The translations under genes were made by a program, and so were the position numbers. A stretch of 64,000 bases of DNA from a virus (lineage: Duplodnaviria > Caudoviricetes): positions 41,496 to 105,495 of the IMG/VR virus record IMGVR_UViG_3300021255_003843, one strand, 5' to 3'. The notes under the pieces were generated by a model, which saw only the letters and a program-made list of their open reading frames with translations, had not been told where the DNA came from and ran no database searches. Positions 1 to 64,000 of the stretch are shown piece by piece; positions within the stretch are counted from its first letter, which is position 1, and the number at the start of each line of letters is the position of its first letter.

Positions 1-3000
1 CTCATACAGACCCATACGGCCCTTCGCTTCGCTTGACACTTCCGCAATATGTGTCATTACGTCAGTGAAGCTATGCTGTGTAATCGTCGTCAAGTTTGTG
101 TTGATGGAGATTTTAGTTTTCCATGGCAGGTCATAACACTTCTGGATCTTGTCTACAAAAGCCCAACAGTTAATATTAATGTCAGGATCAACAAGGTGCG
201 CCGCACTTTGTGTAGAAATATCCGGCCACAAGATCTTGTATTGCTCGCCAGTGACACTATCCTCAAAGCCGTCCATGTTGCTGCCATACAGATCAACATA
301 GTTGATGTCATACTTCGCCTCAGGCTTCGACAGCTTTTCTAAATTATCTAAGGCATCGTCATACAGCTTCTGCTCGTCGCCGTCAACGTAATCATTCTTC
401 TGCCAGTAGCCTTCACGATAAAGATCGCCAAGCTCTGTCTTCAGAGCGTTCTCTAATTCCTTTACGTCATCCTGCGCTGATTTGAGCGCGGGATAACATA
501 CGCCGTAAGCTTCGTCGGCGAGGTCTGCAAACTTCTTTGTCAGCGGCGTAATGCCTTTCAGCTCGCCGCTCGGTACAACGTTCTGCAAAACGACATACGT
601 CTCATCTTCTTTTGTGATGATCTTGTTCGCCACGTTCGGCGTCGAAATCGTCACAGCATCAGCAGTGATTACTCTGTCGCTGACGATACGTATATACTTC
701 GTGCCGCCAACAACCAGATCACCGACCTCAGTCACATGTGTCTGTCCGTAGGGAGTGACGACGCTGCCACCCATTCCATATACTGTTTCATAACCAAGAT
801 ACCTGCGCTCTTCGTCATAGTAGTAGACATCGAGATCGCCGTTGTATCCGTTGAAAACATACTCTGTATTCACGTATGCTCTGATAAAACCGGTACGGTG
901 TTTAGCGTTGTCTTCAACATCGCCGCCGCTGCTCTTGTCGATTGTGCCAACTTCTTGAGCAGACATGCCGGCCAGAATGTTATCCGCATGATAGTTGACG
1001 TTATCGAAACGATACGCTTTCGTTTCGATAACGGTTTCAGCGTCTTTGACCTTCTGCGTGATTGTGCTGACGGTTGAATCATAGGTCAGTGTGTCGCCGG
1101 CATTCAACGTATCTTTTGTCGTGAACACCCAATAATTGCCGTAACCATTTTCAAAAGCGTAGTTACCGCTCGGTAATTCAGCGTCCGCAGTATAGGTATA
1201 GTTCTGATAGATACCTTTGATGTATTTATCTCTCGTCTGCCCGGCGGCATACACCGTACCAAACAGAGCAGACATGCGCTTGTCGGCCACAGTTTCCTTC
1301 TTGGCAGACCACGCGCCGCTCTCTTTGCGATACAGTAAAGATTTTTTCCAGTTGAACCAATAATCGCCAGGCGAATCCGCAGGATCCACGCTGTCTACGA
1401 TGACACGTTTCCATGCGGTATCGCCCTTGTCCGCCCAGCAGAAATAAAGTTCGGAAGGTGTCGTGTTGCCTTCGTACCACTTCCACCACCAGCCATAGCC
1501 GTTAAGCGACAGCGCAGAATGAGACGGTTCATCCTTCTCGTAGTACAGAGGATGTTTCACCGTCACTACTTTCACAGCTGTCTCGGCGGCTTGCTGCGTC
1601 GCCTCGTCAGCTGTTTCGTATGCGCCAAGCAAACCATTGACATTATGCTGTGCAAATAAATATACGCGATAAGGAACTGATTGTATATATTTACAATCAT
1701 TAGATGTCAGCCAGAGCGTCAGCACGCTCGGGTTCTCCTCATCGTCTATTTCTTTTAAGTAGGACTTTTCATACTTCAACGGTTCGCCGTTGTAAGGTTC
1801 ATATACAATATAAACAACCGATGCAATATCGTGCACCGGATCGCCATTGCCTTTTAATTCCGTGGCTACCCGCCACTTGAATTGTTTGTCTTCCTTCTTC
1901 GTGTAATCTGTCCTGTACATGACACCTTTTGAGTAATCGTTCGTGTTCAGGTTCAGCTTTACATGCCCGTCCTGCTCTTTCACGATCGTGCAATCAAGCT
2001 TGCAGAAATCAACGGAGCCAATCGTCTCAGACAGCGATGTGATCGCGTTGGCAAACTCCGTCGCCTTTGTATTGACGATCTCCATATACTCCGGCGCTTT
2101 CATCTGGTAATTCGCGATGCGCTGCAACATGCCGTCTGTCAGCAGACCGATGTCGCGGTAGTAATGGAAGTCCATCAGAAAGGAGAACCAGTTCGTTACT
2201 TCTTTGCGCTGAGACTCGTCTTCTGTGAAGAAGGCTTCGCTTTGCGTTTTTTGCTGACTTTCGTACAGAAAATAGGCACGTTCGTTGGCCTCGTCCCAGA
2301 CGTACATACGAGAAGCAGGGTCTAAATCGGACCAGACAACTTTAGATATTTTCTGCAGAGAATCTGAGCTATTTCCGAAGGTAAAATATCGTACAATATT
2401 GATGCCATTCTTGTCGGTCAGGTTGACCTGGCATTCGGTGCCAGGGTCAACCGCCTCACCAATGACGAGAGTGTACACGGTATGTGTGCACTCATCAATG
2501 CCGCAGTAGCCGTTTGTCTTGTCGCCATACGCGCCATAGGCGTACAGCTTCGTGATCATGTTCTCCTCATTCAGCGTGCGCGTAACGTTGCTGACGTTCG
2601 TGCCATAGTGCAACTCGATTACACCTTCGTTCATAACGTCGGGCAGCGCACCATCCTCTGGTTGAGAGAACGGGTTCAGTGGCACAATGTCAACCGTCTT
2701 CGTGTCGCCGTTATAGATCGGTTTCGCCTCGAAGAGGTCACACATGTTCGCTATTAGCTTGAAGGCCCCGGTCTTTGCAGAGGCCTTCAAGCTACGATAC
2801 TTAACAGACGTTCCATCTTTCTCATAGAAAGTGTCTACGTGGCCGGGTGTCCAACCCGTACCTTCAAGAATCGTGTCGAGCAGCATCGCCGCCGTACCGA
2901 CGTTGTTGCCTTCTTCGTCGGAGAATTCAAGCTCAAGACGTTTATGCTTCAACAGCTGGCTGACATGGCCCGCTGTAATGTTTAAGGTTTTCGTATAGTT

Positions 3001-3297
3001 GTTATGCGTGATCTTAGACTCAGACAGGATGAACCAATCGGTCCCGTCATCGTCGATCATTCTCAGCTTATATCCTTCGCGGATATAGGGGATGCGGAAA
3101 TTAGCTTCGTCGCCATCTTCGGTGTGGATCTGCTGCGGCAGAGAAAAAGAGATCTCTTTCCACCCGTTGCGCTCCGTCGTTTTTATGACGTCGTATGCCT
3201 GACCTGATACGTCAGATGTTTGGTCGTACAGTGAGCACTGCTTGTTACCTGAGTAATCAAATACATCAAGTACAAGGTTTCGTCTGTATTTGAGCAA
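1..3297 (-). CDS. Tail tip / Tal-like (tail spike, prophage endopeptidase-type) protein, runs off the window edge
   Basis: Read manually (not in ORF track). TTG start at 3297 after AGAAAGGAAGTG; N-terminus MLKYRRNLVLDVFDYSG...GWKEISFSLP...LLDTILEGTGWTPGHV is typical of tail-tip proteins; follows Dit. Full frame not checked codon by codon. Confidence 0.7.
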   Translation of the reverse strand, partial: MLKYRRNLVLDVFDYSGNKQCSLYDQTSDVSGQAYDVIKTTERNGWKEISFSLPQQIHTEDGDEANFRIPYIREGYKLRMIDDDGTDWFILSESKITHNNYTKTLNITAGHVSQLLKHKRLELEFSDEEGNNVGTAAMLLDTILEGTGWTPGHVDTFYEKDGTSVKYRSLKASAKTGAFKLIANMCDLFEAKPIYNGDTKTVDIVPLNPFSQPEDGALPDVMNEGVIELHYGTNVSNVTRTLNEENMITKLYAYGAYGDKTNGYCGIDECTHTVYTLVIGEAVDPGTECQVNLTDKNGINIVRYFTFGNSSDSLQKISKVVWSDLDPASRMYVWDEANERAYFLYESQQKTQSEAFFTEDESQRKEVTNWFSFLMDFHYYRDIGLLTDGMLQRIANYQMKAPEYMEIVNTKATEFANAITSLSETIGSVDFCKLDCTIVKEQDGHVKLNLNTNDYSKGVMYRTDYTKKEDKQFKWRVATELKGNGDPVHDIASVVYIVYEPYNGEPLKYEKSYLKEIDDEENPSVLTLWLTSNDCKYIQSVPYRVYLFAQHNVNGLLGAYETADEATQQAAETAVKVVTVKHPLYYEKDEPSHSALSLNGYGWWWKWYEGNTTPSELYFCWADKGDTAWKRVIVDSVDPADSPGDYWFNWKKSLLYRKESGAWSAKKETVADKRMSALFGTVYAAGQTRDKYIKGIYQNYTYTADAELPSGNYAFENGYGNYWVFTTKDTLNAGDTLTYDSTVSTITQKVKDAETVIETKAYRFDNVNYHADNILAGMSAQEVGTIDKSSGGDVEDNAKHRTGFIRAYVNTEYVFNGYNGDLDVYYYDEERRYLGYETVYGMGGSVVTPYGQTHVTEVGDLVVGGTKYIRIVSDRVITADAVTISTPNVANKIITKEDETYVVLQNVVPSGELKGITPLTKKFADLADEAYGVCYPALKSAQDDVKELENALKTELGDLYREGYWQKNDYVDGDEQKLYDDALDNLEKLSKPEAKYDINYVDLYGSNMDGFEDSVTGEQYKILWPDISTQSAAHLVDPDININCWAFVDKIQKCYDLPWKTKISINTNLTTITQHSFTDVMTHIAEVSSEAKGRMGLYE

Positions 3298-3319
3298 AGG
3301 TGCTCACTTCCTTTCTGTC

Positions 3320-4411
3320 TTATGCAAATGTAGGTTTATATAAAATATCGAGCTTCGTCAGATTGATAGTGCCGCCATTAGGATAAGCGCTGACATACAG
3401 CTCGTTCATTTTCAATATCTGCGCTTTGCCGTTCTTCTCATCGGTCACAGTTTTATTGATGCCAGCAGTGCTGTCGTCGGTCACGTTCACGATCTTCGCG
3501 CTCGTTCCGTCGGCGAAGTACACATACCGGTTGACCATGTCGTAATTAAACTTGCCGTCGCTCTTGAGCGTTTTACCATCTTCGCCGATCGTAATGTCGA
3601 TGTTGCGGTAAGCTGGATAGCCGGGCTCAAGCTCGATGAATCCGTAATCGTGATACAGGAAGCCAGGGCTCGACACCGTGCCGTTTGTCAGGATTGTCTG
3701 CCCGTTCAGGCTATCGCACTGCACATAATGATTGTTCGCACAAACCTCTGGCGTAATTGCAACGAAGCGGCAGTTCTGTCCCGTTGTACGGTTAGAGATC
3801 ATTAAGCCAGTGCCAACGTCGCCGGCAATCCGCACGGCGATCTTGGCGCGCTCAGTACCGGGGTTGTACAGCAGCAGCTCTTTGTTCTCGGTGATCGGCT
3901 CGCTTGCGGAAGCAAACGATGTTGTCATGTCGATTGTACCTTCAGGCAGCAAAGCAGAGTTCGCCAGCAGGCTTGCTTCGTCTTCGCAGCCATCAGGGAT
4001 AGACATATAGTCCGTTCTCGCGTAGGGGTAGTAGGCCCGTAATGAGATCGAGACGATGCCGTTCTGGTAGTTCGTCATCTGCCCGACATCAACGCCGGTC
4101 ACTGTCGCCACGTACCAGCACCAGGGACGCTTCTTGAACACAAGCCGCCCTGTTGCGTTGCGGCGGAAGACACTGTAAATCCTAGTGAGCACGCCGTTGA
4201 GCACATGTTGATCCTCATAAAAGCAGCGAAGAACAAAGTCCTTGGGTTGCAGTGTGCTACCGTAGTAATAGCCGCCGTCGTGACCGTCGAAAACTTGCTC
4301 ATGCGGTTTATGCGTAGCAGGCTTATACACGTAGGTGTTGCTCAGGTCCGGCGCATATTCAAGCTCAAGATCTGCAATGTCGATCCCGTTAAAGGTGAAT
4401 CCTCCAGTCAT
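3320..4411 (-). CDS. Distal tail protein (Dit)
   Basis: ATG at 4411 after AAGGAGG; GFTFNG start, DGGYYYGSTLQPKDFVL and GRLVFKKRPWCWY motifs; directly after the TMP. Confidence 0.8.
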   Translation of the reverse strand: MTGGFTFNGIDIADLELEYAPDLSNTYVYKPATHKPHEQVFDGHDGGYYYGSTLQPKDFVLRCFYEDQHVLNGVLTRIYSVFRRNATGRLVFKKRPWCWYVATVTGVDVGQMTNYQNGIVSISLRAYYPYARTDYMSIPDGCEDEASLLANSALLPEGTIDMTTSFASASEPITENKELLLYNPGTERAKIAVRIAGDVGTGLMISNRTTGQNCRFVAITPEVCANNHYVQCDSLNGQTILTNGTVSSPGFLYHDYGFIELEPGYPAYRNIDITIGEDGKTLKSDGKFNYDMVNRYVYFADGTSAKIVNVTDDSTAGINKTVTDEKNGKAQILKMNELYVSAYPNGGTINLTKLDILYKPTFA

Positions 4412-4430
4412 AAATAACCTCCTTCTTTTC

Positions 4431-4457
4431 CATATATATCCATTCTCGAGTGTAATC
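4431..4457 (-). promoter_or_regulatory. 27-bp repeated motif, candidate phage late promoter (copy 1)
   Basis: GATTACACTCGAGAATGGATATATATG just upstream of the Dit RBS; near-identical copies at 36107, 43806 and 59869. Confidence 0.7.
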
Positions 4458-4474
4458 ATTATTTTACGCACTTG

Positions 4475-4521
4475 TAAGCGTGCGCCCTACCCCTTTTAAA
4501 GGGGTAGGGCGCACGCGCTTA
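4475..4521 (-). terminator. Long hairpin after the TMP gene
   Basis: GCGTGCGCCCTACCCCTTT / AAAGGGGTAGGGCGCACGC inverted repeat. Confidence 0.7.
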
Positions 4522-4553
4522 TCTAGCATTTGTTTATTAAATATATATAATCC

Positions 4554-7500
4554 TTAGAAAGAATAGCTCATCGTATTAAAGCCTTGCTTCGAAAGCTCTT
4601 TAACAAACTTCTGTCCAACACGCTGCGCGACCTCGTCAAAGTCGGCGTCATCCTTGAACTGAGCTTCTGTGATGTTGATCACAAGCTCGCCAATGTTCTG
4701 GCTGTTTCCACTGAACGAGTTGCTGTCGATATTGCTGATTGTAGAACGATAACGCACAACCTTTGCCTCGTCTAAGAAGCTGCGTATCAGAGCGGTATCG
4801 TCGGCGCTAAGGAAAGCTTCGGGCTTAGCTTTAGTGCCGTCAACCCAGGCGGGACCAGTGAAATCAACTAAACCACCGGAATCAAAGCCAAATAATTTCT
4901 TAACGTTATCGGCCAGTTTGTTGGCAGTAGCAGATATTGTTTGAGCAACTTTACTCGTTGAACCAATTTTGTCTGTGCCAGAAGAAGCAGTGTCGTAATG
5001 AAGAGCTCTGGAATTGTCAACGTAAGCGCCATTGTTATCTTGAACATTGATCCTGTCAGCGTCTGTTGTGGTATTCGCATTATTGCCAGACCCAGAACCG
5101 GATCCAGATTTCTTACTCGATCCATTTGTCCCAATCCCGCTCAGACCATTATCGCTATGACTATAGACAGCATCACGCTTTTGCGCAGCAATCCAGTTAT
5201 CATACATCTCGCCCCAATCGTAAAGCATTTGTTTCTGCTCATCCTCTGAAGCATTGATGTAATCCTGACTTGCCATCATGTAATTCAGGAACAAGTCTTT
5301 GCCGCTCAAGATATCAGCGATTTCTTCCCAGTAAGTGTGCGTATAACCAATCATTTGCTCGTAGGTGTCGATCCAACCCTGGATCATCTGCTTCTGCGCA
5401 GCGTCCATTGCTAAGCCGTACTCTTCTACGTTAGCCTTCAACCAATCGAGCATACCTTCCTGGCTCATCTGCATTACCTGGTTTACCTCGTCAGCCAGAT
5501 TGTTGGCGTCTTCAAGCCAGGCTTCAAGATCTTCGCCGCCGTAGTTAACGAAATCATCGTAAGCCTGCAGCTGGCTATCGATCTGTTCCTTTTGGTAATC
5601 AGCTTCATCTTCGGCAACATCCCATGCAATCTCTTTCTCGATCTTCGCAATCTGCTCTCTCAGCTTTGCGGCATCCTTTGTGCGGGTGCTGTCCATCTCA
5701 ATCAACGCAAGCTGTTTCTTGTACTCAGAAAGCTCTTCATACTTCTCAGCTTCGTCTTCAGCGTCTTTTCTACGCTGAAGACGTTCGTCAATCAGATTCT
5801 TTTCTTCTTCAAGCGCAGCGCGTTTCTTCTCGATGTCTTTCTCAATCAAAGCCCACTCAGCGCGATAGCGCGCACGGATCGCTTCGATGATGGCGTCTTG
5901 CATGCTGACAGTACCGGCAAGCATATCACGCTCGCGCTGGATACGGTTGTTAATCTCAGTGTCAACCTCGGTTTCAAGATCGGTATGCAGCTTCAGTATC
6001 GCCTGTTCGTTCTCTTCAATCTTCTTTGTATTCTCCTGAATCGCGATGTTTGCTTCCTCGATCGCTTCTTCATAAGCGAGTACACTGTCATACAGGCTCT
6101 TCCAATCGTCGCTGTTCTTCTTCGTCCTTGCCATCTGCTTCTTCGTTGTTTCGATATGCTTCTCAAGCGTAGCAATCAGGCGCTTCTGAGCATCGTTCTC
6201 AAGCTCGATCATCCGGTTCTGGTTGCCTATCTCGCTGGCGTTTTCATACTTTGTCTCTTGATACTGGATCATCTTAATCTCGTGATTCAGCAGAGCTTGT
6301 TCGCGCTTCAGGCGTTCAAGCAGTTTCTGAGCAGCGGACTTACCTCCGCCGCCTCCGCCGCCTCCACCACCGCTACGTCCTTTACCAAGATCGGTAGTCT
6401 GGAACTGTAGTTTAATATTGCTGCCGTCGGATGTAACGACACCAGTTGCTTGCATACCCATTCGCGAAAGTGTTGCCATGATCTCTTGAATTTGAGCTTG
6501 CGCTGCACCAGTTGCTTCGTTGGCAAGCTGAGACAAGTCAACAGTTACTTGACCTTTATCAACCAGCAACTGAATTTGGGATCCGTCCAAACCAAGATTC
6601 TGCAGTTTCTCGTTGAACGTACCTTGCAGACCTTCTGTCAACATGGTGCCAGCAGTATTCAGATAATTGTCAATCGCTTGCTTATCTTCAGTTTCCCAAT
6701 CTTTAATTGCTTGCTGTACAGGGGTGCCGCCTTTTCTTAAATCTTTTTTATCTAAGCCAGTACCTTGCGCAATAGCAGAGAGCACGTCGTTACTTCTATC
6801 ACCTTTTTTGTATTTCTCTCGATAATACTGATTGTTAGCGATAGCATTGATGCCCTGCCGGAACGATTTCATATATGCATTAGAATCTTTAATGTCTCCG
6901 CTAAGTGCTCTAACGCCGCTTGCAATATCTTTTGAAGCTTTATTAAATTTATTATACTGTTCAATCTTTCTTGCAGAGAACTCGCCGTTCAAGGCGGTCA
7001 TATCATATGTAAAATCCTCTGTTGCATTGCCGATCGCATAAAGAAGATCAGCTCCACCTTCAATATCACTCAACCATTGAGCAAAATCTTCGTGACTTGC
7101 TATATAAGATTGAACAGTAGCAAGCTGTTCTGTGTTTAAATTTAGCGAACTGCTTGTACCAAATCCTTCACCAAATTGCTGCCTGGCAATTTCCATATTG
7201 TTATTGAATAATTGATCTCGATAAAGAGGAGCATAGCCAGTGCCTTGGATCAGGGCATTCCGCATCTGGTCATATGTCCATCCGTGCTCGCTATTATAAA
7301 AGATTTCATCAAAGCCGCTGCCAAGCATACGAGCTCCTTCGTCCTTCTTCAGATAATCTAAAAGCTCGGCGTCGCTATTGATGGCCGCTATCAGAGATTC
7401 CTGATCTGAACTTTGCATAGCCAATCTTGCCAAACGGTTCTTATATGTCTCCGCTTCTTTTTCAGGTTCAACATTAGCTGCTGCACCTTGCGTTAAGATT

Positions 7501-10500
7501 TCATAAGCAGTTCTGTTATCAGTTATTTCGCTAATGCCAGTAATTTGTCCATCTTTCTCTGTCAGCTGTAACCCAGACATATCAAGCAGTTGTTCGACAA
7601 GCTCTCTAATTTTTTGATTGCCATCCTTAGCCAGATCTGAAAGGCTACTGAGCTCAGGGAAAGCTCCAACAATTGCTGCTTCCAAACTATCTCGTATCTT
7701 TTGTTGATCGCCTTTTAAATCTTTTGCAAGATCTTTCAGTTTTTCAGGTGTCTTTTTATATTCTTTTATTTCTTCATCTGTGAGTTGAGCTTTTGTCTGT
7801 AGGTACTCCCAATCAGTCTCAGTAAGATTAGCTTGATTATCATACATTGTTTGAGCGATTTGAGCTGCTTGACTTGTGCGTTGAAGCTCAGAGCCTTCTG
7901 CGCTTATTAATCTTCTCTCTTCTCTGGTGGGTCCTTTTGTACGATCAATGTCTGCAAGCCTCTGCGCAAGTTCAGCGCTACCAGCTTTCAGCTCTCCATT
8001 GCGTTCTCGCTCATAAACAGTTTGATAAGCAGACCCGGCTTTAAGCGCATCTATCTGATATTTCTCAAGCTGCTGCCCAGACATCACAGCAGAGTAAGCT
8101 TCGTTAAAGCCCTGCACGTTATTTGTCAGATAATCAAGCATCGTCGGGTTATTCTTTCTCAACTCTTCGAGCTTTGCCTTGTCGCCATTGAGAGCAGCTG
8201 TAATGTATTCAGATACACCGGACGTTGTCATCCTCGTAGCGTTCGGAGCCGTAATACCGTACGCGCCGTTCAACAGCATGGCGCGAATAGCGTCAACGTC
8301 GCCTCGCTCTATAGCCGCAAGGAAATCAGTGTTACTAAGTAGATCTGTCGCAGCGGTTGTTTTATATCCATTTGTACGCTGTACTAAATCGACATAACTT
8401 CTGAAATCGCCTAAATTGCCATTACTCAGTTCGAAAGAATTCAGCATTGCTTGATAATCAGTGCTTTGATCTCCCTGTCCAAGCGCTGCTCTTGTATCCA
8501 GCGCTCGTGCCAATTGCTGAGCCCATGTCAACTGCGCGTCAGCTTTGCCGCCATACTGCATCTGCCATTGCCCATTCTCGCCGCGCACAATTTCACCAAG
8601 CTGAGAAGCACGAAGTCGTTGATTCACTTCAGCTACTTGAGCATCTGTCATGCCAGTAATCATATCGCTTGTAGACTTCTGCGTCCTACCAGGCTTAGAC
8701 ATCCCAAGCATTACCTTGATGCGCTCTAAGAAGCCTTCTGGTTGCTTAGTTTCGTATGCGGCATCACCAAGCTGATCCACCAATATTTGGTCGACAGCTG
8801 TGCTGACAGTAGTGTTGCGAAGCTTCTCAACCTCTTCCATTGCATATCCGTAATCATTTGCTAAGCTGCGTTCACCAGACTGATATTGCGCAATAACGTT
8901 GTCGCCAATATTAAAGGCATTCTTGATCGTATTCCAATCCTCTGGCCGCTGTATTCCTTGACCAGAAGTTAAGCGTTTATAAGCCTGCTGCACCTCATCG
9001 AGGTTAGTGATCTGCTGTCCAAGCTGATTCATCTGGCTAATGCTATCAATGATATTGCCGTTAGCAATCGTCGTCAGTTGATTACTGAGACCAGATAACA
9101 CTTTACCTTCTTCTTCGAGTGCGCCGATTACCTCATTGCGTATCGCATCGGCCAAAGTCTTAGCAGCTTTGGCCGCAGCTTCGCTGTCAGAGCCATACGT
9201 CGCAAGATAATCAAATAAACCAGGGAAGCTCTTTAACTGGCTTTGAATACCATCTTCTAATCCTGCAAACATATCTTTCGCACCGTCGCCAGCTTCCATC
9301 AGCTTACTGATTTCTTCCAGCGTTTTGGCAGTTGTCATTTGCGGAGTATAACCAACAAACGGATTATCTGTAAACGATTCCTGCGCTTTCTTTTTTAGAT
9401 CGTCTAATTCCTTTTGATCAACTGTTTCTCCATTGTTTTGTTTTTCAATTAACTGCAAATATCTGAGAAGCTCAGACGATTGACCAAGCTGACCAAGATA
9501 TTTTTCACCAGCCTGCTGCAAGCTCATATTATTATCAAGCACATCTTTTATCATCGCTCTATTGGAAGCGTTTGAGAAAACACCGCTTGTGTTATACAAA
9601 TTTTTCCAGTTATCATACCATAAGCCTTGCAATAAACTTTCTCCATTTTTTCCGACAAGATTACCGTTTTCATCAAACGACAGCCCGAGCCCGCTCATCA
9701 CGTCAGAACCTACATCCGAATTGGCCGCATTAAGCAAGCTAATAAAAGCAGGTAAATACTGATTTTGTCTTATAAGCTCTTCACCGACGGACAGTTTTAA
9801 ATCATCCCAATTGTCTGCAGTAACTTCTTTATCAAACCCAGAAAAACTCTTCATCGATTCTATAAAGCTTTGTGCTTCTGCAAAGTCATATGATTTCTCT
9901 TGTATGTCAGACATCTGTTGAATTGTACTAACCCAGTTGTTAATACCTTCGGTGGCAGTTTTTATCTCATCATCTGTTCCGTATAAGCCAGTAATCCAAC
10001 CAGCTTGATCAGAAGTGATCCGGCTTAATGCCTGCAAGCGATTTAAGTTACGAGTATTGTACGCCTTTCGATACTCAGCTTCCGCTAACTGGTATTCGTC
10101 AGCTTCTCTATTTCCTATCAATCCAGACATTGTATATACATTTGACAAGATTCCAGAACCGCTGTTGTTCTGCCATATTGCCTGTTCAGTCGGAGTTAAA
10201 TTATTCTCTATATATTTACCAAACGCTTGCGGTGTCGCAAATTGATTAGAGCTTATTAATCCATAGAGCTTATTAGCCAATTCATACTGGCTGTTTTCAG
10301 ATTGCATTGCTTTATACGGATTGTACAAGCTTCTGTTCTCATAAGTCAATCCGCTTAAATCTGATAAAGTCTTGCGATCAAACAGGCCATATGCGCCGCT
10401 ATAATCACTATATCTCGCGTTTAATCCAAGCTTGTTCATAGCAGCGTCAAGAATAGGAGTTCCGTATTGCGCACCAAGATAATCATAACTGTAAGCAGCA

Positions 10501-13500
10501 TCGTTCTGAGCTTGTAACAATCTCGCATTTAAGTCCGTTGAGGCCCCTGTCATCGTAATATTTCTATGCGTTACATCAGCGTTTATAAAATCATTTTTGT
10601 TAATACCGATTAAGCTGAACAAGTTTTCGTCAATAGCATCCAGTTCTGTACCATTGTTAAGATATTGACTGATTGTATTGTATGCTACAACCCTGTCATA
10701 CACATCGTTAATATTCTGTACCATTTTATCTCTAAGCGCTTCGCGGCTTGTTGTTTGAGCTGAACCATGTCCTTCAGATAAAGCTTGAATCACCATATTC
10801 GTAAGCCCATCGGACACTTGGCCACTTCTTTCTTGTAATCTTAACCATGCTGTCTTTAAGATATCCAAAGCGTTATTTCTATCGGCGGTAATCTTGCTGC
10901 TATTCAATGTTGTAATAGCGTTTGCAACATCCGATCCATACACACTGGTTATCGCAGCCAGCTCGTCTTCTGTAAGCTGAACATTAAAATTACCGCTGTT
11001 TAATTGGGCGGCGGCTTTAAGTACAAGCTTTTGAGCCTGCTCTTCTGTTGTAGCCATCGACGCTTGGTTGATATCAAAAGCAGCGTTCGGTCTGTTGTAA
11101 TTAACAGAGTTAAACCAATTTTCTTGGAACCCTTTGCCGTTCGTAAGACCCAGCTGCTCAGCTTGCGCCTGAGTCATTAAACCGGCGTGAATCGCAGAGC
11201 CATATGTGTTTACCAAAGCTTGTCTATAATCACTGCTGTTCAAATACGCCACATACTCTCGAGCAGCTGCGGCTTCATTGCCAAAGAAATCTTTGTCGCT
11301 CTTGCCAGCGTAAGTAGAAGATCCGGCTTTAATAAGCTCCTGATATTGAGACGGAATATTTGCCCAAGCAATAGTGCCAGAAGCTAACCGATTTGCAAAC
11401 TGTCCGGCGATCGCTTGATTACGCATGGTTTCAAGTTCTGTGTTGAAAGTTGTTTGCGCCTCATGTTTCTGAATTCCATTTCTTGAAAACTGGTCAGCTA
11501 ACTCAACGAGATCCTTGATCAGCGTACCGGCTTTCAAAACTTCTTCTATGCCTTCAGACTTAAACTTGATCTTAATCTCAGTTTCTAACTCTTTCTTGCG
11601 TGCCGCATCAGTAGTGTTTATCCACTCATACAGCTCTGGATATGCACTCTTGATCTCGTTTAAATACTCTCCATATTTTTTCTTAGCTTCATCGGCATTA
11701 AGATCAAAGTTGACAATATTTGAAGCGACAGATCTCAGCTGTCTGGATGTATAAAAATTGTTGCCGTTAGCGGCCAGAGGATTTTCTTCGACATATCCTT
11801 GACCGGTATATGTTGTTGAAAATTGTTTATCTTGTCCGATAGTTGTTCTATAACCAGCAGATTTTGCGGCCTGCGTAAACTGCTGAAACTCTTGTCGAGT
11901 AGACTCGTCGGTTATACTATTCGCGTAAAGTTCCATAATTCTATCAGTAAAATCAAGGCCTTTATTTTCTTTTCTGAGCTTATTCCACTCTTCTTCATCC
12001 ATTGATTTAACGAAACCGCCAAGCAGATCTTGCATATAAACATTGAACCCGTGCGCACTTTCTTCTCTTGCTTTATTTAATCTGCTATTTTCAAGTGTCA
12101 TGTACAAACCTCTGTTTGCATCAAAGTTTGTCCTATTAACACCCCACTGTTTAGCAATTAAATCGTATTGATCCGCACTCGCAGTACCAGCATTTATAGC
12201 ATTGTATGCAGCAAGTTCTTGACCATAACTCATATTACCAGACAAAATACTGGCCGTATAATCCGTTAAAGAGCTTTGTAAAACTTTACCTTGTAAATAA
12301 TCTCTGAATTGATCCAACGTATATTTGCCGGTGCCAACTTTAAGATCTTTAATCATTTTAGCAAACTCTGCGTCGTTTGTCATAACGCCCGTCAGATTAG
12401 GTATTTGTTTTTCAACATTGGATATCATATCAGCCATATCTTGATAAGAGCTGGCTTGCATGGCATATGACAACACATTTTTATATACATCTGTATATTC
12501 TTTATCATTTAAACTATAATCATTAACAAATTGATCTAAATTTCGATAAGCATTTAATCCAGCTGAAGTTTTTATTCTATTTATGTCAAAATCATCGTAA
12601 TTTAATTCAATAATATCAGACGTTTTTTGAATTATTGATTGTTTATAATTGCGATATGCTTCTTCAGCTTTATCTAAATCGTCAAAACCAAACAATTGCT
12701 TTCCATTTTCATCGGTGTAGAAATATTTGTATTTATTATTTGCTTTCTTAGCTGCATCCTGGAATTGTTGTGGTGCTTTATATGTATTTAAATATCTTTG
12801 TAAAGATTCATGTAATGCATCTGGCAAATCTTCAGGCAATACTTGAGCAGTATCTTTCAATAATTGATCCTTTAAATATTTCCGCGCTTCTTCATCTCCG
12901 CCAGTTAAGCTATCTGTATCTCCAAGAATTTGACCTATAAAAGTATCAACTTCTTCTTCTCGCTGTTGTTGATAAGCGTCGGTATATAATTTCTGAATTC
13001 CTTGTCCTTTTGACCCAATTAAATAATTCCTAAACGAGTTTAAGAACTCTTTTTGATGTTCAGGATTAAGATGCGTGATCGACGTAAATACATTTTCTGA
13101 AAACCTGGCTCTCGTTTCATTTCCAAGTTTCTTTAAAAAACTGACGCCATCATCAGTATTTAAGTATATCTTAAATTTATCGTTTAATTTAGGATCATTA
13201 ACATCTATGCCGAGCATTGAAAACAATGCCTTTTGATAGAATTCTTCATATGCTTTTTCAGAAGAAAGATCAATATCGTAAATACTATCAGGCATTATAT
13301 CCGCATAATCAAATGTTATTGCAGAAGTTGCATCAGCAATGTCAGAAGGCAACGTACCAGATGCCCAGTTGACCAAATATTTTTCATTTAATGAAGTACC
13401 TACATTTTTATGTTCAACAGAATGTTGCGATGCATTATAAGCATCTCTTAATTTATCTGGTTTATACGCCGCTTCATAAGCAGCATATTTCATATCAATA

Positions 13501-16500
13501 GTATCTTCATCTATGTCTCTTTGTAATTTATCTATATGATCCTGACCTTGAGTAACAAATATTTTCCAATTTTTGCCAGCTTCTTCTGCGCTTTCAAATC
13601 CTTTCTTAACACCGTCAAGCGTACCAGCTAAATCGTTAAGAGAACCTATAAAAGCCTGTTGATCAGAAGCGGACATATTGCCCTTTGCTTTTTCCCAAGC
13701 CTCGCCATATTTCTGAACTTCATCAATTTGTTTCTGTAAAGGTTGTAAACCTTCTTTTCTGTTTTTAGAATAAGAATCAGCTAGCTTAATTTGCTGTTGA
13801 GCCTTTAATGTCGGGTCGTTTTGATCTACAAAATTTTTACGAGCGGAACCGATAGCTCCGGCAACACCAAGAACACCAGCGATCGCGACAACGGAAGCCA
13901 GTGTGCTAACCAGACCCGCCGCGCCTTTGAAAGTGTTAGAGGCAGCATTAACGATCAGCAGTTTAGTGGCTAGCGCAGCAAGCGCGCCGCCAATCACAAC
14001 AGCAGCGGTAGACACAGGCCCAGCAACAGACGTGAGATCTTTCAGTCCACCGACAAAGCCAGTAACCATATCGACAGAGCTCACAAAGAACTGGTTGCTC
14101 GACATGCTTGAAACCAAGCCATCGTAAGTAGCCTTCAATTCTTCCATCGCAGCCGTAATACTCTTCACAGCGATAGCATACTTGCTATCTGTCGTGCCTT
14201 CACTATTCTCGGCTAAGCCAAGTAATCTGTCTAACTCAGCACCGCCGTCTTCTCCCATGCCTTCCATCAAGGTCTGGAACACGTTCGTCTGCCTGCCGCC
14301 AGCCATTGTATACGTAATGTTATTGCGCTGAATATCATTCAGACTTCCCCAAACCTTAGACAGATCGCGAAGCACATCGAAGCTGTTTCTAAAGCTCTTG
14401 CCACCGCTTTCACGTAACTGAATGCCAGCGCCGGACAGAGCTTTTTCAACATCGTTGATTGACACGGAAGCGCCCGTCTCGTCGTTGACATAACCCTGAT
14501 TCGTAACACGATTCATGCGTGAGAAGATCGTCTGCATAGCAGTACCGATTACCTGGCCGCTCATCTGAGTTTTACTGATACCGATCGTCAGCATTGACGT
14601 TAATTCTTCGTAGCTGACACCAGCAACCTTCGCAGCGGCAGCGGACTTCTGCATACCCTTGAAGATCTCATTAGCTGTCGTAGCCGCGCTGTCGCCCAAA
14701 GCGGTCAGCGCGTCCATCGCTTCTTCAGCGGAGTTTACGAGGCCGTTCTGTATAGCAGTGGTGATTGCCTTGCCGGCGTCTGTCACCTTTGCGCCAGTAA
14801 CGGTGGCGAATTTGATGATCGCGCCAGTACGGTCCTCTACCTGCTGGTCATTTAAACCCTGGCGATAAAGGTCCGACTCAACGGATGCAACGTTAGCAAC
14901 GCTCGTCTTCAGCTCGATAGCGCGATCGACCGTCGCCTTTTTGACAGCCTGCATCTGCTCATCCGTCTTCATCGTAATCGCCTGGATGCCACGCATCTGG
15001 CTATCAAACTGCACAACAAAGTTCTTAGCTTCGGTAAACGCCTGACGGATCATCTTCCTGCCGAAGCTCTGCAGCAGTTTATCCGCAGCGGTTGCCGCCG
15101 TCTCTAAACCGGCAGCAAGCATATTGCCAATTGTCTTGAAGTTGCCGGCAGTGTCGCCGAACTCCTTCATTGCTTCCTTCGTGCTCTCGAGTGCCTCACG
15201 ATAATGGTCAAGACTTGCCGTAGCAGAATCATATTGAGCCTGCGCAAGGTTCCTGTCTTCGTCGGTAGCGGCATTATCAATAGCGTTCTTGGCAGCAAGC
15301 TGCTGTTCTTCCATCCGCTTGACCATCATATCGTTGTAGTTATATTGGCTACGATACTGATCATACATGTTCTGACGCTGGAGGTAAGTGCGACTCAGAG
15401 GATCAATTGCAGTTCTCGATTGCCAGTTGCGGTTCATCTGCTCGACCTGCATCTCGGCACGCTTAGCTTGCATGATCTCTTGTTCGCCGCGAAGCTCTGC
15501 CTGCTTCTGACGCTGGCGAATACGCTCGTTGTAAGCAGCTTCTTCGCGTTTCACGTAATCATCGTTAAAGCGTTCAAGCGGCTTAAGGCGCTCATCTTTT
15601 TGTTCTTGTGTCAGATCAGACTTGCGGATTCTGTCAGCAATCTTGCGAGCATTATCTACATTTTTCTGCGCTTTATCTCTGACAGCTTCAACACCTTCAA
15701 GATACCTCGAGACATCAATATTTTGCTCGTCGTATTTACGCTTATAATCTTCGAAGGTAGTGTTTACTATCTTCGCTTCATCTTCTGTAATAAACCCAGT
15801 CTTCTGTTTCTTCCGGTTGATCCTGGCTTGCTCTTCTCTAAAATCAAGGAAAGATTTTTCTTTATCAATATCGTATTTATCAACATCGGCCATGTAGGTG
15901 CTTAACACCTGAGCAACGCGAGCTCTATCCTGCAGTTTAAGATGCTGCTGTTGAAACATCGTATTCTCGTCGATTTGCTGAGTAAGCACAGAATACGGTT
16001 CCATCTTCTTAGCAACTTCTTCGTCGCTCATGCCTTGATCTTTATATACTTTCTCCAACCTTTCACTCAGCTGAGAAACAACTTCTTTCGCTTCGTTTGC
16101 TCCTTGCTTCAGCTGCTGGAACGGGTCTTTGATAACAGTACCTTTTATTTTATCAAGCAGATTTGTTATATCTGCTTCTTTCATCTTGCCAGTTTCTTCT
16201 CTCGCACCAGCAAGATAAGTGTCAGTTTCTGCTAAACGCTCTTCGTAAAGTTTTCGCTCAGCTGGGCTGAACGGATACTTCTCACGATCCTGCAAATGTT
16301 TCTGAAGTTCATTGCGATAATCTTCGACAGCCTGCAGCTGGTTGTTATACTCTTCGAACTGAACATCGAGCGCGGAAACTTTATTGGCACGCTTACGATT
16401 TGTTTTATCTAGATTCTCATATAAGCGTTTTGCTTTAAGTTCAGTGGTGTCAGCAAAGTCTTGATTCATCTGCTGCATCAAGTCTTTGCGTCCACCAACC

Positions 16501-19500
16501 AATTCTTTAAACTCCTGCTTCATGGCAGGCGGCAGCTGATCAAACTCTTCGCCATTCTTAATAAAATCTTCAAGCTGTCTATAAACAAAGCCAACGTTCG
16601 CAGCCCTGCTTCCGTAATAAGTTTCTGCTTGAGACTTACCTTCAAGCTCATTCTCTTTCTTTAGAAGACCAGACAAGAACTGCTGCTTCACGCTGTCAAC
16701 ACTGGACCGCAAAGTGTTAGCATGTTCTTGAGCTTGAATGTAAGTATAAGCCTTACCAAGTTGAGCATTCTCATCTAAGATACGCTGACGTTGCGCTGTT
16801 ATATCGCGATAAGCCTGCATATCAATCCCGCTGCCAGCAGCGAGTTGATCAACTTCGTCGTATACGCGCGCTACTTGAGCAGCTTCGGCCTCGGCTTTCG
16901 CGAGATCACCGTCTACCGCGTAAATACGTTTAGAAGCTTCAATAGCCTCTTCTTTTGTCATATCCGGAGAATAGCGAGCCTGATCTTCCTGCGGCAACGT
17001 ACTCTTGATCTGATTCATCTGCTCTTCGTGCTGTTTCGTCTCGATCTCAATACGCTGTAATTCAGCTTGATTCTCCTGTAGCTTTTTCTCAACTGCTTCA
17101 CGCTGCAGCACGGTATCCTTGCCAGTGAAAGTAAAATCTAAACCGCCCTTCTGCCCTAAGAATAATTCTGGCAGAAGCTTCGCAGGATCGTCTGTACGGA
17201 ACACAGAGCTAATATTTGGCTGGTTGATACCTCTTTCGATGAAACCCTGGGCTGCAGTAATACCATATTCGTTCATCTTCTTTTGAACATAAGAATCGAA
17301 CGAAACCTCAGAGCCATCTTCCATTTTAATCATGCCACCTTGGGCTTTTTGATATGCTTCTTCCTCGATTTCACGCTTAGATGCTATAATCATAGCCTGC
17401 ATATCATCAAGCTCTTCTGCAGACATCGGAGCCATCGGGTTAGCAATATCATACGCCTTCATTGTGCGAAGGTTCTTCATCAACGCTTGCGTTGTTTCGC
17501 CTGCTCCGCCATAACCCATATGTTCAAGAGCTTGAAGCAGAGCGTACGTGCGTTCCATATTGACGCCTTTAGACGCAACCTGAGATACAGCGCGCATTGT
17601 TCCAACGTCTGTTGTGTTAAAAATAGAACGGAAGTTGATCTTATCAAAACCAAGATCGCGAAGTTCCTTCATGTTGATAGGAATCTCATGTCCGTTTACT
17701 GTTGCGGTGTAGATGTCCTCAGGAGAAGGAACATCCATGTTGTCGCGGCCTGTTACGTTAAACAGGCGACTAAAACGAGACGGAAGCTTAGACCATTGAG
17801 CACCAGCGTATAAAGCCTTCTTCATCTGAGGAGTTGCTTCAGTAGATGTAGCGTGCTTTAACCCGGCGGTAGCTTGGTCGTAAGTAGGTGTGCTTTGAAT
17901 TGCCGCTGCTAAAAGATCTTTATTTTCAGGAGCGTATATATCAAACATTGCTGCACGACGCGCAGAAGCGTCGGCAGCACCCATTTCGTTTGTAACATCT
18001 TGACTTGTTTGAAAGAATAAACGACGATGAAGCGGATTGTCTACATTTTTAGCCGCTTCGGCAGGCATATCTACCTTCTTAATAATGGGCTCCGTACTTC
18101 CTTCAAAATCCTGAATGGCTTTTTCTTGAATGGCAACTACTTCAGCAAACGCTTCAGCTAAATCGCCATAAATCGTTTTTGCTTTATCCCCATCTAAGTC
18201 TGCGCTACCAAGCGTCGCCAAATCCGCCTCAGAAGCGAATAAGCCACTCGTAGTTTGCCCGAAAACTTTATATATATCTCTCGCTAAATTAGCATAGTTT
18301 TTGCCAACAACAAAGTTGCCAAACAGAGAAGGGCTTCTTTGAACAGCAACTTTTTTAGCATCAGGTCTGGCAAAGTCAACAAGTTGACCCTTGTTTAATG
18401 CGAACACACCTTCGAGATCTTCGTCACTAATGGTTAAAGCTGTGCCAGTTTTTTCTTGATATTGTTGACGGATTCTTTTCAGCAAGTCAGACCTACTAAG
18501 GCCATTGATCGTTTCAAGACCTAGTATGGACGCCAGAGGAGACTTATTGATAGTCTGGTTAATAACAGAAGGGTTTGTACCAAAATCTATCCATTCACCA
18601 GAAGACATGCGCTCTGTCAATGATTCAATCTCGTTCTGCACCCAGCTTTGCACGGCACTGCTGTTCACGTTTAGCTTGCCGCTTCTGATCTGCTTACCGA
18701 GATAGTTGTCAGGATCAGCAAACAAATATTCTCTGATGCCAGCCTCAGAACTTAACAGGTTGATGCGTCTATCAAATTCGTCGATTTGTTGTTGACGCAT
18801 CTTCGGACTGAGGTTCATAAAGGCCATTGCTTGAGTGCCGATACCTTTTGCTCTTGTTTCAGCATCATCATATGTGCTCATACTCGACATGCCATAATGC
18901 TGAAGCATCGCCGTAAAACCTTTGCTGATCTCTTCAGGAGTGTGGAAGTTCGAGTACGCCTGCATGTTTTTAATCGTAGAAGCATCAACGAAGCCATGGT
19001 AATCGGTTAAGTCAATGTTGCCGCCAACGCCAGGCAAGATAAACCGACCGTTGGCGTCCGTTAAGCCGGCAGCTTTTGCCCATTCGCCAACAGTCTTATA
19101 ACCGGAGATTTGGTGGAACGTACCCTTGCCGGCAACACCCATACGGCCCTGGAAATCTTTTTCAGGTAGAATACCATCCATGAACCAGCCGATACCATCG
19201 GCAAGCTTCTGCTTCACATTTTCATCATTGATTTGAGACAGATCAACAACAGCAAAGTTGCGATTCTTGAAATTGCCATGTGTGTCCCAGCTGTTTGACC
19301 AACCTTTACCGGTTGCATCGAAGTGTTTTCTCAAGCTTTCAATGTCTTTGAATTCATAAGCAGAATCAACGAAATCATTCCAGAAATTAGCGCCCTTACC
19401 GTCGGCAGTTACAAAGCCATGCTTCTGAGCCCATTCCTGCTCACGCTTCATGACAGCTTCATAAGCTTGCTGCTCAATCATGCGGACACCAGCATGAGTA

Positions 19501-20915
19501 CCAGTGCCGTGCATATTCTGAGCAATATACCTCTTGCCGCTCGGACCAATAGGCACAGCCTTGCCACTCAGCAACTCTTCAATAAAAGCCTGCTGTTTCG
19601 GATCATTTCGATCATAACCATCAGCGCTGACAAAGATGACCTTGTCAGTAAAATCATTATGATGGCCTTCAAGGCCGAGCATTCTCGTGTTCTGCGATTC
19701 ACTGAGCATGACGCGAGAACTTTTTCCGGTATTATTAAACAGATCGCCGACAGTGTATTTAGCAATCTCATATTGCTCAAGCATATGCTTTGTAGATCTA
19801 CCGAGCTTCTCAAAACCTCTGCCAAGAGATCCCGCGTCAGACCAATCTTTGTCAGAACCAATGCCGTCAATGTCACTCATGATGCTAAGCAGACGGCCGG
19901 CAGAAGAAGAGGTCATGCGGCTTACAAGCTGGCGTGCCTCTTTGCTCGTCATATCTTCTAAGCCTTTGAAAATATCAACACGCTGGCTATCTCTGCCAGA
20001 AGCTCGCTTCACGAAAGACGTGAACAGGTTACGCCTGAAATCATCAAGCATCTGCGGAGTGATTTCTCTAATCAGAGACAGTTCACCATTGTCCTCAAGT
20101 TTCGTCATGCCTTTGACGCCGTAAGCAGCTCTCGCGGCTTCATCATTGTCTCTGATTAAATCTCTGAGCTGCGTTCGATTGTAGGCAGACAGGATGCGAG
20201 AACCACTCGGCATTGCCATAGAAGTATAGCCTTTATTCTTATAACTCTCCCTGAAACTTGCAGGAAGCAGGTCTACAGGCTGAGCAGTGGTGTTATTATT
20301 CCTGAGAATATGCCCATACCTTGCGCGCTGATATTCTGCGGTGTTAAAAGCAGGAAGAACGTTCGGGATCAGAGCTTCAACATATTTCTGATAGACATCG
20401 CTGCGAGTAATGCCGCCATGTCCCTTAGACATAAAGAACTCTTCAAAGGGTTTACTCTTCACGAACTCTCCGGCGGCCGTCTTAGCTGTCAAGCCAGCTA
20501 AGCGTGACGCCTGAGCTTTCAGCATAGAGGACAACTCGCCGGTTTCAGCGCTCAACTGCTGTCTGATCGTTTGCGAAAATCCATCAACAATGGATTTCGC
20601 AAACGACGCTCCGAAAGCACCGTCCTGCCCAAACAGAGAGCTCATAGTCCCAAGCTCTTTCAAACCACTCTGCACATCTTGTACAAAATCCTGGTCATCG
20701 GTTCTATTATTTAAGCGCGCCTTCGAGATTTTTTCTTGCAGCATATCTACGATCGAACTTGCGCGCTCAAGGCCTTCGTTTAATGCGCCCGTCATACTCG
20801 GCGCGTCTTCAAACGAGGTGCGAAGTTCGTTAAACTCTTGCTTAAAGTTCCGTAGTTGGCCTACAGCTTTATCAAGGTCTAACACTTCTACACTCAAAGA
20901 TAGTTTGTCAGACAA
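4554..20915 (-). CDS. Giant tape measure protein (5453 aa) with N-terminal two-barrel RNA polymerase domain (candidate virion RNAP)
   Basis: TP901-type TMP segment from about aa 1960 (FDSQMRGIQAIT...SGQVIGTAMQTIFSRM...AGGRQTNVF), coiled-coil C-terminus and position between chaperones and Dit. N-terminal motifs LADGIG (D573), FQGRMGVAGKG, QRSP (R860), SADLDGD (D906). Confidence 0.85.
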   Translation of the reverse strand: MSDKLSLSVEVLDLDKAVGQLRNFKQEFNELRTSFEDAPSMTGALNEGLERASSIVDMLQEKISKARLNNRTDDQDFVQDVQSGLKELGTMSSLFGQDGAFGASFAKSIVDGFSQTIRQQLSAETGELSSMLKAQASRLAGLTAKTAAGEFVKSKPFEEFFMSKGHGGITRSDVYQKYVEALIPNVLPAFNTAEYQRARYGHILRNNNTTAQPVDLLPASFRESYKNKGYTSMAMPSGSRILSAYNRTQLRDLIRDNDEAARAAYGVKGMTKLEDNGELSLIREITPQMLDDFRRNLFTSFVKRASGRDSQRVDIFKGLEDMTSKEARQLVSRMTSSSAGRLLSIMSDIDGIGSDKDWSDAGSLGRGFEKLGRSTKHMLEQYEIAKYTVGDLFNNTGKSSRVMLSESQNTRMLGLEGHHNDFTDKVIFVSADGYDRNDPKQQAFIEELLSGKAVPIGPSGKRYIAQNMHGTGTHAGVRMIEQQAYEAVMKREQEWAQKHGFVTADGKGANFWNDFVDSAYEFKDIESLRKHFDATGKGWSNSWDTHGNFKNRNFAVVDLSQINDENVKQKLADGIGWFMDGILPEKDFQGRMGVAGKGTFHQISGYKTVGEWAKAAGLTDANGRFILPGVGGNIDLTDYHGFVDASTIKNMQAYSNFHTPEEISKGFTAMLQHYGMSSMSTYDDAETRAKGIGTQAMAFMNLSPKMRQQQIDEFDRRINLLSSEAGIREYLFADPDNYLGKQIRSGKLNVNSSAVQSWVQNEIESLTERMSSGEWIDFGTNPSVINQTINKSPLASILGLETINGLSRSDLLKRIRQQYQEKTGTALTISDEDLEGVFALNKGQLVDFARPDAKKVAVQRSPSLFGNFVVGKNYANLARDIYKVFGQTTSGLFASEADLATLGSADLDGDKAKTIYGDLAEAFAEVVAIQEKAIQDFEGSTEPIIKKVDMPAEAAKNVDNPLHRRLFFQTSQDVTNEMGAADASARRAAMFDIYAPENKDLLAAAIQSTPTYDQATAGLKHATSTEATPQMKKALYAGAQWSKLPSRFSRLFNVTGRDNMDVPSPEDIYTATVNGHEIPINMKELRDLGFDKINFRSIFNTTDVGTMRAVSQVASKGVNMERTYALLQALEHMGYGGAGETTQALMKNLRTMKAYDIANPMAPMSAEELDDMQAMIIASKREIEEEAYQKAQGGMIKMEDGSEVSFDSYVQKKMNEYGITAAQGFIERGINQPNISSVFRTDDPAKLLPELFLGQKGGLDFTFTGKDTVLQREAVEKKLQENQAELQRIEIETKQHEEQMNQIKSTLPQEDQARYSPDMTKEEAIEASKRIYAVDGDLAKAEAEAAQVARVYDEVDQLAAGSGIDMQAYRDITAQRQRILDENAQLGKAYTYIQAQEHANTLRSSVDSVKQQFLSGLLKKENELEGKSQAETYYGSRAANVGFVYRQLEDFIKNGEEFDQLPPAMKQEFKELVGGRKDLMQQMNQDFADTTELKAKRLYENLDKTNRKRANKVSALDVQFEEYNNQLQAVEDYRNELQKHLQDREKYPFSPAERKLYEERLAETDTYLAGAREETGKMKEADITNLLDKIKGTVIKDPFQQLKQGANEAKEVVSQLSERLEKVYKDQGMSDEEVAKKMEPYSVLTQQIDENTMFQQQHLKLQDRARVAQVLSTYMADVDKYDIDKEKSFLDFREEQARINRKKQKTGFITEDEAKIVNTTFEDYKRKYDEQNIDVSRYLEGVEAVRDKAQKNVDNARKIADRIRKSDLTQEQKDERLKPLERFNDDYVKREEAAYNERIRQRQKQAELRGEQEIMQAKRAEMQVEQMNRNWQSRTAIDPLSRTYLQRQNMYDQYRSQYNYNDMMVKRMEEQQLAAKNAIDNAATDEDRNLAQAQYDSATASLDHYREALESTKEAMKEFGDTAGNFKTIGNMLAAGLETAATAADKLLQSFGRKMIRQAFTEAKNFVVQFDSQMRGIQAITMKTDEQMQAVKKATVDRAIELKTSVANVASVESDLYRQGLNDQQVEDRTGAIIKFATVTGAKVTDAGKAITTAIQNGLVNSAEEAMDALTALGDSAATTANEIFKGMQKSAAAAKVAGVSYEELTSMLTIGISKTQMSGQVIGTAMQTIFSRMNRVTNQGYVNDETGASVSINDVEKALSGAGIQLRESGGKSFRNSFDVLRDLSKVWGSLNDIQRNNITYTMAGGRQTNVFQTLMEGMGEDGGAELDRLLGLAENSEGTTDSKYAIAVKSITAAMEELKATYDGLVSSMSSNQFFVSSVDMVTGFVGGLKDLTSVAGPVSTAAVVIGGALAALATKLLIVNAASNTFKGAAGLVSTLASVVAIAGVLGVAGAIGSARKNFVDQNDPTLKAQQQIKLADSYSKNRKEGLQPLQKQIDEVQKYGEAWEKAKGNMSASDQQAFIGSLNDLAGTLDGVKKGFESAEEAGKNWKIFVTQGQDHIDKLQRDIDEDTIDMKYAAYEAAYKPDKLRDAYNASQHSVEHKNVGTSLNEKYLVNWASGTLPSDIADATSAITFDYADIMPDSIYDIDLSSEKAYEEFYQKALFSMLGIDVNDPKLNDKFKIYLNTDDGVSFLKKLGNETRARFSENVFTSITHLNPEHQKEFLNSFRNYLIGSKGQGIQKLYTDAYQQQREEEVDTFIGQILGDTDSLTGGDEEARKYLKDQLLKDTAQVLPEDLPDALHESLQRYLNTYKAPQQFQDAAKKANNKYKYFYTDENGKQLFGFDDLDKAEEAYRNYKQSIIQKTSDIIELNYDDFDINRIKTSAGLNAYRNLDQFVNDYSLNDKEYTDVYKNVLSYAMQASSYQDMADMISNVEKQIPNLTGVMTNDAEFAKMIKDLKVGTGKYTLDQFRDYLQGKVLQSSLTDYTASILSGNMSYGQELAAYNAINAGTASADQYDLIAKQWGVNRTNFDANRGLYMTLENSRLNKAREESAHGFNVYMQDLLGGFVKSMDEEEWNKLRKENKGLDFTDRIMELYANSITDESTRQEFQQFTQAAKSAGYRTTIGQDKQFSTTYTGQGYVEENPLAANGNNFYTSRQLRSVASNIVNFDLNADEAKKKYGEYLNEIKSAYPELYEWINTTDAARKKELETEIKIKFKSEGIEEVLKAGTLIKDLVELADQFSRNGIQKHEAQTTFNTELETMRNQAIAGQFANRLASGTIAWANIPSQYQELIKAGSSTYAGKSDKDFFGNEAAAAREYVAYLNSSDYRQALVNTYGSAIHAGLMTQAQAEQLGLTNGKGFQENWFNSVNYNRPNAAFDINQASMATTEEQAQKLVLKAAAQLNSGNFNVQLTEDELAAITSVYGSDVANAITTLNSSKITADRNNALDILKTAWLRLQERSGQVSDGLTNMVIQALSEGHGSAQTTSREALRDKMVQNINDVYDRVVAYNTISQYLNNGTELDAIDENLFSLIGINKNDFINADVTHRNITMTGASTDLNARLLQAQNDAAYSYDYLGAQYGTPILDAAMNKLGLNARYSDYSGAYGLFDRKTLSDLSGLTYENRSLYNPYKAMQSENSQYELANKLYGLISSNQFATPQAFGKYIENNLTPTEQAIWQNNSGSGILSNVYTMSGLIGNREADEYQLAEAEYRKAYNTRNLNRLQALSRITSDQAGWITGLYGTDDEIKTATEGINNWVSTIQQMSDIQEKSYDFAEAQSFIESMKSFSGFDKEVTADNWDDLKLSVGEELIRQNQYLPAFISLLNAANSDVGSDVMSGLGLSFDENGNLVGKNGESLLQGLWYDNWKNLYNTSGVFSNASNRAMIKDVLDNNMSLQQAGEKYLGQLGQSSELLRYLQLIEKQNNGETVDQKELDDLKKKAQESFTDNPFVGYTPQMTTAKTLEEISKLMEAGDGAKDMFAGLEDGIQSQLKSFPGLFDYLATYGSDSEAAAKAAKTLADAIRNEVIGALEEEGKVLSGLSNQLTTIANGNIIDSISQMNQLGQQITNLDEVQQAYKRLTSGQGIQRPEDWNTIKNAFNIGDNVIAQYQSGERSLANDYGYAMEEVEKLRNTTVSTAVDQILVDQLGDAAYETKQPEGFLERIKVMLGMSKPGRTQKSTSDMITGMTDAQVAEVNQRLRASQLGEIVRGENGQWQMQYGGKADAQLTWAQQLARALDTRAALGQGDQSTDYQAMLNSFELSNGNLGDFRSYVDLVQRTNGYKTTAATDLLSNTDFLAAIERGDVDAIRAMLLNGAYGITAPNATRMTTSGVSEYITAALNGDKAKLEELRKNNPTMLDYLTNNVQGFNEAYSAVMSGQQLEKYQIDALKAGSAYQTVYERERNGELKAGSAELAQRLADIDRTKGPTREERRLISAEGSELQRTSQAAQIAQTMYDNQANLTETDWEYLQTKAQLTDEEIKEYKKTPEKLKDLAKDLKGDQQKIRDSLEAAIVGAFPELSSLSDLAKDGNQKIRELVEQLLDMSGLQLTEKDGQITGISEITDNRTAYEILTQGAAANVEPEKEAETYKNRLARLAMQSSDQESLIAAINSDAELLDYLKKDEGARMLGSGFDEIFYNSEHGWTYDQMRNALIQGTGYAPLYRDQLFNNNMEIARQQFGEGFGTSSSLNLNTEQLATVQSYIASHEDFAQWLSDIEGGADLLYAIGNATEDFTYDMTALNGEFSARKIEQYNKFNKASKDIASGVRALSGDIKDSNAYMKSFRQGINAIANNQYYREKYKKGDRSNDVLSAIAQGTGLDKKDLRKGGTPVQQAIKDWETEDKQAIDNYLNTAGTMLTEGLQGTFNEKLQNLGLDGSQIQLLVDKGQVTVDLSQLANEATGAAQAQIQEIMATLSRMGMQATGVVTSDGSNIKLQFQTTDLGKGRSGGGGGGGGGGKSAAQKLLERLKREQALLNHEIKMIQYQETKYENASEIGNQNRMIELENDAQKRLIATLEKHIETTKKQMARTKKNSDDWKSLYDSVLAYEEAIEEANIAIQENTKKIEENEQAILKLHTDLETEVDTEINNRIQRERDMLAGTVSMQDAIIEAIRARYRAEWALIEKDIEKKRAALEEEKNLIDERLQRRKDAEDEAEKYEELSEYKKQLALIEMDSTRTKDAAKLREQIAKIEKEIAWDVAEDEADYQKEQIDSQLQAYDDFVNYGGEDLEAWLEDANNLADEVNQVMQMSQEGMLDWLKANVEEYGLAMDAAQKQMIQGWIDTYEQMIGYTHTYWEEIADILSGKDLFLNYMMASQDYINASEDEQKQMLYDWGEMYDNWIAAQKRDAVYSHSDNGLSGIGTNGSSKKSGSGSGSGNNANTTTDADRINVQDNNGAYVDNSRALHYDTASSGTDKIGSTSKVAQTISATANKLADNVKKLFGFDSGGLVDFTGPAWVDGTKAKPEAFLSADDTALIRSFLDEAKVVRYRSTISNIDSNSFSGNSQNIGELVINITEAQFKDDADFDEVAQRVGQKFVKELSKQGFNTMSYSF

Positions 20916-21097
20916 TTCAAACTCCTCCTTTGTATTTTATTGACGTATACTTACCGATATGCTACAGTCCGCAGGAGTATATGTCTTATGGATTTATAGT
21001 TTTTTAAAATTTGGTAAAAAAATAAGGGACAGGTATGCCGTACAATTCGCAGAGCTGATATTAAAAGATTTATTTTACGGAAGCGATTGAGTTTATC

Positions 21098-21126
21098 TTG
21101 ACATCCTCCCTGTGTTTGAGTACAAT
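21098..21126 (+). promoter_or_regulatory. Host sigma-A/sigma70 promoter
   Basis: TTGACA-N17-TACAAT upstream of RBS AAGGAGG and ATG 21155. Confidence 0.75.
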
Positions 21127-21154
21127 AAACGTACTAAAAACAAGGAGGTCTCCT

Positions 21155-21487
21155 ATGAACTACAATGATGACCAGGCCGACATCATGAGTATGATCGATA
21201 ATTTCAACGAAGAGGAATATTTTAAAACACATGACGTTCCTAAAGCTCAGGATGATCCTAAAGTAATTCTTGCAGAATTCCTTCAGAGATTAGAGTGGGT
21301 CTACGGCGCACGCTTAGGAATCACTGATCCTCGCAAGGCAAAACTCAATGTAGCTAAGCACTTGATGTCTGTAAACAAAAACCTCAGGCCTCACGTCTTA
21401 TATCCTGAGTTCTTCAACGGCAACGATTATCCAATTCAATCTGCTTTTGATAAAGAAGCAAATAAAGATACAGAGTATCCGTTCTAA
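21155..21487 (+). CDS. Moron-like hypothetical protein (110 aa) on the opposite strand within the tail module
   Basis: Own promoter and RBS; ends in hairpin AGAGTATCCGTT/AACGGATACTCT shared with the convergent gene. Confidence 0.7.
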   Translation: MNYNDDQADIMSMIDNFNEEEYFKTHDVPKAQDDPKVILAEFLQRLEWVYGARLGITDPRKAKLNVAKHLMSVNKNLRPHVLYPEFFNGNDYPIQSAFDKEANKDTEYPF

Positions 21488-21496
21488 CGGATACTC

Positions 21497-21922
21497 TTAT
21501 TCATCAGCCTTCTTTTTCGCAAAATTAATATTGGAAGGCAGCGTAGCCTTCACTTCAAGTTCCTTCTCCTTGACATCAAGCTCTTCTTCCTTCTCTTTAA
21601 CCTTCTTGTCGCGTTCTAAATAATTAAGCAGATTCAACATCAACTGGTTCTCTTCCTGAGTGATTGCAGGATCGATAACTTCCTCAATCGTCTTGGCAAC
21701 CCAGGCAGCAATAATGTTCATCTTGTTGTTCATGATGTTTCTTTTTTCAACTTCAAGCTTAATCGCTTCAATCAACTCTTCTTCACTGATCACTTCATCA
21801 TGGTCGAGCAGCCCTGCAATACGCAACGCTTCCTTATATCGCGGTTCAAGAAAACACAATCCGTTGCCGGCATCGACGACAACAAGCTCAATAGCCTGAT
21901 TGATAATATCGTAATAATTCAT
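21497..21922 (-). CDS. Hypothetical protein (tail module)
   Basis: ORF with RBS AGAAAGGA, in the late operon direction. Confidence 0.6.
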   Translation of the reverse strand: MNYYDIINQAIELVVVDAGNGLCFLEPRYKEALRIAGLLDHDEVISEEELIEAIKLEVEKRNIMNNKMNIIAAWVAKTIEEVIDPAITQEENQLMLNLLNYLERDKKVKEKEEELDVKEKELEVKATLPSNINFAKKKADE

Positions 21923-22057
21923 AATCAATTTCCTTTCTTCCTTTTCGATTCGAAATGTACGGGTATATTATAATATTATAATGTTCCCGTACATTTCGCT
22001 AAGGGACAATTAAACGTGTCGCCTCCGCGCATTCAAACGCGGAGGCGACACATGTTT

Positions 22058-22294
22058 TTACATTTTGCCTTCGTAAATGGCAGTAACAATGTTACCTTCA
22101 TCAGGACGCGTCGCAGCATTATCCGCCAGCTTAGCCGCCACAAAAGGATTAGGCATATTCAATTCAGCCAACGCAATTGCTGCATTAAGGAATCGACCAT
22201 ACGAAGACTTCTTGTCTACGCCGCCTTTCAGATATTTAGCGTAATTGAAAACCATACGATCGTAATAATAGTATGCACTGTTCTGATTATCCAT
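22058..22294 (-). CDS. Hypothetical protein
   Basis: ORF with RBS AAGGAG. Confidence 0.55.
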   Translation of the reverse strand: MDNQNSAYYYYDRMVFNYAKYLKGGVDKKSSYGRFLNAAIALAELNMPNPFVAAKLADNAATRPDEGNIVTAIYEGKM

Positions 22295-22386
22295 AATGAA
22301 AACTCCTTTATAAAAAATATAAAGCCGCCAAGCTTTATTGTGCCTCGTCTGTCGCAGACGTACGGTAGCTCAGTAATGCGTTTGCA

Positions 22387-22716
22387 TCACTGAGCCCAAG
22401 ACAAATCTCCAAGATCTTCTACCTTCGACATGACATTGGCCTTGCCAAGCATGTCTACGAAGCTCTGATTCATCTTCTGCGGCTTTGACATCGGGTTAGC
22501 TTCCTGTATCATTTTCCAACTGTCCTTTGCAAACGCGTTACCAGCATAGTTTACTACTGCGTCGTAATTAACACGCTTGCCCAAAGCCGCCAGGACGCTG
22601 TCGAAAAACGGAATGCTCATATCGTTTATTTTATTCTCATTTGTTTCGCCAAGGTAAACCGCGATCATTGCCACGGCTTCGTCAAGGTTTAATGATTCGT
22701 TTCCTTGGCTGCCCGG
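22387..22716 (-). CDS. Tail assembly chaperone, C-terminal (GT-like) extension reached by -1 frameshift
   Basis: The -1 frame from A AAA AAC reads KPGSQGNESLNLDEAVAMIAVYL... without a stop into ORF 22387..22674. Confidence 0.75.
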   Translation of the reverse strand, partial: PGSQGNESLNLDEAVAMIAVYLGETNENKINDMSIPFFDSVLAALGKRVNYDAVVNYAGNAFAKDSWKMIQEANPMSKPQKMNQSFVDMLGKANVMSKVEDLGDLSWAQ

Positions 22717-23195
22717 TTTTTTGCCGCCTCTTCTTTCTCGTCTATTTTATTCAGACGTTTGAAGATGCTCAATATCCTTTCAATATCGCCGGTTGTCATT
22801 GTGTCATACAATCTGGTAACTAACTTGGCGTTGTCAAATACGGCGGTTAAGAAATCAAACACAACCTGATCACCGTCTCGTTCGGGATCTATAACGCCTT
22901 TATCCCACGCCAACACGTCAGTTAACGGATATATTTCTAAGATACGATAAGCGGCAGCTGTACGGTTCCGCTGATACTTTATTTTTGTCGGGTGTATCTC
23001 AATCGTTTCCCCGTTTATTGTAACACAGTTTTCAGGATTGACCTCAGCGGGAGGAGCTCTGTTTAATTCTGTCTCCTTCGGAATCTCCTTCTGTGTTGCG
23101 TTCTCTTTTGGAATTACCTTGCGCTTTTTGTTTGCTGGAGGCGCAGGTATTGTTTCTTGTTCTGATTCTGGAATAGGTTTATCTTCTATTGCCAT
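22689..23195 (-). CDS. Tail assembly chaperone (G-like)
   Basis: Between tail tube and TMP; slippery heptamer near the 3' end. Confidence 0.75.
   Translation of the reverse strand: MAIEDKPIPESEQETIPAPPANKKRKVIPKENATQKEIPKETELNRAPPAEVNPENCVTINGETIEIHPTKIKYQRNRTAAAYRILEIYPLTDVLAWDKGVIDPERDGDQVVFDFLTAVFDNAKLVTRLYDTMTTGDIERILSIFKRLNKIDEKEEAAKNRAAKETNH
22716..22722 (-). other. Programmed -1 frameshift site A AAA AAC
   Basis: In-frame X XXY YYZ heptamer (GCA AAA AAC) joining the two chaperone frames. Confidence 0.8.
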
Positions 23196-23217
23196 CTAAA
23201 CACCTTCTTACCTTCAA

Positions 23218-23258
23218 ATAAAAAAAGGGGGAGACTACCTAAATGGTAGTCTCCCCCG
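23218..23258 (-). terminator. Intrinsic terminator after tail tube gene
   Basis: GGGGGAGACTACC/GGTAGTCTCCCCC stem followed by a T-run on the minus strand. Confidence 0.75.
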
Positions 23259-23351
23259 CATACCTTTGCGTACGGCGTATCAACCGTCTATTAGACTACC
23301 TTCTGTTAAACCTTATAAGTCATCGCAATGATATTAAACTAATTCCTTTAA

Positions 23352-24128
23352 TTAGGCAGCGACATACGCCAGGCTGTAAGCCTTGCCATCGTCGCGCTTA
23401 GCGTCCATCGTCGCCCAGGTGACGGCGTTAGTAGCAGCACTCTTGTAGCTGGTATCGAAACCGGGCATCTGGGTTACACGGCAACGGAACACCTTCATGA
23501 TAACATAACCCTTGATAGAGGCATCGGTGCAATCCTCACCAGAATTGTACACAGGCCACTTGAACACGGCTTCACCGATAGCAGAGGTTGCGTTATCGAT
23601 CATAGCCACGTTAGCACCGGTCACGGTGTACTCGTAAGAAACTTCAACTTCGCCAGTAACGTCATCAGGCAGAGTAACCTCAGCACCGGACACAGCAAAA
23701 GTATCGGGATCGCCTTCCTTAGAGGCAGCACCGGCGGAAGTACCTTCGACAAGGCCAGCGATAGAAACGGTCTTTTCGATAGGAGTATGAGCCAGAGTGA
23801 TCTTGTGGGAAGCAGCGTCAGGAATCAGATGCTCTGTGGTGTAAGTAGTATAGGTCTCGTCGGCCTTGAAGTTCGCACCGTTCGCCAGAGCAAACAGCTC
23901 AGCGTTGAACTGACCAGAGGTCATAGAGATTTCCATGGTAGATTGACCAGGGAGATACGCCACGGGAAACAGAGACCAACCAGCGTTCACTTCGGTGTAC
24001 TGGACGTTAGGGGAAGCGTTGGCTTGGGTGATTTCGTCGAAATAGAAAATACGGCCATCGCAGCGCTTAAACCAAACGCGCGGAACGTCGGCAATATAAC
24101 CTTTATAAGCGGCAACATATGTGCTCAT
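23352..24128 (-). CDS. Major tail tube protein
   Basis: About 258 aa, beta-rich, optimised codons, located before the chaperones and followed by a terminator. Confidence 0.75.
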   Translation of the reverse strand: MSTYVAAYKGYIADVPRVWFKRCDGRIFYFDEITQANASPNVQYTEVNAGWSLFPVAYLPGQSTMEISMTSGQFNAELFALANGANFKADETYTTYTTEHLIPDAASHKITLAHTPIEKTVSIAGLVEGTSAGAASKEGDPDTFAVSGAEVTLPDDVTGEVEVSYEYTVTGANVAMIDNATSAIGEAVFKWPVYNSGEDCTDASIKGYVIMKVFRCRVTQMPGFDTSYKSAATNAVTWATMDAKRDDGKAYSLAYVAA

Positions 24129-24212
24129 ATGAAGCACCTCTTTCTTGAATGTTTTTATATTCTCACCTTAGATACCTCCTACGTACTAAGATGGAAATAT
24201 CAAACCAGCGGG

Positions 24213-24680
24213 TCAATATACCCGCATGAAGCTAAAGCTGATGCCATATCTCGTATACCCGATCGTACGGGTACCAAGCTCGCCTTCTGTAACGATCCTG
24301 AATTTATAACCTGTGCCGGCTATAAAATCATTTTTATTCAGAAGTTGATTGAGTCTGTCGGCAATCAGCACTGTACGATAAAGCAACCTGTCCCTATCTG
24401 CGTTATGCAGATGTTCTTTCTTGACATAGATGTCAAAGTTTAACAGGTTGCGTTTGACATCAGGCACACCAGTGTCATCATTATTGATGAATCCGTATAT
24501 AATACGAACCTTCTCGTTTTCAACGAGATCGTTTGTATAGCTGGCCCTGATAAAGTATTTGTCAATGAAGGTGATGATATCAGTACCTTCAGGCAACAGC
24601 ATAAGTTCTTTTAACCGTTCGTCAGCAAAAAAGACCTTGCGCAGAATAGTGTTCCATTCATTGACCCACGCCGAAGGCAT
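24213..24680 (-). CDS. Tail terminator/completion protein (putative)
   Basis: Size and position; LLNFDIYVK motif typical of tail completion proteins. Confidence 0.55.
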   Translation of the reverse strand: MPSAWVNEWNTILRKVFFADERLKELMLLPEGTDIITFIDKYFIRASYTNDLVENEKVRIIYGFINNDDTGVPDVKRNLLNFDIYVKKEHLHNADRDRLLYRTVLIADRLNQLLNKNDFIAGTGYKFRIVTEGELGTRTIGYTRYGISFSFMRVY

Positions 24681-24684
24681 AACA

Positions 24685-24945
24685 TCACGTCCTTCTCTTT
24701 AGTGCGTTTTGAAAATAAATATCTCGGGCTAAATGTTTGTACCAATCATTTAGATCCCCGAGATCGAAAGATATTTGAAACTCGCTGTTGCTTGTCTCTT
24801 CGACAGTAACCGAGATTTCTGAAAGGTCAATACCTTCCACCATTGCGTCATACTTAATAAGCGCATCGATTTCTTCCGCTTGTTCACTGACCTTCTGTCG
24901 AATCATCTGCATCATTTTGTCTTCAAGACTTCCGGCGTCAACCAT
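24685..24945 (-). CDS. Hypothetical neck protein
   Basis: Coupled ORF in the connector cluster. Confidence 0.5.
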   Translation of the reverse strand: MVDAGSLEDKMMQMIRQKVSEQAEEIDALIKYDAMVEGIDLSEISVTVEETSNSEFQISFDLGDLNDWYKHLARDIYFQNALKRRT

Positions 24946-25667
24946 TACTCGATACCTCCAGCAGCCTTCTTAGCTTGCAGAGTGATGCAGCCAAACTTGT
25001 CATCGATACCGAGGCCGATGCGGTTCACGTCAACGATTTCATAATACTCATTACCCCAGAGAAATCTGTCGCCGATGCGTATGTTCTTGGATTGTTCGTT
25101 ATACTGAACCGTCATAAGCGTCAAAGCGTTCGGCGTAACACCTGGCGTTGCAGCAATAGCAGAGTATTCCGGCCTGCCGTCATAACGGTAAGCGTTCGAC
25201 GGCAGGCGGTCGACAATCTTCTTCCAGCCTTCTTCTTGAATTAGATAACCATCCGCATCTGTAAGCTCATGCACAAATCTCTCGACCGTCAGATACATGT
25301 TGCAACGTAAAGCCCGCGAAGGCAGATTGTTACTTTGTTTGTGTACTTCCCAGTCAAGAATATAGATGATGTTATTTTCGTCAATGAGGATATCGCCTTT
25401 CGTCACGCCGCTATTAATATCGCAACGGATATTCATATTGTTATCCGTATTTGTGTAGCGGCTTTTAGACGTGTCCGGATACAGCTCTCCACGGACAATC
25501 GTTTCCTTATATCCATCTTCAAATTGATCGTACCAATTATGGTACAGTTTGAAGTTCATAACAGTGTTCGGGATATCGTTATCTAAGAACTCGGTGAAAT
25601 CAGAAGCCAGCGTCGGCGGGACATAAAAGCGTCTGTTTGTACCAGACGGCACATACGGCTTAGACAT
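24945..25667 (-). CDS. Head-tail adaptor/closure protein (putative)
   Basis: Position; two beta-barrel-like halves (KGDILID, IRIGDRFLWG). Confidence 0.55.
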   Translation of the reverse strand: MSKPYVPSGTNRRFYVPPTLASDFTEFLDNDIPNTVMNFKLYHNWYDQFEDGYKETIVRGELYPDTSKSRYTNTDNNMNIRCDINSGVTKGDILIDENNIIYILDWEVHKQSNNLPSRALRCNMYLTVERFVHELTDADGYLIQEEGWKKIVDRLPSNAYRYDGRPEYSAIAATPGVTPNALTLMTVQYNEQSKNIRIGDRFLWGNEYYEIVDVNRIGLGIDDKFGCITLQAKKAAGGIE

Positions 25668-25679
25668 AAACAGCCCTCC

Positions 25680-26024
25680 TTACTTCGAGGCGCTGTCAAT
25701 CATTTCCGCTATCACTTCTGAAAGCTTCATGTCTGCACAAGACACGCCTTTATAGTGTAAAGTTTTAGGAAGCCGCGCAATTGAGTTAGCAACATCAAGC
25801 AGTTTATGCCGAATCTTATTAAAGCCCTGTATAGACTCTTCGCTCCACTCGCTCTTCTGCTTTCCTTCCTCAAACTTATAATATGCGTCCTCTACATCGA
25901 GGATGAGCCGCTTGATTTCTAACTCAAGCATATTCGTATATTCAAAAAACGTATATGTCTTTTGATTGATGTGTTCCATATTCTTATTGAGATAATCAAT
26001 AAGAACAGTAAAGTCCTTGTTCAT
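25680..26024 (-). CDS. Hypothetical protein
   Basis: ORF with RBS in the operon. Confidence 0.55.
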   Translation of the reverse strand: MNKDFTVLIDYLNKNMEHINQKTYTFFEYTNMLELEIKRLILDVEDAYYKFEEGKQKSEWSEESIQGFNKIRHKLLDVANSIARLPKTLHYKGVSCADMKLSEVIAEMIDSASK

Positions 26025-26054
26025 TTACCTTTACCTCTATCCTTATAATGGTCG

Positions 26055-27104
26055 TTAACGGCCGTAGATTTTAATCTTCGTGTTTTTGCCAAAGTTGTTG
26101 GTGTTATAAGAAAGAACGATACGATTGACAACAGCAGGCGGATTGTCAGAACCATTCCAGTTGCTATAAGCAAGCTGACCAACGGCAGTGCCGACACCGC
26201 TCGCTGTTTCGTACCTTGCAGTTTTCACTCGCGTTTCTACAAGCCAACGATTCGGCGCGATCTGTTTAGCATAGATGTCGCCATACGTAATGCGGTCAGT
26301 GTATATAGAATGGTTGGCACTGATTAAGACATTTGTTGCGCTGTCGGATGAACCTATTGAAACATTGAAACGGCTCGCTTTATCAGTCGCCGCAGGTTCA
26401 AAATTTGTTTCAATATAGAAACCGCTTGCGATATTCAGAGGCTTGCCAGTGCTGTCTTGACTAATAATAATAGACGACACATCTTCTGTCAGAGTGATCT
26501 CATTCAGCAGCGGCATCGGAGTGTCACCGTCTCCAGTGATAATTGTATCTCCGCCGCCGGAAGACACAGTGGTCCAGTAGTTGACACCTTGACCGTTTGT
26601 TGCAAGAACTTGTCCGGCAATACCGGGACGAGCCGGCGCGTCAAGCTTGCCGCTGATGTCGATCGTAGAGCCGGATCCATCCGTGTGCACTTCGGGCGCA
26701 TACAGTGTCTGCGTATTGTTGCCGACCTTAATCGTAGCAATACGAGTACCGCTCGTCTGTACAGGCGTCACGGTAACAGTTTCAGAGTTCGGCGCAAAGA
26801 TAGACTTGGTTTCACTGCCGATCTTGATGTTCGCAATACGAGTACCACTATCAACCAGAGTAGTTACAGTTACTTTCTCAGCTTCAGGAATTTCAACAGC
26901 CGGCGCATAAAGCGGAGTGCGCTTTGTGCCAACCGTAACGCCGCCGATTTCAGTACCGGACTTAACGACCTGGTCGACCTTAATAGTAGCGACGTTGCCT
27001 TCTTCATCTTTGCCGATGCCGCTATCTTCGATCTCGTCAAGACGTTGCTTCAACTGCAGCATATATAACGCTGATGCGTTATCGTCTACGATAATTCTTT
27101 CCAT
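26055..27104 (-). CDS. Fiber/decoration-like protein with three tandem ~30-aa repeats
   Basis: Repeats V.V...SGT.I..I.VG.....LYAP x3, then GQVLATNGQG fiber motif. Confidence 0.6.
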   Translation of the reverse strand: MERIIVDDNASALYMLQLKQRLDEIEDSGIGKDEEGNVATIKVDQVVKSGTEIGGVTVGTKRTPLYAPAVEIPEAEKVTVTTLVDSGTRIANIKIGSETKSIFAPNSETVTVTPVQTSGTRIATIKVGNNTQTLYAPEVHTDGSGSTIDISGKLDAPARPGIAGQVLATNGQGVNYWTTVSSGGGDTIITGDGDTPMPLLNEITLTEDVSSIIISQDSTGKPLNIASGFYIETNFEPAATDKASRFNVSIGSSDSATNVLISANHSIYTDRITYGDIYAKQIAPNRWLVETRVKTARYETASGVGTAVGQLAYSNWNGSDNPPAVVNRIVLSYNTNNFGKNTKIKIYGR

Positions 27105-27118
27105 AAGAATTCCACCTT

Positions 27119-27556
27119 TCAGTTTGTTAAACAGGCAAACCTGCTCATTTTAAAAAAGACAATTCTCCGCTCGTTTTCAAGCTGACCAATCGTATCCTGC
27201 AAATGAGCATAAGGTTTATCCGCAGACGTAACGGTCAGAGCGTCCGTGCTGTAACTGACAATGTTATTAACGTCAGATTGCACTCTTTTGAAAAAGTTAA
27301 TTTTTGCGACGAGCAATATATACTTCTCTTCGTCTATTTCAAAATCATAATTAAAAACGTCTTCACCGTATTCGTTCTTTGTCAGATACTCTTTCTTATA
27401 TTCGAAGGTTCGACCTGTATCTATGAACAGCGTTTTTATCGCGCTGATAATAAAGCGCTGGTAATCATAGTCCGTCAATATTTCCGGCGTCCTTTGCCAT
27501 GCCGTTGCTTCCTTCAGCTCGTCGATAAAATCAGATAATAGTGTCACAAGCCTCAC
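27119..27556 (-). CDS. Head-tail connector protein (putative)
   Basis: Helical 145-aa ORF shortly downstream of the capsid gene. Confidence 0.5.
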   Translation of the reverse strand: MRLVTLLSDFIDELKEATAWQRTPEILTDYDYQRFIISAIKTLFIDTGRTFEYKKEYLTKNEYGEDVFNYDFEIDEEKYILLVAKINFFKRVQSDVNNIVSYSTDALTVTSADKPYAHLQDTIGQLENERRIVFFKMSRFACLTN

Positions 27557-27568
27557 CTCCTGTTTCGG

Positions 27569-28012
27569 TTAGCCCTCTAGCCAATCCTTATTCGGTATCT
27601 TATTATTCAGGATCTTCAGCTTGCTGGCGGGCAGATCCATACCCATTGCCACTTTATAAATAGCATGCAGCTCTTCGGGATCGGAAATAGAATCAAGCCA
27701 TTCTTCAACCTTGCGAGCAGGTCCCTTGAGCGCAGCAGTGATTTCAGCGTCATTCAGATGCTTCTCGGCATCAGGATCTTCATAGATCAAAAACTTTTCG
27801 AGAGGAACGTCGTTGCCCTGATCATCGACAGGGACAAGCATCTTCTGAGAAAAGAACTTCTTGTTAGCGCAGAGCCCTTCGATAGAAGCGATTTCGTCAG
27901 AAGTAAGCATAACAAAATTACCCGTCTTAACATTGACGGACTGGTTGTTCGGCTTCATTACGCCGATATCATATTTGCAACGATTATATACACGATAATA
28001 TTCTTGCGTCAT
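27569..28012 (-). CDS. Hypothetical protein after capsid
   Basis: ORF with RBS. Confidence 0.55.
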   Translation of the reverse strand: MTQEYYRVYNRCKYDIGVMKPNNQSVNVKTGNFVMLTSDEIASIEGLCANKKFFSQKMLVPVDDQGNDVPLEKFLIYEDPDAEKHLNDAEITAALKGPARKVEEWLDSISDPEELHAIYKVAMGMDLPASKLKILNNKIPNKDWLEG

Positions 28013-28072
28013 AACCTTATCCCTTTCTTGATAAGCGGAGCTGCCGCATCAAAGCGGCAGCTCCGCGCTTTA

Positions 28073-29077
28073 TTAGTTGATCTTATAAGCGCCGATCGTG
28101 GGCACCTTGCCAACCACGAAGCCCGCACCGAACCACTGGTCCAGACGGATTTCGTAAACTAGGTCGTCAATATTCTGGGACTCGAACGCCTGCACAGTGC
28201 CTTCGTTCACAACCTTCAGGTTGCGCATATCAGCAGAGATGCTGCCGGGCAGCAGGTACAGGTAATCGATCGCCAGGGTCGGGGTCACGCCATCATCCTG
28301 CAGACTGTTCTGCATCTGGATAACGTCGCAGCCATTGTAACGGCCAAGCAGACCGTTGTCGTTATACTCGTCGATCATCTTATCGGACGGATTCACGATC
28401 ATCGCGCCGCCAGCATAAGAAGCCATGCCGGTGATGCCAGCCAGCTGACCAACAGCAGCGGCGTCGCCGAGAATGGTCACACGGCCAAGACGCTTGAAGT
28501 GAGCCAGCTGCTCGTCGAGAGTAGCCTTCACAATACCAGTGCCGGTCGCATAGAACGGCTTCTGGTAATCATCGATCGCGTTGTGCAGCACGTTTTCGAT
28601 GTGCTTCAGCTTCATGTTGGTCATTTCGCGGTTCGCTTCGCGAACGAGATCGGGCATATTCACACGGCCAGTGCGCAGGTCGAGGATATTGATGGCCGGA
28701 CGAGCGGAAATCTCCATGGTCTCCAGCATGACCTGACGATCAGCCACGTAGCTGCGCGGCGTGGTAGAACCCTTGGCCTGGATAACGGCCTTAATATTGC
28801 CGGTCTTCACATTAAACGCGGCCTTGTCGCCGTAACCAATGTTCTTGATATCAGCAACGTTGTTCAGGAAATCCAGTTCACCCTGCTGCAGTTCGTTCAC
28901 GGTAAACGCGATCGTCTGCGCCAGCTGGTGACGGTTAGTGGGATTAGGATCTTTTACGAGCTCAGAAATAATCTGGTTCGCTTCGTCGATCTGAGCGCCA
29001 TCAACACGCTCGTTGCGGGCCTGCGCGGCCAGCACCTTTACAAACCCAGAGTTGGGCTTAACAATAATTTCACTCAT
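28073..29077 (-). CDS. Major capsid protein (HK97 fold)
   Basis: 334 aa, highly biased codons, LGRYNGCDVIQM motif, after protease/decoration genes, followed by terminator hairpin. Confidence 0.8.
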   Translation of the reverse strand: MSEIIVKPNSGFVKVLAAQARNERVDGAQIDEANQIISELVKDPNPTNRHQLAQTIAFTVNELQQGELDFLNNVADIKNIGYGDKAAFNVKTGNIKAVIQAKGSTTPRSYVADRQVMLETMEISARPAINILDLRTGRVNMPDLVREANREMTNMKLKHIENVLHNAIDDYQKPFYATGTGIVKATLDEQLAHFKRLGRVTILGDAAAVGQLAGITGMASYAGGAMIVNPSDKMIDEYNDNGLLGRYNGCDVIQMQNSLQDDGVTPTLAIDYLYLLPGSISADMRNLKVVNEGTVQAFESQNIDDLVYEIRLDQWFGAGFVVGKVPTIGAYKIN

Positions 29078-29099
29078 AGTCTTTCACCTCTCAGCCTTA

Positions 29100-29534
29100 T
29101 TAACCGATCGTGCCGTCGGCCTTGACGGTGTACTCGGTACCAGCCACAGGGGTGCCAGTAACCTTGTCGGTCACAAACTCTTCGCCGACCAGCAGCGGAT
29201 GAGCACGCAGATACGCGTCGGCCTTAGTGGCATAAGCGCGGGTGTCATACTCCTGCTCGCCGCCAACGTTCAGCTCAAAGCCGTTCTCGACGAGATACAG
29301 GGGATCACCGATCGCCTTCACGATAAAACGATAGACGGGAACGCCACCATAGATAGAAGTAGCTTCCTTGCAAATAAACTTAGTAGCAGCATTAGCCGCC
29401 GGCAGTACAAACTTGCCAGCGTCAGAGCCGGTGCCAACCGCAACCAGCGCGCCGTTCTCAATGGCAGCGCCAGTGCCGTTTGTGAGTTCACCCTCATAAA
29501 CGTAGCCCTGAAGCTTCGTCATGTAACCAGCCAT
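29100..29534 (-). CDS. Capsid decoration/cement protein
   Basis: Small Gly/Ala-rich protein (IENGALVAVG) directly upstream of the MCP. Confidence 0.6.
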   Translation of the reverse strand: MAGYMTKLQGYVYEGELTNGTGAAIENGALVAVGTGSDAGKFVLPAANAATKFICKEATSIYGGVPVYRFIVKAIGDPLYLVENGFELNVGGEQEYDTRAYATKADAYLRAHPLLVGEEFVTDKVTGTPVAGTEYTVKADGTIG

Positions 29535-29600
29535 GATTTATCCCTCCAAATACAGAAAGCCGCCGGTTAAGCCCGGCGGCGCTTTTGTTTTATTTTATTC

Positions 29601-30749
29601 TCACACGGGGTCGAGCAGCGAGTAATGCTCCCGGCTCACATGTTCCTGCTCATCAAGCAGGGTATATTTCTTAGGCTGATTAATTTCAGCCATAAAAGGA
29701 TTGACACTCTCAGAGAGCTTCTTCTCCTGCTCGGCAAAAAGCTTACGGATATCTTCGACACTCGTCTGCATTTCAGCCAGTTCCTTGCGGAGTTCGGCAA
29801 TAGCATTCTGAAGGGACGCAACTTCCTTATCTTCTTCGTCCTCTTCTTTCTCTTCTTCTTCGGTCTGTTCAGCAACCTGCTCTTCAGCGGTCGCCTTTTC
29901 TTCCTCCGCAGTAGTGCGCGTAGTCGTCTCAACTACAACACGCTGCTCTGCGGAATCACCAGTATCAGTGTCATACGCGCAAGTTTCATTAATTTCAGTG
30001 TGAGTTTCTGTCACATAAACTTCAGCGTTTTCCTTATTCTCTTCAGCCTGAACGTTTTCTTCGGGCTTTACCTCGGCAGTTTCCTGCTGAGTTTCATTTT
30101 CCGCCGCCGTCTTAACTTCTGTCTCGGCGACGACAGTTTCTTCGTTCGGCATATGTTCTGCCTCCTTCGTTAGATCTTTGTTACAGGCTTCAATCTCAGC
30201 CACGAGCTGCAACGCCACAGCTTCAGGACACGCAGGGAAAGACACAACGCACATACCTTCGAGGTAGTTGCCTTCAGCCTTGTCAATAAGAATCGTCTTA
30301 TCTTCAAGCTCTTCGTAACTGCCGCAATTAATTTCAAAGCTGAACTTCAAAGCGCCTTCAGCAAATAACTCGCTGATCGCCTTGCATACAGCTTTATTGC
30401 GTTTAAGAATTCTCGCGTATCCAACAAGAGCTTCGCTTCCGTCTTCGTTGGCGACAACTTCAAACTTATAGAAGCTGCCGATCATCGAGGTAGAAAACGT
30501 TCCGGTCACAGCGTTGTAACAATGACCAAGCTTTTCGTATTGACCATTTGCCAAATTTTTTACATCTGCGCAAAGAGGCAGGCCAATATACTTTTCCTGA
30601 TTCTCTACGATCTCACTAAGGAAATCGTGTGTGCAGCGCACGCCGTTCAGGTTCGCTTCAGGAACTGTGAACAGCGTAGCTTTTACTGTCATATACAAAT
30701 CAGAACTTTGCAGCTCGGAGGCAGATGCAATAAAAGTCTTAATGAGCAT
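29601..30749 (-). CDS. Prohead protease with acidic/coiled-coil scaffold C-terminus
   Basis: ANLNG, FSFEI and CVVSFPACPEA motifs; Glu-rich tail. Confidence 0.75.
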   Translation of the reverse strand: MLIKTFIASASELQSSDLYMTVKATLFTVPEANLNGVRCTHDFLSEIVENQEKYIGLPLCADVKNLANGQYEKLGHCYNAVTGTFSTSMIGSFYKFEVVANEDGSEALVGYARILKRNKAVCKAISELFAEGALKFSFEINCGSYEELEDKTILIDKAEGNYLEGMCVVSFPACPEAVALQLVAEIEACNKDLTKEAEHMPNEETVVAETEVKTAAENETQQETAEVKPEENVQAEENKENAEVYVTETHTEINETCAYDTDTGDSAEQRVVVETTTRTTAEEEKATAEEQVAEQTEEEEKEEDEEDKEVASLQNAIAELRKELAEMQTSVEDIRKLFAEQEKKLSESVNPFMAEINQPKKYTLLDEQEHVSREHYSLLDPV

Positions 30750-30880
30750 ATTGCATTTCTCCTTTATGCTTACACATACAGCAGTAGGAGGATACTCTAT
30801 GTGTTTGCACAGATATATACAAAGACACCGTCATTTTCAGACGGCGTCGATGTAACAAATATTATACAGTTTTCGTGACA

Positions 30881-31282
30881 TCAAGACACTTCTTCCCAGC
30901 CATACACGCCAGGTTCCCATGAGTTGTTGTCAGCAATGCATATCCAAATCTTGCCATTGTGCGCGACCTTGTCGCCCTTCTGGTATGTGTTTGTGCTGTC
31001 AGGCTGTTCCCATTCATGGATTACGTCAGGATCCGGTATAAGAACTTTAGCAAACAAAGACGGAGCTTCCGGAGGAGTCCATGAAGACTGAGACGTGTGC
31101 GCCTGAAGCACCTTATACAGAATGCCATCATAACGTACACGTTCACCTACTTCTTTGTATTCATGATTATTCTTCCAACTCGGATATAACTGTATCGCAT
31201 CTAAAGCTTCCTCGTCTGTTAAAGACGTGGCAGCTTTTTCGATATATCCGCGCAGCTTCTGCGCTAATTCAACAAGCGTCAT
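30881..31282 (-). CDS. Carbohydrate-binding (CBM5/12, ChiC-like) domain protein
   Basis: Two W...Y..GD.V.(Y/H).G..(Y/W) repeats; QAHTSQSSWTP and WEPGVYGWE. Confidence 0.75.
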   Translation of the reverse strand: MTLVELAQKLRGYIEKAATSLTDEEALDAIQLYPSWKNNHEYKEVGERVRYDGILYKVLQAHTSQSSWTPPEAPSLFAKVLIPDPDVIHEWEQPDSTNTYQKGDKVAHNGKIWICIADNNSWEPGVYGWEEVS

Positions 31283-31443
31283 TCACTCACCCCCAAAAGG
31301 ATGCGCGTAGCTTCTAACTCTTGCTCCAATTCCGCAATGCGATCTTCTAATGTCTTCACGTCGTCGGGTTCGACGATCGCTTCAGCTGCTGCAATCTCAG
31401 CCTCTGTCGCGTCGCGATATGCGCCGTTATCATATATCCTCAT
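31279..31443 (-). CDS. Small coiled-coil protein (54 aa)
   Basis: Read manually: MRIYDNGAYRDATEAEIAAA...LEDRIAELEQELEATRILLGVSE; RBS GAGGTG; ATGA overlap with next gene. Confidence 0.65.
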   Translation of the reverse strand: MRIYDNGAYRDATEAEIAAAEAIVEPDDVKTLEDRIAELEQELEATRILLGVSE

Positions 31444-31466
31444 ATGTAACACCTCGTATATTTATT

Positions 31467-33050
31467 TTAACCATCGTCCATGCTGCCTTCGGGGTTCGAT
31501 GGCTTAGGTTGTTTGCCGCGCTCAGAAGCGTCGGGGTCCGAGTTGCGTTCTTCGTCCGTCATCTCTGGACGTCCGCCATCGCTATCGTTCGCAGACGTTT
31601 GACCAGCTAAAGCCCGAGGCTGCATTGTTTCGTCAGTACCATCGGCACTCTCTTTGGCACGCTGAGCCTTCTCTTTTTCAAGAGAATAGCCCTGGGTTTC
31701 CATCATTGTCTTAGTAGATACTAAGCCTTGCGTCCAAAGTTCCTTGCAGACATCGCGAAGCGCTTTGCGGCCATCCATGTCAAGCGGCATAAACTTAAAC
31801 GAAGGAACTTGGTTGACGTTATACTTATGCGTTATCGCAAGCTCTTCCTGAATGCAGACATTGATTTTATTCATTAATTCACAGATCTCGTCGCGGGCCG
31901 CATCAATTCGCATAGATGCAGTTTGCATAGATACCTGCGCCGAAGCGAAAGTGCTGCCGTCTTCGGAAACACCGTTGACGATAATACCGCTGATACCTCC
32001 AGCAGACAGGATGTCTTTATTGACATCACGATACTTGTCAAATTGGAAGAGGTCATCAAGCTTAGGCTGTATGACGTTTGCTTCCGCGAGCTGGTTAGTA
32101 ACAGCGAGCGGAAACTTAGACATCGCGTTGGAAAAGACGTTGCGTACGTCTTTGAGTTCGGTAATATCAGGCAGTATGTCCCGTCCCTTTTGTTTGTCGC
32201 CGTAAGTAACATGAACGAACGAACGGATGCCTAAGTTAAGAATAGCGTTCTCATATTTAGAGATAAGCTCTTTCTTAGCTAAAGCCGGCAAGCATGCCGC
32301 AATAAAAGGAATAGCGTAACGCATCCATCCTTCTTTCGGGCACTGAAGCACCTTCGTATACTTAGGATTCAACTGTGCGTACTGCGCGCCTTTGTTTAAA
32401 GCCTCGAAGACTTCGTCGGGATAGCCGGCGAAATACTGCTGGAGGTTATTGTCTTTGATCCAGTTTTCTCTGACGGTGTAGCTCTTCTGCCGCCACTCAT
32501 TCAGAATTGTCTGGCAATCAAAGTCAACGATCGGTTCGCCATTCAACATCGTGTTGCCGATCTTACAAAGATGGACCGGCAAAGTGATAGGCACACCATG
32601 GAAGATATAAACAAATACGTTAGAGTATTTCCAATACTCGACAGCGATGCTTTCAAGCTTTTCGCGCAGACGGATCTGTTTATAAAACTCTTCGTATATT
32701 TTATTAGTCTTGTCGTTTGTACCGACAAGGTTCCATGGCGAGCCGATAGTGTACGGCACATAGACATGACGCACGATCCCGCGAACGACGGGATCAGCGT
32801 CACAGTAGTAATCGGAAAGTTTATAGAGGTTAACGATGTTTCTCTGCTTGTCTCTTAATATGGCATCGTAATCGTAACCAACTAGGTTGCCATTAAAAGT
32901 AATATTGGAATTTGAGAACGATTGATAATCGGTGCGGTCTTCGTCATCTTTAGCGCCGGTCACCGTCTTACCTTTTCTGTCGTTAGCCGGAAGCTGATTC
33001 GCCGCAGCTTCTGCAGGCTTCTGCCTTCTGAAAAGATCAAGGAATCCCAT
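31467..33050 (-). CDS. Portal protein
   Basis: About 527 aa after the terminase; MGFLDLF start, ILSAGGIS and GGRPE C-terminal motifs. Confidence 0.85.
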   Translation of the reverse strand: MGFLDLFRRQKPAEAAANQLPANDRKGKTVTGAKDDEDRTDYQSFSNSNITFNGNLVGYDYDAILRDKQRNIVNLYKLSDYYCDADPVVRGIVRHVYVPYTIGSPWNLVGTNDKTNKIYEEFYKQIRLREKLESIAVEYWKYSNVFVYIFHGVPITLPVHLCKIGNTMLNGEPIVDFDCQTILNEWRQKSYTVRENWIKDNNLQQYFAGYPDEVFEALNKGAQYAQLNPKYTKVLQCPKEGWMRYAIPFIAACLPALAKKELISKYENAILNLGIRSFVHVTYGDKQKGRDILPDITELKDVRNVFSNAMSKFPLAVTNQLAEANVIQPKLDDLFQFDKYRDVNKDILSAGGISGIIVNGVSEDGSTFASAQVSMQTASMRIDAARDEICELMNKINVCIQEELAITHKYNVNQVPSFKFMPLDMDGRKALRDVCKELWTQGLVSTKTMMETQGYSLEKEKAQRAKESADGTDETMQPRALAGQTSANDSDGGRPEMTDEERNSDPDASERGKQPKPSNPEGSMDDG

Positions 33051-33068
33051 AGGCGATCCAACCTCCAT

Positions 33069-34724
33069 TTAGAAATAAGTGGCAATGCCTACACAAGGCT
33101 TGCCTCTCTGATATTTTTTTATATTATCTTTCTCAAGCTCGCTGATGTAATCATTTCCCATTGCTAAGCTTGAGTATCGGTCTTTATGCATTGAGTTGCG
33201 CGGCGTGTCGTATAAAACGTTACCGCTCGCACCAACCTTGCTGACAATATTGCCCATCTCAAATTGCAAAGCATCGGCCTCGTGAAATATAGCCTTCTCC
33301 TCCATCCGCATTTGCTGCGAAGGATCCTCGAGCTCAGCCTCAGAGGCTTTAATAATCCGAGAGTCAACAGGCAACTCGATTGTACGTTTCTCTAATGCGA
33401 CGCGCAGGTTTGTGTAAATACGCTGGTTCAGCGTCTGCACTGCCCTAAAAGGATGTAGCACAGGTAAAGCCGCCGCGTTCATGTTAGGAGAATCGTCGAC
33501 GACGAGAGGCGGGTATTCCTTCCCGCTCACGGAGTCGACCCATTCCTTATCAAAGAAACGGTCGAGACTGTCGCCAAGACCTCTGGCGTCGTAGATGATC
33601 TTCTCGGTATTCGGAAACTTAACATGGTAAAGCTGTCGTAGCTCCTCAGCTAACACGTCTAAGGTTTTGCCGTGGAAGCTTCGTATTAGCACAACCTTCT
33701 TGGCATAGCTACCGTCGGCTCGCTCAGTAAACTTAATCACTGTGATGATCGAGTTGTCTGCGTCCTTTGCCTCGGAGGTCGCGATATCCAATGAGATAAC
33801 GTATCTTGACTTGCTATTCTTAGGTTGTTCAAGCTCAATCTTCTTAAGCGTCCTGCAGCTTTGTGTCAACTCATAAGGGAAGGCTGAGTTATTTTCAGAG
33901 CCTAAGAATTTACATCCGTACTCCATCTGGAAGATGATATCAGGCATGCGAGCTTTCTCGCCCTCAAAGAATTGCGCATCGTTGATGCCATCCGCGATAG
34001 CGGTCTTATAGTCAAGCGCGCAGGCGAACTGCGTTCGGTCGCCCTTCGCCATGCGCTTTACAGTCTCTAAGAAGTTTGAGTAATACTGGTTATTCTTAGC
34101 GCACGCACTCGTAATCGTTACGGTTTTAGATTGAAAATCCTTGAACCCAAATGTTCTTGCATTATACCGTATCTCGTTTCTTGTCGGGGCTACAATCGCC
34201 TCAAGCTTGTCCTGGTCGACATCAAGCGCCTCATCAACAATGACGAGCTTCGCACGTTGGCCGCGAACACTCTCTAGTGCAAGGCTCCGCAGTACGCTGC
34301 CATTTTTCAGCGTACACTGCGAGCCGTTCTTGGAAATCTGAATCAAAGATCTCGCATTCGTCGCGTTGATCTCATTTGCGATATTCGGATTCTGGTCAGC
34401 GATCGACTTGAGCGTCGTCAGGACTAAGGTAGCCTGAGCCGCCGTCGCCGATACAATCAGTATCTTCGAACCTGGATAAAGGACGCCAACGGCGAATCCA
34501 GCGAGCGCGGCTACGAAAGTTTTGCCGTAGCCGCGCGAGCATGTGTCGTTACTATTGACACAGTTGCCAATCTGTCTAATTAAGACGTGTTGCGTAGGAG
34601 AAAGCTTCACAGGCGCACACGCGTCTTCTATAAAGATGTCTAAGTGTTTGCGGTAGAAGATAATCTGCTCCTCTGCCGCGTCCCAATTTGTGATGACGCC
34701 AGGCCTCACTACTGCCACAGACAC
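33069..34724 (-). CDS. terL: Terminase large subunit
   Basis: Walker A SRGYGKT, Walker B VIVDEA, nuclease motifs SLDIA...D and HKDRYSS. Confidence 0.93.
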   Translation of the reverse strand: MSVAVVRPGVITNWDAAEEQIIFYRKHLDIFIEDACAPVKLSPTQHVLIRQIGNCVNSNDTCSRGYGKTFVAALAGFAVGVLYPGSKILIVSATAAQATLVLTTLKSIADQNPNIANEINATNARSLIQISKNGSQCTLKNGSVLRSLALESVRGQRAKLVIVDEALDVDQDKLEAIVAPTRNEIRYNARTFGFKDFQSKTVTITSACAKNNQYYSNFLETVKRMAKGDRTQFACALDYKTAIADGINDAQFFEGEKARMPDIIFQMEYGCKFLGSENNSAFPYELTQSCRTLKKIELEQPKNSKSRYVISLDIATSEAKDADNSIITVIKFTERADGSYAKKVVLIRSFHGKTLDVLAEELRQLYHVKFPNTEKIIYDARGLGDSLDRFFDKEWVDSVSGKEYPPLVVDDSPNMNAAALPVLHPFRAVQTLNQRIYTNLRVALEKRTIELPVDSRIIKASEAELEDPSQQMRMEEKAIFHEADALQFEMGNIVSKVGASGNVLYDTPRNSMHKDRYSSLAMGNDYISELEKDNIKKYQRGKPCVGIATYF

Positions 34725-34731
34725 TCACTCC

Positions 34732-35631
34732 TTATACAGTGTCGAGACCCAACGACTCAACAAGATAATTGAACGAATCGATCACACGATCGACATCGTC
34801 CTTCGGCCATTTGATTTCTCTCGTACACGGGTGTCCCGTCGATTCAAGTTTAGCCGTCAGCTCTGACCAAGAGCTAAGCCCGGCCGTATCGCCGGGCTTG
34901 CGCTTGCAGGCCGCAAAGTTACCTGACTTACTTAGCAGATCGAACTGCGATATCGCGTCTTTAACAACTGAATAATCGCAGCGCCCAGCCATGAAGTCAT
35001 CTTGTGCTTTATCAGCTTGAAGGCTTGCTTTAGCAAGTTTGCGGGCAATATCGCGCAGGTTCGTATCACTAAGATCGAAGTCTTCTTCGAGGCCGCTGTA
35101 GTATTCCTCAAGGTATTCAAGCTCACTCTTCTTGAAGTACCCATTGAATTTATGGCTATAGGTTTTAACATCGGGATCCGCTTCTTCTACTACCTGGCCG
35201 TTCGCTTTCGCTTCGGCATAAGATAGGGTCTTACCGTCTTCACCGTTCTCAACGTATTGGTAGTAGACGCCCATTACTGCAGGAACCTGCTGACAGGTGA
35301 GCCGCGTAAGAATGACCTTGCGGCGATCGTCATTAGCCTTCTGGTACGTCGGATTATTTGAGGCAAGCTTCTCTGCTTTTTCTTCAGCCTTCTGCCATAT
35401 GCGCTCGTTCCACTCTCTATGGTTCTCCCAGAAGTATTCACGCATTTCGTCTTTAGACGCGCAGCGGTTGACACAATCTTTGCACCATATGTCCTTACCA
35501 AGCTGCTCGTCCCAATCACGGTTGACGTAGTAATCGGCAATCGGTTTAACGCGGCCGCACTTCAAACAGAGCTTCGTCTGTGGCGGTCGGATAATACGCT
35601 TTGGCTTAGACTCGGTTACGACATCAGGCAT
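34732..35631 (-). CDS. Terminase small subunit-like protein with N-terminal Zn finger
   Basis: CxxC...CKDC motif; directly upstream of terL as in SPbeta-like phages. Confidence 0.6.
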   Translation of the reverse strand: MPDVVTESKPKRIIRPPQTKLCLKCGRVKPIADYYVNRDWDEQLGKDIWCKDCVNRCASKDEMREYFWENHREWNERIWQKAEEKAEKLASNNPTYQKANDDRRKVILTRLTCQQVPAVMGVYYQYVENGEDGKTLSYAEAKANGQVVEEADPDVKTYSHKFNGYFKKSELEYLEEYYSGLEEDFDLSDTNLRDIARKLAKASLQADKAQDDFMAGRCDYSVVKDAISQFDLLSKSGNFAACKRKPGDTAGLSSWSELTAKLESTGHPCTREIKWPKDDVDRVIDSFNYLVESLGLDTV

Positions 35632-36016
35632 AAATGCGTACCTTCCTTATTGGCGCTCCGTGTTCAACGAGAGCGTCAATAAGCTCTTCGCTCTCCTTCG
35701 TCTTCGGGAGTTCCTCGCTTGTTGCGACGGCACTCTCAAGCTTTGCCCACTCCTTCTCTGCTTCTATGTTCGCGTAGTACGCAACAAGGAGTTTGAATAA
35801 AGCCGCCGTCTTCTTATACTTGTAGGTCTTGATGCCGTACTCGTCCTCCCGGATAAAAGTAGGCTGGATCCCATGTTCGTTTAAGTAGATATACTCACGT
35901 TTCGTCTGCGTTGAGTATTCCATATCAAAAGCCCTCTTGGGAGGGTTGAGCTTATGGATAGCAGGATGCTCGGACGTCTCTGCTACAAACGTACAATCAT
36001 CGCGATCATATTTCAT
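35624..36016 (-). CDS. Hypothetical protein, first gene of the late operon
   Basis: RBS GAGGTG; overlaps the next gene. Confidence 0.6.
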   Translation of the reverse strand: MKYDRDDCTFVAETSEHPAIHKLNPPKRAFDMEYSTQTKREYIYLNEHGIQPTFIREDEYGIKTYKYKKTAALFKLLVAYYANIEAEKEWAKLESAVATSEELPKTKESEELIDALVEHGAPIRKVRIYA

Positions 36017-36106
36017 AAATGAATCACCTCAAAAAAGTTAATCAAAATAAGAGACGCTTAACAAAAGTGCGTCTCTTTTTTAGAGACGTTGGAGCACGTC
36101 TCTCTC

Positions 36107-36133
36107 CATATATATCAATTCTCGAATGTAATC
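36107..36133 (-). promoter_or_regulatory. 27-bp motif, candidate late promoter (copy 2) at head of morphogenesis operon
   Basis: GATTACATTCGAGAATTGATATATATG. Confidence 0.7.
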
Positions 36134-36296
36134 ACAAAAATGGGATGGAAAATGGGAGTAGGAAAAGATCATATCCCCCGTGAGTTTCTTGATGAAAACT
36201 TTTTCAGCGTAAACCCCACCCCCGTAAAAAGTTTTCACTGAAACCAATGAACCCCTGGCGATATGGCGGCCGATCCGCATGAGGAAAACGCTGCCA

Positions 36297-36592
36297 AATA
36301 AAAAAAGCGACCTGCTGGAACAGGCCGCAAAGGAGGATTCTTATGAAAAAGTACACTCTATCTGTCCGTAGCACCGCAACTCGCAGAGAAGACCCTGTTT
36401 ACGACAACAATCTTTCGAAGATGAACATGGCTGCAACCATTTTCACCGTCAGAAAGGTGCCGCAGGTCGTCATTTTCGACAATGAGGAAGAAGAAATCAT
36501 TTTCCTCGCCGAGAATGGAACCGTTAAGGTGGATCATCTGCCTTAAAAATCCTCCCGCCCTTGATCTTAGCACAGACTTGTGCGCAGGTCAA
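36297..36592 (-). ncRNA. Antisense unit 1 (sigma-A promoter to intrinsic terminator) covering ORF 36343-36546
   Basis: TTGACC(36592-87)-N17-TAAGAT(36569-64) with extended TG; terminator GCGGCCTG/CAGGTCGC plus T7 at 36297-36328. Confidence 0.55.
36343..36546 (+). CDS. Small early hypothetical protein
   Basis: RBS AAGGAGG. Confidence 0.65.
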   Translation: MKKYTLSVRSTATRREDPVYDNNLSKMNMAATIFTVRKVPQVVIFDNEEEEIIFLAENGTVKVDHLP

Positions 36593-36668
36593 GGGCACTT
36601 TTCTGCCAATTAGCGGATGCGTAAATCCGCTGATGATATATCAACAAAACAAAACAGGAGGAAGAACA

Positions 36669-37007
36669 ATGTTTAACATCAATAACATGTCCCGTAGCTA
36701 CGATGCCAACTCAACCGTCTCAAAGAAACACAACAATCCTATTCCTAATTGGCTTCATGCCAAGTTTCTTCTCTGGGGTTATGATCCAATAACCGACGAC
36801 GAATATCTGTTAGGAGAAACAACTGATAAACGCATCGCTCGAAGCTGGGTTAAGGAAATAAAGCGCGATCACTACACTCGAATTGTTGTTGAATTTCCTG
36901 GATCCTATTGCACTACAGCACATGAGCTGCGCTGGTGCGACGCTAAAGCAAATCCTGAAACAGTTTATTTCACTCTAAACGATAAGAGTGAAGAGATTCC
37001 ATTTTAA
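36669..37007 (+). CDS. Early hypothetical protein ending in an SSB-like tail (EEIPF)
   Basis: RBS AGGAGG, ATG 36669. Confidence 0.65.
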   Translation: MFNINNMSRSYDANSTVSKKHNNPIPNWLHAKFLLWGYDPITDDEYLLGETTDKRIARSWVKEIKRDHYTRIVVEFPGSYCTTAHELRWCDAKANPETVYFTLNDKSEEIPF

Positions 37008-37017
37008 GGAGGAACCC

Positions 37018-37167
37018 ATGATCATTATTATTCTCATCGCTGTTGCAATCTTTTTGATTTCCATTAACGATATCCTCGACGCCGTTGACGAGATGCGCTG
37101 GCAGTTCAACATGCTGCCAGCGCGTTTCTGGAAACAGAACTATAAAACGCATCGGCGTTTTTATTGA
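37018..37167 (+). CDS. Small membrane peptide (49 aa)
   Basis: Read manually: MIIIILIAVAIFLISINDILDAVDEMRW...; RBS AAGGAGG. Confidence 0.6.
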   Translation: MIIIILIAVAIFLISINDILDAVDEMRWQFNMLPARFWKQNYKTHRRFY

Positions 37168-37256
37168 CCCGTCTGATGAGAGCTGGATAGCAACCAGCCG
37201 AAACGCGCTTTGGCGCGTCACGGGAAGCCAATACCCGTTGCGGTTTCATTCTCCGC

Positions 37257-37537
37257 AAAACAAAACCCCGGTGCACGAACACCGGGGCCTGGCGTCCACG
37301 AAAGGAGGTGATTCCTGTGGACACCGTAGCTCTGACAGCAGAGCAATGTGTATGGTTTCTGACCATCACAGCGCCATATCGCAGAACTCTGCTGAAGAAG
37401 CTGTCCACCGGCGAGTATGTGCTCGTATGGGATGCGGCAACGCATGAGTACATACTGACAAAGGTGGATTAACAGCTCACCGAGAAGGTTCACGCCCTTC
37501 TCGGTTTCAGTTTACCAGACACGTGAAGCCGTGTCAA
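37257..37537 (-). ncRNA. Antisense unit 2 covering ORF 37317-37472
   Basis: TTGACA(37537-32)-N17-TAAACT(37514-09) with extended TG; terminator CCCCGGTG/CACCGGGG plus TTTTGTTTT. Confidence 0.6.
37317..37472 (+). CDS. Small hypothetical protein (51 aa)
   Basis: Read manually: GTG start after AAGGAGGTG; MDTVALTAEQCVWFL...ILTKVD. Confidence 0.6.
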   Translation: MDTVALTAEQCVWFLTITAPYRRTLLKKLSTGEYVLVWDAATHEYILTKVD

Positions 37538-37796
37538 GATGTTAACGATTTGTTAAGTTGGATTCATAAAGAATTCCATCTTTTCATTTCGTTTTCAAAA
37601 ACCCTCGCCATCGGCAAATGATCCTGATAACACATCAGATTTGTTTGTCGATGCTTCCTGTGGTATCGGACAAGCTGGCCCTTTACAGCTTGTCCGTTTT
37701 GATATATGCTGGTTAAGAAATTGACGCTTAACCACTTCGCTAATGTCAATTATCGTAACTTGGCTGGCGAGCCTTGTACGCGGAAGGAGGAAAATG

Positions 37797-37893
37797 GAAA
37801 AGGCTCCTGCCATCAACAGGAGCCATAGGAGGAAGGGATGTGAGTATCATCAACCTTCATCAGCATTATAGCATAATCACAGCTGTAATGCAA
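37797..37893 (-). ncRNA. sigma-A promoter plus ~62-nt sRNA complementary to the RBS/start of the RNAP gene at 37983
   Basis: TTGCAT(37893-88)-N17-TATAAT(37870-65) with extended TG; terminator GGCTCCTG/CAGGAGCC plus TTTT; body pairs 9+16 nt with 37969-37999. Confidence 0.7.
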
Positions 37894-37982
37894 GCACATC
37901 GTGCGGCGATTAAGCATAGGCCTAGCCGTGGCAAGCGGTAAACTAACAGCAACTCAACAAACAAAAATTAGGAGGAAAAACC

Positions 37983-40493
37983 ATGAGTATCATTAATTTA
38001 GTGAAATCCAACACCCTGTCTGTCGAAGAAACCAACGGAACCGGTGTCACTTTGAACACCGAAAACCATGCGTTCGGTCTGACTCCCGCGTTCACTCGCT
38101 TCTCCCCCGATTACTTCCAGATCATCGACACTGGAGATATGGATCGCGGAGAAATCCCCGCAGTTCAGAACTATCTCGACAACATCATCGACAACGGCAT
38201 CCAGGATGGAAGCCGTCGCTACATCCCGGTTTTCGCCGGTTCCAGCAACCAGCGCAATGGTCAGTTTGTAATGTGCTGGGACAAAATCTGGAACGACGTT
38301 ACATCCTGGTGCTGTGCCGGTCTCGATTGCAGGAAATTGCCTGTAGGCAAGCTCGCCAAATACATGGCACTCATGTTCTCAACCGTTCGTTCCTGGGATG
38401 CTGTGTTTCCCGATGGTGGACTCTATGGGGTGTTCAAGTACCCACATCCCAGCACCTGGGGCGTGTTCCCTGACGTTGACATTGACGCTGTTGGCCTGTT
38501 CAATAAGGTCACTCCGTGGGCTGTAAACAAAGAACTGGTCCTCGGTTCTGACAAAGAGACCAACAAGATCACTGATGGTATCGCTCTGTTCGTTCTGGAC
38601 GATACTCAGCTCAACTCTCATCAGAAGAAAGAGATCATCAAGAAAGCAGAAGCTTTCACCGTCAGAGCTCCCATGGTCAAAGGTCTCTTCGTTCCTGTTC
38701 TCAAATCCGCATTGATCAAGTGGTTCGAAGATCATCCCGAAGCGTCGTCTATTCAGAAGGACGCTTGGGGCAACGAACAGAACCTGCTCGACCTCCAGGT
38801 CATCACCTTCAAGTCTGTCTTCAAAGCTTGGAAGTGCATCAAGCAGTGGTCCGAGTACGTTGAAGGCTTCGATACCTACGAGCACCATGTGTGGGTCTGC
38901 ATCGCGGCGCACGGGGAGCGTTGGGCTTCCCTGCCGTATCAGCAGCTCCAAACCCTCAACGCCAACAATGCGCAGGTCGAGGAGCTCGCGCGCACCAGCG
39001 CGAGCTTCCTCATCGACAATGCCAAGATCGGTAAGCTTGGCAAGATCATCGGAGGAAACCTTGGCAAGATCGTCGACATCTTCCCGGATATGCTGCATGA
39101 TCCCTTCGTCCGTGAGCAGCTGCAGCGGAAGTGGATTAGCCGCTGCAAGCAGATGTATGGCGGCCGCATCCTGCATGTCAGCCATAATCTGTTCTGCTCC
39201 AGCGACATCATTGCCGTTATTGAAGGGTTGACTGGTCAGTCCGTTCATGGCGTGCTGCCTGCCAATACCGTGCACACTCAGGCCTTTGGTTACGACAGGA
39301 AGCTGGGCTGCACTCGCTGCCCGCATCTCGACAACGCGTGGGTCACTCCGCGCAACATCAAGGTTCCTGAGGAATATCTTGGCCTGTACATGGGCACCAC
39401 AATCTTCTACAGCTGCAATGACAACACCATGAAGGTTCATCAGATGGACTTTGACGGTGATCACAGCAACGTTACCGACAATCCACTGCTCATCAAGCTG
39501 GCTGAGTACAGCCATGCCAGCTATGGCGATTCCTGCCTGCTGTACGCGGCCATGGACGATGGCACCGCGCCGAAGACGACGTCTGATTATAAGACTGAGT
39601 TCAACGAGCTGTGCCGCAACAGCTTCAAGGCTCCGATCGGCCTGTACGCCAACACCCTGACCAAGGTTTGGGCTCTGCGTAACATGATGGAAAAGACCAG
39701 CGCTCAGGCTAAGAACCTGTGGGTGTGGATCGCCTGCCTGACCAGGAAGGGCAACACCTGCATTGATGAAGCTGGCGGACATGGCAAAGACAGCTCCGTC
39801 GGCATCGCGGAAGACGTGGTCGAACGGTTCCGTCGGACAAAGAAGCCATGGTTCCATGGTTATGCCAAGGGCACGATCAATCCTCAGGGTCAGATCGTCC
39901 GCGCTGACGCCGACTACAAGTACGAGTTCAAGCCGTTCCACACTGTCGACGTCTATAGCGCCATCTGCCGGATGCTTGTGCCGACAGAGGCTGAAACAGT
40001 GATCGATCTGTCCGCTTATTCCATTATTTACTCCAAAGAAGTAGCGGCCAGGATCGTTCGTACCCTTATGAAGGATTCCAATGTCCGCACCCGTCGTGCG
40101 GCCATGAAGGATCTTTCTGATACCTTCGCCGATCTCGTCTGCGCAGCCAACCATGAAGAAGTGCTGATCGCTCAGAGCAGCAGCCTGGCCGCTGTGCCGA
40201 ACTTCACCATGGATAAGGTCGATCTGATCCGCGCCAAGTGCGAGCAGATCGCTCTGAACTGCGGCTACACGCTGGACGACGCTGTCGACATTCTGGTCTT
40301 CAATCTGTTCTACAAGACCAGCGCGACCAGTGCGAAAACCTCCATGATGAAGCGCTGGTTCTTCATCGCCTTCGGTGACATCGTGTTCGAAAACGCGCAG
40401 CGCAACCTGTCCGTTGAACTCACGACCACCGACAACTACGAAGACGCCTCCGAGGAGGAGGATGACGACGCGATCGATCAGTTGGAAGACTGA
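37983..40493 (+). CDS. Single-subunit two-barrel (YonO/RdRP-like) DNA-dependent RNA polymerase, early non-virion
   Basis: ITDGIA, FTVRAPMVKG, TRCPHL (R445), QMDFDGD (D489, nt 39447-39461), IGLYANTLTK. Confidence 0.85.
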   Translation: MSIINLVKSNTLSVEETNGTGVTLNTENHAFGLTPAFTRFSPDYFQIIDTGDMDRGEIPAVQNYLDNIIDNGIQDGSRRYIPVFAGSSNQRNGQFVMCWDKIWNDVTSWCCAGLDCRKLPVGKLAKYMALMFSTVRSWDAVFPDGGLYGVFKYPHPSTWGVFPDVDIDAVGLFNKVTPWAVNKELVLGSDKETNKITDGIALFVLDDTQLNSHQKKEIIKKAEAFTVRAPMVKGLFVPVLKSALIKWFEDHPEASSIQKDAWGNEQNLLDLQVITFKSVFKAWKCIKQWSEYVEGFDTYEHHVWVCIAAHGERWASLPYQQLQTLNANNAQVEELARTSASFLIDNAKIGKLGKIIGGNLGKIVDIFPDMLHDPFVREQLQRKWISRCKQMYGGRILHVSHNLFCSSDIIAVIEGLTGQSVHGVLPANTVHTQAFGYDRKLGCTRCPHLDNAWVTPRNIKVPEEYLGLYMGTTIFYSCNDNTMKVHQMDFDGDHSNVTDNPLLIKLAEYSHASYGDSCLLYAAMDDGTAPKTTSDYKTEFNELCRNSFKAPIGLYANTLTKVWALRNMMEKTSAQAKNLWVWIACLTRKGNTCIDEAGGHGKDSSVGIAEDVVERFRRTKKPWFHGYAKGTINPQGQIVRADADYKYEFKPFHTVDVYSAICRMLVPTEAETVIDLSAYSIIYSKEVAARIVRTLMKDSNVRTRRAAMKDLSDTFADLVCAANHEEVLIAQSSSLAAVPNFTMDKVDLIRAKCEQIALNCGYTLDDAVDILVFNLFYKTSATSAKTSMMKRWFFIAFGDIVFENAQRNLSVELTTTDNYEDASEEEDDDAIDQLED

Positions 40494-40601
40494 TCGTCGC
40501 GTCGCTCAGGCGTCACGCTCCGTCGCGCAAAGAGCGGCCATGCTGTGGCAAGCGGCAATTCTCTGTAATAATAAAAAACAAAAAAATGGGAGGAAAACAC
40601 A

Positions 40602-41108
40602 ATGTCTATCACTTTGAAGTCTATGCGCGCTGGTAAGGTTTCCGTCAATGAGTTCAATACCTATCCCGAGATGCTGCCCGTTCTCATGAAGATCCATGGC
40701 ATGAATCTGCCTTACTACATCCTCGAAGATGGCAAGATGATCTTCCAGGGCAACCTGGAGTTCGTCGAGAAGGAGAAGGACGCACCCGTCTCTTATACCC
40801 TGAAGACGATGAACGAGGATGGTATGACTGACACCGCTCAATTCACCAATTTCGCCGACCTGTCTATCGCTGCCGCAGTGGCAGACATCAACCATATGCC
40901 GTGGTTCGTAGTCGATAACCATTCCGGCAAGATCATTCGTCAGGGTAATATCGAGCGCGTTGCCGCCATCAAGAGCGGCAACGCGCCGGAGACCTGCGTC
41001 GCCGAAGAGCCTGTCCCCGAAACTCCTGACGTCGACGTCGATATAGACGCTACGCTTGATGAGATGAACGATCTCATCGGAGATCTCGGCGCTCTTGACA
41101 ATATCTAA
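40602..41108 (+). CDS. Hypothetical protein, acidic C-terminus
   Basis: RBS GGGAGG. Confidence 0.65.
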   Translation: MSITLKSMRAGKVSVNEFNTYPEMLPVLMKIHGMNLPYYILEDGKMIFQGNLEFVEKEKDAPVSYTLKTMNEDGMTDTAQFTNFADLSIAAAVADINHMPWFVVDNHSGKIIRQGNIERVAAIKSGNAPETCVAEEPVPETPDVDVDIDATLDEMNDLIGDLGALDNI

Positions 41109-41170
41109 GTCTGAGCTTCACACCACAGGCCGCCGTGTGCGGCCTGCGAGTGAGCCCCAGGCTCAAATAC

Positions 41171-41342
41171 AAAAGCCAGATGGATGCGGCCATCTGGCGG
41201 AAGGAGGTTACCCATGTACGGCTACTGCACTGACTGTGGCTATATGGGGCTCGTTGGTAACGAGTGGATTCTCTTCGCGACAGAAGAAGAATACCATGAG
41301 TACCTCCAGCCCGATGATACCACAGACTAACACGTAAGTCAA
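41171..41342 (-). ncRNA. Antisense unit 4 covering ORF 41214-41330
   Basis: TTGACT(41342-37)-N17-TATCAT(41319-14) with extended TG; terminator GCCAGATGG/CCATCTGGC plus TTTT. Confidence 0.6.
41214..41330 (+). CDS. Small protein (38 aa) MYGYCTDCGYMGLVGNEWILFATEEEYHEYL...
   Basis: Read manually; RBS AAGGAGG. Confidence 0.65.
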   Translation: MYGYCTDCGYMGLVGNEWILFATEEEYHEYLQPDDTTD

Positions 41343-41572
41343 GCTATGACCTGAGTACGTCGTTAAACTGCTCCGGCTTGTCTGCGCCGTAAAGACAGGC
41401 TTCTTATCCCGCAGCGCGGCTCCCCCTTTTTTCCGGCCCCATATTTTTCCCGCTTCCGCTCGCTCCGCTCCACCTCGCCTTCGGCTCGCTCCGCTCCGCT
41501 TCGCTGCTTGCGTGCGCTTCCGCGCTTGTTTCCGGATGTTGCTCTATCGTGTGATTCTGTCCGAGTTTTCCT

Positions 41573-41662
41573 GATAACTTATCTGGAAAAGTCAGGATGA
41601 GCGGCATCCTGCGATAATTTATCCATCCTTCATGTCAGGAAGAAGTTTGCAGATAAATTATC
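41573..41662. repeat. Three palindromes GATAAnTTATC at 39-40 bp spacing
   Basis: Copies at 41573, 41613 and 41652. Confidence 0.7.
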
Positions 41663-41708
41663 TGGATTTCTCAGGCAAGTCTCATGCGTCTCGCAAAATT
41701 GAGTATGG

Positions 41709-41740
41709 GCGCGCTGAGGACAGCGCGCGCCATGGTGATA
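41709..41740 (+). promoter_or_regulatory. AGGA-loop hairpin element, copy 1
   Basis: GCGCGCTG-AGGA-CAGCGCGC-GCCATGGTG. Confidence 0.7.
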
Positions 41741-41780
41741 GCTTCGTTTATCGAAATAACTTGAAGGAGGAAGCTGCGCT

Positions 41781-41942
41781 ATGGCGCTCGTGGTATTCAT
41801 AATCCTGATAACAATCATCATGCTTGGTGACATCATCGTGGATCTATTGGATCAATTCTTGTGGCCGCTCATACTGCGTCGGGACGCACTGCATGTAGAT
41901 AAGCGGAAACGTCCAAAACGCCAGAAATGGCAGTATCGTTAA
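41781..41942 (+). CDS. Small membrane peptide (53 aa) with basic tail
   Basis: Read manually: MALVVFIILITIIMLGDIIVDLLDQFLW...KRKRPKRQKWQYR; RBS AAGGAGG. Confidence 0.6.
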   Translation: MALVVFIILITIIMLGDIIVDLLDQFLWPLILRRDALHVDKRKRPKRQKWQYR

Positions 41943-42016
41943 AAACTCTACTGAATAAAAAAGCCGGACGCCCAATGAAAGGCGTCCGGCTTTCGTGAAT
42001 GAAGGAGGAAATCACT

Positions 42017-42490
42017 ATGTGCAAAATCACTGATGTTACTATTGTTACCGACGGCGCTTGCTCCGGCAATCCTGGTCCCGGAGGCTGGTGCGCTCTCATG
42101 ATCTGCGAAGGCAAGGAGCGCTCACTGCACGGCCACAAGACGCAGACCACCAACAATGAGATGGAACTCACTGCCGTGGTCCAGGGTCTTCAGGTGCTGC
42201 GCTATCCCTGCACGGTGAAGGTACTGACCGACAGCGCTTACATCGTCAACCAGATCAATGGCGGTTATCTCGAGAAGTGGGCCAGCAATGGCTGGCGCAC
42301 CTCGACGAACCAGCCGGTGCAAAACCTGCACCTGTGGCAGGACCTGCGTGCAATGCTCAATGTGCACACCGTCACCTTCGTCAAGGTGAAGGGTCACAGC
42401 GGCGATCCGCTCAACGAGAGAGCGGACCATGAAGCCTGCTGCGAGCGTGATCTTGCGAAAATCATGGCGTTCTCCGTAACGCCCGTGTAA
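42017..42490 (+). CDS. rnhA: Ribonuclease HI
   Basis: TDGACSGNPGPGGW, TTNNEMEL, TDSAY, VKGHSG..NERAD motifs. Confidence 0.95.
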   Translation: MCKITDVTIVTDGACSGNPGPGGWCALMICEGKERSLHGHKTQTTNNEMELTAVVQGLQVLRYPCTVKVLTDSAYIVNQINGGYLEKWASNGWRTSTNQPVQNLHLWQDLRAMLNVHTVTFVKVKGHSGDPLNERADHEACCERDLAKIMAFSVTPV

Positions 42491-42507
42491 TACAAGGAGG
42501 TTGTCAT

Positions 42508-42687
42508 ATGAGAAAGAACACTGGACTTATTCTCGCGATGCTGTTTATGATGTGCGTCGCTTTCGTAGCCGGTTGGCTGATCACTACGCATCATCTGGTG
42601 ATCGAGTGCGACCATCCAAAGAATACGATCTACGTGACAGACATGTTCGGCCAGGAGTGGATCTACGATTACAATTGTGTCCGCTGA
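42508..42687 (+). CDS. Small membrane-anchored protein (59 aa)
   Basis: Read manually: MRKNTGLILAMLFMMCVAFVAGW...; RBS AAGGAGG. Confidence 0.6.
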   Translation: MRKNTGLILAMLFMMCVAFVAGWLITTHHLVIECDHPKNTIYVTDMFGQEWIYDYNCVR

Positions 42688-42712
42688 TGTCACAGGTCGA
42701 ACCCGTAAAGGT

Positions 42713-42744
42713 GCGCGGCGAGGACGCCGCGCGCCATGGTGATA
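42713..42744 (+). promoter_or_regulatory. AGGA-loop hairpin element, copy 2
   Basis: GCGCGGCG-AGGA-CGCCGCGC-GCCATGGTG. Confidence 0.7.
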
Positions 42745-42778
42745 TAACGCACTTCTAATAAGTGTTGAATGAAGGAGA

Positions 42779-43117
42779 ATGAGTATGTATCAGTATAAGG
42801 TTCAGATGATCAACCACAATATGCCGTCCAGGCATTATACGCTGCAGCACAGGCTGAACACCTGGCTCGAGGCTACCGGCACGACCAAGGCAGAACTCTC
42901 CCGTGCCTGCCAGGCCTACGCTTCTCACTATCGCATGAACTTCTCTAAGACGAACATCGCTCATTATTCTGCAGGACGCTGCTGCCCGAAGACGGACACT
43001 CTCGCGATCCTGAGCCATGTCATGGGAGTCTCTGAGCAGTGGCTCACTGGCTACGGTCCGGAATCTCTGCGTGTCACCAGAACTCTGGTATCTACGACAC
43101 GCTACACCAGGGTATGA
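42779..43117 (+). CDS. XRE-family helix-turn-helix regulator
   Basis: TKAELSR...SKTNIAHYSAGRCCPKTDTLAILSHVMGVSEQWLTG. Confidence 0.8.
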   Translation: MSMYQYKVQMINHNMPSRHYTLQHRLNTWLEATGTTKAELSRACQAYASHYRMNFSKTNIAHYSAGRCCPKTDTLAILSHVMGVSEQWLTGYGPESLRVTRTLVSTTRYTRV

Positions 43118-43710
43118 CACAGATGAGAGCGTGCTGAAATATGCACGCTCTCTTTTTTCAGAATCCTGGATGAAACTCAGGCTATTCTGTACAGAAGGGT
43201 CGCGATCACTGAACGATCGGGGGACAAGCTATATAATAAATACGATGTCCCCGGATGCACGAGCTCCACTGGTAGAAAAACACCATAATGCACGAAACAT
43301 TTTGGTTAGGGAGCAATGACGTGGAATAGTTGGGAATGTAAGTGAAATCAGGGGAAATGATAGGGGAGAGAACAGTTCTTTTCCTGTTTTTCCTATTTTC
43401 TATTCCTTTTTCATGCTCAATGACCACAGCAGTGCTCCTTAATACCCCACTTTTCTATATAAGCACCAATTGTAGTTTTCTACACTGATAGAGACGGCCG
43501 TGTGTTCACGCTTCGTGAATACCCGTTGCGTATCGCTACACTGGTAGATACACACATTCCGTCTCTAACGATAGACCCATAGGGTTCCTACTAACAACAT
43601 CTAAGCGCTCCCTTTCCTCCACGCCTTTTGGATAGGCGGGGAAAGGGAGCTTATTCATGACCGTGCTTCTCTCATATTCGTTTCTAAACAACACATATGT
43701 ATCTAACATT

Positions 43711-43752
43711 ACGAAAAGGGGAGGGCTGCTGGCGCAGCCCTCCCCTTTTCGT
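43711..43752. terminator. Strong bidirectional terminator hairpin
   Basis: ACGAAAAGGGGAGGGCTGC/GCAGCCCTCCCCTTTTCGT. Confidence 0.8.
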
Positions 43753-43805
43753 GTAAATCAACGTTTTTCGTTTGCATATTCGAAGGTCCGCTTCGCGTCC
43801 CTTCT

Positions 43806-43832
43806 CATATATATCCATTCTCGAATGTAATC
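43806..43832 (-). promoter_or_regulatory. 27-bp motif (copy 3), not followed by a gene with an RBS
   Basis: GATTACATTCGAGAATGGATATATATG. Confidence 0.7.
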
Positions 43833-43930
43833 GCACCTACATACTTTATCTGATATAGTACATCGACAGATGATGTATATATATCTGGTTGAATTTTTAA
43901 CCAGATTATCCTGGACATACCTCGCCTTAA

Positions 43931-43960
43931 CCGCGCTGAGGACAGCGCGGGCCATGATGG
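43931..43960 (+). promoter_or_regulatory. AGGA-loop hairpin element, copy 3
   Basis: CCGCGCTG-AGGA-CAGCGCGG-GCCATGATG. Confidence 0.7.
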
Positions 43961-43976
43961 AACTTACGGGGACTCC

Positions 43977-44005
43977 ATTATACTGTCGCCGTGAAACCCT
44001 GTCAA
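43977..44005 (-). promoter_or_regulatory. Consensus sigma-A promoter
   Basis: TTGACA-N17-TATAAT on the minus strand, facing AGGA hairpin copy 3. Confidence 0.75.
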
Positions 44006-44076
44006 GTTAAATTTTTATTACAAATTTTCGTCGTCTTGCGCTGCAATGGACGATGTAAACCCGCCAGGAGGACCAT

Positions 44077-44331
44077 ATGGAAGAAGAGTTCAAAGAAGGA
44101 GATCTTGTCGTCATCAAACAGAGCAAACATTGCTTAGTTGAAGACATCAGACAAGAACATCGCAAAGCATTTGAGATTCTTTGCGCGACGCCGCACGCAG
44201 TGAGAGATTATAAGAAATCATCAAATCTACTTTATGTTCCGGTTCTGGAAGGCAATGCCACAATTGTCTTGAGTCCGGAATGGTTTGAGCACGCTGACGA
44301 TCCCATCGAGAACAATCCTGACCTGTACTGA
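44077..44331 (+). CDS. Small SH3/KOW-like paralog 1
   Basis: FKEGDLVVIK...PEWFEH...PDLY. Confidence 0.65.
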   Translation: MEEEFKEGDLVVIKQSKHCLVEDIRQEHRKAFEILCATPHAVRDYKKSSNLLYVPVLEGNATIVLSPEWFEHADDPIENNPDLY

Positions 44332-44366
44332 CGCCACTTCCCCGCTCCGCCGTTACGCAGACGGGG

Positions 44367-44400
44367 GCGGCCTGAGGACAGGCCGCGCCAGGATGAAGGG
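44367..44400 (+). promoter_or_regulatory. AGGA-loop hairpin element, copy 4
   Basis: GCGGCCTG-AGGA-CAGGCCGC-GCCAGGATG. Confidence 0.7.
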
Positions 44401-44453
44401 TTTGACGCCCTTCGGAAATAACAAACGTGCGGCAGAGCCGCGAGGAGGAAATT

Positions 44454-44642
44454 ATGGAGCGTGAATATTTCTTTAACCAGAGCAAAGCTTTTGATCCGAC
44501 CGCCGGCTGCGCCCTGAACCGCATCGAAGCGGAGCAGAAAAGAAAAAGGAATAAGGAAGCCTGGCTCGAGATCGCCCGCAAGATGTGTTCTAAGCCTCAG
44601 CATCTCTTTGTTCCGGTAGGTGAACTGGTTGTGAAAGCCTGA
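44454..44642 (+). CDS. Small hypothetical protein
   Basis: ATG after GAGGAGG. Confidence 0.6.
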   Translation: MEREYFFNQSKAFDPTAGCALNRIEAEQKRKRNKEAWLEIARKMCSKPQHLFVPVGELVVKA

Positions 44643-44680
44643 TCCCGCCGGGAAAAGAAGCTTGACTTCAGCAACGAAAG

Positions 44681-44714
44681 GCGGCCTGAGGACAGGCCGC
44701 GCCAGGGTGAAGGG
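44681..44714 (+). promoter_or_regulatory. AGGA-loop hairpin element, copy 5
   Basis: GCGGCCTG-AGGA-CAGGCCGC-GCCAGGGTG. Confidence 0.7.
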
Positions 44715-44886
44715 TTATACGGCCCTTGCCCGACGAATCGCAAAACAAAAGCGATTCGTCGCAAAATCAAGACTCGTTACGCGCTGCAGACAAATGCTCC
44801 GGCGCGAAACGATATATTTTGATGCGAAAAGCATCCGACAAAATGGCAGACGCCAAACGCCCACAGGGCAGAAAGAGAGAGAGAGT

Positions 44887-45306
44887 ATGAATAAGCTGTT
44901 TATCATGGGTCACCTCACCGCCGACGCTACCGTCCGCACCGTCAATGTCGCTGGCGTTCCTACGCCTGTTGCCACCTTCACCGTCGCTGCCAACTATGGA
45001 CGCCGCAACGAGAATGGTGACCGCAACGTCCAGTTCGTGCGCTGCACCGCGTGGCGTGAATTCGCCAGCAAGCTCGCGCCGTACCTGAAGAAGGGCACCC
45101 AGGTGGCCGTCGAAGGTCCGTGCCGCGTCTCCGTGTACCAGAGCAACCAGGACCGCACCTGGCGTGGTCAGCTCGAGATCCCGACGATCGAGAGCTTCGA
45201 GTTCCTGAGCGCCCAGAAGAGGGACGAAGCGGCTGAACCCGCAGAAGCGCCCGCTCCTGAGACGCCCGCTGCTCCCGCCGCCGATGACGGCTACCCCTTC
45301 GATTAA
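44887..45306 (+). CDS. ssb: Single-stranded DNA-binding protein 1
   Basis: MNKLFIMGHLTADA, ATFTVAAN, YLKKGTQVAVEG, acidic DDGYPFD tail. Confidence 0.88.
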   Translation: MNKLFIMGHLTADATVRTVNVAGVPTPVATFTVAANYGRRNENGDRNVQFVRCTAWREFASKLAPYLKKGTQVAVEGPCRVSVYQSNQDRTWRGQLEIPTIESFEFLSAQKRDEAAEPAEAPAPETPAAPAADDGYPFD

Positions 45307-45323
45307 TGAAAAGAGGAATCTGA

Positions 45324-45428
45324 ATGGATCCGTATTCTGAGTTCTGTACTGTCGAAGACGCGCTGGACTGGTTCACCGGCGAAGCGCTCTTCGAGCTTCA
45401 CGAATTCGAGGAATCCGAAAACGAATAA
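45324..45428 (+). CDS. Very acidic 34-aa peptide
   Basis: Read manually: MDPYSEFCTVEDALDWFTGEALFELHEFEESENE; RBS AAGAGG. Confidence 0.5.
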   Translation: MDPYSEFCTVEDALDWFTGEALFELHEFEESENE

Positions 45429-45459
45429 GGCGGGCTTGTCCCGCCTTTTTATGCAGCGC

Positions 45460-45628
45460 AGCCCGTCAATGTCGGACAAGCTGTACTTCCAAGAATAAGT
45501 GGTTGAAACCGACCATATTGATAGTTGCCAGGTCAAGTAACTGTTCAATGGGGACAAGCCACTTCATGGGACAACTCCTCCGCGCGCCGAGACGCCCTCC
45601 TCCTCCTGGGGCGTCTCGGCTTATTTTT
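45460..45628 (+). ncRNA. Candidate structured small RNA with C-rich loops and terminator
   Basis: Long interrupted hairpin at about 45498-45564, CTCCTCC motifs, terminator GCCGAGACGCC/GGCGTCTCGGC plus TTATTTTT. Confidence 0.4.
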
Positions 45629-45703
45629 CGTCAGCGAAGTCTTTTGAAGGCCGCCGTCTGGCCCGGACCGCAATAACTTGTATTATCGAATCGGAGGCGG
45701 AAG

Positions 45704-45994
45704 ATGACTGAACAGGCGCGTGGTTTCAAAGAAGGCGATCTGGTTGTTGTAAAGCCAGAATATGCAGATGTGATGTACGAAGCATACAAACACCTCATAT
45801 TGTACGGTACGCCTAAGTCTAAGCTTGGTAAAAACATTGCTCTCGGAGAACCCGCTATCGTTCTTCGCGTTTGGGATGACGAAATGTGGATAACCGACAA
45901 AGATGACAGAACGGGAGAATTCATTGCACCTCTAACGCAATGGTTTACGTTTTATAAAAATAAAGCAATGGATGCAATTGATCATCTCCTGTAG
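45704..45994 (+). CDS. SH3/KOW-like paralog 2
   Basis: FKEGDLVVVKPEY...IDHLL. Confidence 0.7.
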   Translation: MTEQARGFKEGDLVVVKPEYADVMYEAYKHLILYGTPKSKLGKNIALGEPAIVLRVWDDEMWITDKDDRTGEFIAPLTQWFTFYKNKAMDAIDHLL

Positions 45995-46004
45995 GAGGAT
46001 TAAA

Positions 46005-46286
46005 ATGAGTAGTTTTGAAATTGGCGACATCGTAGTCGTCAAGCCAGAATATGCCTCATCCTTCAGAAACATATACGAAGGGCATGAGAGTTTGTTCAAT
46101 AGACATAAAGTTCGCTTCGGAATCAGCGTTTCGGAAGGCGCACCAGCGCGTGTCGTGCATACCACTTATGACGGCATCGACCTGACCGATCTCGACAATA
46201 CACTCAGCCCCAACTCCTGGCTCTGCACCGAGAGAGAATGGTTTGAGCTCTATCAAGAGCGAGGACCGATCGAGCAGCTCTTGTGA
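46005..46286 (+). CDS. SH3/KOW-like paralog 3
   Basis: FEIGDIVVVKPEY...IEQLL. Confidence 0.7.
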   Translation: MSSFEIGDIVVVKPEYASSFRNIYEGHESLFNRHKVRFGISVSEGAPARVVHTTYDGIDLTDLDNTLSPNSWLCTEREWFELYQERGPIEQLL

Positions 46287-46293
46287 GGTAACT

Positions 46294-46617
46294 ATGGATT
46301 ATTTTCACGTTGGAGATATCGTCGTAGTAAAGCCTGAATATAGCGAAGAGCTGATAAGAAGCTATTCGTCTGGCTACAGCGACGCAAAATGCAAATTTGG
46401 TCGCGCTGTTGCGCGTGGCGCTCCAGCCAAGGTCGTCCACTGTCACAAAAGCGAAATTGTCAAAGTGTCAGACTACACGAAAGAGTATCTAACTTTTGGT
46501 GGCAGCAGCGGATGGCTAACAGATCTTGAGGAAACGCTGCAATGCGAGGATTATTTGCACCTAAGCAGCGCCTACTTTGACCTTTATATGCCTCCGATAC
46601 CTGATGGTCTGCTGTAG
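46294..46617 (+). CDS. SH3/KOW-like paralog 4
   Basis: FHVGDIVVVKPEY...PDGLL. Confidence 0.7.
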   Translation: MDYFHVGDIVVVKPEYSEELIRSYSSGYSDAKCKFGRAVARGAPAKVVHCHKSEIVKVSDYTKEYLTFGGSSGWLTDLEETLQCEDYLHLSSAYFDLYMPPIPDGLL

Positions 46618-46627
46618 GAGTTTTATA

Positions 46628-46870
46628 ATGTGTTATGTGCATGAAATAGAAACGTTTCACGAAGGTGAAATCGTCGAAATGACAGACCATGTGAAAAAGT
46701 TACCACGACTAAAAGAAGCCCGTATTTTACAGGATGACAAATTCCTAATAAAAGATGTAGGCGTAAACGGTATTTTAAAAATACAGAATATAAGAAACAA
46801 CGAAGATTACTATGTCAAAAACATTTCATTGCAGCACATAGTTCCTGAAGTTGAAACATGTCTTCTGTAG
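46628..46870 (+). CDS. SH3/KOW-like paralog 5
   Basis: FHEGEIVEM...ETCLL. Confidence 0.65.
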   Translation: MCYVHEIETFHEGEIVEMTDHVKKLPRLKEARILQDDKFLIKDVGVNGILKIQNIRNNEDYYVKNISLQHIVPEVETCLL

Positions 46871-47183
46871 GAGCGCCCATGCCAACATCAGTGTATCAGC
46901 CGGACCAGTTTGTCGTCGCGCTGCTGTAATTATTGCGTGCCCCTTTGATCATCACCCGTGCAAATCGGGCAGGGGCTATACTCAACCTCCTTTCTGGACG
47001 CTGGCAAGCCGTCCAATGAAGCTTGCCAACAGGTTTGCGGTACTCGCCTGCCCTAATATAAAAAACCGTTGTGAGTAGACAGTCATGGCAGTGTGTCTGC
47101 AAGTCCCGGGAGTCCTCCAAGTGCAGGTAAATGCATAGCCTCGAACTCCCGGGGCGGACGTTCTATTTTGAAAGGAGACGCTC

Positions 47184-47639
47184 ATGCTGAGATTTGTCAA
47201 AGGTGATTTGCTTGAAGCAAAAGAAGATTTCATCTGCCATCAGGTCAACTGCATGAGCGCAATGGGCTCAGGCATTGCTAACCAGATCGCGGACAAATGG
47301 CCTCAAGTAAAAACACTGTATTTATCAAAATGCCAGATGTTTGATGACAGAAGACTTCTGTTGGGCAAAGTTCAGTCTATAAAAATCGATGAACATCAAT
47401 ACGTACTGAATATTTTCAGCCAGTATACTTATGGCAGCGACAAAAATACGGTCTATACAAACTATCCAGCTTTGCAGAAAGCGTTGTATCTGGCTCGTTT
47501 GCCTGATAAAAGCTATGCTTTTCCGTACCACTTTGGATGCGGCTTAGCGAACGGCGACTGGACAACTGTTCGTTCGCTAATTGAGAAAATACTGGCCTAT
47601 GACCACGAAGTTGTTATTTACAAGAGGTACGCCACATGA
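47184..47639 (+). CDS. Macrodomain protein (Poa1p/DarG-like ADP-ribose hydrolase)
   Basis: KGDLL, HQVNCMSAMGSGIA, AFPYHFGCGLANGDW. Confidence 0.88.
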   Translation: MLRFVKGDLLEAKEDFICHQVNCMSAMGSGIANQIADKWPQVKTLYLSKCQMFDDRRLLLGKVQSIKIDEHQYVLNIFSQYTYGSDKNTVYTNYPALQKALYLARLPDKSYAFPYHFGCGLANGDWTTVRSLIEKILAYDHEVVIYKRYAT

Positions 47640-47905
47640 AAGGAAACGCTAAGCTATACAAACCAGGCGACGAAGTGTTCGTCTCCGACGATATTATGTA
47701 TATGAATACCAGTGACGGCGTAGGCATTGCAGAAGCGATGAAAACAATGGCCGGCCAACGTCTGACAATCAAAGCTATTTCCGATGGATATCCGAAGTGT
47801 GGCTTGTGTTATATCGTAAAAGAAAATACTTTCTTATGGCAGGATGAAATGTTGGAGCCCATTAGCAACATTGACATGACCGCCATGGACAGCCTGCTTT
47901 TATGA
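47636..47905 (+). CDS. SH3/KOW-like paralog 6
   Basis: YKPGDEVFV...WQDEMLEP...DSLLL. Confidence 0.7.
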   Translation: MKGNAKLYKPGDEVFVSDDIMYMNTSDGVGIAEAMKTMAGQRLTIKAISDGYPKCGLCYIVKENTFLWQDEMLEPISNIDMTAMDSLLL

Positions 47906-47915
47906 GGTAATAACT

Positions 47916-48197
47916 ATGTTTCAAGAAGGAGATCTCGTCGTAGCGAAAAACCCGGCAAGAATGCGAGAAACATATAAAGATTGGGCCAAACGATACCCGG
48001 ATGAACGCATCAAGTATGAACTCGGGCTGAAATTTGCTGACGGTGCGCCTCTTGAAATTATCAGGATGAGAGGAGCCACCGGCGTAGTTCTCGGCCCAGT
48101 TGGTTCGTCATGCACAGACAACGACAAAACGCTCTGGCTCAACTCAGGCGATCTTGCGCTTTGCGACGACATGCAGCCTGTGTCTGATTTATTGTGA
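47916..48197 (+). CDS. SH3/KOW-like paralog 7
   Basis: FQEGDLVVAK...VSDLL. Confidence 0.7.
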   Translation: MFQEGDLVVAKNPARMRETYKDWAKRYPDERIKYELGLKFADGAPLEIIRMRGATGVVLGPVGSSCTDNDKTLWLNSGDLALCDDMQPVSDLL

Positions 48198-48204
48198 GGT
48201 AGCT

Positions 48205-48414
48205 ATGTTTCGAGTAGGCGATATAGCAATAGCCAATGAACGCGCCAAAGGCGTTTATTCAATAACCAAGCCAGGCTGGATCGGCACAGTTATCAGGGTT
48301 TATCCTGGTTTCATTACAGTAGCCGGAAAAGAAGGCAATTTCACTGTATGTTCGGAACACTTCGATCTTTATAAGGATCCTCTTGATATCAAAGACATCT
48401 CGCGGTTGATATGA
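48205..48414 (+). CDS. SH3/KOW-like paralog 8
   Basis: FRVGDIAIA...YSITKPGWIGTV...SRLI. Confidence 0.7.
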   Translation: MFRVGDIAIANERAKGVYSITKPGWIGTVIRVYPGFITVAGKEGNFTVCSEHFDLYKDPLDIKDISRLI

Positions 48415-48422
48415 CCGCATAT

Positions 48423-48495
48423 GGCCTCTTAGCTCAGCCGGTAGAGCAGCTGACTGTTAATCAGCCGGTCGCGCGTTCAAATCGCGCAGAGGCCT
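48423..48495 (+). tRNA. tRNA-Asn (GTT)
   Basis: GGCCTCT/AGAGGCC acceptor, GCTGA-CTGTTAA-TCAGC anticodon arm, GTTCAAAT T-loop; no encoded CCA. Confidence 0.88.
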
Positions 48496-48667
48496 CGTCG
48501 GGACGATCTGCCGGAAAATGGCGCAGATCACGCGCAACGCTGTTGGAACAGAAGGCTTGGGTTGCGCAACTTGTCAGCAAAAGAAATATCTATAGTTTTT
48601 AGCCATTTCCATGCCTTGCTTACAGCTGACAGCCCTGCCGCTGGGGTCATAATACAGCGGATTTTAT

Positions 48668-48860
48668 GGAGACTTAGCTCAACTGGGAGAGCGCCAGCGT
48701 TGCTCAGCGTAGGTCAGATGTATAGTCAGGAACTGACCAAAGCGTTTCGGCTCGGCAATATAACTCACCCCGTGATATTAAACGTTGCCATATTTTGTTG
48801 AGGACAGAATAAGCGGATGCACGCAAGAGGTCGGCGATTCGAACCCGCCAGTCTCCACCA
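48668..48860 (+). ncRNA. tRNA-like RNA (193 nt) with ~117-nt structured insert in the anticodon arm
   Basis: GGAGACT/AGTCTCC-ACCA acceptor, AGCTCAACTGGGAGAGC D-arm, TTCGAAC T-loop; Ala-like TGCACGCAAGAGGTC on the 3' side. Confidence 0.7.
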
Positions 48861-48959
48861 GGTGCTGCCTTACAGGGGGCAGTATGCCGGAGTCATGACC
48901 GGCACTTCTGTACGTCGTTTTGGCACCGGTTTGGGCGCTATAATCTAACTGGTGCACGT

Positions 48960-49033
48960 GGGGATTTAGCTCATCAGGTCAGAGCAGCGCTCTTATAAAG
49001 CGCAGGTGCATGGTTCAAGTCCATGAATCCCTA
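48960..49033 (+). tRNA. tRNA-Ile (TAT)
   Basis: GGGGATT/AATCCCT acceptor, GCGCT-CTTATAA-AGCGC anticodon arm, GGTTCAAGTCC. Confidence 0.85.
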
Positions 49034-49106
49034 TTTGCCCGTGACCATGGAAACACGGGCAAGACGCATCGCCTCTTTAAAATATAGCCGGCGTGTCCGG
49101 CTATAT

Positions 49107-49178
49107 AGGGGAGTAGCCAAACGGAAAGGCACGGGACTTTGACTCCCGCATGTGAAGGTTCAACTCCTTCCTCCCCTG
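49107..49178 (+). tRNA. tRNA-Gln (TTG)
   Basis: AGGGGAG/CTCCCCT acceptor, CGGGA-CTTTGAC-TCCCG anticodon arm, GGTTCAACTCC. Confidence 0.88.
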
Positions 49179-49199
49179 CTACGAAATCAAGGAGCTTAT

Positions 49200-49448
49200 A
49201 TGGCGTGTAAATTCAAACCCGGCGACGTGATCGTCGGCAACGATCTCGCTGACGAACGTTACTTTATCACTAACAAAGGCTGGATCGGTCAGGTCATTTC
49301 TGTAAGCCGGGACTGCTTTAGCGCAAAAACGCTTTACAAAAGCGGCAAGCTTGGCACACTTTTTCCTGCCCTTGGTTACGAATACTTTAACGTGCTCGAA
49401 CCAGAATTCGACGCCAAGCATATTAAACAGATGGCAATGATATTATAG
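49200..49448 (+). CDS. SH3/KOW-like paralog 9
   Basis: FKPGDVIVG...YFITNKGWIGQV...AMIL. Confidence 0.7.
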   Translation: MACKFKPGDVIVGNDLADERYFITNKGWIGQVISVSRDCFSAKTLYKSGKLGTLFPALGYEYFNVLEPEFDAKHIKQMAMIL

Positions 49449-49458
49449 GAGCGACCGT

Positions 49459-49701
49459 ATGCTGTCACAAACAAAATTTCAGATAGGCGATTATGTGATC
49501 GGCACAAAGGAAGCTACCGCGCACTATGCGATCACAAAAGAGGGCTGGACCGGTCAGATAACGGAAATACGGAAATATACTATCATGGTGTACGGCAAAG
49601 ACAACTGTGACCGTGACAGATGGTTCGAAGTAGAGCCTAAATATTTTGAATCATGTGATTCGCAAAATTTCAATCAGAACGAGTTTCAGCAGATATTGTA
49701 G
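49459..49701 (+). CDS. SH3/KOW-like paralog 10
   Basis: FQIGDYVIG...YAITKEGWTGQI...QQIL. Confidence 0.7.
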   Translation: MLSQTKFQIGDYVIGTKEATAHYAITKEGWTGQITEIRKYTIMVYGKDNCDRDRWFEVEPKYFESCDSQNFNQNEFQQIL

Positions 49702-49710
49702 GGAGAAACC

Positions 49711-49947
49711 ATGGATCGCAACACTCGATATAAAGTAGGCGACATCGTGCGGTGCTATCGGAAGTTTATTGATGTTCCGGAAGAAACGCTGTTCGAAATT
49801 GTCCAAGTAAACGCCTATTCTTATTATACTACATATCTCATCACGCCGGCCACGATGGATGGCAAGCGTTATTATGTTCGCGCGGAAAGTATTCGCAAGG
49901 CGAGCGTGAACGATTTTGACAAGCGGAAAATTAAAACTCTGCTGTAA
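49711..49947 (+). CDS. SH3/KOW-like paralog 11
   Basis: YKVGDIVRC...IKTLL. Confidence 0.7.
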   Translation: MDRNTRYKVGDIVRCYRKFIDVPEETLFEIVQVNAYSYYTTYLITPATMDGKRYYVRAESIRKASVNDFDKRKIKTLL

Positions 49948-49956
49948 GGAGACAAC

Positions 49957-50289
49957 ATGTTTAGTCCATTGAATTATTCGCCGGAAGATCTGTTCGATGA
50001 CGAAAACAAAGACGGCCTCGACAGCGAGCGCTTTGTCGTCGGCGACAGTGTATACATTCATCCGGACCTGCGCGAAACCGACAAGGGTGCGTCCGTGACG
50101 GAAGATATGCTCAACTATGCCGGTTCGCTTGCCAGAATCGTGAGAGTGCTGGGCAACTCGTATAAGCTCGATGTTGATGATGCAGACTGGGTCTGGGATG
50201 ATTACTGTCTTCTGAGTCAGAATGAGTTCGCGCAATATATTACTGGCGTTGCCAAGGTAGAAATCAAACGGCTGGAGGGCTTGATATGA
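49957..50289 (+). CDS. SH3/KOW-like paralog 12
   Basis: FVVGDSVYI...WDDYCL...EGLI. Confidence 0.7.
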   Translation: MFSPLNYSPEDLFDDENKDGLDSERFVVGDSVYIHPDLRETDKGASVTEDMLNYAGSLARIVRVLGNSYKLDVDDADWVWDDYCLLSQNEFAQYITGVAKVEIKRLEGLI

Positions 50290-50591
50290 GCTACGATATC
50301 TTCGACATTCACAACGAAGAGGGCATATGCGCCAAATTGTTCGATGTTGGTGATAAAGTAATCATCCGTTCTGACATCAGACCGACCAATAAACACCCGA
50401 CGATCACATCGCAAATGGCGGCCTTGGCAGGCAAAGAAGGTACCGTTGTCCGTAAAAACGGTGACGCTTCTTATCTTCTTGATATTTCAGGAGGCGAATA
50501 CGGCTACGTCTGGTGCGATTACTGTTTCGAGCCTCCGGACACAGGCGCTGCTAATTCACAAATAACCGAGTCTATGCCGGTTCTGCTGTAA
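50286..50591 (+). CDS. SH3/KOW-like paralog 13
   Basis: FDVGDKVII...WCDYCFEP...MPVLL. Confidence 0.7.
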   Translation: MSYDIFDIHNEEGICAKLFDVGDKVIIRSDIRPTNKHPTITSQMAALAGKEGTVVRKNGDASYLLDISGGEYGYVWCDYCFEPPDTGAANSQITESMPVLL

Positions 50592-50792
50592 TTTTAACGC
50601 TATAAACAGCCCGCTCATTAAAAGCGGGCTGTTTATATAGAACACCTCGGAAAGGAGGGAGTATATGGTTCGGGTGAGATCGCCCAGCGCATATTCATAA
50701 AACCTTTGACCCAGTTCCATATCTTGTTTGCAGATGCAAACACCAATAAAACCCAATTTAAAACAAATTTCAAAACAAAAAGGAGAAACACT

Positions 50793-51398
50793 ATGATTTC
50801 TATCACCCTGCTCACCAATGCTGGCCGTCAGACTACTCCCGTGTCCGAAGATACCTCTATCCGCGAAGTGCTGGATTCCAAGCACATCAACTATGCCGCC
50901 TCCGTCGTTCAGCTGGATGGCTGCGCGCTGCGCCCCGGCGACATGGATAAGACCTTCGCCGAAATGGGCATCAAAGACAGCTGCTATCTGACAGCCGTCG
51001 TTAAGGCGGATAATGCTGCCAAGGTCACCGTGGTTGGCGAAGCCGCCGTTGTCACCTCCGCGCTGAAGCTGGCAGACATCAAGACCGCCAAGAAGTATCG
51101 CCCGGAAGCCTTGGAGCTGAAGAAGGACAAGGATGTCATCTTCGCTGTTGACACCACTGATCGTTCCGCCGGCTCCATCAATATCCACGGCGCAACCTTC
51201 TCCAACGCCACGGACGCTGATGGCTATGCCACCATCACCATGACCGTGGATCGCGGCGAGGATGTTGAGAAGACTCTGCTCGATAAGATCGGCATGGGCC
51301 TGCTGCTGTTGAATCAGGTCGAGGAAGCCTTCGGCGAACAGCTGGCGTCCATCCAGGCTGATCAGGCGAAGATCAAGTCTCTGATCGACATCAAGTAA
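50793..51398 (+). CDS. Ubiquitin-like (beta-grasp) domain fused to a C-terminal helical domain
   Basis: ATG 50793 after AAAGGAG; VSEDTSIREVL...LDG..L...DKTFAEMGIKDSCYLTAVVKADNA matches the Ub fold pattern; directly upstream of E2/JAB/E1. Confidence 0.75.
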   Translation: MISITLLTNAGRQTTPVSEDTSIREVLDSKHINYAASVVQLDGCALRPGDMDKTFAEMGIKDSCYLTAVVKADNAAKVTVVGEAAVVTSALKLADIKTAKKYRPEALELKKDKDVIFAVDTTDRSAGSINIHGATFSNATDADGYATITMTVDRGEDVEKTLLDKIGMGLLLLNQVEEAFGEQLASIQADQAKIKSLIDIK

Positions 51399-51411
51399 TT
51401 CCTGACACGAC

Positions 51412-51447
51412 AAGGCGGCGTCCCCATTCAAGGGACGCCGCCTTTTT
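51412..51447 (+). terminator. Internal terminator/attenuator after the Ubl gene
   Basis: AAGGCGGCGTCCC/GGGACGCCGCCTT plus TTT. Confidence 0.7.
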
Positions 51448-51480
51448 CGGAAGCCTCTTAAATGAAAGGACATTATTTCC

Positions 51481-52890
51481 ATGTTCGGAAATACGTTTAA
51501 TGAAATCAAATATTTTGGCGACGCGTTCGCCGAACAACACGAGAAGTTGAGCAGGATCACGCAGCGCGGAAATTATCAGAATGATAAGACGATGCTGGCG
51601 TTTGCACGAGCCCTTCTATTTAACAGGCTCCCGGAAGGCGAAACCTTCTCCATCAATATCTACCCCATCGACAGCCCGATCTATCAGGACATGATGGACC
51701 ATCCAAAGGAGAAGGACGAGCTGCACAATCAGCTGTTCGTTTTCTACAAGGAAGACGATACAATCGACGAAGCGCAGGTCAACGCGTTCTACGCCAAGTA
51801 TCCTACGTTCCATATCATGCAGCAGCATATGGACTTCTTCTCATCGTGCGCAAAAGCCTGGTGCTACAACGATACTGAGAACATTTCCGCCATCCTGTTT
51901 CTGCAGGAAGCGAATGTGCGCAAGATGCACCTGCTGTTCTCCATGCTCTCCGCCTACTTCAAGCCTCTGTGCCCGGTCATGACCGGCTATGAGAAGACAG
52001 ATTTCTGCCCGTCCATGACCAAGCGCGCTTCTCAGCCCTTTGAGGAGTGCATGGCTCACCTGGCGCATGAGTATGGCATCGATCAGGAGTATATGGCGTT
52101 CATGATCCGGAACTACACCCGGAACAACGTACGTGTCGTTATCGATCAGGCTGAACGCACTCTGGCTGAACGGCGGGACACGCTGCAGCGTAATATCGAA
52201 GAGTACACTAATCTATACCGCGCTTTCAAGCAGGCTTCTGATAACGTTGAACTGCTGAAATCTCGCCCCGTCGAAGAAGATACAGAGCTCGTAGATTTCT
52301 TCAAGGCACATAAGAATATCAGGCTGTTCGACGTCAGCGGCGATATGCTCAAGTTCTATGTACTGGGTACTCTTGAGTGGTTTGATCTTGAATTCTATCA
52401 TCGCGCGGCGAGGAACGATAATGCCATCTACCGCATCAACGCGCCACGGGCTTTCTCTGAGCTGGAAGACCGCAAACTGTTGATGGACGCCATCTTCTCC
52501 GATGATCCGATTTTCAAAATCCGCATGTGCTCATCCTATGGTCTGTCTATCACCGGCGATGTGGACGTCTGGGCTAACTATAACTATCCCGCGGATATAC
52601 TTAAGCAGTATATTCCGAATCCGCATATTCAGTATCACCGCTGCCTCGGCGACCATCGTGATCCGATCCGCCGCGCGCTGAGAGACAATAACATGCCGCT
52701 CGCCATCGAGCAGTGTATCGCCTCCGCTCAGTCCGTCAATATTGCGGAGCGCAGCGTCACCTTCGATCCGTTCATGAAGAACGTATTCAGCTCCACAAAC
52801 AAGATTCTGGTGGATATGAAAGGCAAAGAATATACGCCCGTCGAGGCTCTGAAATATCTGAAAAAGAAAGCGCAGGCTGAGAGCAAATGA
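51481..52890 (+). CDS. Prokaryotic E2-like conjugating-enzyme domain protein with long N-terminal/coiled-coil region
   Basis: C-terminal PNPHIQYHRCLG (H...C-x-G) motif; operon context with Ubl, JAB and E1. Confidence 0.65.
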   Translation: MFGNTFNEIKYFGDAFAEQHEKLSRITQRGNYQNDKTMLAFARALLFNRLPEGETFSINIYPIDSPIYQDMMDHPKEKDELHNQLFVFYKEDDTIDEAQVNAFYAKYPTFHIMQQHMDFFSSCAKAWCYNDTENISAILFLQEANVRKMHLLFSMLSAYFKPLCPVMTGYEKTDFCPSMTKRASQPFEECMAHLAHEYGIDQEYMAFMIRNYTRNNVRVVIDQAERTLAERRDTLQRNIEEYTNLYRAFKQASDNVELLKSRPVEEDTELVDFFKAHKNIRLFDVSGDMLKFYVLGTLEWFDLEFYHRAARNDNAIYRINAPRAFSELEDRKLLMDAIFSDDPIFKIRMCSSYGLSITGDVDVWANYNYPADILKQYIPNPHIQYHRCLGDHRDPIRRALRDNNMPLAIEQCIASAQSVNIAERSVTFDPFMKNVFSSTNKILVDMKGKEYTPVEALKYLKKKAQAESK

Positions 52891-53735
52891 AAACGATAAA
52901 GATCACGGAAGCCGATAAGGCCGCCATCAGGGAAGAGTTTGAGAAAACTCTGGCTGATTACCGGCTTCCGAACGGCGAGTTCAAGTTTACAAAATCCTTC
53001 GCCGCCCGCAAAGCGGCGAAGGATGAGCGCATCACGCTCTATTATACGCCGGACGCATATCTGAAGATCACCGCTCTGGTGAACAAGTTCGATACAGAGG
53101 TAGGCTGGCATGGTCTCGTCCGTAAGGTAGACGATAAGACTTACCTGATCTATGACATCCTGGTCTATAAGCAGGAGGTCACCGGCGCAACCGTCAACAC
53201 GGATCAGGATGAGTATGTCGAATTCCTGAAGAATCTCACCGACGAGCAGGCCGAGCATATGTTCTATCACGGCCACAGCCATGTCAATATGGGTGTGTTC
53301 GCCTCCTCTGTGGATATGGATCACCGCGCACGCCTGATCCAGTGTGCTGATGAAAACGGTTTCTGGATTTTTCAAATTTGGAACAAACGTAAGGAAGTTT
53401 CGACCGTACTCTATGACCTCGCCAATAATGTTCTGTATGACTCGGATGACATCGATATGACCGTCCTGTTCGCGGACGGCTCCGACGTTACGGAGTTCAC
53501 TGCGAACGCGGATAAGCTCGTCGTAAAAAAAAATACCTTGCCCGCTCAGGTCAAGATCGACAGCAAGTGGTCGGGCGGCTCTTACAATACCGCGCAAAAA
53601 GAGCCCGAAAAGTCCAAAAAGGCAGAAAAAGCTAAGGATAAGAAGAAGTACGAGGACTATGACGACGACCTGATTGACGATGGCACTAAGCCTTATGGCT
53701 ATGGCTATGGTTACGGGTATGGCTACAATTACTAA
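52887..53735 (+). CDS. JAB/MPN metallopeptidase (deubiquitinase-like)
   Basis: EVGWHG and HGHSHVNMGVFASSVD (HxH-x7-S-x2-D); GY-repeat tail. Confidence 0.88.
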   Translation: MKTIKITEADKAAIREEFEKTLADYRLPNGEFKFTKSFAARKAAKDERITLYYTPDAYLKITALVNKFDTEVGWHGLVRKVDDKTYLIYDILVYKQEVTGATVNTDQDEYVEFLKNLTDEQAEHMFYHGHSHVNMGVFASSVDMDHRARLIQCADENGFWIFQIWNKRKEVSTVLYDLANNVLYDSDDIDMTVLFADGSDVTEFTANADKLVVKKNTLPAQVKIDSKWSGGSYNTAQKEPEKSKKAEKAKDKKKYEDYDDDLIDDGTKPYGYGYGYGYGYNY

Positions 53736-53746
53736 GGAGAGAAGAC

Positions 53747-54418
53747 ATGGATCTTTCTAAATCCTATGAATTCTTCCAGCCTTCCATGTGCGACGGCCGC
53801 ATCCACATCATCGGATGCGGCTCCGTCGGCTCTACAGTGGCGGAACTGCTGGTTCGCTACGGCCTGACCAATATCACGCTCTATGATTTTGATCATGTCG
53901 AGGCTCACAACATCGCTAATCAGATGTTCGATAGTACCGACATCGGCAAGGAAAAGGTCACAGCCGTGGCCGATCATCTGATCGCTATCAATCCGGAGCT
54001 GCGGGACACTCTGCGCATCGCCGATAAGGGCTATACAAATCAGAAGCTCTCCGGCTATGTATTCCTGTGTGTCGACAATATCGACCTTCGACGCAAGATC
54101 GCCGAGGAAAACAGGAACAATGTATTTATCAAGGCGATGTTCGATTTCAGGACCCGCCTGACCGACGCCCAGCACTACGCTGCGGATTGGTCTGACGAAA
54201 AGCACAAGGAAGCCTTCATCAATTCTATGCAATTCTCGCACGAGGAGGCGTCCAAGGAGACGCCTATGTCCGCCTGCCATGTCACCCTCAGTGTGGCGGC
54301 GACAGTGCGCCTGATCTGCACCTACGGGGTCGTCAACTTCATTGACTTCCTCAAGAAAGGGACCCTCAAGAAGACCGTACTCATCAACACAGAGCTCTGG
54401 GACTTGATGGGTATCTAA
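53747..54418 (+). CDS. ThiF/E1-like activating enzyme
   Basis: IIGCGSVGS, YDFDHVEAHNIANQ, GKEKV, CVDN, late Cys in SAC. Confidence 0.92.
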   Translation: MDLSKSYEFFQPSMCDGRIHIIGCGSVGSTVAELLVRYGLTNITLYDFDHVEAHNIANQMFDSTDIGKEKVTAVADHLIAINPELRDTLRIADKGYTNQKLSGYVFLCVDNIDLRRKIAEENRNNVFIKAMFDFRTRLTDAQHYAADWSDEKHKEAFINSMQFSHEEASKETPMSACHVTLSVAATVRLICTYGVVNFIDFLKKGTLKKTVLINTELWDLMGI

Positions 54419-54435
54419 AATAACAGGAGAGGCTT

Positions 54436-55626
54436 ATGTTTGGATATTTCTACTTCACCAGGCGCGCTATCGCAAAGAAAAGTGGGCAAACAAAGTTCAT
54501 AAGCCTCTTGACCTGTGAACCACCGGAACCAGGCGACGCTGACAGCTTCATCTACGGCACCGCTTCCACGAAAACTATCAAGTGTGCAGAGCTTCCTGCC
54601 GAATTCGCGGGTCTGTTCGATGCCGTCGAGGCCGAAAAGGCCCTCGACGGCGTGCTTGCCTACGCCGAAGAGCACCTGACCGGTGATCCGTCGACCTGGT
54701 ACAAGCATTACACGATCCCGAAGCGCTCCGGCGAGCCTCGTCCTATCGACGAGCCGCTGCCGGAGCTGTCTGCTTATCTGTACAATCTGATGGGGATCCT
54801 GCGCAAGAAGTTTTTTGCCATGTACCACGACTCCGCTTATGCGTATGTCAAGTACCGCAATACGAAGCAGTGCCTGGAACAGCATCAGCGCAACACCAAT
54901 TTCGTCAAGATGGATTTCAAAAACTTCTTCGGCAGCACAACGCTGTATGAAGCTATGACCATCCTGCCGAAAATCTACCCATTCAATTTCTTCTGCGAAA
55001 CTGAAGCCAGAAAGGCAAAGCTGCGCAAGGCGCTGTCTTACACTTTTCTGAACGGTGGTCTGCCGCAGGGCACCTGCATATCGCCTATGCTTACTAATCT
55101 TCTGATGATCCCGTTTGATTATGAGATAAATCACAGAGGGATGGGTTTGAACATGACCTATACTAGATACGCAGACGATCTACTTTTCTCAAGCAAGTCG
55201 ATGCGCATATGGAATCGGGAACAAGCCAATAATATGCGTAAGTGTATGGTTAAGGAAGTATATCGGATCCTGCGTCAGTGTGGTTACCCATACCGTCTGA
55301 ATGCGAAAAAGACCAAAGTCTGCTCCCGCCTTGGCAAGAACTGGAATCTCGGCCTCATGCTGAATCAGTACGATGAAATCACCATCGGGCACGAGAACAT
55401 CCGCAAACTCAAGGCAGATCTGTGGAACCTGGTGCAATCGGTTTCTAAATCAAAACCGATTGCAAAAGAGTGGCTTCAAAAGTTTGAGGGCCGCTATCAT
55501 TATTACAGGCTCATCCAGCCGACGCGGGTAGACCAGCTCGCTTCAGCAGCCGTCAGCAAAGGCTATCGCTATTACTGGATGGATATAAACGCAATATTCA
55601 GATTAGCGCGGCTGAGAGCCCAATAA
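54436..55626 (+). CDS. Retron-type reverse transcriptase
   Basis: IPKRSGEPRPIDEP, HDSAYAY...CLEQH (region X), DFKNFF, LPQGTCISP, YTRYADD, LNAKKT, NLGL (VTG position); no maturase or endonuclease extension. Confidence 0.88.
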   Translation: MFGYFYFTRRAIAKKSGQTKFISLLTCEPPEPGDADSFIYGTASTKTIKCAELPAEFAGLFDAVEAEKALDGVLAYAEEHLTGDPSTWYKHYTIPKRSGEPRPIDEPLPELSAYLYNLMGILRKKFFAMYHDSAYAYVKYRNTKQCLEQHQRNTNFVKMDFKNFFGSTTLYEAMTILPKIYPFNFFCETEARKAKLRKALSYTFLNGGLPQGTCISPMLTNLLMIPFDYEINHRGMGLNMTYTRYADDLLFSSKSMRIWNREQANNMRKCMVKEVYRILRQCGYPYRLNAKKTKVCSRLGKNWNLGLMLNQYDEITIGHENIRKLKADLWNLVQSVSKSKPIAKEWLQKFEGRYHYYRLIQPTRVDQLASAAVSKGYRYYWMDINAIFRLARLRAQ

Positions 55627-55632
55627 CCATTG

Positions 55633-55848
55633 AGTAAACGCCGGGGGCGTCATGCACATGTAAGTATACAGGAATAAGCATTGCGGCTTATAAGGAACTT
55701 ACGCGCTTGATGTCATCAGGCGAACGTCATTACTTCAGAGACTCCTCCTCCTTTGCTAGTACGCCAGGAGGCAGCTAAAGCTGCCTCCTGGCTCCCTAGC
55801 AAAGTCGTCGGTAACTTGTTAGAAAAAGATGACGTCCCCGGTTTTACT
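55633..55848 (+). ncRNA. Retron msr-msd ncRNA located 3' of the RT
   Basis: a1/a2 arms 55633-55653 and 55829-55848 pair over 20 bp (2 GU, 1 bulge); unpaired G55654 opposite G55828; short msr stems at 55675-55690 and 55704-55722; msd hairpin 55751-55804. Confidence 0.82.
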
Positions 55849-55918
55849 ATTTTCCTACGTTCCGGCCAATGTTTTTCTGTCGGAGCGCATTGTTTTACTT
55901 TCAGAAAGGGGCGGTTTC

Positions 55919-58672
55919 ACGAGTACGAAAAGCTATTTAAGCAGTCAAATCCGCCTGATTTCACTCACTACCTACGACCTCCTCACCGAAGAGGAACGCA
56001 CTGTTTACTTCAAGATCGCCGAGCTCAAGAATAAGCTGAACGATCGTACCGGAGAGCGCGAGCAGATCCTTGAACAGAAGAAGATTCTGCAGCAGCAGCT
56101 CTCACAGCTCATTGCCTCCCATGAACATGTACCTCGGTCTGTCAACCTGGATGCCGTGCTCGATCCTACGTTACCGGTGCGCCCGCCGGGGGTTTCCTGG
56201 AAAACTCTCCGGCCTACCAGACGCATCGCCGAGTTCGTGTCCGAAGAAAGCAGGCTCCTTCAGCTGGAGCCTAATGCCATCTCCTTTGACAAGATCATCG
56301 TCAAGTGGAAATCGCTGGACATTCTGCGTCAAATCATACTGAACGGCTTCACCATGCCGGTCATGAATGGGGCGGGAGAGATCGTTGTCAAGCGCTACCG
56401 CTTCCACACAGCCAGCGCGGGACAATTGCGCACCGATAAGGTGCAGTTTATCGCGGAAGACGCCTGGTCCCGCATCGCGCCAGGTATTATGTGCGGTCTG
56501 ACCTGGAACATCATCAACCAAAAAGGCGGCATCAATACCTCAAAGCTGATGGCTTATCTGTCCCTGCCAAGCTCGGCAACCGATCCCTTTGACCTCGACA
56601 TCGATCGCTGTATCGTCGTGGATGATTTTGAAGCGCCTGTTACAGGCATGATGGATTACATTAAGCCGGATTACACGATAGAACGTGGCGTTCGCACAGT
56701 TACAATCAATCATACCGATGGCAGCGGCATGATGCTTCCTTCCGTGTCTCGGTGGAACTTCATGATTCGTGGACCTTGGCTCAAAGGATTGCTCTGTTCG
56801 TTTGACTTCCTGCGCTTCTGCTCTGTCAATCACTGCGAGCCGAAGCTTACAGATGTCTGGGGACAGGAGCATGATTTGATGGCGGAAGATATTCAGGTTA
56901 TCTTCACCAAGAGCCAGCTGAAGCTGTGGAAATACTACGACAGCTGGGATCAGTACAAAACCTGCTTCAAGGAGTGTGGCTGTCACTTCGGTCGCACGAA
57001 TATGGAAGAGGCTTACATCCAAAACTCGGAAACCAACTATCAATTTCTTCAAACACTGGTCGATTTTCCAGACGAAAATCTCAGAGAATTTATCAGGCCA
57101 ACTTATGATCGCATCAAAACCCTGTCAACTGACCGGGAGCACATGCTGCATGCGTTGGGCGCAGATGATTTCTCTGAAATTCCGTACCGAAACGCGCTGC
57201 AAATCTATCCCGAGCTTCTGCGCGAAGCGTATTCGCGTGACTCACTGAAGGCAATCAAGAAACGCTGGACGCTGGACGCCAGGTCTGGCAAGATCCGCTG
57301 TAAAAATAAGCGTCTCTTTGCCATCCCGGATTTCTATGCCGCGTGCCAGTTCTGGTTCCTTCATGAGCAGGAACCCGTGGGCCTTTTGCAGAACGGCGAG
57401 GTGTTCGCAAGGCCTTTTATGCAAACGGATGAGGTTGATGTATTAAGGAGTCCACATCTGTATTTTGAACATGCACTCCGAAAAGTCAACCATGATCCAA
57501 ACATCGCCAGCTGGTTTTATACCAATGGAATTTACACCAGCTGCCACGATCTGATCAGCAGAATCCTCCAATTCGATGTAGACGGGGACCAGCTAAACGT
57601 CCTGTCAGATCAGATCATTTTGAAAGTAGCCAGGCAGAACCTGGAAAAGTACGACATCGTCCCACTATTCTACGACGCCACGAAAGCTCCTCCGGAACAG
57701 GTTACCTCAGAAGCTTTGTTTCACGGCGTCAAGCGCGCGCATGACTACAGCGGCATCGGTCAGATCTCCAACTCGCTTACGCGGCTTTGGAACAGACCTA
57801 ACCCTGATTTTACGTCTGCTGCGCTGCTGTGCTATTACAATAACCTGACGATTGACGGCGCAAAAACCGGGTCCGTCAATTCCTACGACAAATACCCGGA
57901 AATCTCTGCCCGCATTAACAAAGCGATCGGCGGCCCTAATGGGAGAATGCCATACTGGTTTCAGTTCTCCAAGAACGGCCGGCGCGCAGACACGGCTACG
58001 AAAAAGAAGAAGTTGTGCGCAAAGCCTAATGATTCCACGATGAATCGGCTTTGCGCTTTATTTGATGATATAGGAATAATCAATATGAATGCGGCAGGCG
58101 TTCCGCCATTCAACGGCAATATGTTTCTGGAGAATCCGGTCATGGATTATAACGAACAGGCTGTTGAACTTTTTAATACGCTGGACGCCAGTAATCTCCA
58201 GTCTCGTATCGAAGGCGCTTCCATGATGGATATTATGGAAAAGTACAACGCCATCGGCTACGAGGCTTTGAAGGAACTGATCACAGACAAGCTGACCGAC
58301 CTGTGCGGCAGCCTGGAAAACGCTTATCCGTCCATTGCCTACTATCTTTTCATAGGCGAAGGCGCGGACAAAGCTTCCCATAAGCAAATGTTCTGGCGCG
58401 TGTTCGGCGACATCGCGCTGCGCAACCTGAAGTTCAACCTGATGACCTCTGTCTCGTGTCCTCACTGCGGCATGAAACTGCCGGTATGGGAGGAGGGGCA
58501 TGTCTGCTCTCCTGTAGCCCACGGTTTCTTCACCTGTGAAGATTGTGGGCAGTGGTGTCCTCGCACCAACAGCAGGCAGCGCCGCTGTGCCGCATGTCAG
58601 AAGGAGTATCGTAGGGCTTCGCTCGTCGCGCACAATCAGAAGTATCGCGCCATCAAAAAGGAGACGGCCTGA
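55919..58672 (+). CDS. YonO-like single-subunit RNA polymerase with C-terminal Zn ribbons (candidate late RNAP); start uncertain
   Basis: SAGQLR, HTDGSG, FMIRGPWLKG, LRSPHL, QFDVDGD (nt 57575-57589), IGQISNSLT, IDGAKT; CxxC pairs at the C-terminus. RBS AGAAAGGGG sits 7 nt before an in-frame ACG at 55919. Confidence 0.88.
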   Translation, partial: TSTKSYLSSQIRLISLTTYDLLTEEERTVYFKIAELKNKLNDRTGEREQILEQKKILQQQLSQLIASHEHVPRSVNLDAVLDPTLPVRPPGVSWKTLRPTRRIAEFVSEESRLLQLEPNAISFDKIIVKWKSLDILRQIILNGFTMPVMNGAGEIVVKRYRFHTASAGQLRTDKVQFIAEDAWSRIAPGIMCGLTWNIINQKGGINTSKLMAYLSLPSSATDPFDLDIDRCIVVDDFEAPVTGMMDYIKPDYTIERGVRTVTINHTDGSGMMLPSVSRWNFMIRGPWLKGLLCSFDFLRFCSVNHCEPKLTDVWGQEHDLMAEDIQVIFTKSQLKLWKYYDSWDQYKTCFKECGCHFGRTNMEEAYIQNSETNYQFLQTLVDFPDENLREFIRPTYDRIKTLSTDREHMLHALGADDFSEIPYRNALQIYPELLREAYSRDSLKAIKKRWTLDARSGKIRCKNKRLFAIPDFYAACQFWFLHEQEPVGLLQNGEVFARPFMQTDEVDVLRSPHLYFEHALRKVNHDPNIASWFYTNGIYTSCHDLISRILQFDVDGDQLNVLSDQIILKVARQNLEKYDIVPLFYDATKAPPEQVTSEALFHGVKRAHDYSGIGQISNSLTRLWNRPNPDFTSAALLCYYNNLTIDGAKTGSVNSYDKYPEISARINKAIGGPNGRMPYWFQFSKNGRRADTATKKKKLCAKPNDSTMNRLCALFDDIGIINMNAAGVPPFNGNMFLENPVMDYNEQAVELFNTLDASNLQSRIEGASMMDIMEKYNAIGYEALKELITDKLTDLCGSLENAYPSIAYYLFIGEGADKASHKQMFWRVFGDIALRNLKFNLMTSVSCPHCGMKLPVWEEGHVCSPVAHGFFTCEDCGQWCPRTNSRQRRCAACQKEYRRASLVAHNQKYRAIKKETA

Positions 58673-59175
58673 TGTATTATTATCTCGCCATCGTTACCAA
58701 TAAGAACATGCTGCGTGGGAACATTGTTCCTTCCTACATCCTTTGCAAAACTAACGGCAACGCATCGACGCGCTCTCCATGGCGCGTCGTGCGTCCCGAA
58801 AGCGTCGTTGGCGCTATGCCTAAGGTGCTCGTCACAACCTTGGTTGGGCATGAGGAAATGATTGACTTCCTTTCCTGCTACCGCACCAGGGATAAGATGC
58901 ACTCCAAACATAAGCGCAACGGCAAAGCGGCTAAAAAATACTATCCTATAGGCGCTCTGTTTTGGTTCCCGTGCGACATATACGGTTATCAGAGAGGGCC
59001 CGCGCTGTTCATCAAGCGTGTGCCCGATCCGAAGTATGCCAGCGCGACAGACCAGGGCTTCAACCGCCTCAAGGAATTCTGGAATACAAAGCCGCTCATG
59101 AGCGAGGTCTTGAGCAGGGATCGCACGATGTATAACATCGAGTCATCCAACGTCAAGCCTCGTCTCCCACAATAA
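58672..59175 (+). CDS. Hypothetical basic protein
   Basis: Coupled to the RNAP stop; RBS AAGGAG. Confidence 0.6.
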   Translation: MYYYLAIVTNKNMLRGNIVPSYILCKTNGNASTRSPWRVVRPESVVGAMPKVLVTTLVGHEEMIDFLSCYRTRDKMHSKHKRNGKAAKKYYPIGALFWFPCDIYGYQRGPALFIKRVPDPKYASATDQGFNRLKEFWNTKPLMSEVLSRDRTMYNIESSNVKPRLPQ

Positions 59176-59198
59176 CTACAAAAGAAAGGAGTCTTGTA

Positions 59199-59870
59199 AT
59201 GCCCGTAAAGAAAGCTGAAGCGGCCGCAGAAGCGGAACCGCAGACCAAGCGCTCTGTTTTCGACACCCTGAGTCATATCGATGTCAACGAGCATACCGAG
59301 CAGAAGAATGGACTCACCTATCTGTCCTGGGCATGGGCCTGGGGCGAGCTGAAAAAGCGTTATCCCCGTTCCTTCTATACTATTTATCACAACAAGGACG
59401 ATTGGAACTACTTTACCGATGGCAAGACCTGCTGGGTCCGTACCGGTGTCACCGTCGTCGATGAAGAGGAAGCTCAGGAGTATATCGAAGAGCTTCCCGT
59501 TATGGATTTCAAGAACGCTTCTGTTCCGCTGGGTCAGGTTACTTCTACGCAGGTGAACAAGACGATCCAGCGTTCTCTGACCAAGGCGATCGCTCGTCAT
59601 GGTCTTGGCCTCTACATCTATGCCGGCGAAGATTTGCCGGAGGAAACCGAAGAGGTAAAGAAGAAGAAGGCGGACCTGCAAACTGTCATGACTGAGGTGG
59701 ATAAGAAGATCAAGGGGATCATCCATCCCATGTCGCCTGAAGAAAAGCGCCGTTTCGCCGCCGAAAAGGTGGAGCCGGTGCTTGGTATGCAAAACTATCT
59801 GAAATGTGTCGACGTGGATAAGCTGACAAAGCTTCTCGAAACCCTGAGTGAACAGGCTCCCGCAGCCTGA
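59199..59870 (+). CDS. Sak3/Rad52-like single-strand annealing protein (DUF1071)
   Basis: LTYLSWAWAW, LPVMDFKN, QRSLTKAIARHGLGLYIYAGED. Confidence 0.88.
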   Translation: MPVKKAEAAAEAEPQTKRSVFDTLSHIDVNEHTEQKNGLTYLSWAWAWGELKKRYPRSFYTIYHNKDDWNYFTDGKTCWVRTGVTVVDEEEAQEYIEELPVMDFKNASVPLGQVTSTQVNKTIQRSLTKAIARHGLGLYIYAGEDLPEETEEVKKKKADLQTVMTEVDKKIKGIIHPMSPEEKRRFAAEKVEPVLGMQNYLKCVDVDKLTKLLETLSEQAPAA

Positions 59871-59895
59871 TTACATTCGAGAATGGATATATATG
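59869..59895 (+). promoter_or_regulatory. 27-bp motif (copy 4) upstream of the ssb-primase/helicase genes
   Basis: GATTACATTCGAGAATGGATATATATG, identical to copy 3. Confidence 0.7.
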
Positions 59896-59961
59896 AGAAG
59901 GGAACGTTCCCGGCTCATATAAAAGCCACATCCATCGAAATGAAAAAAGGAGATTAAAACA

Positions 59962-60375
59962 ATGGCTAATGATGCAACCGTATTCCTGCATGGCAATATC
60001 GTCCGCGATCCTGAAGTGCGCGAGGTCGGTCCCAACAAGTCCAAGGTAACATCCTTCACTGTCGCCGTCAGCACCACCAACAAGCGTCCCGATGGCACGT
60101 ATGATACCAACTACTATGATGTATCCTTCTGGGGTCCTCGCGGAGAAGCCTTCGCGGAGCGTGCCGGCAAGGGCACGGCGGTCGCCGTTGTGGGCGACCT
60201 GTGTCTGTCCGAATACGTAAGCCAGAAAGATAACCAGAAGCACAGCCGCCTGCGTGTGGAGTGCTATAAGGTTAAGATCACTTCCCAGAAAAAGGAAGCG
60301 GACGGCGCGCAGGCGGCCGCTCGTAAGGCCGCCGCAGCGCCGATGCCTGAAGCCGACGATCCCTTCGGCGGTTGA
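59962..60375 (+). CDS. ssb: Single-stranded DNA-binding protein 2
   Basis: GNIVRDPE, SFTVAV, KGTAVAVVG, tail DDPFGG. Confidence 0.88.
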   Translation: MANDATVFLHGNIVRDPEVREVGPNKSKVTSFTVAVSTTNKRPDGTYDTNYYDVSFWGPRGEAFAERAGKGTAVAVVGDLCLSEYVSQKDNQKHSRLRVECYKVKITSQKKEADGAQAAARKAAAAPMPEADDPFGG

Positions 60376-60512
60376 CAGGCATAACTGATTAAACGAAAAC
60401 AGAGCCGTCCCCGCTTTAGCGGGGACGGCGATGGATACCTAAAGCAGACGAAACGTAATAGCCGACGAAATAAACATTGAAGCTGACGAAAAAGAAAGAA
60501 AGAAGAATCGCT

Positions 60513-62360
60513 ATGGAAAATATTACATCTTCTGTCAAAGCCCTGGCCGCCAAGTATCTGGCTCCTTATCGGGTGCGCAATGGCGAAATTGTTCCGAAAT
60601 ACTGCCCCTTCTGCGGCGGTGGCGATTCCAAAGATCAGGATACCTTTGCAGTAGGTCTGTATAACGGCGCATTCAACTGCAAACGCGGTCAGTGCAACAA
60701 GTCCGGCAGCTTCCGTGAGCTGTGCAATTTCTTCGGCGAGGAAGCGCCGGAAGAAATTGCGATCAGCATGACCAGCACCAAGCCAAGGAAGTTATACGCC
60801 CGCCCCAACGCTGCGGATATTCTGCCCCTGACAGAAGAGGCGATTGCTTACTTCGAGCGTCGGCACATCTCTGTGGATACCCTCAACGCTTACAAGGTAG
60901 GCTGCGATCGTGAAGGCAACATCGTTTTCCCGTTCTACCGGGACGACAAGCTTATCTACGTCAAGTACCGTGAGCCCCGCCGCTACGATAAGGCCACCAG
61001 CAAGCGCAGCAAAGAATGGCAGATGTCCAATACCGAACCCATACTGTTCGGTATGGACATGGTGTCATTCCGCAAGCCACTGGTCATCACCGAAGGCGAG
61101 ATCGATACCCTGTCTCTGTATGAAGCGGGCGTCACCAACGCCGTGTCCGTTCCCGCTGGCTGCAATAATATGGAGTGGATCGAAATCTGCTGGTCATGGC
61201 TTGAAAAGTTCCAGCAAATCATCCTCTTCGGCGATATGGACGACCCGGGCATTGCCATGATGTCCAACCTTATGGCTCGCCTTGGTGAAGATCGCTGCAT
61301 GATCCCTCAGGAATACCCTGAAGCTATTGTCAACGGTAAAGACTACGGCCGCATATGCAAGGATGCCAACGAGATCCTGATCGCCTGCGGTAAGGATACG
61401 CTTCGCGCTCTTGTAGAGCAGTGCGAGCCGGCTCCTGTGCAGGGCATCCTGAACCTGGCCTCCGTGCAGTTTGTGGATCCTACCTCTATCCCGCGCATCT
61501 ATACACGCATTCCTGCGCTGGACAATGCGATCGGCGGCCTGGCTGAGGGCACCCTTACCATCTGCTCCGGTCAGCGCGGTTCCGGCAAGTCCACCATCGG
61601 CGGCCAGTTCTGCCTGAACGCCATCGAGCAGGGTCACTCTGTGTGTGCCTATTCCGGCGAGCTTTCTTCCTACAACTTCCTGCAGTGGATCATGCTGCAG
61701 GCTACCGAAAGCAAGTACATTGAGGTCGCGGTGGATCCTAAGTCAGGTAAGCGCTTTGCCATGGTTCCAAAGGAAATCCAGCAGCGTATCCGCGCTTATC
61801 TGGATGGCAAGTTCATGCTGTTCGATAACACCATCGTCTCCAAGAAGCCCACCCAGGAAGCGATTCTGGATGTATTCACCATCTGCGCTCGCCGCTATGG
61901 CTGCAAGCTGTTCCTGGTCGATAACCTTATGTCCGCCCTGCAGTGCAGCGCCGACGAGCAGAATACCGCTCAGTCTGACTTTGTGAAAGATCTCAAGAAC
62001 TTTGCAACCAAGAATAAAGTAGCCGTCATTCTGGTGTGCCATCCTCGCAAAACAAAGCCCGACGCCGTCTTCTCCAATGATGACGTCGCGGGTTCGTCCA
62101 ACATTACCAATCTGGCTGACAACGTGTTCGCCCTCGAGAAGCCCAACATCCGGGTTACCAAGAACCGTGAGTTCGGCATCGAGCCGGTCATCGCCTGCTC
62201 CTTTGATCCCTGTAATCGCCGCATCTTCCAGACGTCGGCTGGGGATCGCACCGTTTACAGCTGGGATCACTCCGGCATTATGCTGCCCGAGCAGCCCGCA
62301 TGTGAGCTGGCCGAGTTTGCCGTGCATCACGGCGAACCCGTCGGGGAACAGCCCTTCTAA
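60513..62360 (+). CDS. Primase-helicase (Zn finger, TOPRIM, DnaB-like; T7 gp4/Twinkle type)
   Basis: CPFC...C..C, ITEGEID, DMDDPG, KDANE, GQRGSGKST, FLVDNL, HPRK. Confidence 0.92.
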   Translation: MENITSSVKALAAKYLAPYRVRNGEIVPKYCPFCGGGDSKDQDTFAVGLYNGAFNCKRGQCNKSGSFRELCNFFGEEAPEEIAISMTSTKPRKLYARPNAADILPLTEEAIAYFERRHISVDTLNAYKVGCDREGNIVFPFYRDDKLIYVKYREPRRYDKATSKRSKEWQMSNTEPILFGMDMVSFRKPLVITEGEIDTLSLYEAGVTNAVSVPAGCNNMEWIEICWSWLEKFQQIILFGDMDDPGIAMMSNLMARLGEDRCMIPQEYPEAIVNGKDYGRICKDANEILIACGKDTLRALVEQCEPAPVQGILNLASVQFVDPTSIPRIYTRIPALDNAIGGLAEGTLTICSGQRGSGKSTIGGQFCLNAIEQGHSVCAYSGELSSYNFLQWIMLQATESKYIEVAVDPKSGKRFAMVPKEIQQRIRAYLDGKFMLFDNTIVSKKPTQEAILDVFTICARRYGCKLFLVDNLMSALQCSADEQNTAQSDFVKDLKNFATKNKVAVILVCHPRKTKPDAVFSNDDVAGSSNITNLADNVFALEKPNIRVTKNREFGIEPVIACSFDPCNRRIFQTSAGDRTVYSWDHSGIMLPEQPACELAEFAVHHGEPVGEQPF

Positions 62361-62391
62361 TCATTCTACATCGAAAGGAGCGTGGTCTCCT

Positions 62392-63651
62392 TTGGAAGAT
62401 ATCTACGCTCTTCGTCCTGGTGAAATGCAGGACGATTATTTGTATCGTCTCGGTTGCCTGAAAGAAGCCGGGACGATACAGCTCACCTGGCCGGAACTGA
62501 CAAGCGTGCTCAACAGCGTCTTGCGCCAGCGTCTTCCGGCCTGGGACGCCTCCAGCTGGCGCAAGCGCTTCCGCCGTCTGCAAAAGAATCCGCCTGTTCA
62601 CGATAACGCGTCGGAAGAAGAGGCGGAAGACGAGGAAGAAACCATTGACCCGGAAGAACTTCTACCTTTCGAGGAGGAACCAGCCGGTCCCTTCAATCAG
62701 TTGGCGGAGGTGCGCAGGCAGCGGCAGCTGATCCAAGATATCCGTGTCGATCAGAACCGAGTTATGCGTCAGGCCGCACGAGCCGAGTCGCTGCAGGACA
62801 TCATGCGGCAGGAGATCAGGCGCTATGATCCGCCAGAGATCACTGTCGATATAGATCCGTCCGATCAGCGCGCCCTCTATGCGCTGCTGTCGGACGTGCA
62901 CTACGGTATTCAGTTCCACAATAAAGCAGGCAGTTACAGCCCGCAGATCGCCGAGGAAAGGATCATGCTCTACGCGGAGCACATCTGTCAAATCGGTTTC
63001 GCCAACGACATCAGTACGGTTTATGTGTCCCTACTTGGTGATATGATCTCGGGCAATATCCATCAAACCGTACGCCTCGAGAACCGGGAAGACCTGGTAC
63101 GCCAGATCATCGGCGTGTCAGAGATCACCGCGCGTTTCCTGCACCGCCTGTGCGAGCAGTTTGCCGAGGTCTATGTCAACTCTGTGCCAGGCAATCACTC
63201 CCGCATCGATAAGAGCTTCGAGGACGCGTCGCGCGGCGAGAAGCTGGACGATCTCGTGTTCTGGTACTGCAAGACCAAGTTCGAGCATGTGCAAAACATC
63301 TCCTTCATCGAAAACGACATCGATCCAACCATCGGCATGTTCTCTATTGCCGGTAAGAATTACGTCTGTGTTCACGGCGATTTTGACAGCGACCTCGCTG
63401 TCTCCGCTATGAAGATCCAGCGTCTTATCCGGGATCCAATCGACTACATCATGGCGGCCCACCTGCATGTGCCTAACATCAGGCTTGAACACACCGGTTA
63501 TATCCGCAACGGTTCTGTCTGTGGATCTGGTGATGAGTACACCGCCAAGAAGCGTCTCTATTCGCCGCCATATCAGCTGTGTCTTATCGTGTCCGATCAT
63601 GGCGTTGAAAGTCTGCATCCTATTCGTTTGAGTGAGGAGGCTGTGCTGTGA
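62392..63651 (+). CDS. Calcineurin-like metallophosphoesterase/nuclease
   Basis: TTG start after AAAGGAG; LSDVHYG, LGDMISG, PGNHSR, HGD, AHLH. Confidence 0.85.
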   Translation: MEDIYALRPGEMQDDYLYRLGCLKEAGTIQLTWPELTSVLNSVLRQRLPAWDASSWRKRFRRLQKNPPVHDNASEEEAEDEEETIDPEELLPFEEEPAGPFNQLAEVRRQRQLIQDIRVDQNRVMRQAARAESLQDIMRQEIRRYDPPEITVDIDPSDQRALYALLSDVHYGIQFHNKAGSYSPQIAEERIMLYAEHICQIGFANDISTVYVSLLGDMISGNIHQTVRLENREDLVRQIIGVSEITARFLHRLCEQFAEVYVNSVPGNHSRIDKSFEDASRGEKLDDLVFWYCKTKFEHVQNISFIENDIDPTIGMFSIAGKNYVCVHGDFDSDLAVSAMKIQRLIRDPIDYIMAAHLHVPNIRLEHTGYIRNGSVCGSGDEYTAKKRLYSPPYQLCLIVSDHGVESLHPIRLSEEAVL

Positions 63652-64000
63652 GTCTTTTGAAACCGAATCACATCTATTCGTACTCGCAGCTGACATCCTT
63701 TGCGGAGTGTCCTTACTCCTTTTACCTCCAGCGTGTGGAGCACCTGCCTCAGAAGTCTAATGGCTTTGCCGAGCAGGGCACTCTGATTCATGACCTCATC
63801 GACAAGTGGGCAAAGGGCGAGCTCCAGCAGAGCGAACTCGTGCCCGAATATATCAGGCGTTATCCGGAAGAAGTGGTCACACAGTTCCCGCGCATCCTGG
63901 CAGCTAAAGGCTATACAGAAAAGACCTATGAAGCCGGGCTCCGGTATTTCGAGAACTTCGATGCTTTCGAGGATCTTGAAATCATCGGCACGGAAACGGA
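63648..64000 (+). CDS. PD-(D/E)XK nuclease (AddB/Cas4-like), partial
   Basis: Read manually: GTG start after GAGGAGG; YSYSQLTSFAECPYSFYL...GTLIHDLI. Confidence 0.75.
   Translation, partial: MSLLKPNHIYSYSQLTSFAECPYSFYLQRVEHLPQKSNGFAEQGTLIHDLIDKWAKGELQQSELVPEYIRRYPEEVVTQFPRILAAKGYTEKTYEAGLRYFENFDAFEDLEIIGTET

Follow-up and report, generated by a model that had tools for sequence, protein, structure and literature searches.

To our knowledge, hairpin promoters have so far been proven only for the polymerase of coliphage N4. The early promoters P1–P3 of this phage, read by the virion RNAP gp50, are hairpins with conserved loops and with stems that are free in sequence but keep pairing (PMC4496689). 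Among the two-barrel phage polymerases, the nvRNAP of AR9 uses late promoters of the form AACA(-11..-8)-N6-T(-1)R(+1), which are read on the single template strand (PMC5449584), and the tape-measure-fused virion polymerase of P23-45 uses a conserved 26-nt terminator motif (PMC10770324). In SPbeta, YonO is the enzyme of the late operon, with a single start site upstream of yonK and a promoter that was left undefined (PMC5467207); the start was published as a B. subtilis genome coordinate together with primers. The related enzymes gp66 and QDE-1 favour single-stranded DNA templates (10.1101/2020.03.07.982082). How promoters are recognized by small single-chain two-barrel polymerases (YonO, crAss-like gp66 and QDE-1-like) is an open question, on which the elements described here bear.

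Results

Five hairpins of one design in the phage genome

The analysed stretch of DNA (hereafter the window) is 64,000 nt long and covers positions 41,496-105,495 of the viral record IMGVR_UViG_3300021255_003843, the full length of which is 105,495 bp. The five hairpins that a preliminary description had reported on its + strand are all present (m1–m5, Table 1), intergenic and clustered in 3 kb. In each, 8 G+C base pairs form a perfect stem that is closed by an AGGA loop, and GCCAKGRTGA follows; as described earlier, the stems differ yet pair over all 8 bp, and the loop and 3' flank are conserved in 5/5 copies. The stems of m4 and m5 are identical, and since two of the five copies are thus the same, the stem covariation inside the window alone is modest.

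When the pattern GAGGAC-N7-GCCAKGRTG was searched with up to 2 mismatches, 5 matches were obtained against 0.27 expected by chance, and 0/100 shuffles reached 5. A covariance model scored m1–m5 at E 1e-12 to 1e-10, with the runner-up elsewhere in the genome at E 0.036; the scan of the remaining genome, which the preliminary description had proposed, showed that the entire 105,495-bp record contains these five copies only. Folding of m1–m5 as single-stranded DNA gave predicted energies of -11.5 to -16.5 kcal/mol (z -4.7 to -5.8). The Rfam search returned three tRNAs only, and the hairpins match no family.

Table 1 Hairpins, neighbouring genes and polymerase genes in the window (positions are those of the window; TG, invariant dinucleotide in the 3' flank)
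Feature	Position	Strand	Sequence or product	TG located at	TG to start codon (nt)
Tape measure protein, N-terminal part	16716..19418	-	5453-aa protein; RSPSL...SADLDGD, DLDGD at 18186-18200		
RNAP-1	37983..40493	+	836 aa, single-chain two-barrel RNA polymerase (assigned by motif and predicted fold), DFDGD at residue 489		
Acidic protein	40602..41108	+	~160 aa, conserved; 168 aa in this phage		
m1 hairpin	41709-41728 (41709..41738 with flank)	+	GCGCGCTG.AGGA.CAGCGCGC, 3' flank GCCATGGTGA	41737 (41736-41737)	44
Gene after m1	starts 41781	+	53-aa membrane peptide, then RNase H		
m2 hairpin	42713-42732 (42713..42742 with flank)	+	GCGCGGCG.AGGA.CGCCGCGC, 3' flank GCCATGGTGA	42741 (42740-42741)	38-44
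Gene after m2	ATG 42779 or 42785, ends 43117	+	HTH regulator		
m3 hairpin	43931-43950 (43931..43960 with flank)	+	CCGCGCTG.AGGA.CAGCGCGG, 3' flank GCCATGATGG	43959	118
Gene unit after m3	starts 44077	+	m3 at its head		
m4 hairpin	44367-44386 (44367..44396 with flank)	+	GCGGCCTG.AGGA.CAGGCCGC, 3' flank GCCAGGATGA; GTTACGC precedes	44395	59
Gene after m4	starts 44454	+			
m5 hairpin	44681-44700 (44681..44710 with flank)	+	GCGGCCTG.AGGA.CAGGCCGC, 3' flank GCCAGGGTGA	44709	178
Gene after m5	44887-45306	+	SSB		
RNAP-2	55829..58672	+	947 aa, true YonO ortholog, 35% identity to SPbeta YonO, E 1e-121		

Arrangement of the hairpins and genes

Every copy lies upstream of a + strand gene, as had been stated before, with 38–178 nt between the invariant TG and the start codon. 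Three copies are found only 26–39 nt past a stop codon. The earlier observation that no U-tract follows the hairpins also held, a T-run being absent after all five copies; with GCCAKGRTGA as the 3' flank in 5/5 and none of the five listed by a terminator scan of the gene strand, the hairpins were rejected as intrinsic (rho-independent) terminators. Ordinary intrinsic terminators occur elsewhere in the hairpin region. Two of them precede m3, which stands at the end of a ~810-nt non-coding gap, at a divergent junction 95 nt from a leftward class-A motif, and no sigma-70-like + strand promoter was detected near it. Given this position, some element there must start the rightward unit. The long rightward unit headed by the hairpins includes the RNAP-2 gene, and between 44700 and 59870 no strong + strand terminator and no host-type promoter was found. 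A primase/helicase gene is also encoded by the phage.

RNA polymerases of the phage

The gene immediately upstream of the hairpin cluster, in the window and in every relative, encodes RNAP-1, which by its DxDGD motif and predicted fold is a two-barrel (YonO/QDE-1) RNA polymerase. It is 24% identical to SPbeta YonO (tblastn E 2e-12), and its predicted model (pLDDT 87.9) matches QDE-1 (E 8e-16) and RDR2 (TM 0.58), and also P23-45-type gp64 (1.5e-4) and crAss gp66 (7e-4). The acidic protein, a possible cofactor, follows RNAP-1 in all cases. Judged from its sequence, the N-terminal domain of the tape measure protein is a candidate for a two-barrel polymerase carried in the virion. A search of the phage for a virion polymerase of the N4/T7 type yielded no credible one and no PDB sequence match; the C-terminal part of the tape measure gave a sub-threshold Pfam match to vRNAP_dom_2 (17.6 bits against a cut-off of 27 bits, E 0.0047). 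When the weight matrix of the AT-rich class-A motif was applied to the yonN-yonK gap of SPbeta, no match above background was obtained.

Conservation and covariation in related phages

Relatives were gathered through RNAP-1 homologs (31–76% identity to the enzyme of the window), not through the motif. All contigs fetched in this way carry the hairpin design downstream of the RNAP-1 gene, and the same design was found at the same place in at least nine related phage contigs, with 5–9 copies per genome. The shared elements are an 8-bp stem, a 3–4-nt loop, a 6–9-nt spacer and then RTGA. The loop (RGGA, GCA, RGG or GCG) and the length of the spacer depend on the lineage, while the pairing of the stem and the downstream TG(A) are fixed; in all copies of the RGGA class the invariant TG lies 8–9 nt past the stem. 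GGA is missing from the loops of the L241, L243/L244 and L252 lineages; the loops without GGA among the relatives are GCA, GCG or AGG.

With the relatives added to the copies of the window, the covariation became overwhelming. In 27 copies with RGGA loops from 6 phages, 99.1% of the 216 pair cells pair and 7/8 stem pairs change on both sides (57 cells), with neither one-sided changes nor G-U pairs (0 of each), a result equalled by 0/500 shuffles. The stem structure is under selection and the stem sequence is not.

Single genomes added further detail. The L236 ortholog of m3 has an identical stem and 5' flank. In L239, an entire intergenic gap of 54 nt is made up of the hairpin, GTGAAAGGAGG and the start codon, the hairpin being separated by 10 nt from the preceding gene and by 25 nt from the following one, so that a promoter and a terminator of their own would not fit. 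The loop type broadly follows the deep RNAP-1 clades, with the exception of L242, which has hairpins of the L123 type and a swapped polymerase: the hairpins of L123 and L242 are near-identical and their flanks 93–95% identical, but their RNAP-1 proteins are only 48% identical. This mismatch suggests that the hairpin subtype is not tightly tied to RNAP-1, and the reader could be another protein.

When the viral collection was scanned with patterns in which 14 bases were specified, the matches listed were single chance ones only. The prokaryotic genomes scanned, one for every species, contained no prophage with an RNAP-1 homolog, and the covariance model of this hairpin subtype found no copy in SPbeta.

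Discussion

From these patterns we infer a promoter function, recognition at the DNA level, a start point and a reading polymerase: with a probability of roughly 55%, the hairpins are structure-specific promoters, or promoter cores, of one of the phage's own two-barrel RNAPs, the likeliest being RNAP-1, with transcription starting at the invariant TG. Structure-recognised promoters for a phage RNAP were one of the functions suggested in the preliminary description, and this is the best-supported one, given that the hairpins adjoin an RNAP gene, that all relatives found keep them with compensatory stem changes and that m3 heads a unit. RNAP-1, the gene of which lies directly upstream of the hairpins, is regarded as the most likely reader. 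The analogy with N4 drawn at the same time carries over to the mechanism and fails for the enzyme, since the polymerases here are of the two-barrel type and none is credibly of the N4/T7 type.

In the mechanism that we propose, the 8-bp G+C inverted repeat would be extruded as a small hairpin, and the polymerase would read the shape of the hairpin, its loop of purines, which are pyrimidines on the template strand, and the GC at -8/-7. RNA would then start at the invariant TG, 8–9 nt past the stem, with T as -1 and G as +1 on the model of phage AR9. Units started in this way would express RNase H, the HTH regulator, small proteins and SSB, and then continue for ~15 kb into the gene of the YonO ortholog. 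Such an order would fit a polymerase cascade leading from the virion polymerase or the host enzyme to RNAP-1 and on to RNAP-2. More tentatively, and at somewhat less than even odds, single-chain two-barrel phage RNAPs of the YonO/QDE-1/crAss-gp66 kind may in general find their starts by the shape of an extruded hairpin and not by sequence, with a three-polymerase cascade in this phage that is two-barrel throughout. In that cascade the virion enzyme fused to the tape measure would come first, RNAP-1 would act on the hairpins, and the YonO ortholog would act on AT-rich CATTCGAGAATKGATATATATG promoters of the late genes.

Several observations count against a promoter function. The mapped promoters of P23-45 gp64, gp96 and AR9 are linear motifs, SPbeta has no copy that the covariance model of this hairpin subtype recognizes, and in L123 and L242 near-identical hairpins go with divergent RNAP-1 proteins. 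The missing G-U pairs could reflect only selection for maximal stability, as the stems are almost pure G/C and the hairpin would form in RNA too. The three copies close to stop codons would also suit a terminator or a processing site. At the putative transcript start, a second hairpin appears as a weak tendency (mean z -1.0; 21/36 copies pair within the first 4 nt).

A serious rival, though in our judgement an improbable one, is that the hairpins act in RNA, as stem-loops between cistrons or in 5' UTRs to which a protein of the phage or of the host binds, with possible roles in endonucleolytic cleavage a set distance away, near RTGA, in protection from 5' decay or in the loading of an antitermination factor. 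Their co-orientation with the genes, intergenic location and predicted stable fold in RNA agree with this, as do the three copies shortly past stop codons, and RNA hairpins that bind proteins typically have both the loop and a 3' tail conserved. The RGGA tetraloop, moreover, resembles high-affinity CsrA sites, which the preliminary description had brought up; that idea is weakened by the related lineages that keep the hairpin with non-GGA loops, and a CsrA/RsmA binding hairpin was rejected, GGA not being conserved across the orthologous elements. For m3, behind two terminators and with no upstream rightward promoter detected, there would be no transcript to carry an RNA element. The lack of G-U pairs and of one-sided changes also speaks against a role in RNA, together with a stem too short for RNase III, the lack of an Rfam match, and a strict 8-bp geometry of near-total G/C that is unusual for a simple stabiliser. 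Among specific RNA elements, a lambdoid nut site (5-bp stem, GNRA-like pentaloop, boxA, one per early operon) does not agree with an 8-bp stem, a tetraloop, 5–9 copies per genome and no Rfam match; a leader peptide or a Shine-Dalgarno sequence in the loop (AGGA...RTG) was likewise rejected, as the mini-ORFs vary in length between 2 and >20 codons and an SD-like loop is missing from other lineages.

That the hairpins are terminators or pause sites of a phage two-barrel polymerase, acting without a U-tract, has a precedent in P23-45 and suits the hairpins that shortly follow stop codons, but we consider it quite unlikely. The P23-45 terminator motifs end in T-runs, which no copy has here, and the region has ordinary intrinsic terminators of its own. 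Furthermore, m3 and its orthologs stand at a divergent junction where a new rightward unit begins and not where one ends, which argues against a terminator, and in the short gap of L239 a new promoter would not fit beside one. Least probable, in our view, is that the hairpins serve as duplex operators to which a dimeric regulator, for instance the HTH protein encoded nearby, would bind, or as sites where the phage primase initiates on single strands, although the inverted repeats are perfect and HTH and primase/helicase genes are present. The half-sites of an operator should be conserved, while here at least five stem positions vary freely and are always compensated; nor would a symmetric operator be expected to have an asymmetric loop and 3' tail or to be oriented strictly with the genes, and for priming sites neither an intergenic location nor a restriction to 3 kb would be called for.

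If the hairpins are promoters, a sigma-less enzyme that prefers single strands would gain specific start sites on double-stranded DNA by means of a hairpin. Hairpin promoters would then have arisen a second time, independently of N4 and in convergence with its unrelated polymerase. In the literature that we searched, no connection between two-barrel phage polymerases and hairpin promoters was described. The early transcripts of crAss gp66 yielded no motif, and hairpins read by shape, if real, could explain that. In practice, a short orthogonal promoter together with a polymerase of ~830 aa could serve as an expression tool, and the motif can be used to annotate units of early transcription in a group of phages that is widespread in the gut and rumen.

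Compared with N4, the elements described here share the short G+C-rich inverted repeat, the small conserved loop and a stem of free identity as long as pairing is kept, and in the 27 copies the stem covaries. They also share the arrangement of few, clustered, co-oriented copies ahead of early genes; if the invariant TG marks the start, a short fixed distance from the hairpin to the start would be common to both. However, the N4 stems are 5–7 bp with a 3-nt loop centred at -11, while here the stem has 8 bp and the loop 4 nt, and the TG is 8–9 nt off (PMC4496689). The N4 reader is a T7-like single-subunit enzyme, whereas only two-barrel (YonO/QDE-1-like) enzymes are found here; of a gp50-type reader there is only the sub-threshold vRNAP_dom_2 trace. 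In N4, extrusion depends on supercoiling and SSB, and the enzyme binds the hairpin of the template strand; for m1–m5 the analysis covered the computed stability of the single strand. AR9 likewise has a two-barrel enzyme, and its upstream element near -8, short spacer and T(-1)R(+1) resemble the GC at -8/-7, N5 and T-G of the hairpin elements, but the AR9 enzyme is multisubunit and uracil-dependent, and its promoter contains no hairpin (PMC5449584).

P23-45 is similar in having a giant tape measure with an N-terminal DxDGD domain and a separate small two-barrel polymerase, as well as two phage-specific motif classes, one AT-rich and strongly conserved and the other GC-rich. In contrast, the gp64 promoter of P23-45 is a linear TCTAGGGGC-like motif, ~10 nt upstream of the start and without hairpin potential, and its published promoter sequences share no motif with the hairpins, so that a GC-rich promoter of the gp64 type was rejected. 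Our phage also differs by a third polymerase, the YonO ortholog, and by a GC-rich class that is a covarying hairpin. With SPbeta, finally, the phage shares the enzyme superfamily, RNAP-2 being an ortholog of YonO, but SPbeta contains no copy of this hairpin subtype, and RNAP-1 is much more distant from YonO than RNAP-2 is (24% against 35% identity).

Hairpin elements of the phage

All five hairpins of the preliminary description lie exactly at the coordinates it gave; they pair perfectly over the 8-bp stem (5/5) and carry the loop AGGA and the tail GCCAKGRTG(A/G). All are intergenic and on the + strand (5/5), and the reported lack of a U-tract (T-run after 0/5) was borne out as well. The stem bases are all G+C apart from position 7, and the predicted ssDNA folding energies range from -11.5 to -16.5 kcal/mol. 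A degenerate pattern with ≤2 mismatches found 5 sites where 0.27 were expected, a number that no shuffle reached, and a covariance model trained on 27 copies gave these sites E values of 1e-12 to 1e-10 and no other match below E 0.03. Beyond these, the full 105,495-bp virus record, of which the window is bases 41496-105495, holds no further copy.

Operator-like palindromes (CTGATAACTTATCTGG, CAGATAAATTATCTGG and ATCTGGTT..AACCAGAT) lie 25-140 nt 5' of the first and third hairpins (m1 and m3), and tandem 26-nt repeats (CTTCSGCTCGCTCCGCTCC...) within the 440-nt non-coding stretch preceding m1. The sequence GTTACGC(C/A)AAC(A/G)G stands immediately 5' of the stem in 1-2 hairpin copies per genome and is kept even where the loop differs.

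Coordinates of the features in the window (contig named where elsewhere)
Feature	Position	Strand
Late genes (terminase, portal, Dit, 5,453-aa tape measure protein)	1-36016	-
AT-rich motif copies	4431-4457, 36107-36133, 43806-43832, 59869-59895	
Perfect 18-bp hairpin	4478-4516	
vRNAP_dom_2 match	about 9990-10170	-
GGCC..GCCGTGGCAAGCGGCAATTC	37919-37979, 40536-40597	
RNAP-1	37983-40493	+
Tandem repeats	41453-41504	
Palindromes	41567-41596, 41646-41675, 43884-43907	
Intrinsic terminator plus T6	43125-43152	
Second terminator	about 43700-43750	
TTGACA-17-TATAAT	43977-44005	-
GTTACGC(C/A)AAC(A/G)G	44351-44357; L123:14850s, L236:17385s, L239:11560s, L241:6815s, L242:10485s and 12060s	
RNAP-2	55829-58672	+
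Exchanged RNAP-1 module	L242:2538-7352, L123:9161-12510	
G002 polymerases	C1:65596-68391, 12855-15113	

Conservation and covariation in related phages

Metagenomes hold RNAP-1 homologs at 31-94% identity. Eight contigs were fetched via homologs in the 31-76% range, and in all of them an element of this kind lies 3' of RNAP-1 on the gene strand; L252 was obtained separately, by scanning metagenomes with the RNAP-1 alignment. Constant across lineages are a G+C-rich stem of ~8 bp, a loop of 3-4 nt, a spacer of 6-9 nt and an RTG(A) block, while the stem sequence varies and is always compensated, and loop and spacer vary by lineage. Among 27 copies with an RGGA loop, Watson-Crick pairing holds in 99.1% of the 216 pair cells; two-sided changes occur in 7/8 stem pairs (57 cells) and one-sided changes in none, and hence there are no G-U pairs. 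The covariation score was matched by 0/500 shuffles, and the signal was lost once the 3' partner was slid. In this class the distance from GC to the invariant TG is fixed (GC-N5-TG), and the stem can lie one base nearer or farther.

Hairpins in related phage contigs
Contig	Copies	Loop	After the stem
L123, L240	3 each	GGGA	(A)GCCATGRTGA
L242	6	RGGA	AGCCATGGTGA
L236	8	AGGA	AGCA-NNN-GTGA
L239	3	AGGA	GCMTTTGTGA
L241	4	GCA	GACTTATCTGTGA
L243	6	RGG	RCATGAARTGA
L244	3	AGG	spacer with AGTG at its end
L252	4	GCG	

Two-barrel polymerases of the phage

The virus is a siphovirus-like phage whose + strand genes begin near 36340, with the first hairpin 1.2 kb past the end of the RNAP-1 gene. RNAP-1 is a single-chain two-barrel RNA polymerase, as judged from its motif (QMDFDGDH at residue 489), its matches to PHROG 8308 (4e-58) and SPbeta yonO (tblastn, 24% identity, E 2e-12), and its AlphaFold model (pLDDT 87.9), which QDE-1 and plant RDR2 match at E about 1e-15 and which also resembles the gp64-type polymerases of P23-45-like phages and crAss phi14:2 gp66. 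RNAP-1 was ruled out as the YonO ortholog of the phage; the true ortholog is RNAP-2, a free-standing protein of 947 aa with DVDGD (PHROG 8308 at 1.5e-174; 35% identity to SPbeta YonO over 83% of the length, E 1e-121; 24% to RNAP-1). In the tape measure, profile comparison aligns RSPSL...SADLDGD (residues about 860-910) with RCPHL...QMDFDGD of the RNAP-1 family. Given RNAP-1, RNAP-2 and this DLDGD motif, the phage appears to have three two-barrel polymerases, recalling the two documented in Thermus phage P23-45 (PMC10770324). The tape measure (residues ~3575-3632) also shows a sub-threshold Pfam match, probably noise, to the N4 virion polymerase domain vRNAP_dom_2 (17.6 bits, E 0.0047).

All three polymerases are present in a more distant relative (G002, the record of L246), where the YonO ortholog contains 6 in-frame TAG codons and the polymerase domain of the tape measure 2, which suggests TAG recoding. 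A conserved GGCC..GCCGTGGCAAGCGGCAATTC, 30-40 nt before the ribosome-binding site in this phage and in L123, L236 and L239-L242, is found in every relative ahead of the ~160-aa gene that follows RNAP-1; in this phage a copy stands 5' of the RNAP-1 gene as well, and L242 and L236 have extra copies there.

A second, AT-rich motif

The genome has 4 copies of the AT-rich CATTCGAGAATKGATATATATG with a purine-rich start behind it; the motif is strongly conserved and is kept at syntenic places in six relatives (L123, L236, L239-L242). One copy faces Dit, directly abutting its ribosome-binding site, and the others face the terminase-portal late operon, the primase/helicase gene and, leftward, the 43160-43800 gap. 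It looks like a second candidate class of promoter. Because YonO drives the SPbeta late genes (PMC5467207), the YonO ortholog may be the reader; a weight matrix of the motif gave no match in the SPbeta yonN-yonK gap. Adjoining one copy, between the tape measure stop and the Dit start, is a perfect 18-bp hairpin with a 3-nt loop.

Candidate promoter function of the hairpins

The hairpin is a real, conserved, structure-constrained cis-element, and its best reading is that of a candidate promoter. An HTH gene ends at 43117, two terminators follow, the first of them strong, and the next rightward genes start from 44077. A consensus scan of the stretch in between found no rightward sigma-70-type promoter, m3 is the sole conserved rightward element in the gap (its L236 ortholog has an identical stem and 5' flank), and the AT-rich copy 95 nt to its left faces away from it, as do all four genomic copies. 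Therefore m3 stands at the head of a unit at a divergent junction, where a terminator would make no sense. In L239, moreover, hairpin, GCATTTGTGAAAGGAGG and start codon make up one 54-nt intergenic gap, too tight for a separate terminator-promoter pair. We consider a polymerase-specific terminator or pause site improbable.

A hairpin acting in RNA, through processing, stability or antitermination, deserves more weight, though we still regard it as rather unlikely. The structure would form equally in RNA, a stop codon precedes 3 of the copies by 26-39 nt, and the missing G-U pairs may just mirror selection for very stable stems, all of which count against a promoter; at m3, however, such an element would have no transcript to belong to. 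The suggestion that the GGA loops recall CsrA sites fails as a general explanation, since loops of related lineages lack GGA. An operator or priming site seems very improbable.

On the opposite strand, a perfect host-type promoter (TTGACA-17-TATAAT) points leftward, both of its hexamers being unchanged across four lineages, those of the window, L236, L242 and L241. Transcription from it would begin about 13 nt away from the putative start at m3 and run through the hairpin, which sets it face-to-face with m3.

All three polymerases of the phage are candidate readers of such promoters. L123 and L242 share 93-95% DNA identity flanking RNAP-1 on both sides, hairpins included, whereas RNAP-1 and the small genes upstream of it have been swapped as a module; the exchanged RNAP-1 proteins are 48% identical, with hairpins and AT-rich motif unaltered. 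One explanation is that recognition persists at such divergence (L243 and L244, with RNAP-1 proteins 51% identical, likewise have a loop type in common); the other is a different reader, such as the virion polymerase. Within the promoter reading we tentatively favor RNAP-1; the tape-measure-fused enzyme is an unlikely reader, and RNAP-2 a very doubtful one.

In vitro, crAss gp66 and QDE-1 accept ssDNA but not dsDNA as template, and the early transcripts of gp66 yielded no sequence motif (10.1101/2020.03.07.982082). An enzyme with this preference would be spared the melting of the duplex if an extruded hairpin left single-stranded DNA at its base. The AR9 nvRNAP recognizes its promoter in the single template strand, where T occupies -1 and a purine +1 (PMC5449584), and by analogy the invariant T-G fits a -1/+1 pair at the putative start. 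The 15 kb from m5, the fifth hairpin, to past RNAP-2 showed neither a strong rightward terminator nor a promoter of host type, which would fit a cascade in which hairpin units deliver the YonO ortholog.

Comparison with known systems

To our knowledge, the only polymerase with established hairpin promoters is the T7-like virion enzyme of N4-type phages. The papers searched contain no report of such promoters for a two-barrel phage polymerase. Two comparisons count against the promoter reading: the covariance model of this hairpin subtype found no copy in SPbeta, and for P23-45 gp64 and gp96 and for AR9 the mapped promoters have linear motifs (PMC10770324, PMC5449584). A precedent in its favor is provided by the N4 early promoters, which are hairpins with a conserved loop, a stem free in sequence but pairing, and a fixed distance to +1 (PMC4496689).

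Follow-up and report, generated by a model that had tools for sequence, protein, structure and literature searches.

Why should a family of small, strongly divergent phage proteins share a hydrophobic C-terminus, and what could be reading it? The question is raised by the 105,495-bp, 95%-complete genome of an uncultured gut phage (IMG/VR record IMGVR_UViG_3300021255_003843), of which positions 41,496 to 105,495 constitute the 64,000-nucleotide stretch analyzed here (the window). To our knowledge, hardly any of the small early proteins encoded by gut phages have been characterized, and we know of no function for phage-encoded Ubl/E1/E2/JAB cassettes such as the one adjoining these genes.

A mini-protein family with a common C-terminal tail

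A first description of the locus, made from the DNA letters alone (hereafter, the sequence-only reading), had proposed 13 SH3/KOW-like mini-protein genes at 44,077-50,591. All 13 ORFs were found on the + strand (Table 1; start coordinates are likely starts), and the motif with which they were said to begin, (F/Y)xxG(D/E)x(V/I/A), lies near the N-terminus of every one, behind a ~23-aa leader in two. While the genes are where they had been placed, the array is not contiguous, being interrupted by an SSB gene, a macro-domain gene, and three tRNAs. The family extends to 17 ORFs with four paralogues outside the window, at 10.7-23.2 kb of the genome, a region that also encodes two proteins sharing this ending but not belonging to the family.

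Table 1 Features of the mini-protein array and the adjoining cassette, in window coordinates.
Feature	Position	Strand	Length (aa)	C-terminus	Remarks
Mini-protein 1	44077-44331	+	84	PDLY (variant)	Profile member, 66.8 bits; L011 gene at the same position ends FECLL
Mini-protein 2	45704-45994	+	96	AIDHLL	IDHLL kept in orthologues P0012 and L008:57-341
Mini-protein 3	46005-46286	+	93	PIEQLL	PIEQLL kept in orthologue L008:351-632
Mini-protein 4	46294-46617	+	107	IPDGLL	Orthologues P0026 (PDDLL) and L008:640-909 (PDGLL)
Mini-protein 5	46628-46870	+	80	VETCLL	Orthologue L008:918-1166 (VKTCLL)
Macro-domain gene	47184-47639				Interrupts array
Mini-protein 6	47636-47905	+	89	AMDSLLL	Weak PHROG 17705/7488 matches; L008 paralogues end DSLLL, DSLLS
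Mini-protein 7	47916-48197	+	93	PVSDLL	Chosen for AF2 folding
Mini-protein 8	48205-48414	+	69	DISRLI	NISRLI kept in orthologues P0077 and L008:3654-3878
Three tRNAs	48423-49179				Interrupt array
Mini-protein 9	49200-49448	+	82	QMAMIL	ORF
Mini-protein 10	49459-49701	+	80	EFQQIL	EFQQIL kept in orthologue P0092
Mini-protein 11	49711-49947	+	78	KIKTLL	ORF
Mini-protein 12	49957-50289	+	110	RLEGLI	ORF
Mini-protein 13	50286-50591	+	101	SMPVLL	Final gene of array; no coupled downstream gene
Ubl fused to "domain X"	50793-51398	+			Ubl ends ADNAA
E2-like	51481-52890	+			AF2 model: C-terminal RWD/UBC-like domain, Z 6.7
JAB	52887-53735	+			Homologous to L010 JAB, 39% identity
E1	53747-54418	+			ThiF E = 4e-22

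The endings initially listed (DHLL, EQLL, DGLL, TCLL, SLLL, SDLL, SRLI, AMIL, QQIL, KTLL, EGLI, PVLL, and PDLY) are exact, i.e. [LI][LI]-COOH in 12 of 13 array proteins and LY in one. Across the whole 105,495-bp genome, the [LI][LI] terminus occurs in 15/17 family ORFs and in 6 of the 392 remaining ORFs with a length of 60 aa or more (Fisher p = 8e-21), for an expected frequency of 2%. Because of this enrichment, and because the 13 array genes use ten different codon pairs, in line with the varying terminal codons noticed at first sight, we conclude that the tail is selected at the protein level. The conserved stretch is longer than the two-residue tag originally suggested: the terminal pair closes a pattern of roughly hydrophobic(-8), hydrophobic(-5), x, x, L, L. 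Among the 17 family ORFs, a hydrophobic residue occupies position -5 in 12 (for the most part I, V, or M in the window proteins) and position -8 in 7, with polar or acidic residues at -4/-7. These data confirm the initial observation of a mini-protein family with a common tail, and a literature search found no publication on such a shared tail.

As also noticed in the sequence-only reading, stop codons in the array often form the RBS of the next gene, many of them making TGAGGT or TAGGAG with downstream bases, so that the ending might be a by-product of a nucleotide constraint imposed by translational coupling. This is hardly credible, as the Leu/Ile codons precede the stop-overlapping RBS and comprise the ten pairs noted above, uncoupled genes (50286-50591 in the window and L010:2198-2443 in a related phage) retain the tail, and different residues are conserved at the same place in other lineages.

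SH3-like heads and a disordered tail

For the 13 window proteins, we obtained no Pfam match at E up to 1 or 0.01, and the gathering score of PF18346 was not reached. A profile built from them nevertheless pulls out multi-repeat proteins carrying SH3_15 at E = 1e-70, and the link to SH3_15 is thus transitive. The AF2 model of mini-protein 7 (pLDDT 89.2) combines an SH3-like barrel with a helical hairpin. Foldseek returned no match to this model at E below 0.18. VIA-align superimposed it on the Mib repeats 4tse_B (Z 6.0, rmsd 4.5, 73 residues) and 4xi6 (Z 5.9); these Z scores are middling and tied with those for PetP (6.2), NdhS, and KOW barrels. From ~94 in the barrel, pLDDT drops to 67 and then 44 along the tail (<50 for residues 90-93), and the final ~10 residues are predicted to be disordered and unpacked against their own barrel.

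Lineage-specific versions of a portable tail

In orthologues from related phages (loci and genomes designated L and G), the tail is kept and the preceding linker drifts. Among 62 members of the family, taken from 8 loci, 54 end precisely in a hydrophobic pair. Each lineage has its own version, namely FxKLL (FxxLL type) in L011, FxxML in L013, LxEIL in G005, SIxDF[VLI] in G004, ELMxLLGG in L035 (with other endings LLDN, ILSL, and LLGV), and ECxCxSLL in L010, where it is found on 9 paralogues only ~20% identical elsewhere. An aromatic F follows acidic residues in L011, L013, L018, and L019, which might recall the LIR/AIM type of motif ([WFY]xx[LIV] preceded by acidic residues) that interacts with Atg8-like Ubls; in the window, I, V, or M prevails at position -5. 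A free carboxylate right after the pair is not universal, since 1-6 residues are added after the motif in the lineages L013, L035, L070, and L099. In both G004 and G005, the genome's own version is found on SH3-like proteins as well as on an unrelated ~100-aa family (hhalign probability of 0.05% for A8 vs. A3). The tag is portable between unrelated families, and recombination among paralogues could contribute to its lineage-specific versions. The initial notion of a variable binding domain coupled to an invariant docking tail is supported by the barrel head, by the disordered and retained tail, by its lineage-specific versions, and by its portability.

Non-polar C-termini, e.g. the LAA of the ssrA tag, are generic bacterial degradation signals, and a tail that is disordered, exposed, hydrophobic, and located at the exact C-terminus in most members might likewise serve as a degron through which a host protease of the ClpXP, ClpCP, FtsH, or Lon type rapidly clears these early proteins. 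We consider this unlikely because the tail is common to the paralogues within a phage yet systematically different between close relatives, which a conserved host protease would not predict. The -5 and -8 residues and the acidic context are conserved too, several lineages extend beyond the motif, and the LL, IL, FV, and ML endings are unlike the small-residue, ssrA-like LAA class.

A sliding-clamp or replication-hub motif (PIP box or T4 gp45-type) targeting the host beta-clamp would fit the i, i+3, i+4 hydrophobic spacing and the acidic residues before the pair (SIDDFV, SLADFL), which are reminiscent of the PIP core h-x-x-a-a and of T4-type tails. Both the PIP box, QxxhxxAA, and the bacterial QL[SD]LF motif require a conserved Gln, however, which is absent at the corresponding tail position. 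No clamp gene (PF00712, PF02768) was found in the 95%-complete genome, no polymerase or large replication protein is tagged in G000, G004, or G005, where tagged ORFs encode 51-168 aa, and a conserved host clamp would leave the lineage-specific versions unexplained, all of which makes this alternative quite improbable.

Since SH3-like barrels bind short peptides, the tail could also mediate self-association of the mini-proteins, as homo- or hetero-oligomers or by insertion into the groove of another member, and a single version common to all paralogues of one phage is compatible with this idea. It is very improbable given that the tail is also found on a non-SH3 family, is undocked on its own barrel in the single-chain model, and stays constant while the surfaces of the SH3 barrels have diverged strongly (mean column identity 21-25%).

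The reading we prefer, to which we assign a probability of about 0.55, is that the tail represents a portable docking peptide linking many small heads to one fast-evolving, probably phage-encoded partner. Under this hypothesis, the 17 genes would encode quickly diversifying, small cytoplasmic SH3-like (Mind-bomb-repeat-like) barrels, each bearing a flexible ~10-residue C-terminal peptide with the core hydrophobic-x-x-[LI]-[LI]-COOH, by which different heads would dock on a single common partner. That each phage lineage has its own tag version suggests that this partner is fast-evolving and most likely encoded by the phage itself, and the heads may act as variable binding modules in early proteins that have accessory or counter-defence roles.

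The neighboring cassette as candidate reader

The Ubl, E2-like, JAB, and E1 genes that follow the array have homologues in L010 (52% identity for E1, 39% for JAB, and 25% for E2-like). This cassette is a core element of the phage clade, coupled to an RT, and its E1 is the most conserved protein of the clade (59-65% identity, vs. 23-25% for TerL), matching ThiF and the E1-E2 models of CBASS/6A-MBL systems. No match to the E2-like protein was found among Pfam, NCBIfam, and PADLOC models, and the nearest named Atlas cluster, Prok-E2_D, scored only 0.81.

In G000, G004, G005, L010, L011, L013, and L019, tagged genes lie no farther than ~10-12 kb from the cassette in either direction. A single ~20-kb stretch centered on the cassette holds 24/25 tagged ORFs in G004 and 19/20 in G005, both whole relatives, and two tagged SH3 genes lie between E1 and RT in L019, a locus retrieved via a mini-protein and thus independently of the cassette. 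Most loci examined were fetched through cassette genes, so this co-occurrence is biased. Conversely, the 100%-complete, 126-kb relative G001 encodes the cassette but no recurrent tail or tagged family; therefore, the cassette does not need tagged arrays. Phylogenetic profiling identified no protein specific to array-bearing genomes, and proximity may simply stem from a common location in an early or accessory region, where the SSB, macro-domain, and tRNA genes are found as well.

The adjacency of E1 and JAB also raises the possibility that the mini-proteins are themselves alternative modifiers, whose C-terminus would be adenylated by E1, possibly after trimming by JAB, and then conjugated as for CBASS Cap2/CD-NTases. 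Most members do end exactly at the motif, and LLGG is the ending of the L035 lineage, either bare or followed by short extensions. Nonetheless, the cassette's own beta-grasp Ubl has small-residue ends (ADNAA and ADSAA, or ADGG in relatives), unlike LL, FV, or IL; E1 adenylation pockets are narrow; and L035 also has the endings LLDN, ILSL, and LLGV, so that we regard this alternative as highly improbable.

Within the docking reading, we tentatively favor the adjacent Ubl/E2-like/JAB/E1 machinery as the candidate reader, based on gene neighborhood, in which case the tagged proteins could be receptors for the substrates of Ubl conjugation or those substrates themselves. Degron, clamp-binding motif, and E1 substrate are all less likely. 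In a more speculative and doubtful extension, the system may constitute a modular phage Ubl ligase, with the tag plugging 10-25 interchangeable receptors (SH3-like and other folds) into the E2-like protein, which would attach the phage Ubl to host proteins held by the receptors, e.g. defence proteins, as a possible phage counterpart of cullin-type substrate-receptor families.

Significance and comparison to known systems

Whichever partner is involved, the shared 10-residue tag provides a direct experimental handle, i.e. a bait for its reader, and the 17 heads a ready panel of putative binders whose targets would tell which parts of its host the phage manipulates. Should the Ubl machinery be the reader, a modular set of substrate receptors for protein conjugation would have come to light in a bacterial virus for the first time; with any other reader, the tag would still represent an undescribed addressing system.

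The same set of Ubl, E2-like, JAB, and E1 genes that lies beside the array is found in Bil/Bub Ubl-conjugation operons (10.1101/2023.09.04.556158; PMC10557695; PMC11601596), which are host defence systems for which no tagged small-protein families have been described, whereas here the set is a phage core element coupled to an RT. Hub-binding tails (T4 gp43/gp33/gp55, PIP boxes, and the DDDIPF tip of SSB) similarly consist of a short, disordered, acidic-hydrophobic C-terminal peptide on several unrelated proteins that converge on one hub, but the 17-25 carriers per genome seen here are all small accessory proteins, with no replication enzyme among them, the defining Gln is missing, and no clamp gene was found. 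In the E3 ligase Mind bomb, SH3_15/Mib repeats are the modules that bind peptides and substrates. The likeness of the heads to Mind bomb REP and Pfam SH3_15 (PF18346) would lie in the small barrel, as suggested by the profile and the Z 6.0/5.9 alignments, while each window protein differs in having one domain only, into which a helical hairpin is inserted, and in ending with a conserved tail. Finally, poxvirus ankyrin-PRANC/F-box-like and HIV Vif BC-box proteins plug into ubiquitin-type ligases, and by analogy these families may offer the same combination of a variable head with a conserved C-terminal ligase-docking element, many paralogues per genome, and rapid evolution. In those cases, a folded ~40-aa box hijacks host cullin ligases, whereas in this phage a ~10-residue disordered peptide would serve a candidate ligase of the phage's own.

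A tail selected at the protein level

The small SH3-like proteins of this phage (hereafter mini-proteins) share a C-terminal hydrophobic peptide, or tail, which is under selection at the protein level. The window covers the 3'-terminal 64 kb of an IMG/VR phage record of 105,495 bp (completeness 95%). The closest relatives of its large terminase come from Clostridium phage c-st, phiCD211-like Clostridioides phages, and SPbeta-like Bacillus phages. The sequence-only reading had described 13 mini-protein genes just upstream of the Ubl cassette, with a common N-terminal (F/Y)xxG(D/E)x(V/I/A) motif and di-aliphatic endings. The motif was present in 13/13 and the endings were as reported, [LI][LI] in 12 and DLY in one. 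The genes do lie there with the cassette directly downstream, but the run has three interruptions: an SSB gene, a DarG-like macro gene, and three tRNAs. Outside the window, the profile of the 13 mini-proteins identified one extra family member, and three others were recognizable by motif; two small non-family proteins end in MEQLI and IKELL, respectively. A blastn search with the region returned tRNA matches only.

Coordinates of the array, the cassette, and associated features (window positions unless stated)
Feature	Position	Strand	Size or comment
Mini-protein ORFs (n = 13)	44077-50591	+	69-110 aa each
Mini-protein modeled with AlphaFold2	47916-48197
Extra family member (profile)	genome 16569-16853
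Further family members (motif)	genome 21198, 22450, 22950
Small non-family proteins	genome 10711, 11563
DarG-like macro gene	47184-47639	+	151 aa
tRNA genes Asn-GTT, Ile-TAT, Gln-TTG	48423-49179	+
45-nt element (three copies)	43930-43974, 44366-44410, 44680-44724
Non-coding spacer 5' of macro gene	~46900-47180 (related locus L008, ~1620-1900)		~270 nt
YonO-like RNA polymerase	37983-40493 (genome 79478-81988)	+	836 aa
Ubl-domain X	50793-51398	+
E2-like	51481-52890	+	469 aa
JAB peptidase	52887-53735
ThiF-type E1	53747-54418	+	223 aa
Ubl and domain X as separate genes	L015, 6911-7309 and 7837-8067; L010, 2692-3117 and 3257-3493
Second tagged family arrays	L068, 14890-16801; L028, 12872-14578; L048, 1658-1963		~100-aa proteins

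Of the 17 family ORFs, 15 end in [LI][LI], a pair expected at a frequency of 2%; among the 392 other ORFs of ≥60 aa, six do so (Fisher p = 8e-21). The core of the tail exceeds two residues: hydrophobic residues occupy positions -1 and -2 in all 17 family members, -5 in 12, and -8 in seven, and polar or acidic residues are found at -4 and -7. Array stops often form the RBS of the next gene (TGAGGT, TAGGAG), as had been noted, and the terminal Leu/Ile codons sit upstream of this RBS. That the tail would be a by-product of nucleotide constraint on these RBSs is nevertheless contradicted by codon diversity, with ten different terminal codon pairs among the 13 genes, and tails are kept by genes without a coupled neighbor.

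Several other elements were observed near the array. The macro-domain protein resembles the macro part of the DarG antitoxin (NCBIfam E = 1e-13) and has a Pfam Macro match (E = 0.002); it is conserved in one related locus (L008) and in two related genomes (G001, G004). A role in counter-defence, as an ADP-ribose hydrolase, is possible. Over the spacer that precedes the macro gene, this phage and L008 share about 90% identity, a higher conservation than that of the flanking genes; the spacer has no Rfam match and an ordinary fold energy (z-score only -0.8). The tRNA block that splits the array here follows the array in L008. Finally, a 45-nt element, in which AGGATGAAGGG comes after a GC-rich hairpin (GGCGGCC...GGCCGCC), precedes the first mini-gene, the SSB gene, and a small ORF, and could be a promoter for a phage RNAP or a regulatory element.

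Tail versions across lineages and protein families

Homologs keep the tail: orthologs from other gut metagenomes retain IDHLL, IEQLL, PDGLL, TCLL, SDLL, ISRLI, and FQQIL, with a single exception (DSLLS). More distant relatives carry their own versions, one per lineage, including FxKLL (L011), FxxML followed by 0-2 extra residues (L013), F-x-x-[IM]-[LF] (L018, L019), L-x-[DE]-[IV]-L (L028 and genome G005), [IL]-D-[DG]-L-[LI] (L048, L051), S-[IL]-x-D-F-[VLI] (L068 and genome G004), ELMxLLGG followed by 0-4 extra residues (L035-39), and further versions followed by 1-6 residues (L070, L099). In L010, nine paralogs share ECxCxSLL and are elsewhere only ~20% identical. Across eight loci, the hydrophobic pair is the exact C-terminus in 54 of 62 family members. 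The SH3-like family profile was too narrow and missed visibly SH3-like proteins in G004 and G005, so that tails were counted by regular expression. IMG/VR scans with single proteins returned no relatives, the diversity of two alignments (A1 and A2) precluded IMG/VR pattern scans, and tblastn of two mini-proteins against deposited phage records gave no match.

The tail is also portable between unrelated families. In G004 and G005, the lineage tail is found both on SH3-like proteins and on a family of ~100-aa proteins with no Pfam match and no detectable relation to the SH3-like family (hhalign probability 0.05%). Proteins of this type (consensus M..., C(S/T)xEEA, L, G, W) form their own tandem arrays bearing the tail of their lineage. 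Acidic "MTREEF" proteins and a 268-aa protein encoded after E1 were each considered as tag carriers and rejected, being tail-like in a few loci but with inconsistent endings over ~40 homologs. The YonO-like RNA polymerase ends in ...DDDAIDQLED, which resembles an AIDHLL-type tail but has Glu-Asp as its last residues; the resemblance may be fortuitous or reflect a tag that has decayed or varied.

Tagged genes cluster around the cassette, with 24 of 25 tagged ORFs in G004 and 19 of 20 in G005 located in one ~20-kb stretch centered on it (within ~10-12 kb on either side). All encode proteins of 51-168 aa, with no polymerase or other large enzyme among them. This co-occurrence comes from a biased sample, as cassette genes were the entry point to most loci; in one locus reached through a mini-protein match (L019), two tagged SH3 genes lie between those for E1 and RT. 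Conversely, a 126-kb, 100% complete genome (G001) encodes the cassette without a recurrent tail, which counts against a strict link. Phylogenetic profiling of this phage, G004, and G005 against G001 yielded no gene specific to array-bearing genomes; divergence among the genomes is too great for this approach.

Fold of the mini-proteins

No Pfam family matched any of the 13 mini-proteins, and PHROG matches were weak. An exhaustive profile search yielded 150 representatives, mostly multi-repeat proteins matching Pfam SH3_15, the Mind bomb SH3 repeat (E = 1e-70). An AlphaFold2 model of one mini-protein, based on a 39-row alignment (pLDDT 89.2, pTM 0.78), showed an SH3-like barrel into which a helical hairpin is inserted. 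Since confidence declines along the last ~13 residues, first to 67 and then to 44, the tail lies outside the fold. Foldseek returned weak KOW/SH3 matches only, and VIA-align matched the model to PetP (Z 6.2), Mind bomb Mib repeats (6.0 and 5.9), and SPbeta YorP (4.9).

The adjacent Ubl cassette

Directly downstream of the array are encoded a Ubl-domain X fusion, an E2-like protein, a JAB peptidase, a ThiF-type E1, and a retron-type RT. The cassette is widespread in IMG/VR, with >735 JAB homologs and 148 E1 relatives, and is homologous to that of L010 (E1 52%, JAB 39%, E2-like 25% identity). No protein of the clade is more conserved than E1 (59-65% identity across four diverged genomes, versus 23-25% for the large terminase), and an RT follows the cassette at almost every locus examined; together, cassette and RT therefore seem to form a core module in these phages.

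After its ...VVKADNAA terminus, the Ubl continues in frame into domain X (~125 aa), which is a separate gene in two related loci. Ubl endings in relatives are ADSAA, ADGG, ADGGC, or ADGGCC, and the latter two suggest that JAB may process Ubl to a small-residue C-terminus. The LLGG endings in L035 raised the idea that mini-proteins are themselves E1 substrates; this is unlikely, as the true Ubl ends in small residues (ADNAA or ADGG) and endings vary within the L035 lineage.

Candidate readers of the tail

Being disordered, selected at the protein level, present on unrelated folds, and uniform within a phage yet different between phages, the tail points to a docking peptide for one common partner. 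A degron fits poorly with both the lineage-specific versions and the C-terminal extensions found after the motif. A clamp or PIP-like motif has the same hydrophobic spacing, but the tail is without the Gln, and neither a clamp gene nor a replication protein carrying the tail was found. A full-text literature search retrieved no description of such tagged mini-protein arrays. For a docking peptide, lineage-specific versions speak for a fast-evolving and probably phage-encoded reader.

Based on gene neighborhood, we favor the E2-like protein as the candidate reader. This is the most diverged cassette component (24-58% identity), with a large extra domain. It had no match among Pfam, NCBIfam, and PADLOC models, the whole model had no meaningful Foldseek match, and tblastn against deposited phage records gave a single match, to an unannotated fecal scaffold (L010). 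Invariant features include a PNPH....C(388)LG motif, C350, and C412. The AlphaFold2 model (pLDDT 91.6) comprises an N-terminal alpha/beta domain (residues 1-160), a single helix of ~60 residues (200-261), and a C-terminal RWD/UBC-like domain, which compares to the RWD domain of Knl1 with a Z of 6.7.

Follow-up and report, generated by a model that had tools for sequence, protein, structure and literature searches.

A conserved gut phage module linking a retron-clade reverse transcriptase to predicted ubiquitin-like conjugation genes

A gut phage carries, in one block of genes, a reverse transcriptase (RT) of the retron clade, a structured RNA and the components of what appears to be a minimal ubiquitin-like protein (Ubl) conjugation pathway. 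The adjacency of the RT and Ubl genes is a conserved module and not a chance arrangement. We tentatively read the whole, at somewhat less than even confidence, as a new kind of retron-like system: RT-msDNA and the Ubl pathway would act jointly, in conflict between phage and host or among phages. Retrons as described consist of an RT, an msr-msd ncRNA and an effector, and fall into 13 types (Mestre et al. 2020, PMC7736814); neither ThiF nor ubiquitin occurs in that article. A literature search found no published link between a retron and a Ubl pathway, and the view of an earlier note on this DNA that no described retron type has a ubiquitin-like partner stands, since none was found there.

The phage and the layout of the module

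The window (the whole stretch analysed, 64,000 nucleotides) comes from an IMG/VR virus record 105,495 bases long, a 105-kb gut phage whose record is 95% complete by CheckV. Terminase, portal and capsid genes are present, and with the virus record and the CheckV result these bear out the phage origin that had been assigned to the cassette; the carrier is probably a temperate Clostridia phage. The Ubl-retron block occupies positions 50793-55847, with every part on the + strand (Table 1). Its reported tight spacing is confirmed, with a 4-nt overlap between the B and JAB genes and gaps of 11 nt between JAB and E1 and 17 nt between E1 and RT. An 82-nt gap between genes A and B, absent from the earlier note, holds a perfect hairpin that by its sequence resembles a terminator or attenuator. 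There are three phage tRNA genes 1.6 kb upstream of the module, and genes for an RNAP, a Sak-type annealing protein, a primase-helicase and an exonuclease lie directly downstream of it in the window.

Table 1. Features of the Ubl-retron block (window positions)
Feature	Position	Strand	Basis or remarks
Gene A open reading frame	50793-51398	+	
Ubl domain, gene A aa 1-75, ending ...VVKADNA	50793-51017	+	fold and relatives
p130 domain, gene A aa 76-201 (126 aa), and stop	51018-51398	+	predicted beta sheet and long C-terminal helix (fold of no recognised kind)
Perfect 13-bp hairpin, then T-run	51412-51444	+	inverted repeat between genes A and B
Protein B (probably E2-like), 469 aa	51481-52890	+	predicted model, fold matches, motif
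JAB/JAMM metallopeptidase, 282 aa	52887-53735	+	conserved motif, PADLOC, Rpn11
Minimal E1-like adenylating enzyme, 223 aa, single ThiF domain	53747-54418	+	Pfam, PADLOC, PDB
Retron-clade RT, 396 aa, YADD, ~85-aa N-terminal extension	54436-55626	+	PADLOC, NCBIfam, solved relatives
Retron-like ncRNA, 211 nt	55637-55847	+	fold, covariation, covariance model
a1	55637-55653	+	17-bp terminal stem with a2
Candidate branching G	55654	+	directly 3' of a1, at stem base
Conserved 8-bp hairpin	55704-55722	+	within ncRNA
Long msd-type hairpin, sequence variable	55751-55804	+	within ncRNA
a2, then T-run	55829-55845	+	ncRNA terminal stem

Conservation of the linkage

Linkage was counted in loci with at least 5 kb of sequence upstream of the RT, 75 of them viral and 31 MAG-binned. 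Genes for B, JAB and E1 lie near the RT in 74 of the viral and 29 of the MAG-binned loci, in the order B-JAB-E1-RT in 74 and 28, respectively, and the linkage spans RT identity down to about 33%. B or JAB occurs near other retron-like RTs in none of 32 loci. These counts show that the adjacency is not due to chance; where the earlier note had allowed for RT homologues that mostly lack the Ub genes, the genes are kept nearly always, by close and by distant homologues. Roughly a hundred related phage contigs contain the module, which occurs in at least two phage backbones, with either RNAP/Sak or Metallophos/RtcB/ligase genes downstream. One RT variant is present in 211 indexed blocks of the assembly collection, and one relative is an apparent prophage of a cultured isolate, which makes the module testable.

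The same counts bear on whether a stand-alone retron and an independent Ubl kit might merely travel together in a variable phage region, the least likely of the readings we weighed. Such an arrangement would fit the hairpin and T-run between gene A and the remaining genes, the 200-600 nt of non-coding sequence between E1 and RT in many relatives, and the three loci (L054, L088, L102) in which the RT has no adjacent complete kit. However, these are only three of 106 loci with sufficient flanks, the kit never accompanies other retron RTs, and the gene order is fixed and co-occurrence near-complete despite deep RT divergence and different backbones.

The reverse transcriptase and its RNA

Placement of the RT in the retron clade, as first proposed, is supported by three comparisons: its top-scoring PADLOC models are without exception retron RTs (RT_II-A, 3e-44), its closest solved structures are the RTs of retrons Ec83, Ec78 and Ec86, and its best NCBIfam model is retron_St85_RT, at 158 bits against a curated cut-off of 235. 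Types II-A and I-A are nearest. An HMM built on the RT family scores members at 250-640 bits and other retron-like RTs at no more than 160. Membership in a described retron RT family or type was rejected on the St85 score, on these family HMM scores and because no known retron effector family is found beside the RT in the gene block.

The structured ncRNA that had been predicted directly after the RT is well supported. Its folding energy is -97 kcal/mol (z = -8.5), and in five relatives its pairing holds in 89% of cells, compared with 35-51% when the partners are slid. Among these relatives 24 pairs are altered on both sides, a number reached by none of 500 shuffles; the a1/a2 stem has six compensatory columns, and G55654 is kept in all five aligned sequences. 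The covariance model scores the 211-nt element at 158.9 bits. In 12 of 14 distant relatives the 280 nt 3' of the RT are likewise structured (median z -4.9, against -0.6 for RT coding sequence as a control), and some relatives have several ncRNA-like units around the RT.

The module is like known retrons in its nearest RTs, in an ncRNA with terminal inverted repeats, a stem-base G, small hairpins and a long hairpin, and in accessory genes tightly linked to the RT. It is unlike them in an RT that falls below the NCBIfam retron cut-off, in RNA that lies 3' of the RT and in some relatives forms several units, in its carriage by large phages, and in a partner that is a set of Ubl, E1, E2-like and JAB proteins.

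The predicted conjugation proteins

The first gene had been called a Ubl; this holds for its N-terminal domain, but gene A is a Ubl-p130 fusion and not a plain Ubl. The predicted Ubl fold is clear. The AlphaFold model (pLDDT 93.6) has 83 Foldseek matches in the PDB at E<=0.001, to SUMO and ubiquitin, and Z of 8-9.4 (VIA) with SUMO, MoaD and 8tyz_B, the Ubl of a bacterial E1-E2-Ubl complex. In most relatives the Ubl is a 75-aa gene of its own whose last residues are the same motif as in ...VVKADNA. An exact D/S-N-A C-terminus is present in 32 of 65 distinct free Ubls, and 26 others keep D-[NGS]-[AG] followed by 1-4 additional residues; the motif also stands at the junction in 10 of 12 distinct Ubl-p130 fusions, and the C-terminal residue is mostly Ala, not Gly. 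This pattern is what a peptidase that exposes a small terminal residue would predict. In most relatives p130 is a separate gene of ~130 aa immediately upstream of the Ubl gene. Family searches, and fold searches in which p130 was part of a larger chain, gave no match for it; its E177 is invariant and S89, P104, G127 and G133 are nearly so. Unlike the E2 that is fused to the Ubl in Bub, p130 in the predicted model does not have the secondary-structure order of an E2.

Protein B had been labelled an E2, a label to which sequence profiles give no support and which its fold and motif favour. Its model (pLDDT 91.8) comprises an N-terminal alpha/beta domain (1-200), a long helix (200-261) and a C-terminal UBC/RWD-like domain (266-469). 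By VIA, residues 264-446 resemble RWD domains, that of Knl1 (4nf9) at Z 6.5 over 89 aligned residues and that of Ltn1 (8aaf) at Z 6.2, and the modelled order of elements is of UBC type: a helix, four strands, an NPH loop, a Cys eight residues after the Asn, and three helices. The C-terminal domain carries the motif NPHxxxxxCLG, and C350, N380, H382, C388, G390 and C412 are invariant. Language-model neighbours of this domain carry Prok-E2_D (score 0.88), but when its profile was compared with that of a Prok-E2_D protein the motif was aligned without support, at a probability of 0.2%. Protein B matched nothing among Pfam and PDB sequences, no E2 profile, and no fold by Foldseek. Since the call draws on weak fold matches, topology and motif, protein B is only probably E2-like.

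The earlier identities of JAB and E1 are borne out, and the catalytic motifs reported as intact in JAB, E1 and RT are so, YADD being present in the last. At least 90% of 70 JAB homologues retain the JAMM residues E72 and HSHx7SxxD, and there are matches to PADLOC JAB (E 0.004) and Rpn11 (E 0.037). The E1 matches Pfam ThiF at 4e-22 (residues 16-202), PADLOC E1-E2 models, Cap2-type included, down to 5e-20, and in the PDB MoeB (3.5e-9) as well as UBA5, MccB and Cap2; its GCGSVGS loop, D47/D49, NQ, D110, R115 and Cys176 are conserved in 59 homologues. Taken together, the catalytic residues of JAB and E1 and the His and Cys of B show conservation over 59-70 homologues.

With ThiF and MoeB as best E1 matches, and a Ubl weakly similar to SAMP2 and MoaD, the E1 might instead thiocarboxylate the Ubl as a sulfur carrier like ThiS, MoaD or TtuB, which would donate sulfur to msDNA, tRNA (three tRNA genes are nearby) or a cofactor. 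We consider this very unlikely: the module has no sulfurtransferase, rhodanese or cysteine desulfurase, the JAB and the E2-like protein with its conserved Cys and His are always there, and the Ubl ends in Ala and not Gly-Gly.

The JAB tail is disordered, first Lys-rich, then acidic, then Gly/Tyr-rich, a type frequent in nucleic-acid binders. Nucleic-acid ends can be ubiquitylated by eukaryotic DELTEX ligases. This precedent, the tail, and the strict coupling of RT and Ubl pathway without a recognisable protein effector would suit a Ubl joined to nucleic acid (msDNA or RNA), or msDNA that guides the E2-like protein; profile searches recognised no nucleic-acid-binding domain in B, p130 or E1, however, and we judge the idea improbable.

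Comparison with other Ubl systems

Among the closest known systems is Bil (BilABCD, ISG15-like), with which the module shares the gene order Ubl, E2 (E2-like in the phage), JAB, E1 and, as predicted from sequence and with the E2 function no more than probable, the same four activities, including a beta-grasp Ubl with a small C-terminal residue and a JAB/JAMM peptidase. It differs in that its E2-like protein has 469 aa and extra domains and matches no E2 profile, its Ubl ends in Asn-Ala and not Gly, its E1 is a single 223-aa ThiF domain where Bil E1s have a separate Cys domain, RT and ncRNA are always attached, and it is encoded by phage and not host. In Type I Bub (6E.1) operons the Ubl likewise begins as the N-terminal portion of a fusion protein and is released by the JAB of the same operon, and the fused partner is likewise about 130 aa; BubAB is a Ubl-E2 fusion whose own JAB cuts after the terminal Gly (PMC11601596). 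But Bub fuses JAB to E1 and has no RT, and assignment to Type I Bub was rejected because JAB and E1 are separate here, no DUF6527 match is found in the module, and p130 lacks the E2 element order. The ThiF-type E1 and small E2-like protein of PRTRC/Prok-E2_D sets on mobile elements are also comparable, while the comparison of protein B with the Prok-E2_D protein is non-significant, and PRTRC was rejected (PRTRC_ThiF, TIGR03736, 30.8 bits against a cut-off of 144.75).

Like type II CBASS, the module has E1, E2-like and JAB proteins beside a nucleotide-polymerising enzyme and an E1 that matches Cap2-type E1-E2 models, and the conjugated C-terminus can be Ala, Cap2 substrates ending in Gly or Ala (PMC10097602). 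Unlike it, the module has a separate beta-grasp Ubl and unfused E1 and E2-like proteins, and no gene of the block matches a CD-NTase in PADLOC or Pfam; the module is therefore not type II CBASS. Because CBASS E1-E2 and JAB regulate the nucleotide-polymerising enzyme and not effectors themselves (PMC10097602), control might run in reverse, with the Ubl pathway priming or switching the RT, perhaps by conjugating Ubl to the RT, p130 or a partner, and msDNA as the output, perhaps a decoy or inhibitor of host nucleases or a substrate for recombination or replication. We regard this as unlikely, although the module has no evident toxin, several ncRNA-like units surround the RT in many relatives, and the genes just downstream in the window fit it. 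That the Ubl stays separate and that the E2-like protein is large, with additional domains, suggests selection among outside targets; the downstream genes vary between backbones, so no link with replication genes is conserved; and a search for fusions of the RT to Ubl-pathway proteins found none, which argues weakly against such control.

Proposed mechanism

On the reading that we favour, a retron-like type with Ubl conjugation as its output, the gene A product would be a Ubl-p130 precursor that the JAMM peptidase cleaves after ...KADNA75, exposing a C-terminal Ala. The E1, probably a homodimer, would adenylate the Ubl end and may hold the Ubl on Cys176, and the Ubl would be transferred to Cys388 in the UBC-like domain of protein B, whose N-terminal domain and coiled coil, perhaps with p130, would choose the target. 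The RT would copy a hairpin of the downstream RNA into msDNA, and by analogy with known retron effectors RT-msDNA would be the sensing or licensing part. The purpose may be conflict with competing phages or host defences through protein tagging, much as Bil tags a phage tail protein; PMC11601596 summarises Bil as tagging a phage structural protein in phage conflict. Because the module has no classical toxic effector, it can be likened only loosely to retrons as toxin-antitoxin systems. Quite unlikely, in our estimate, is a covalent or guided partnership of reverse-transcribed DNA and Ubl, in which the Ubl would be placed on msDNA or msDNA would direct the E2-like protein to targets.

Significance

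Retrons and bacterial Ubl pathways, both of which have recently come to be understood as arms of the conflict between phages and bacteria, have until now been described separately and mostly in hosts; here they are joined in a phage-borne module that is widespread, and frequent in Clostridia phages of the gut. New protein families come with it, namely the 470-aa E2-like protein, p130 and the minimal E1. Were the partnership of Ubl and msDNA true, phages would have a nucleic-acid-programmed protein-tagging system. The module would add to the retrons a new type with a protein-conjugation cascade as partner, and it would be a first instance of a reverse transcriptase joined to a Ubl pathway.

Genome context of the module

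The window is taken from IMG/VR virus record IMGVR_UViG_3300021255_003843, which is 105,495 bases long and 95% complete according to CheckV; the window spans bases 41,496-105,495 of that record. Terminase, portal, major head, SSB, Sak-type annealing protein, primase-helicase and exonuclease genes are all present in the window, and the phage structural region also holds one very long ORF (5453 codons). A blastn search against GenBank phages returned a single 135-nt match and nothing more, and the sole tblastn match obtained with the reverse transcriptase (RT) was an unannotated faecal contig at 32% identity.

The module lies on the + strand between a tRNA/small-gene region and the second of two RNA polymerase genes. 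The ORFs and the tight spacing that the earlier note had read for a Ubl-E2-JAB-E1-RT-ncRNA cassette were reproduced by our ORF reading of the window. A perfect 15-bp hairpin just 5′ of gene A ends the preceding small-gene run, and the Ubl gene therefore begins a new unit; in the 82 nt that separate the first gene from the second lie another perfect hairpin, of 13 bp, and a T-run.

Coordinates of features in the window, elsewhere in the same phage genome and in two related loci
Feature	Coordinates	Details
Long ORF	4554-20915	- strand; 5453 aa
YonO/RdRP-like single-subunit RNA polymerase, paralogue	37983-40493	phrog_8308, E 4.4e-58
Three tRNA genes (Asn-GTT, Ile-TAT, Gln-TTG)	48423-49179	1.6 kb upstream of module
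15-bp hairpin	50601-50637	
Gene A (Ubl-p130)	50793-51398	201 aa
JAB C-terminal tail	53580-53732	YGYGYGYGYGYNY
ncRNA terminal stem, 5′ and 3′ arms	55637-55653; 55829-55845	
Motif just past ncRNA	55846-55858	TTTT...TATTTTCCTAC
YonO/RdRP-like single-subunit RNA polymerase, paralogue	55829-58672	phrog_8308, E 1.5e-174
Tyrosine recombinase/integrase gene (same phage genome, outside window)	L169, G000:C1:25560-26087	PF00589, 68.5 bits
RNA-like units flanking RT in L005 (related locus)	7640-7990; 9165-9450; 9445-9770	
RT of L121 (isolate locus)	G001:C1, 64147-65130	
Terminase homologue of L121	G001:C1, 102522-104276	

Linkage of the RT and Ubl genes

Were the RT beside the Ubl genes by chance, close RT homologs should mostly lack them, and this is not what is found. 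More than 1300 RT homologs are present in the protein collection, and we counted neighbors in those fetched loci whose RT belongs to this clade and whose upstream flank is 5 kb or longer. B, JAB and E1 accompany the RT in 74 of 75 viral or ENA loci, in the same order in all 74, and in 29 of 31 MAG-binned loci, with the same order in 28; these loci are partly non-independent and reduce to 83 representatives. The Ubl is also present in 73/75 and 28/31 of the two sets, respectively, and p130 in 72/75 and 28/31. The module loci represent at least two phage backbones, and neither B nor JAB occurs in any of 32 loci whose RT-like genes score 160 bits or less against the clade model. The adjacency of RT and Ubl genes is thus not a matter of chance. 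Subgroups carry the accessory genes X269 (between E1 and RT), p221 and p219, which are absent from the window.

Gene A: Ubl and p130

Gene A is a fusion of a Ubl domain and p130. Residues 1-75 are modeled as a beta-grasp fold (pLDDT 93.6). Foldseek finds SUMO and ubiquitin structures in the PDB, with 83 matches at E ≤ 0.001, and VIA gives Z scores of 8-9.4 for SUMO, for MoaD and for the Ubl from a bacterial E1-E2-Ubl complex. The remaining residues, 76-201, form a sheet and a 40-residue helix in the model. No family and no usable Atlas match was found for p130; the fold search covered it as part of gene A, where the Ubl domain filled the match lists.

Most relatives have a p130 gene followed by a separate Ubl gene and then by B. 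The free Ubls comprise 65 distinct sequences: 32 have D/S-N-A as their exact C-terminus and another 26 retain D-[NGS]-[AG] with 1-4 residues after it; the same motif stands at the junction in 10 of the 12 distinct fused Ubl-p130 sequences. A tag on which a peptidase uncovers a small terminal residue would be expected to show this pattern. There are two precedents: BubAB, in which a Ubl is fused to an E2, is cleaved by its own JAB (PMC11601596), and Cap2 substrates have a C-terminal Gly or Ala (PMC10097602).

JAB, E1 and the candidate E2

Gene C encodes a JAMM peptidase whose Glu and HSHx7SxxD motif are retained in at least 90% of 70 homologs. Its C-terminal tail is Lys-rich, then acidic, then a Gly/Tyr repeat, and most homologs keep this order of composition without conservation of the sequence itself. 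Gene D encodes a single-domain ThiF-type E1 of 223 aa with the Gly loop, acidic and Arg/Asn-Gln residues and a conserved Cys176.

No family was recognized for protein B (469 aa) at the sequence level. In its model (pLDDT 91.8) an alpha/beta domain is followed by a helix of 60 residues and a C-terminal domain, the last of which is predicted to run helix, four strands with an insertion, an N380-P-H382 loop, C388 and three helices. In the model this order of elements is the UBC-domain layout. N380, H382 and C388 are invariant, and the Cys lies eight residues past the Asn; the HPN-to-Cys spacing of classical E2s is the comparison for this motif. Apart from coiled coils, an exhaustive structural search matched only RWD domains, relatives of the UBC fold (Knl1, Z 6.5; Ltn1, Z 6.2). 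Language-model neighbors of B carry Prok-E2_D (score 0.88), a lead only, and hhalign against one Prok-E2_D protein aligned both Cys motifs at a probability of 0.2%, without statistical support. Foldseek found no PDB match to the model at E ≤ 0.001, an Atlas shape search found viral relatives without names and nothing else, a Pfam scan of all 21 B homologs gave no common family, and the B profile matched only coiled-coil noise among PDB sequences. The identification of B as an E2 in the earlier note therefore stands on the UBC layout, the invariant Asn/His/Cys motif and the RWD matches and not on any family or profile, and we regard B as probably E2-like.

RT and downstream RNA

The RT (396 aa, YADD) has retron RTs as its nearest relatives in three libraries, and its score is under the curated cut-off of the nearest retron family. 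No RT fusions were found in the 694-2000 aa range searched, which is weak evidence.

The 211 nt that follow the RT stop codon form a much more stable fold than shuffled sequences do (z -8.5). When the window was compared with four relatives whose RTs are 45-51% identical, the 17-bp terminal stem showed compensatory changes in six columns, an 8-bp hairpin with a UUGAUGUCAUCA core was invariant, and a long hairpin retained its structure while its sequence varied. Over these five sequences pairing was kept in 89% of cells overall, as against 35-51% with slid partners, and both-sided changes occurred at 24 pairs, a number matched by 0 of 500 shuffles. A G lies immediately 3′ of the 5′ arm in 5/5 aligned sequences. 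The T-run directly 3′ of the 3′ arm indicates that the ncRNA probably also ends the operon transcript. The TTTT...TATTTTCCTAC motif beyond it is conserved in four related loci and has no second copy within the window. The ATG listed for the next gene, the RNA polymerase (55829), falls within the 3′ arm; in the relatives the gene at this position begins past the RNA, and the first 25 residues show no conservation, so the overlap may be an artefact of ORF calling.

The usual upstream position of the ncRNA is not supported for this RT family. Across 14 distant relatives, the first 280 nt past the RT gene have a median z of -4.9 (12/14 below -2.5), whereas the gaps upstream of the RT are without structure (median z -0.9, 0/14 below -2.5) and RT coding sequence gives -0.6. 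The downstream position of the RNA is therefore a trait of the RT family. A covariance model of the ncRNA (R1), run on 51 sources, recovered nothing beyond the five sequences it was trained on, so the RNAs of distant relatives have diverged; a search with a short 3′ motif lacked specificity. Loci of the L005 type, a large subgroup and the commonest, have three paralogous RNA-like units of ~300 nt, one before the RT and two after, each with terminal pairing, a GCCAAAGGC hairpin and a AUGUAGAUU motif at the 3′ end.

Mechanism, hosts and lifestyle

The earlier note knew of no retron type with a ubiquitination partner, and our full-text literature search likewise found no paper joining a retron or RT to a Ubl/E1/JAB set. 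Mestre et al. 2020 (PMC7736814) never mention ThiF or ubiquitin, and Iyer et al. (2006) never mention reverse transcriptase. The analysis establishes the parts of the module and their linkage, the conservation of the catalytic residues and the structured nature of the RNA. By the scheme we propose, the Ubl would be cleaved at Ala75 and transferred from E1 to B, the RT would synthesize msDNA, and some control may pass between the RT-msDNA half and the Ubl half.

MAG bins with the module are mainly Clostridia. The cultured isolate PM5-7, a Clostridiales Family XIII bacterium, has the whole module in diverged form (L121) on a contig of 428 kb. A terminase homologue 38 kb away from the RT on this contig suggests an integrated prophage. 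Because the window phage genome has a recombinase gene and this apparent prophage carries the module, a temperate lifestyle is plausible for the window phage. The isolate could be an experimental system for the module.
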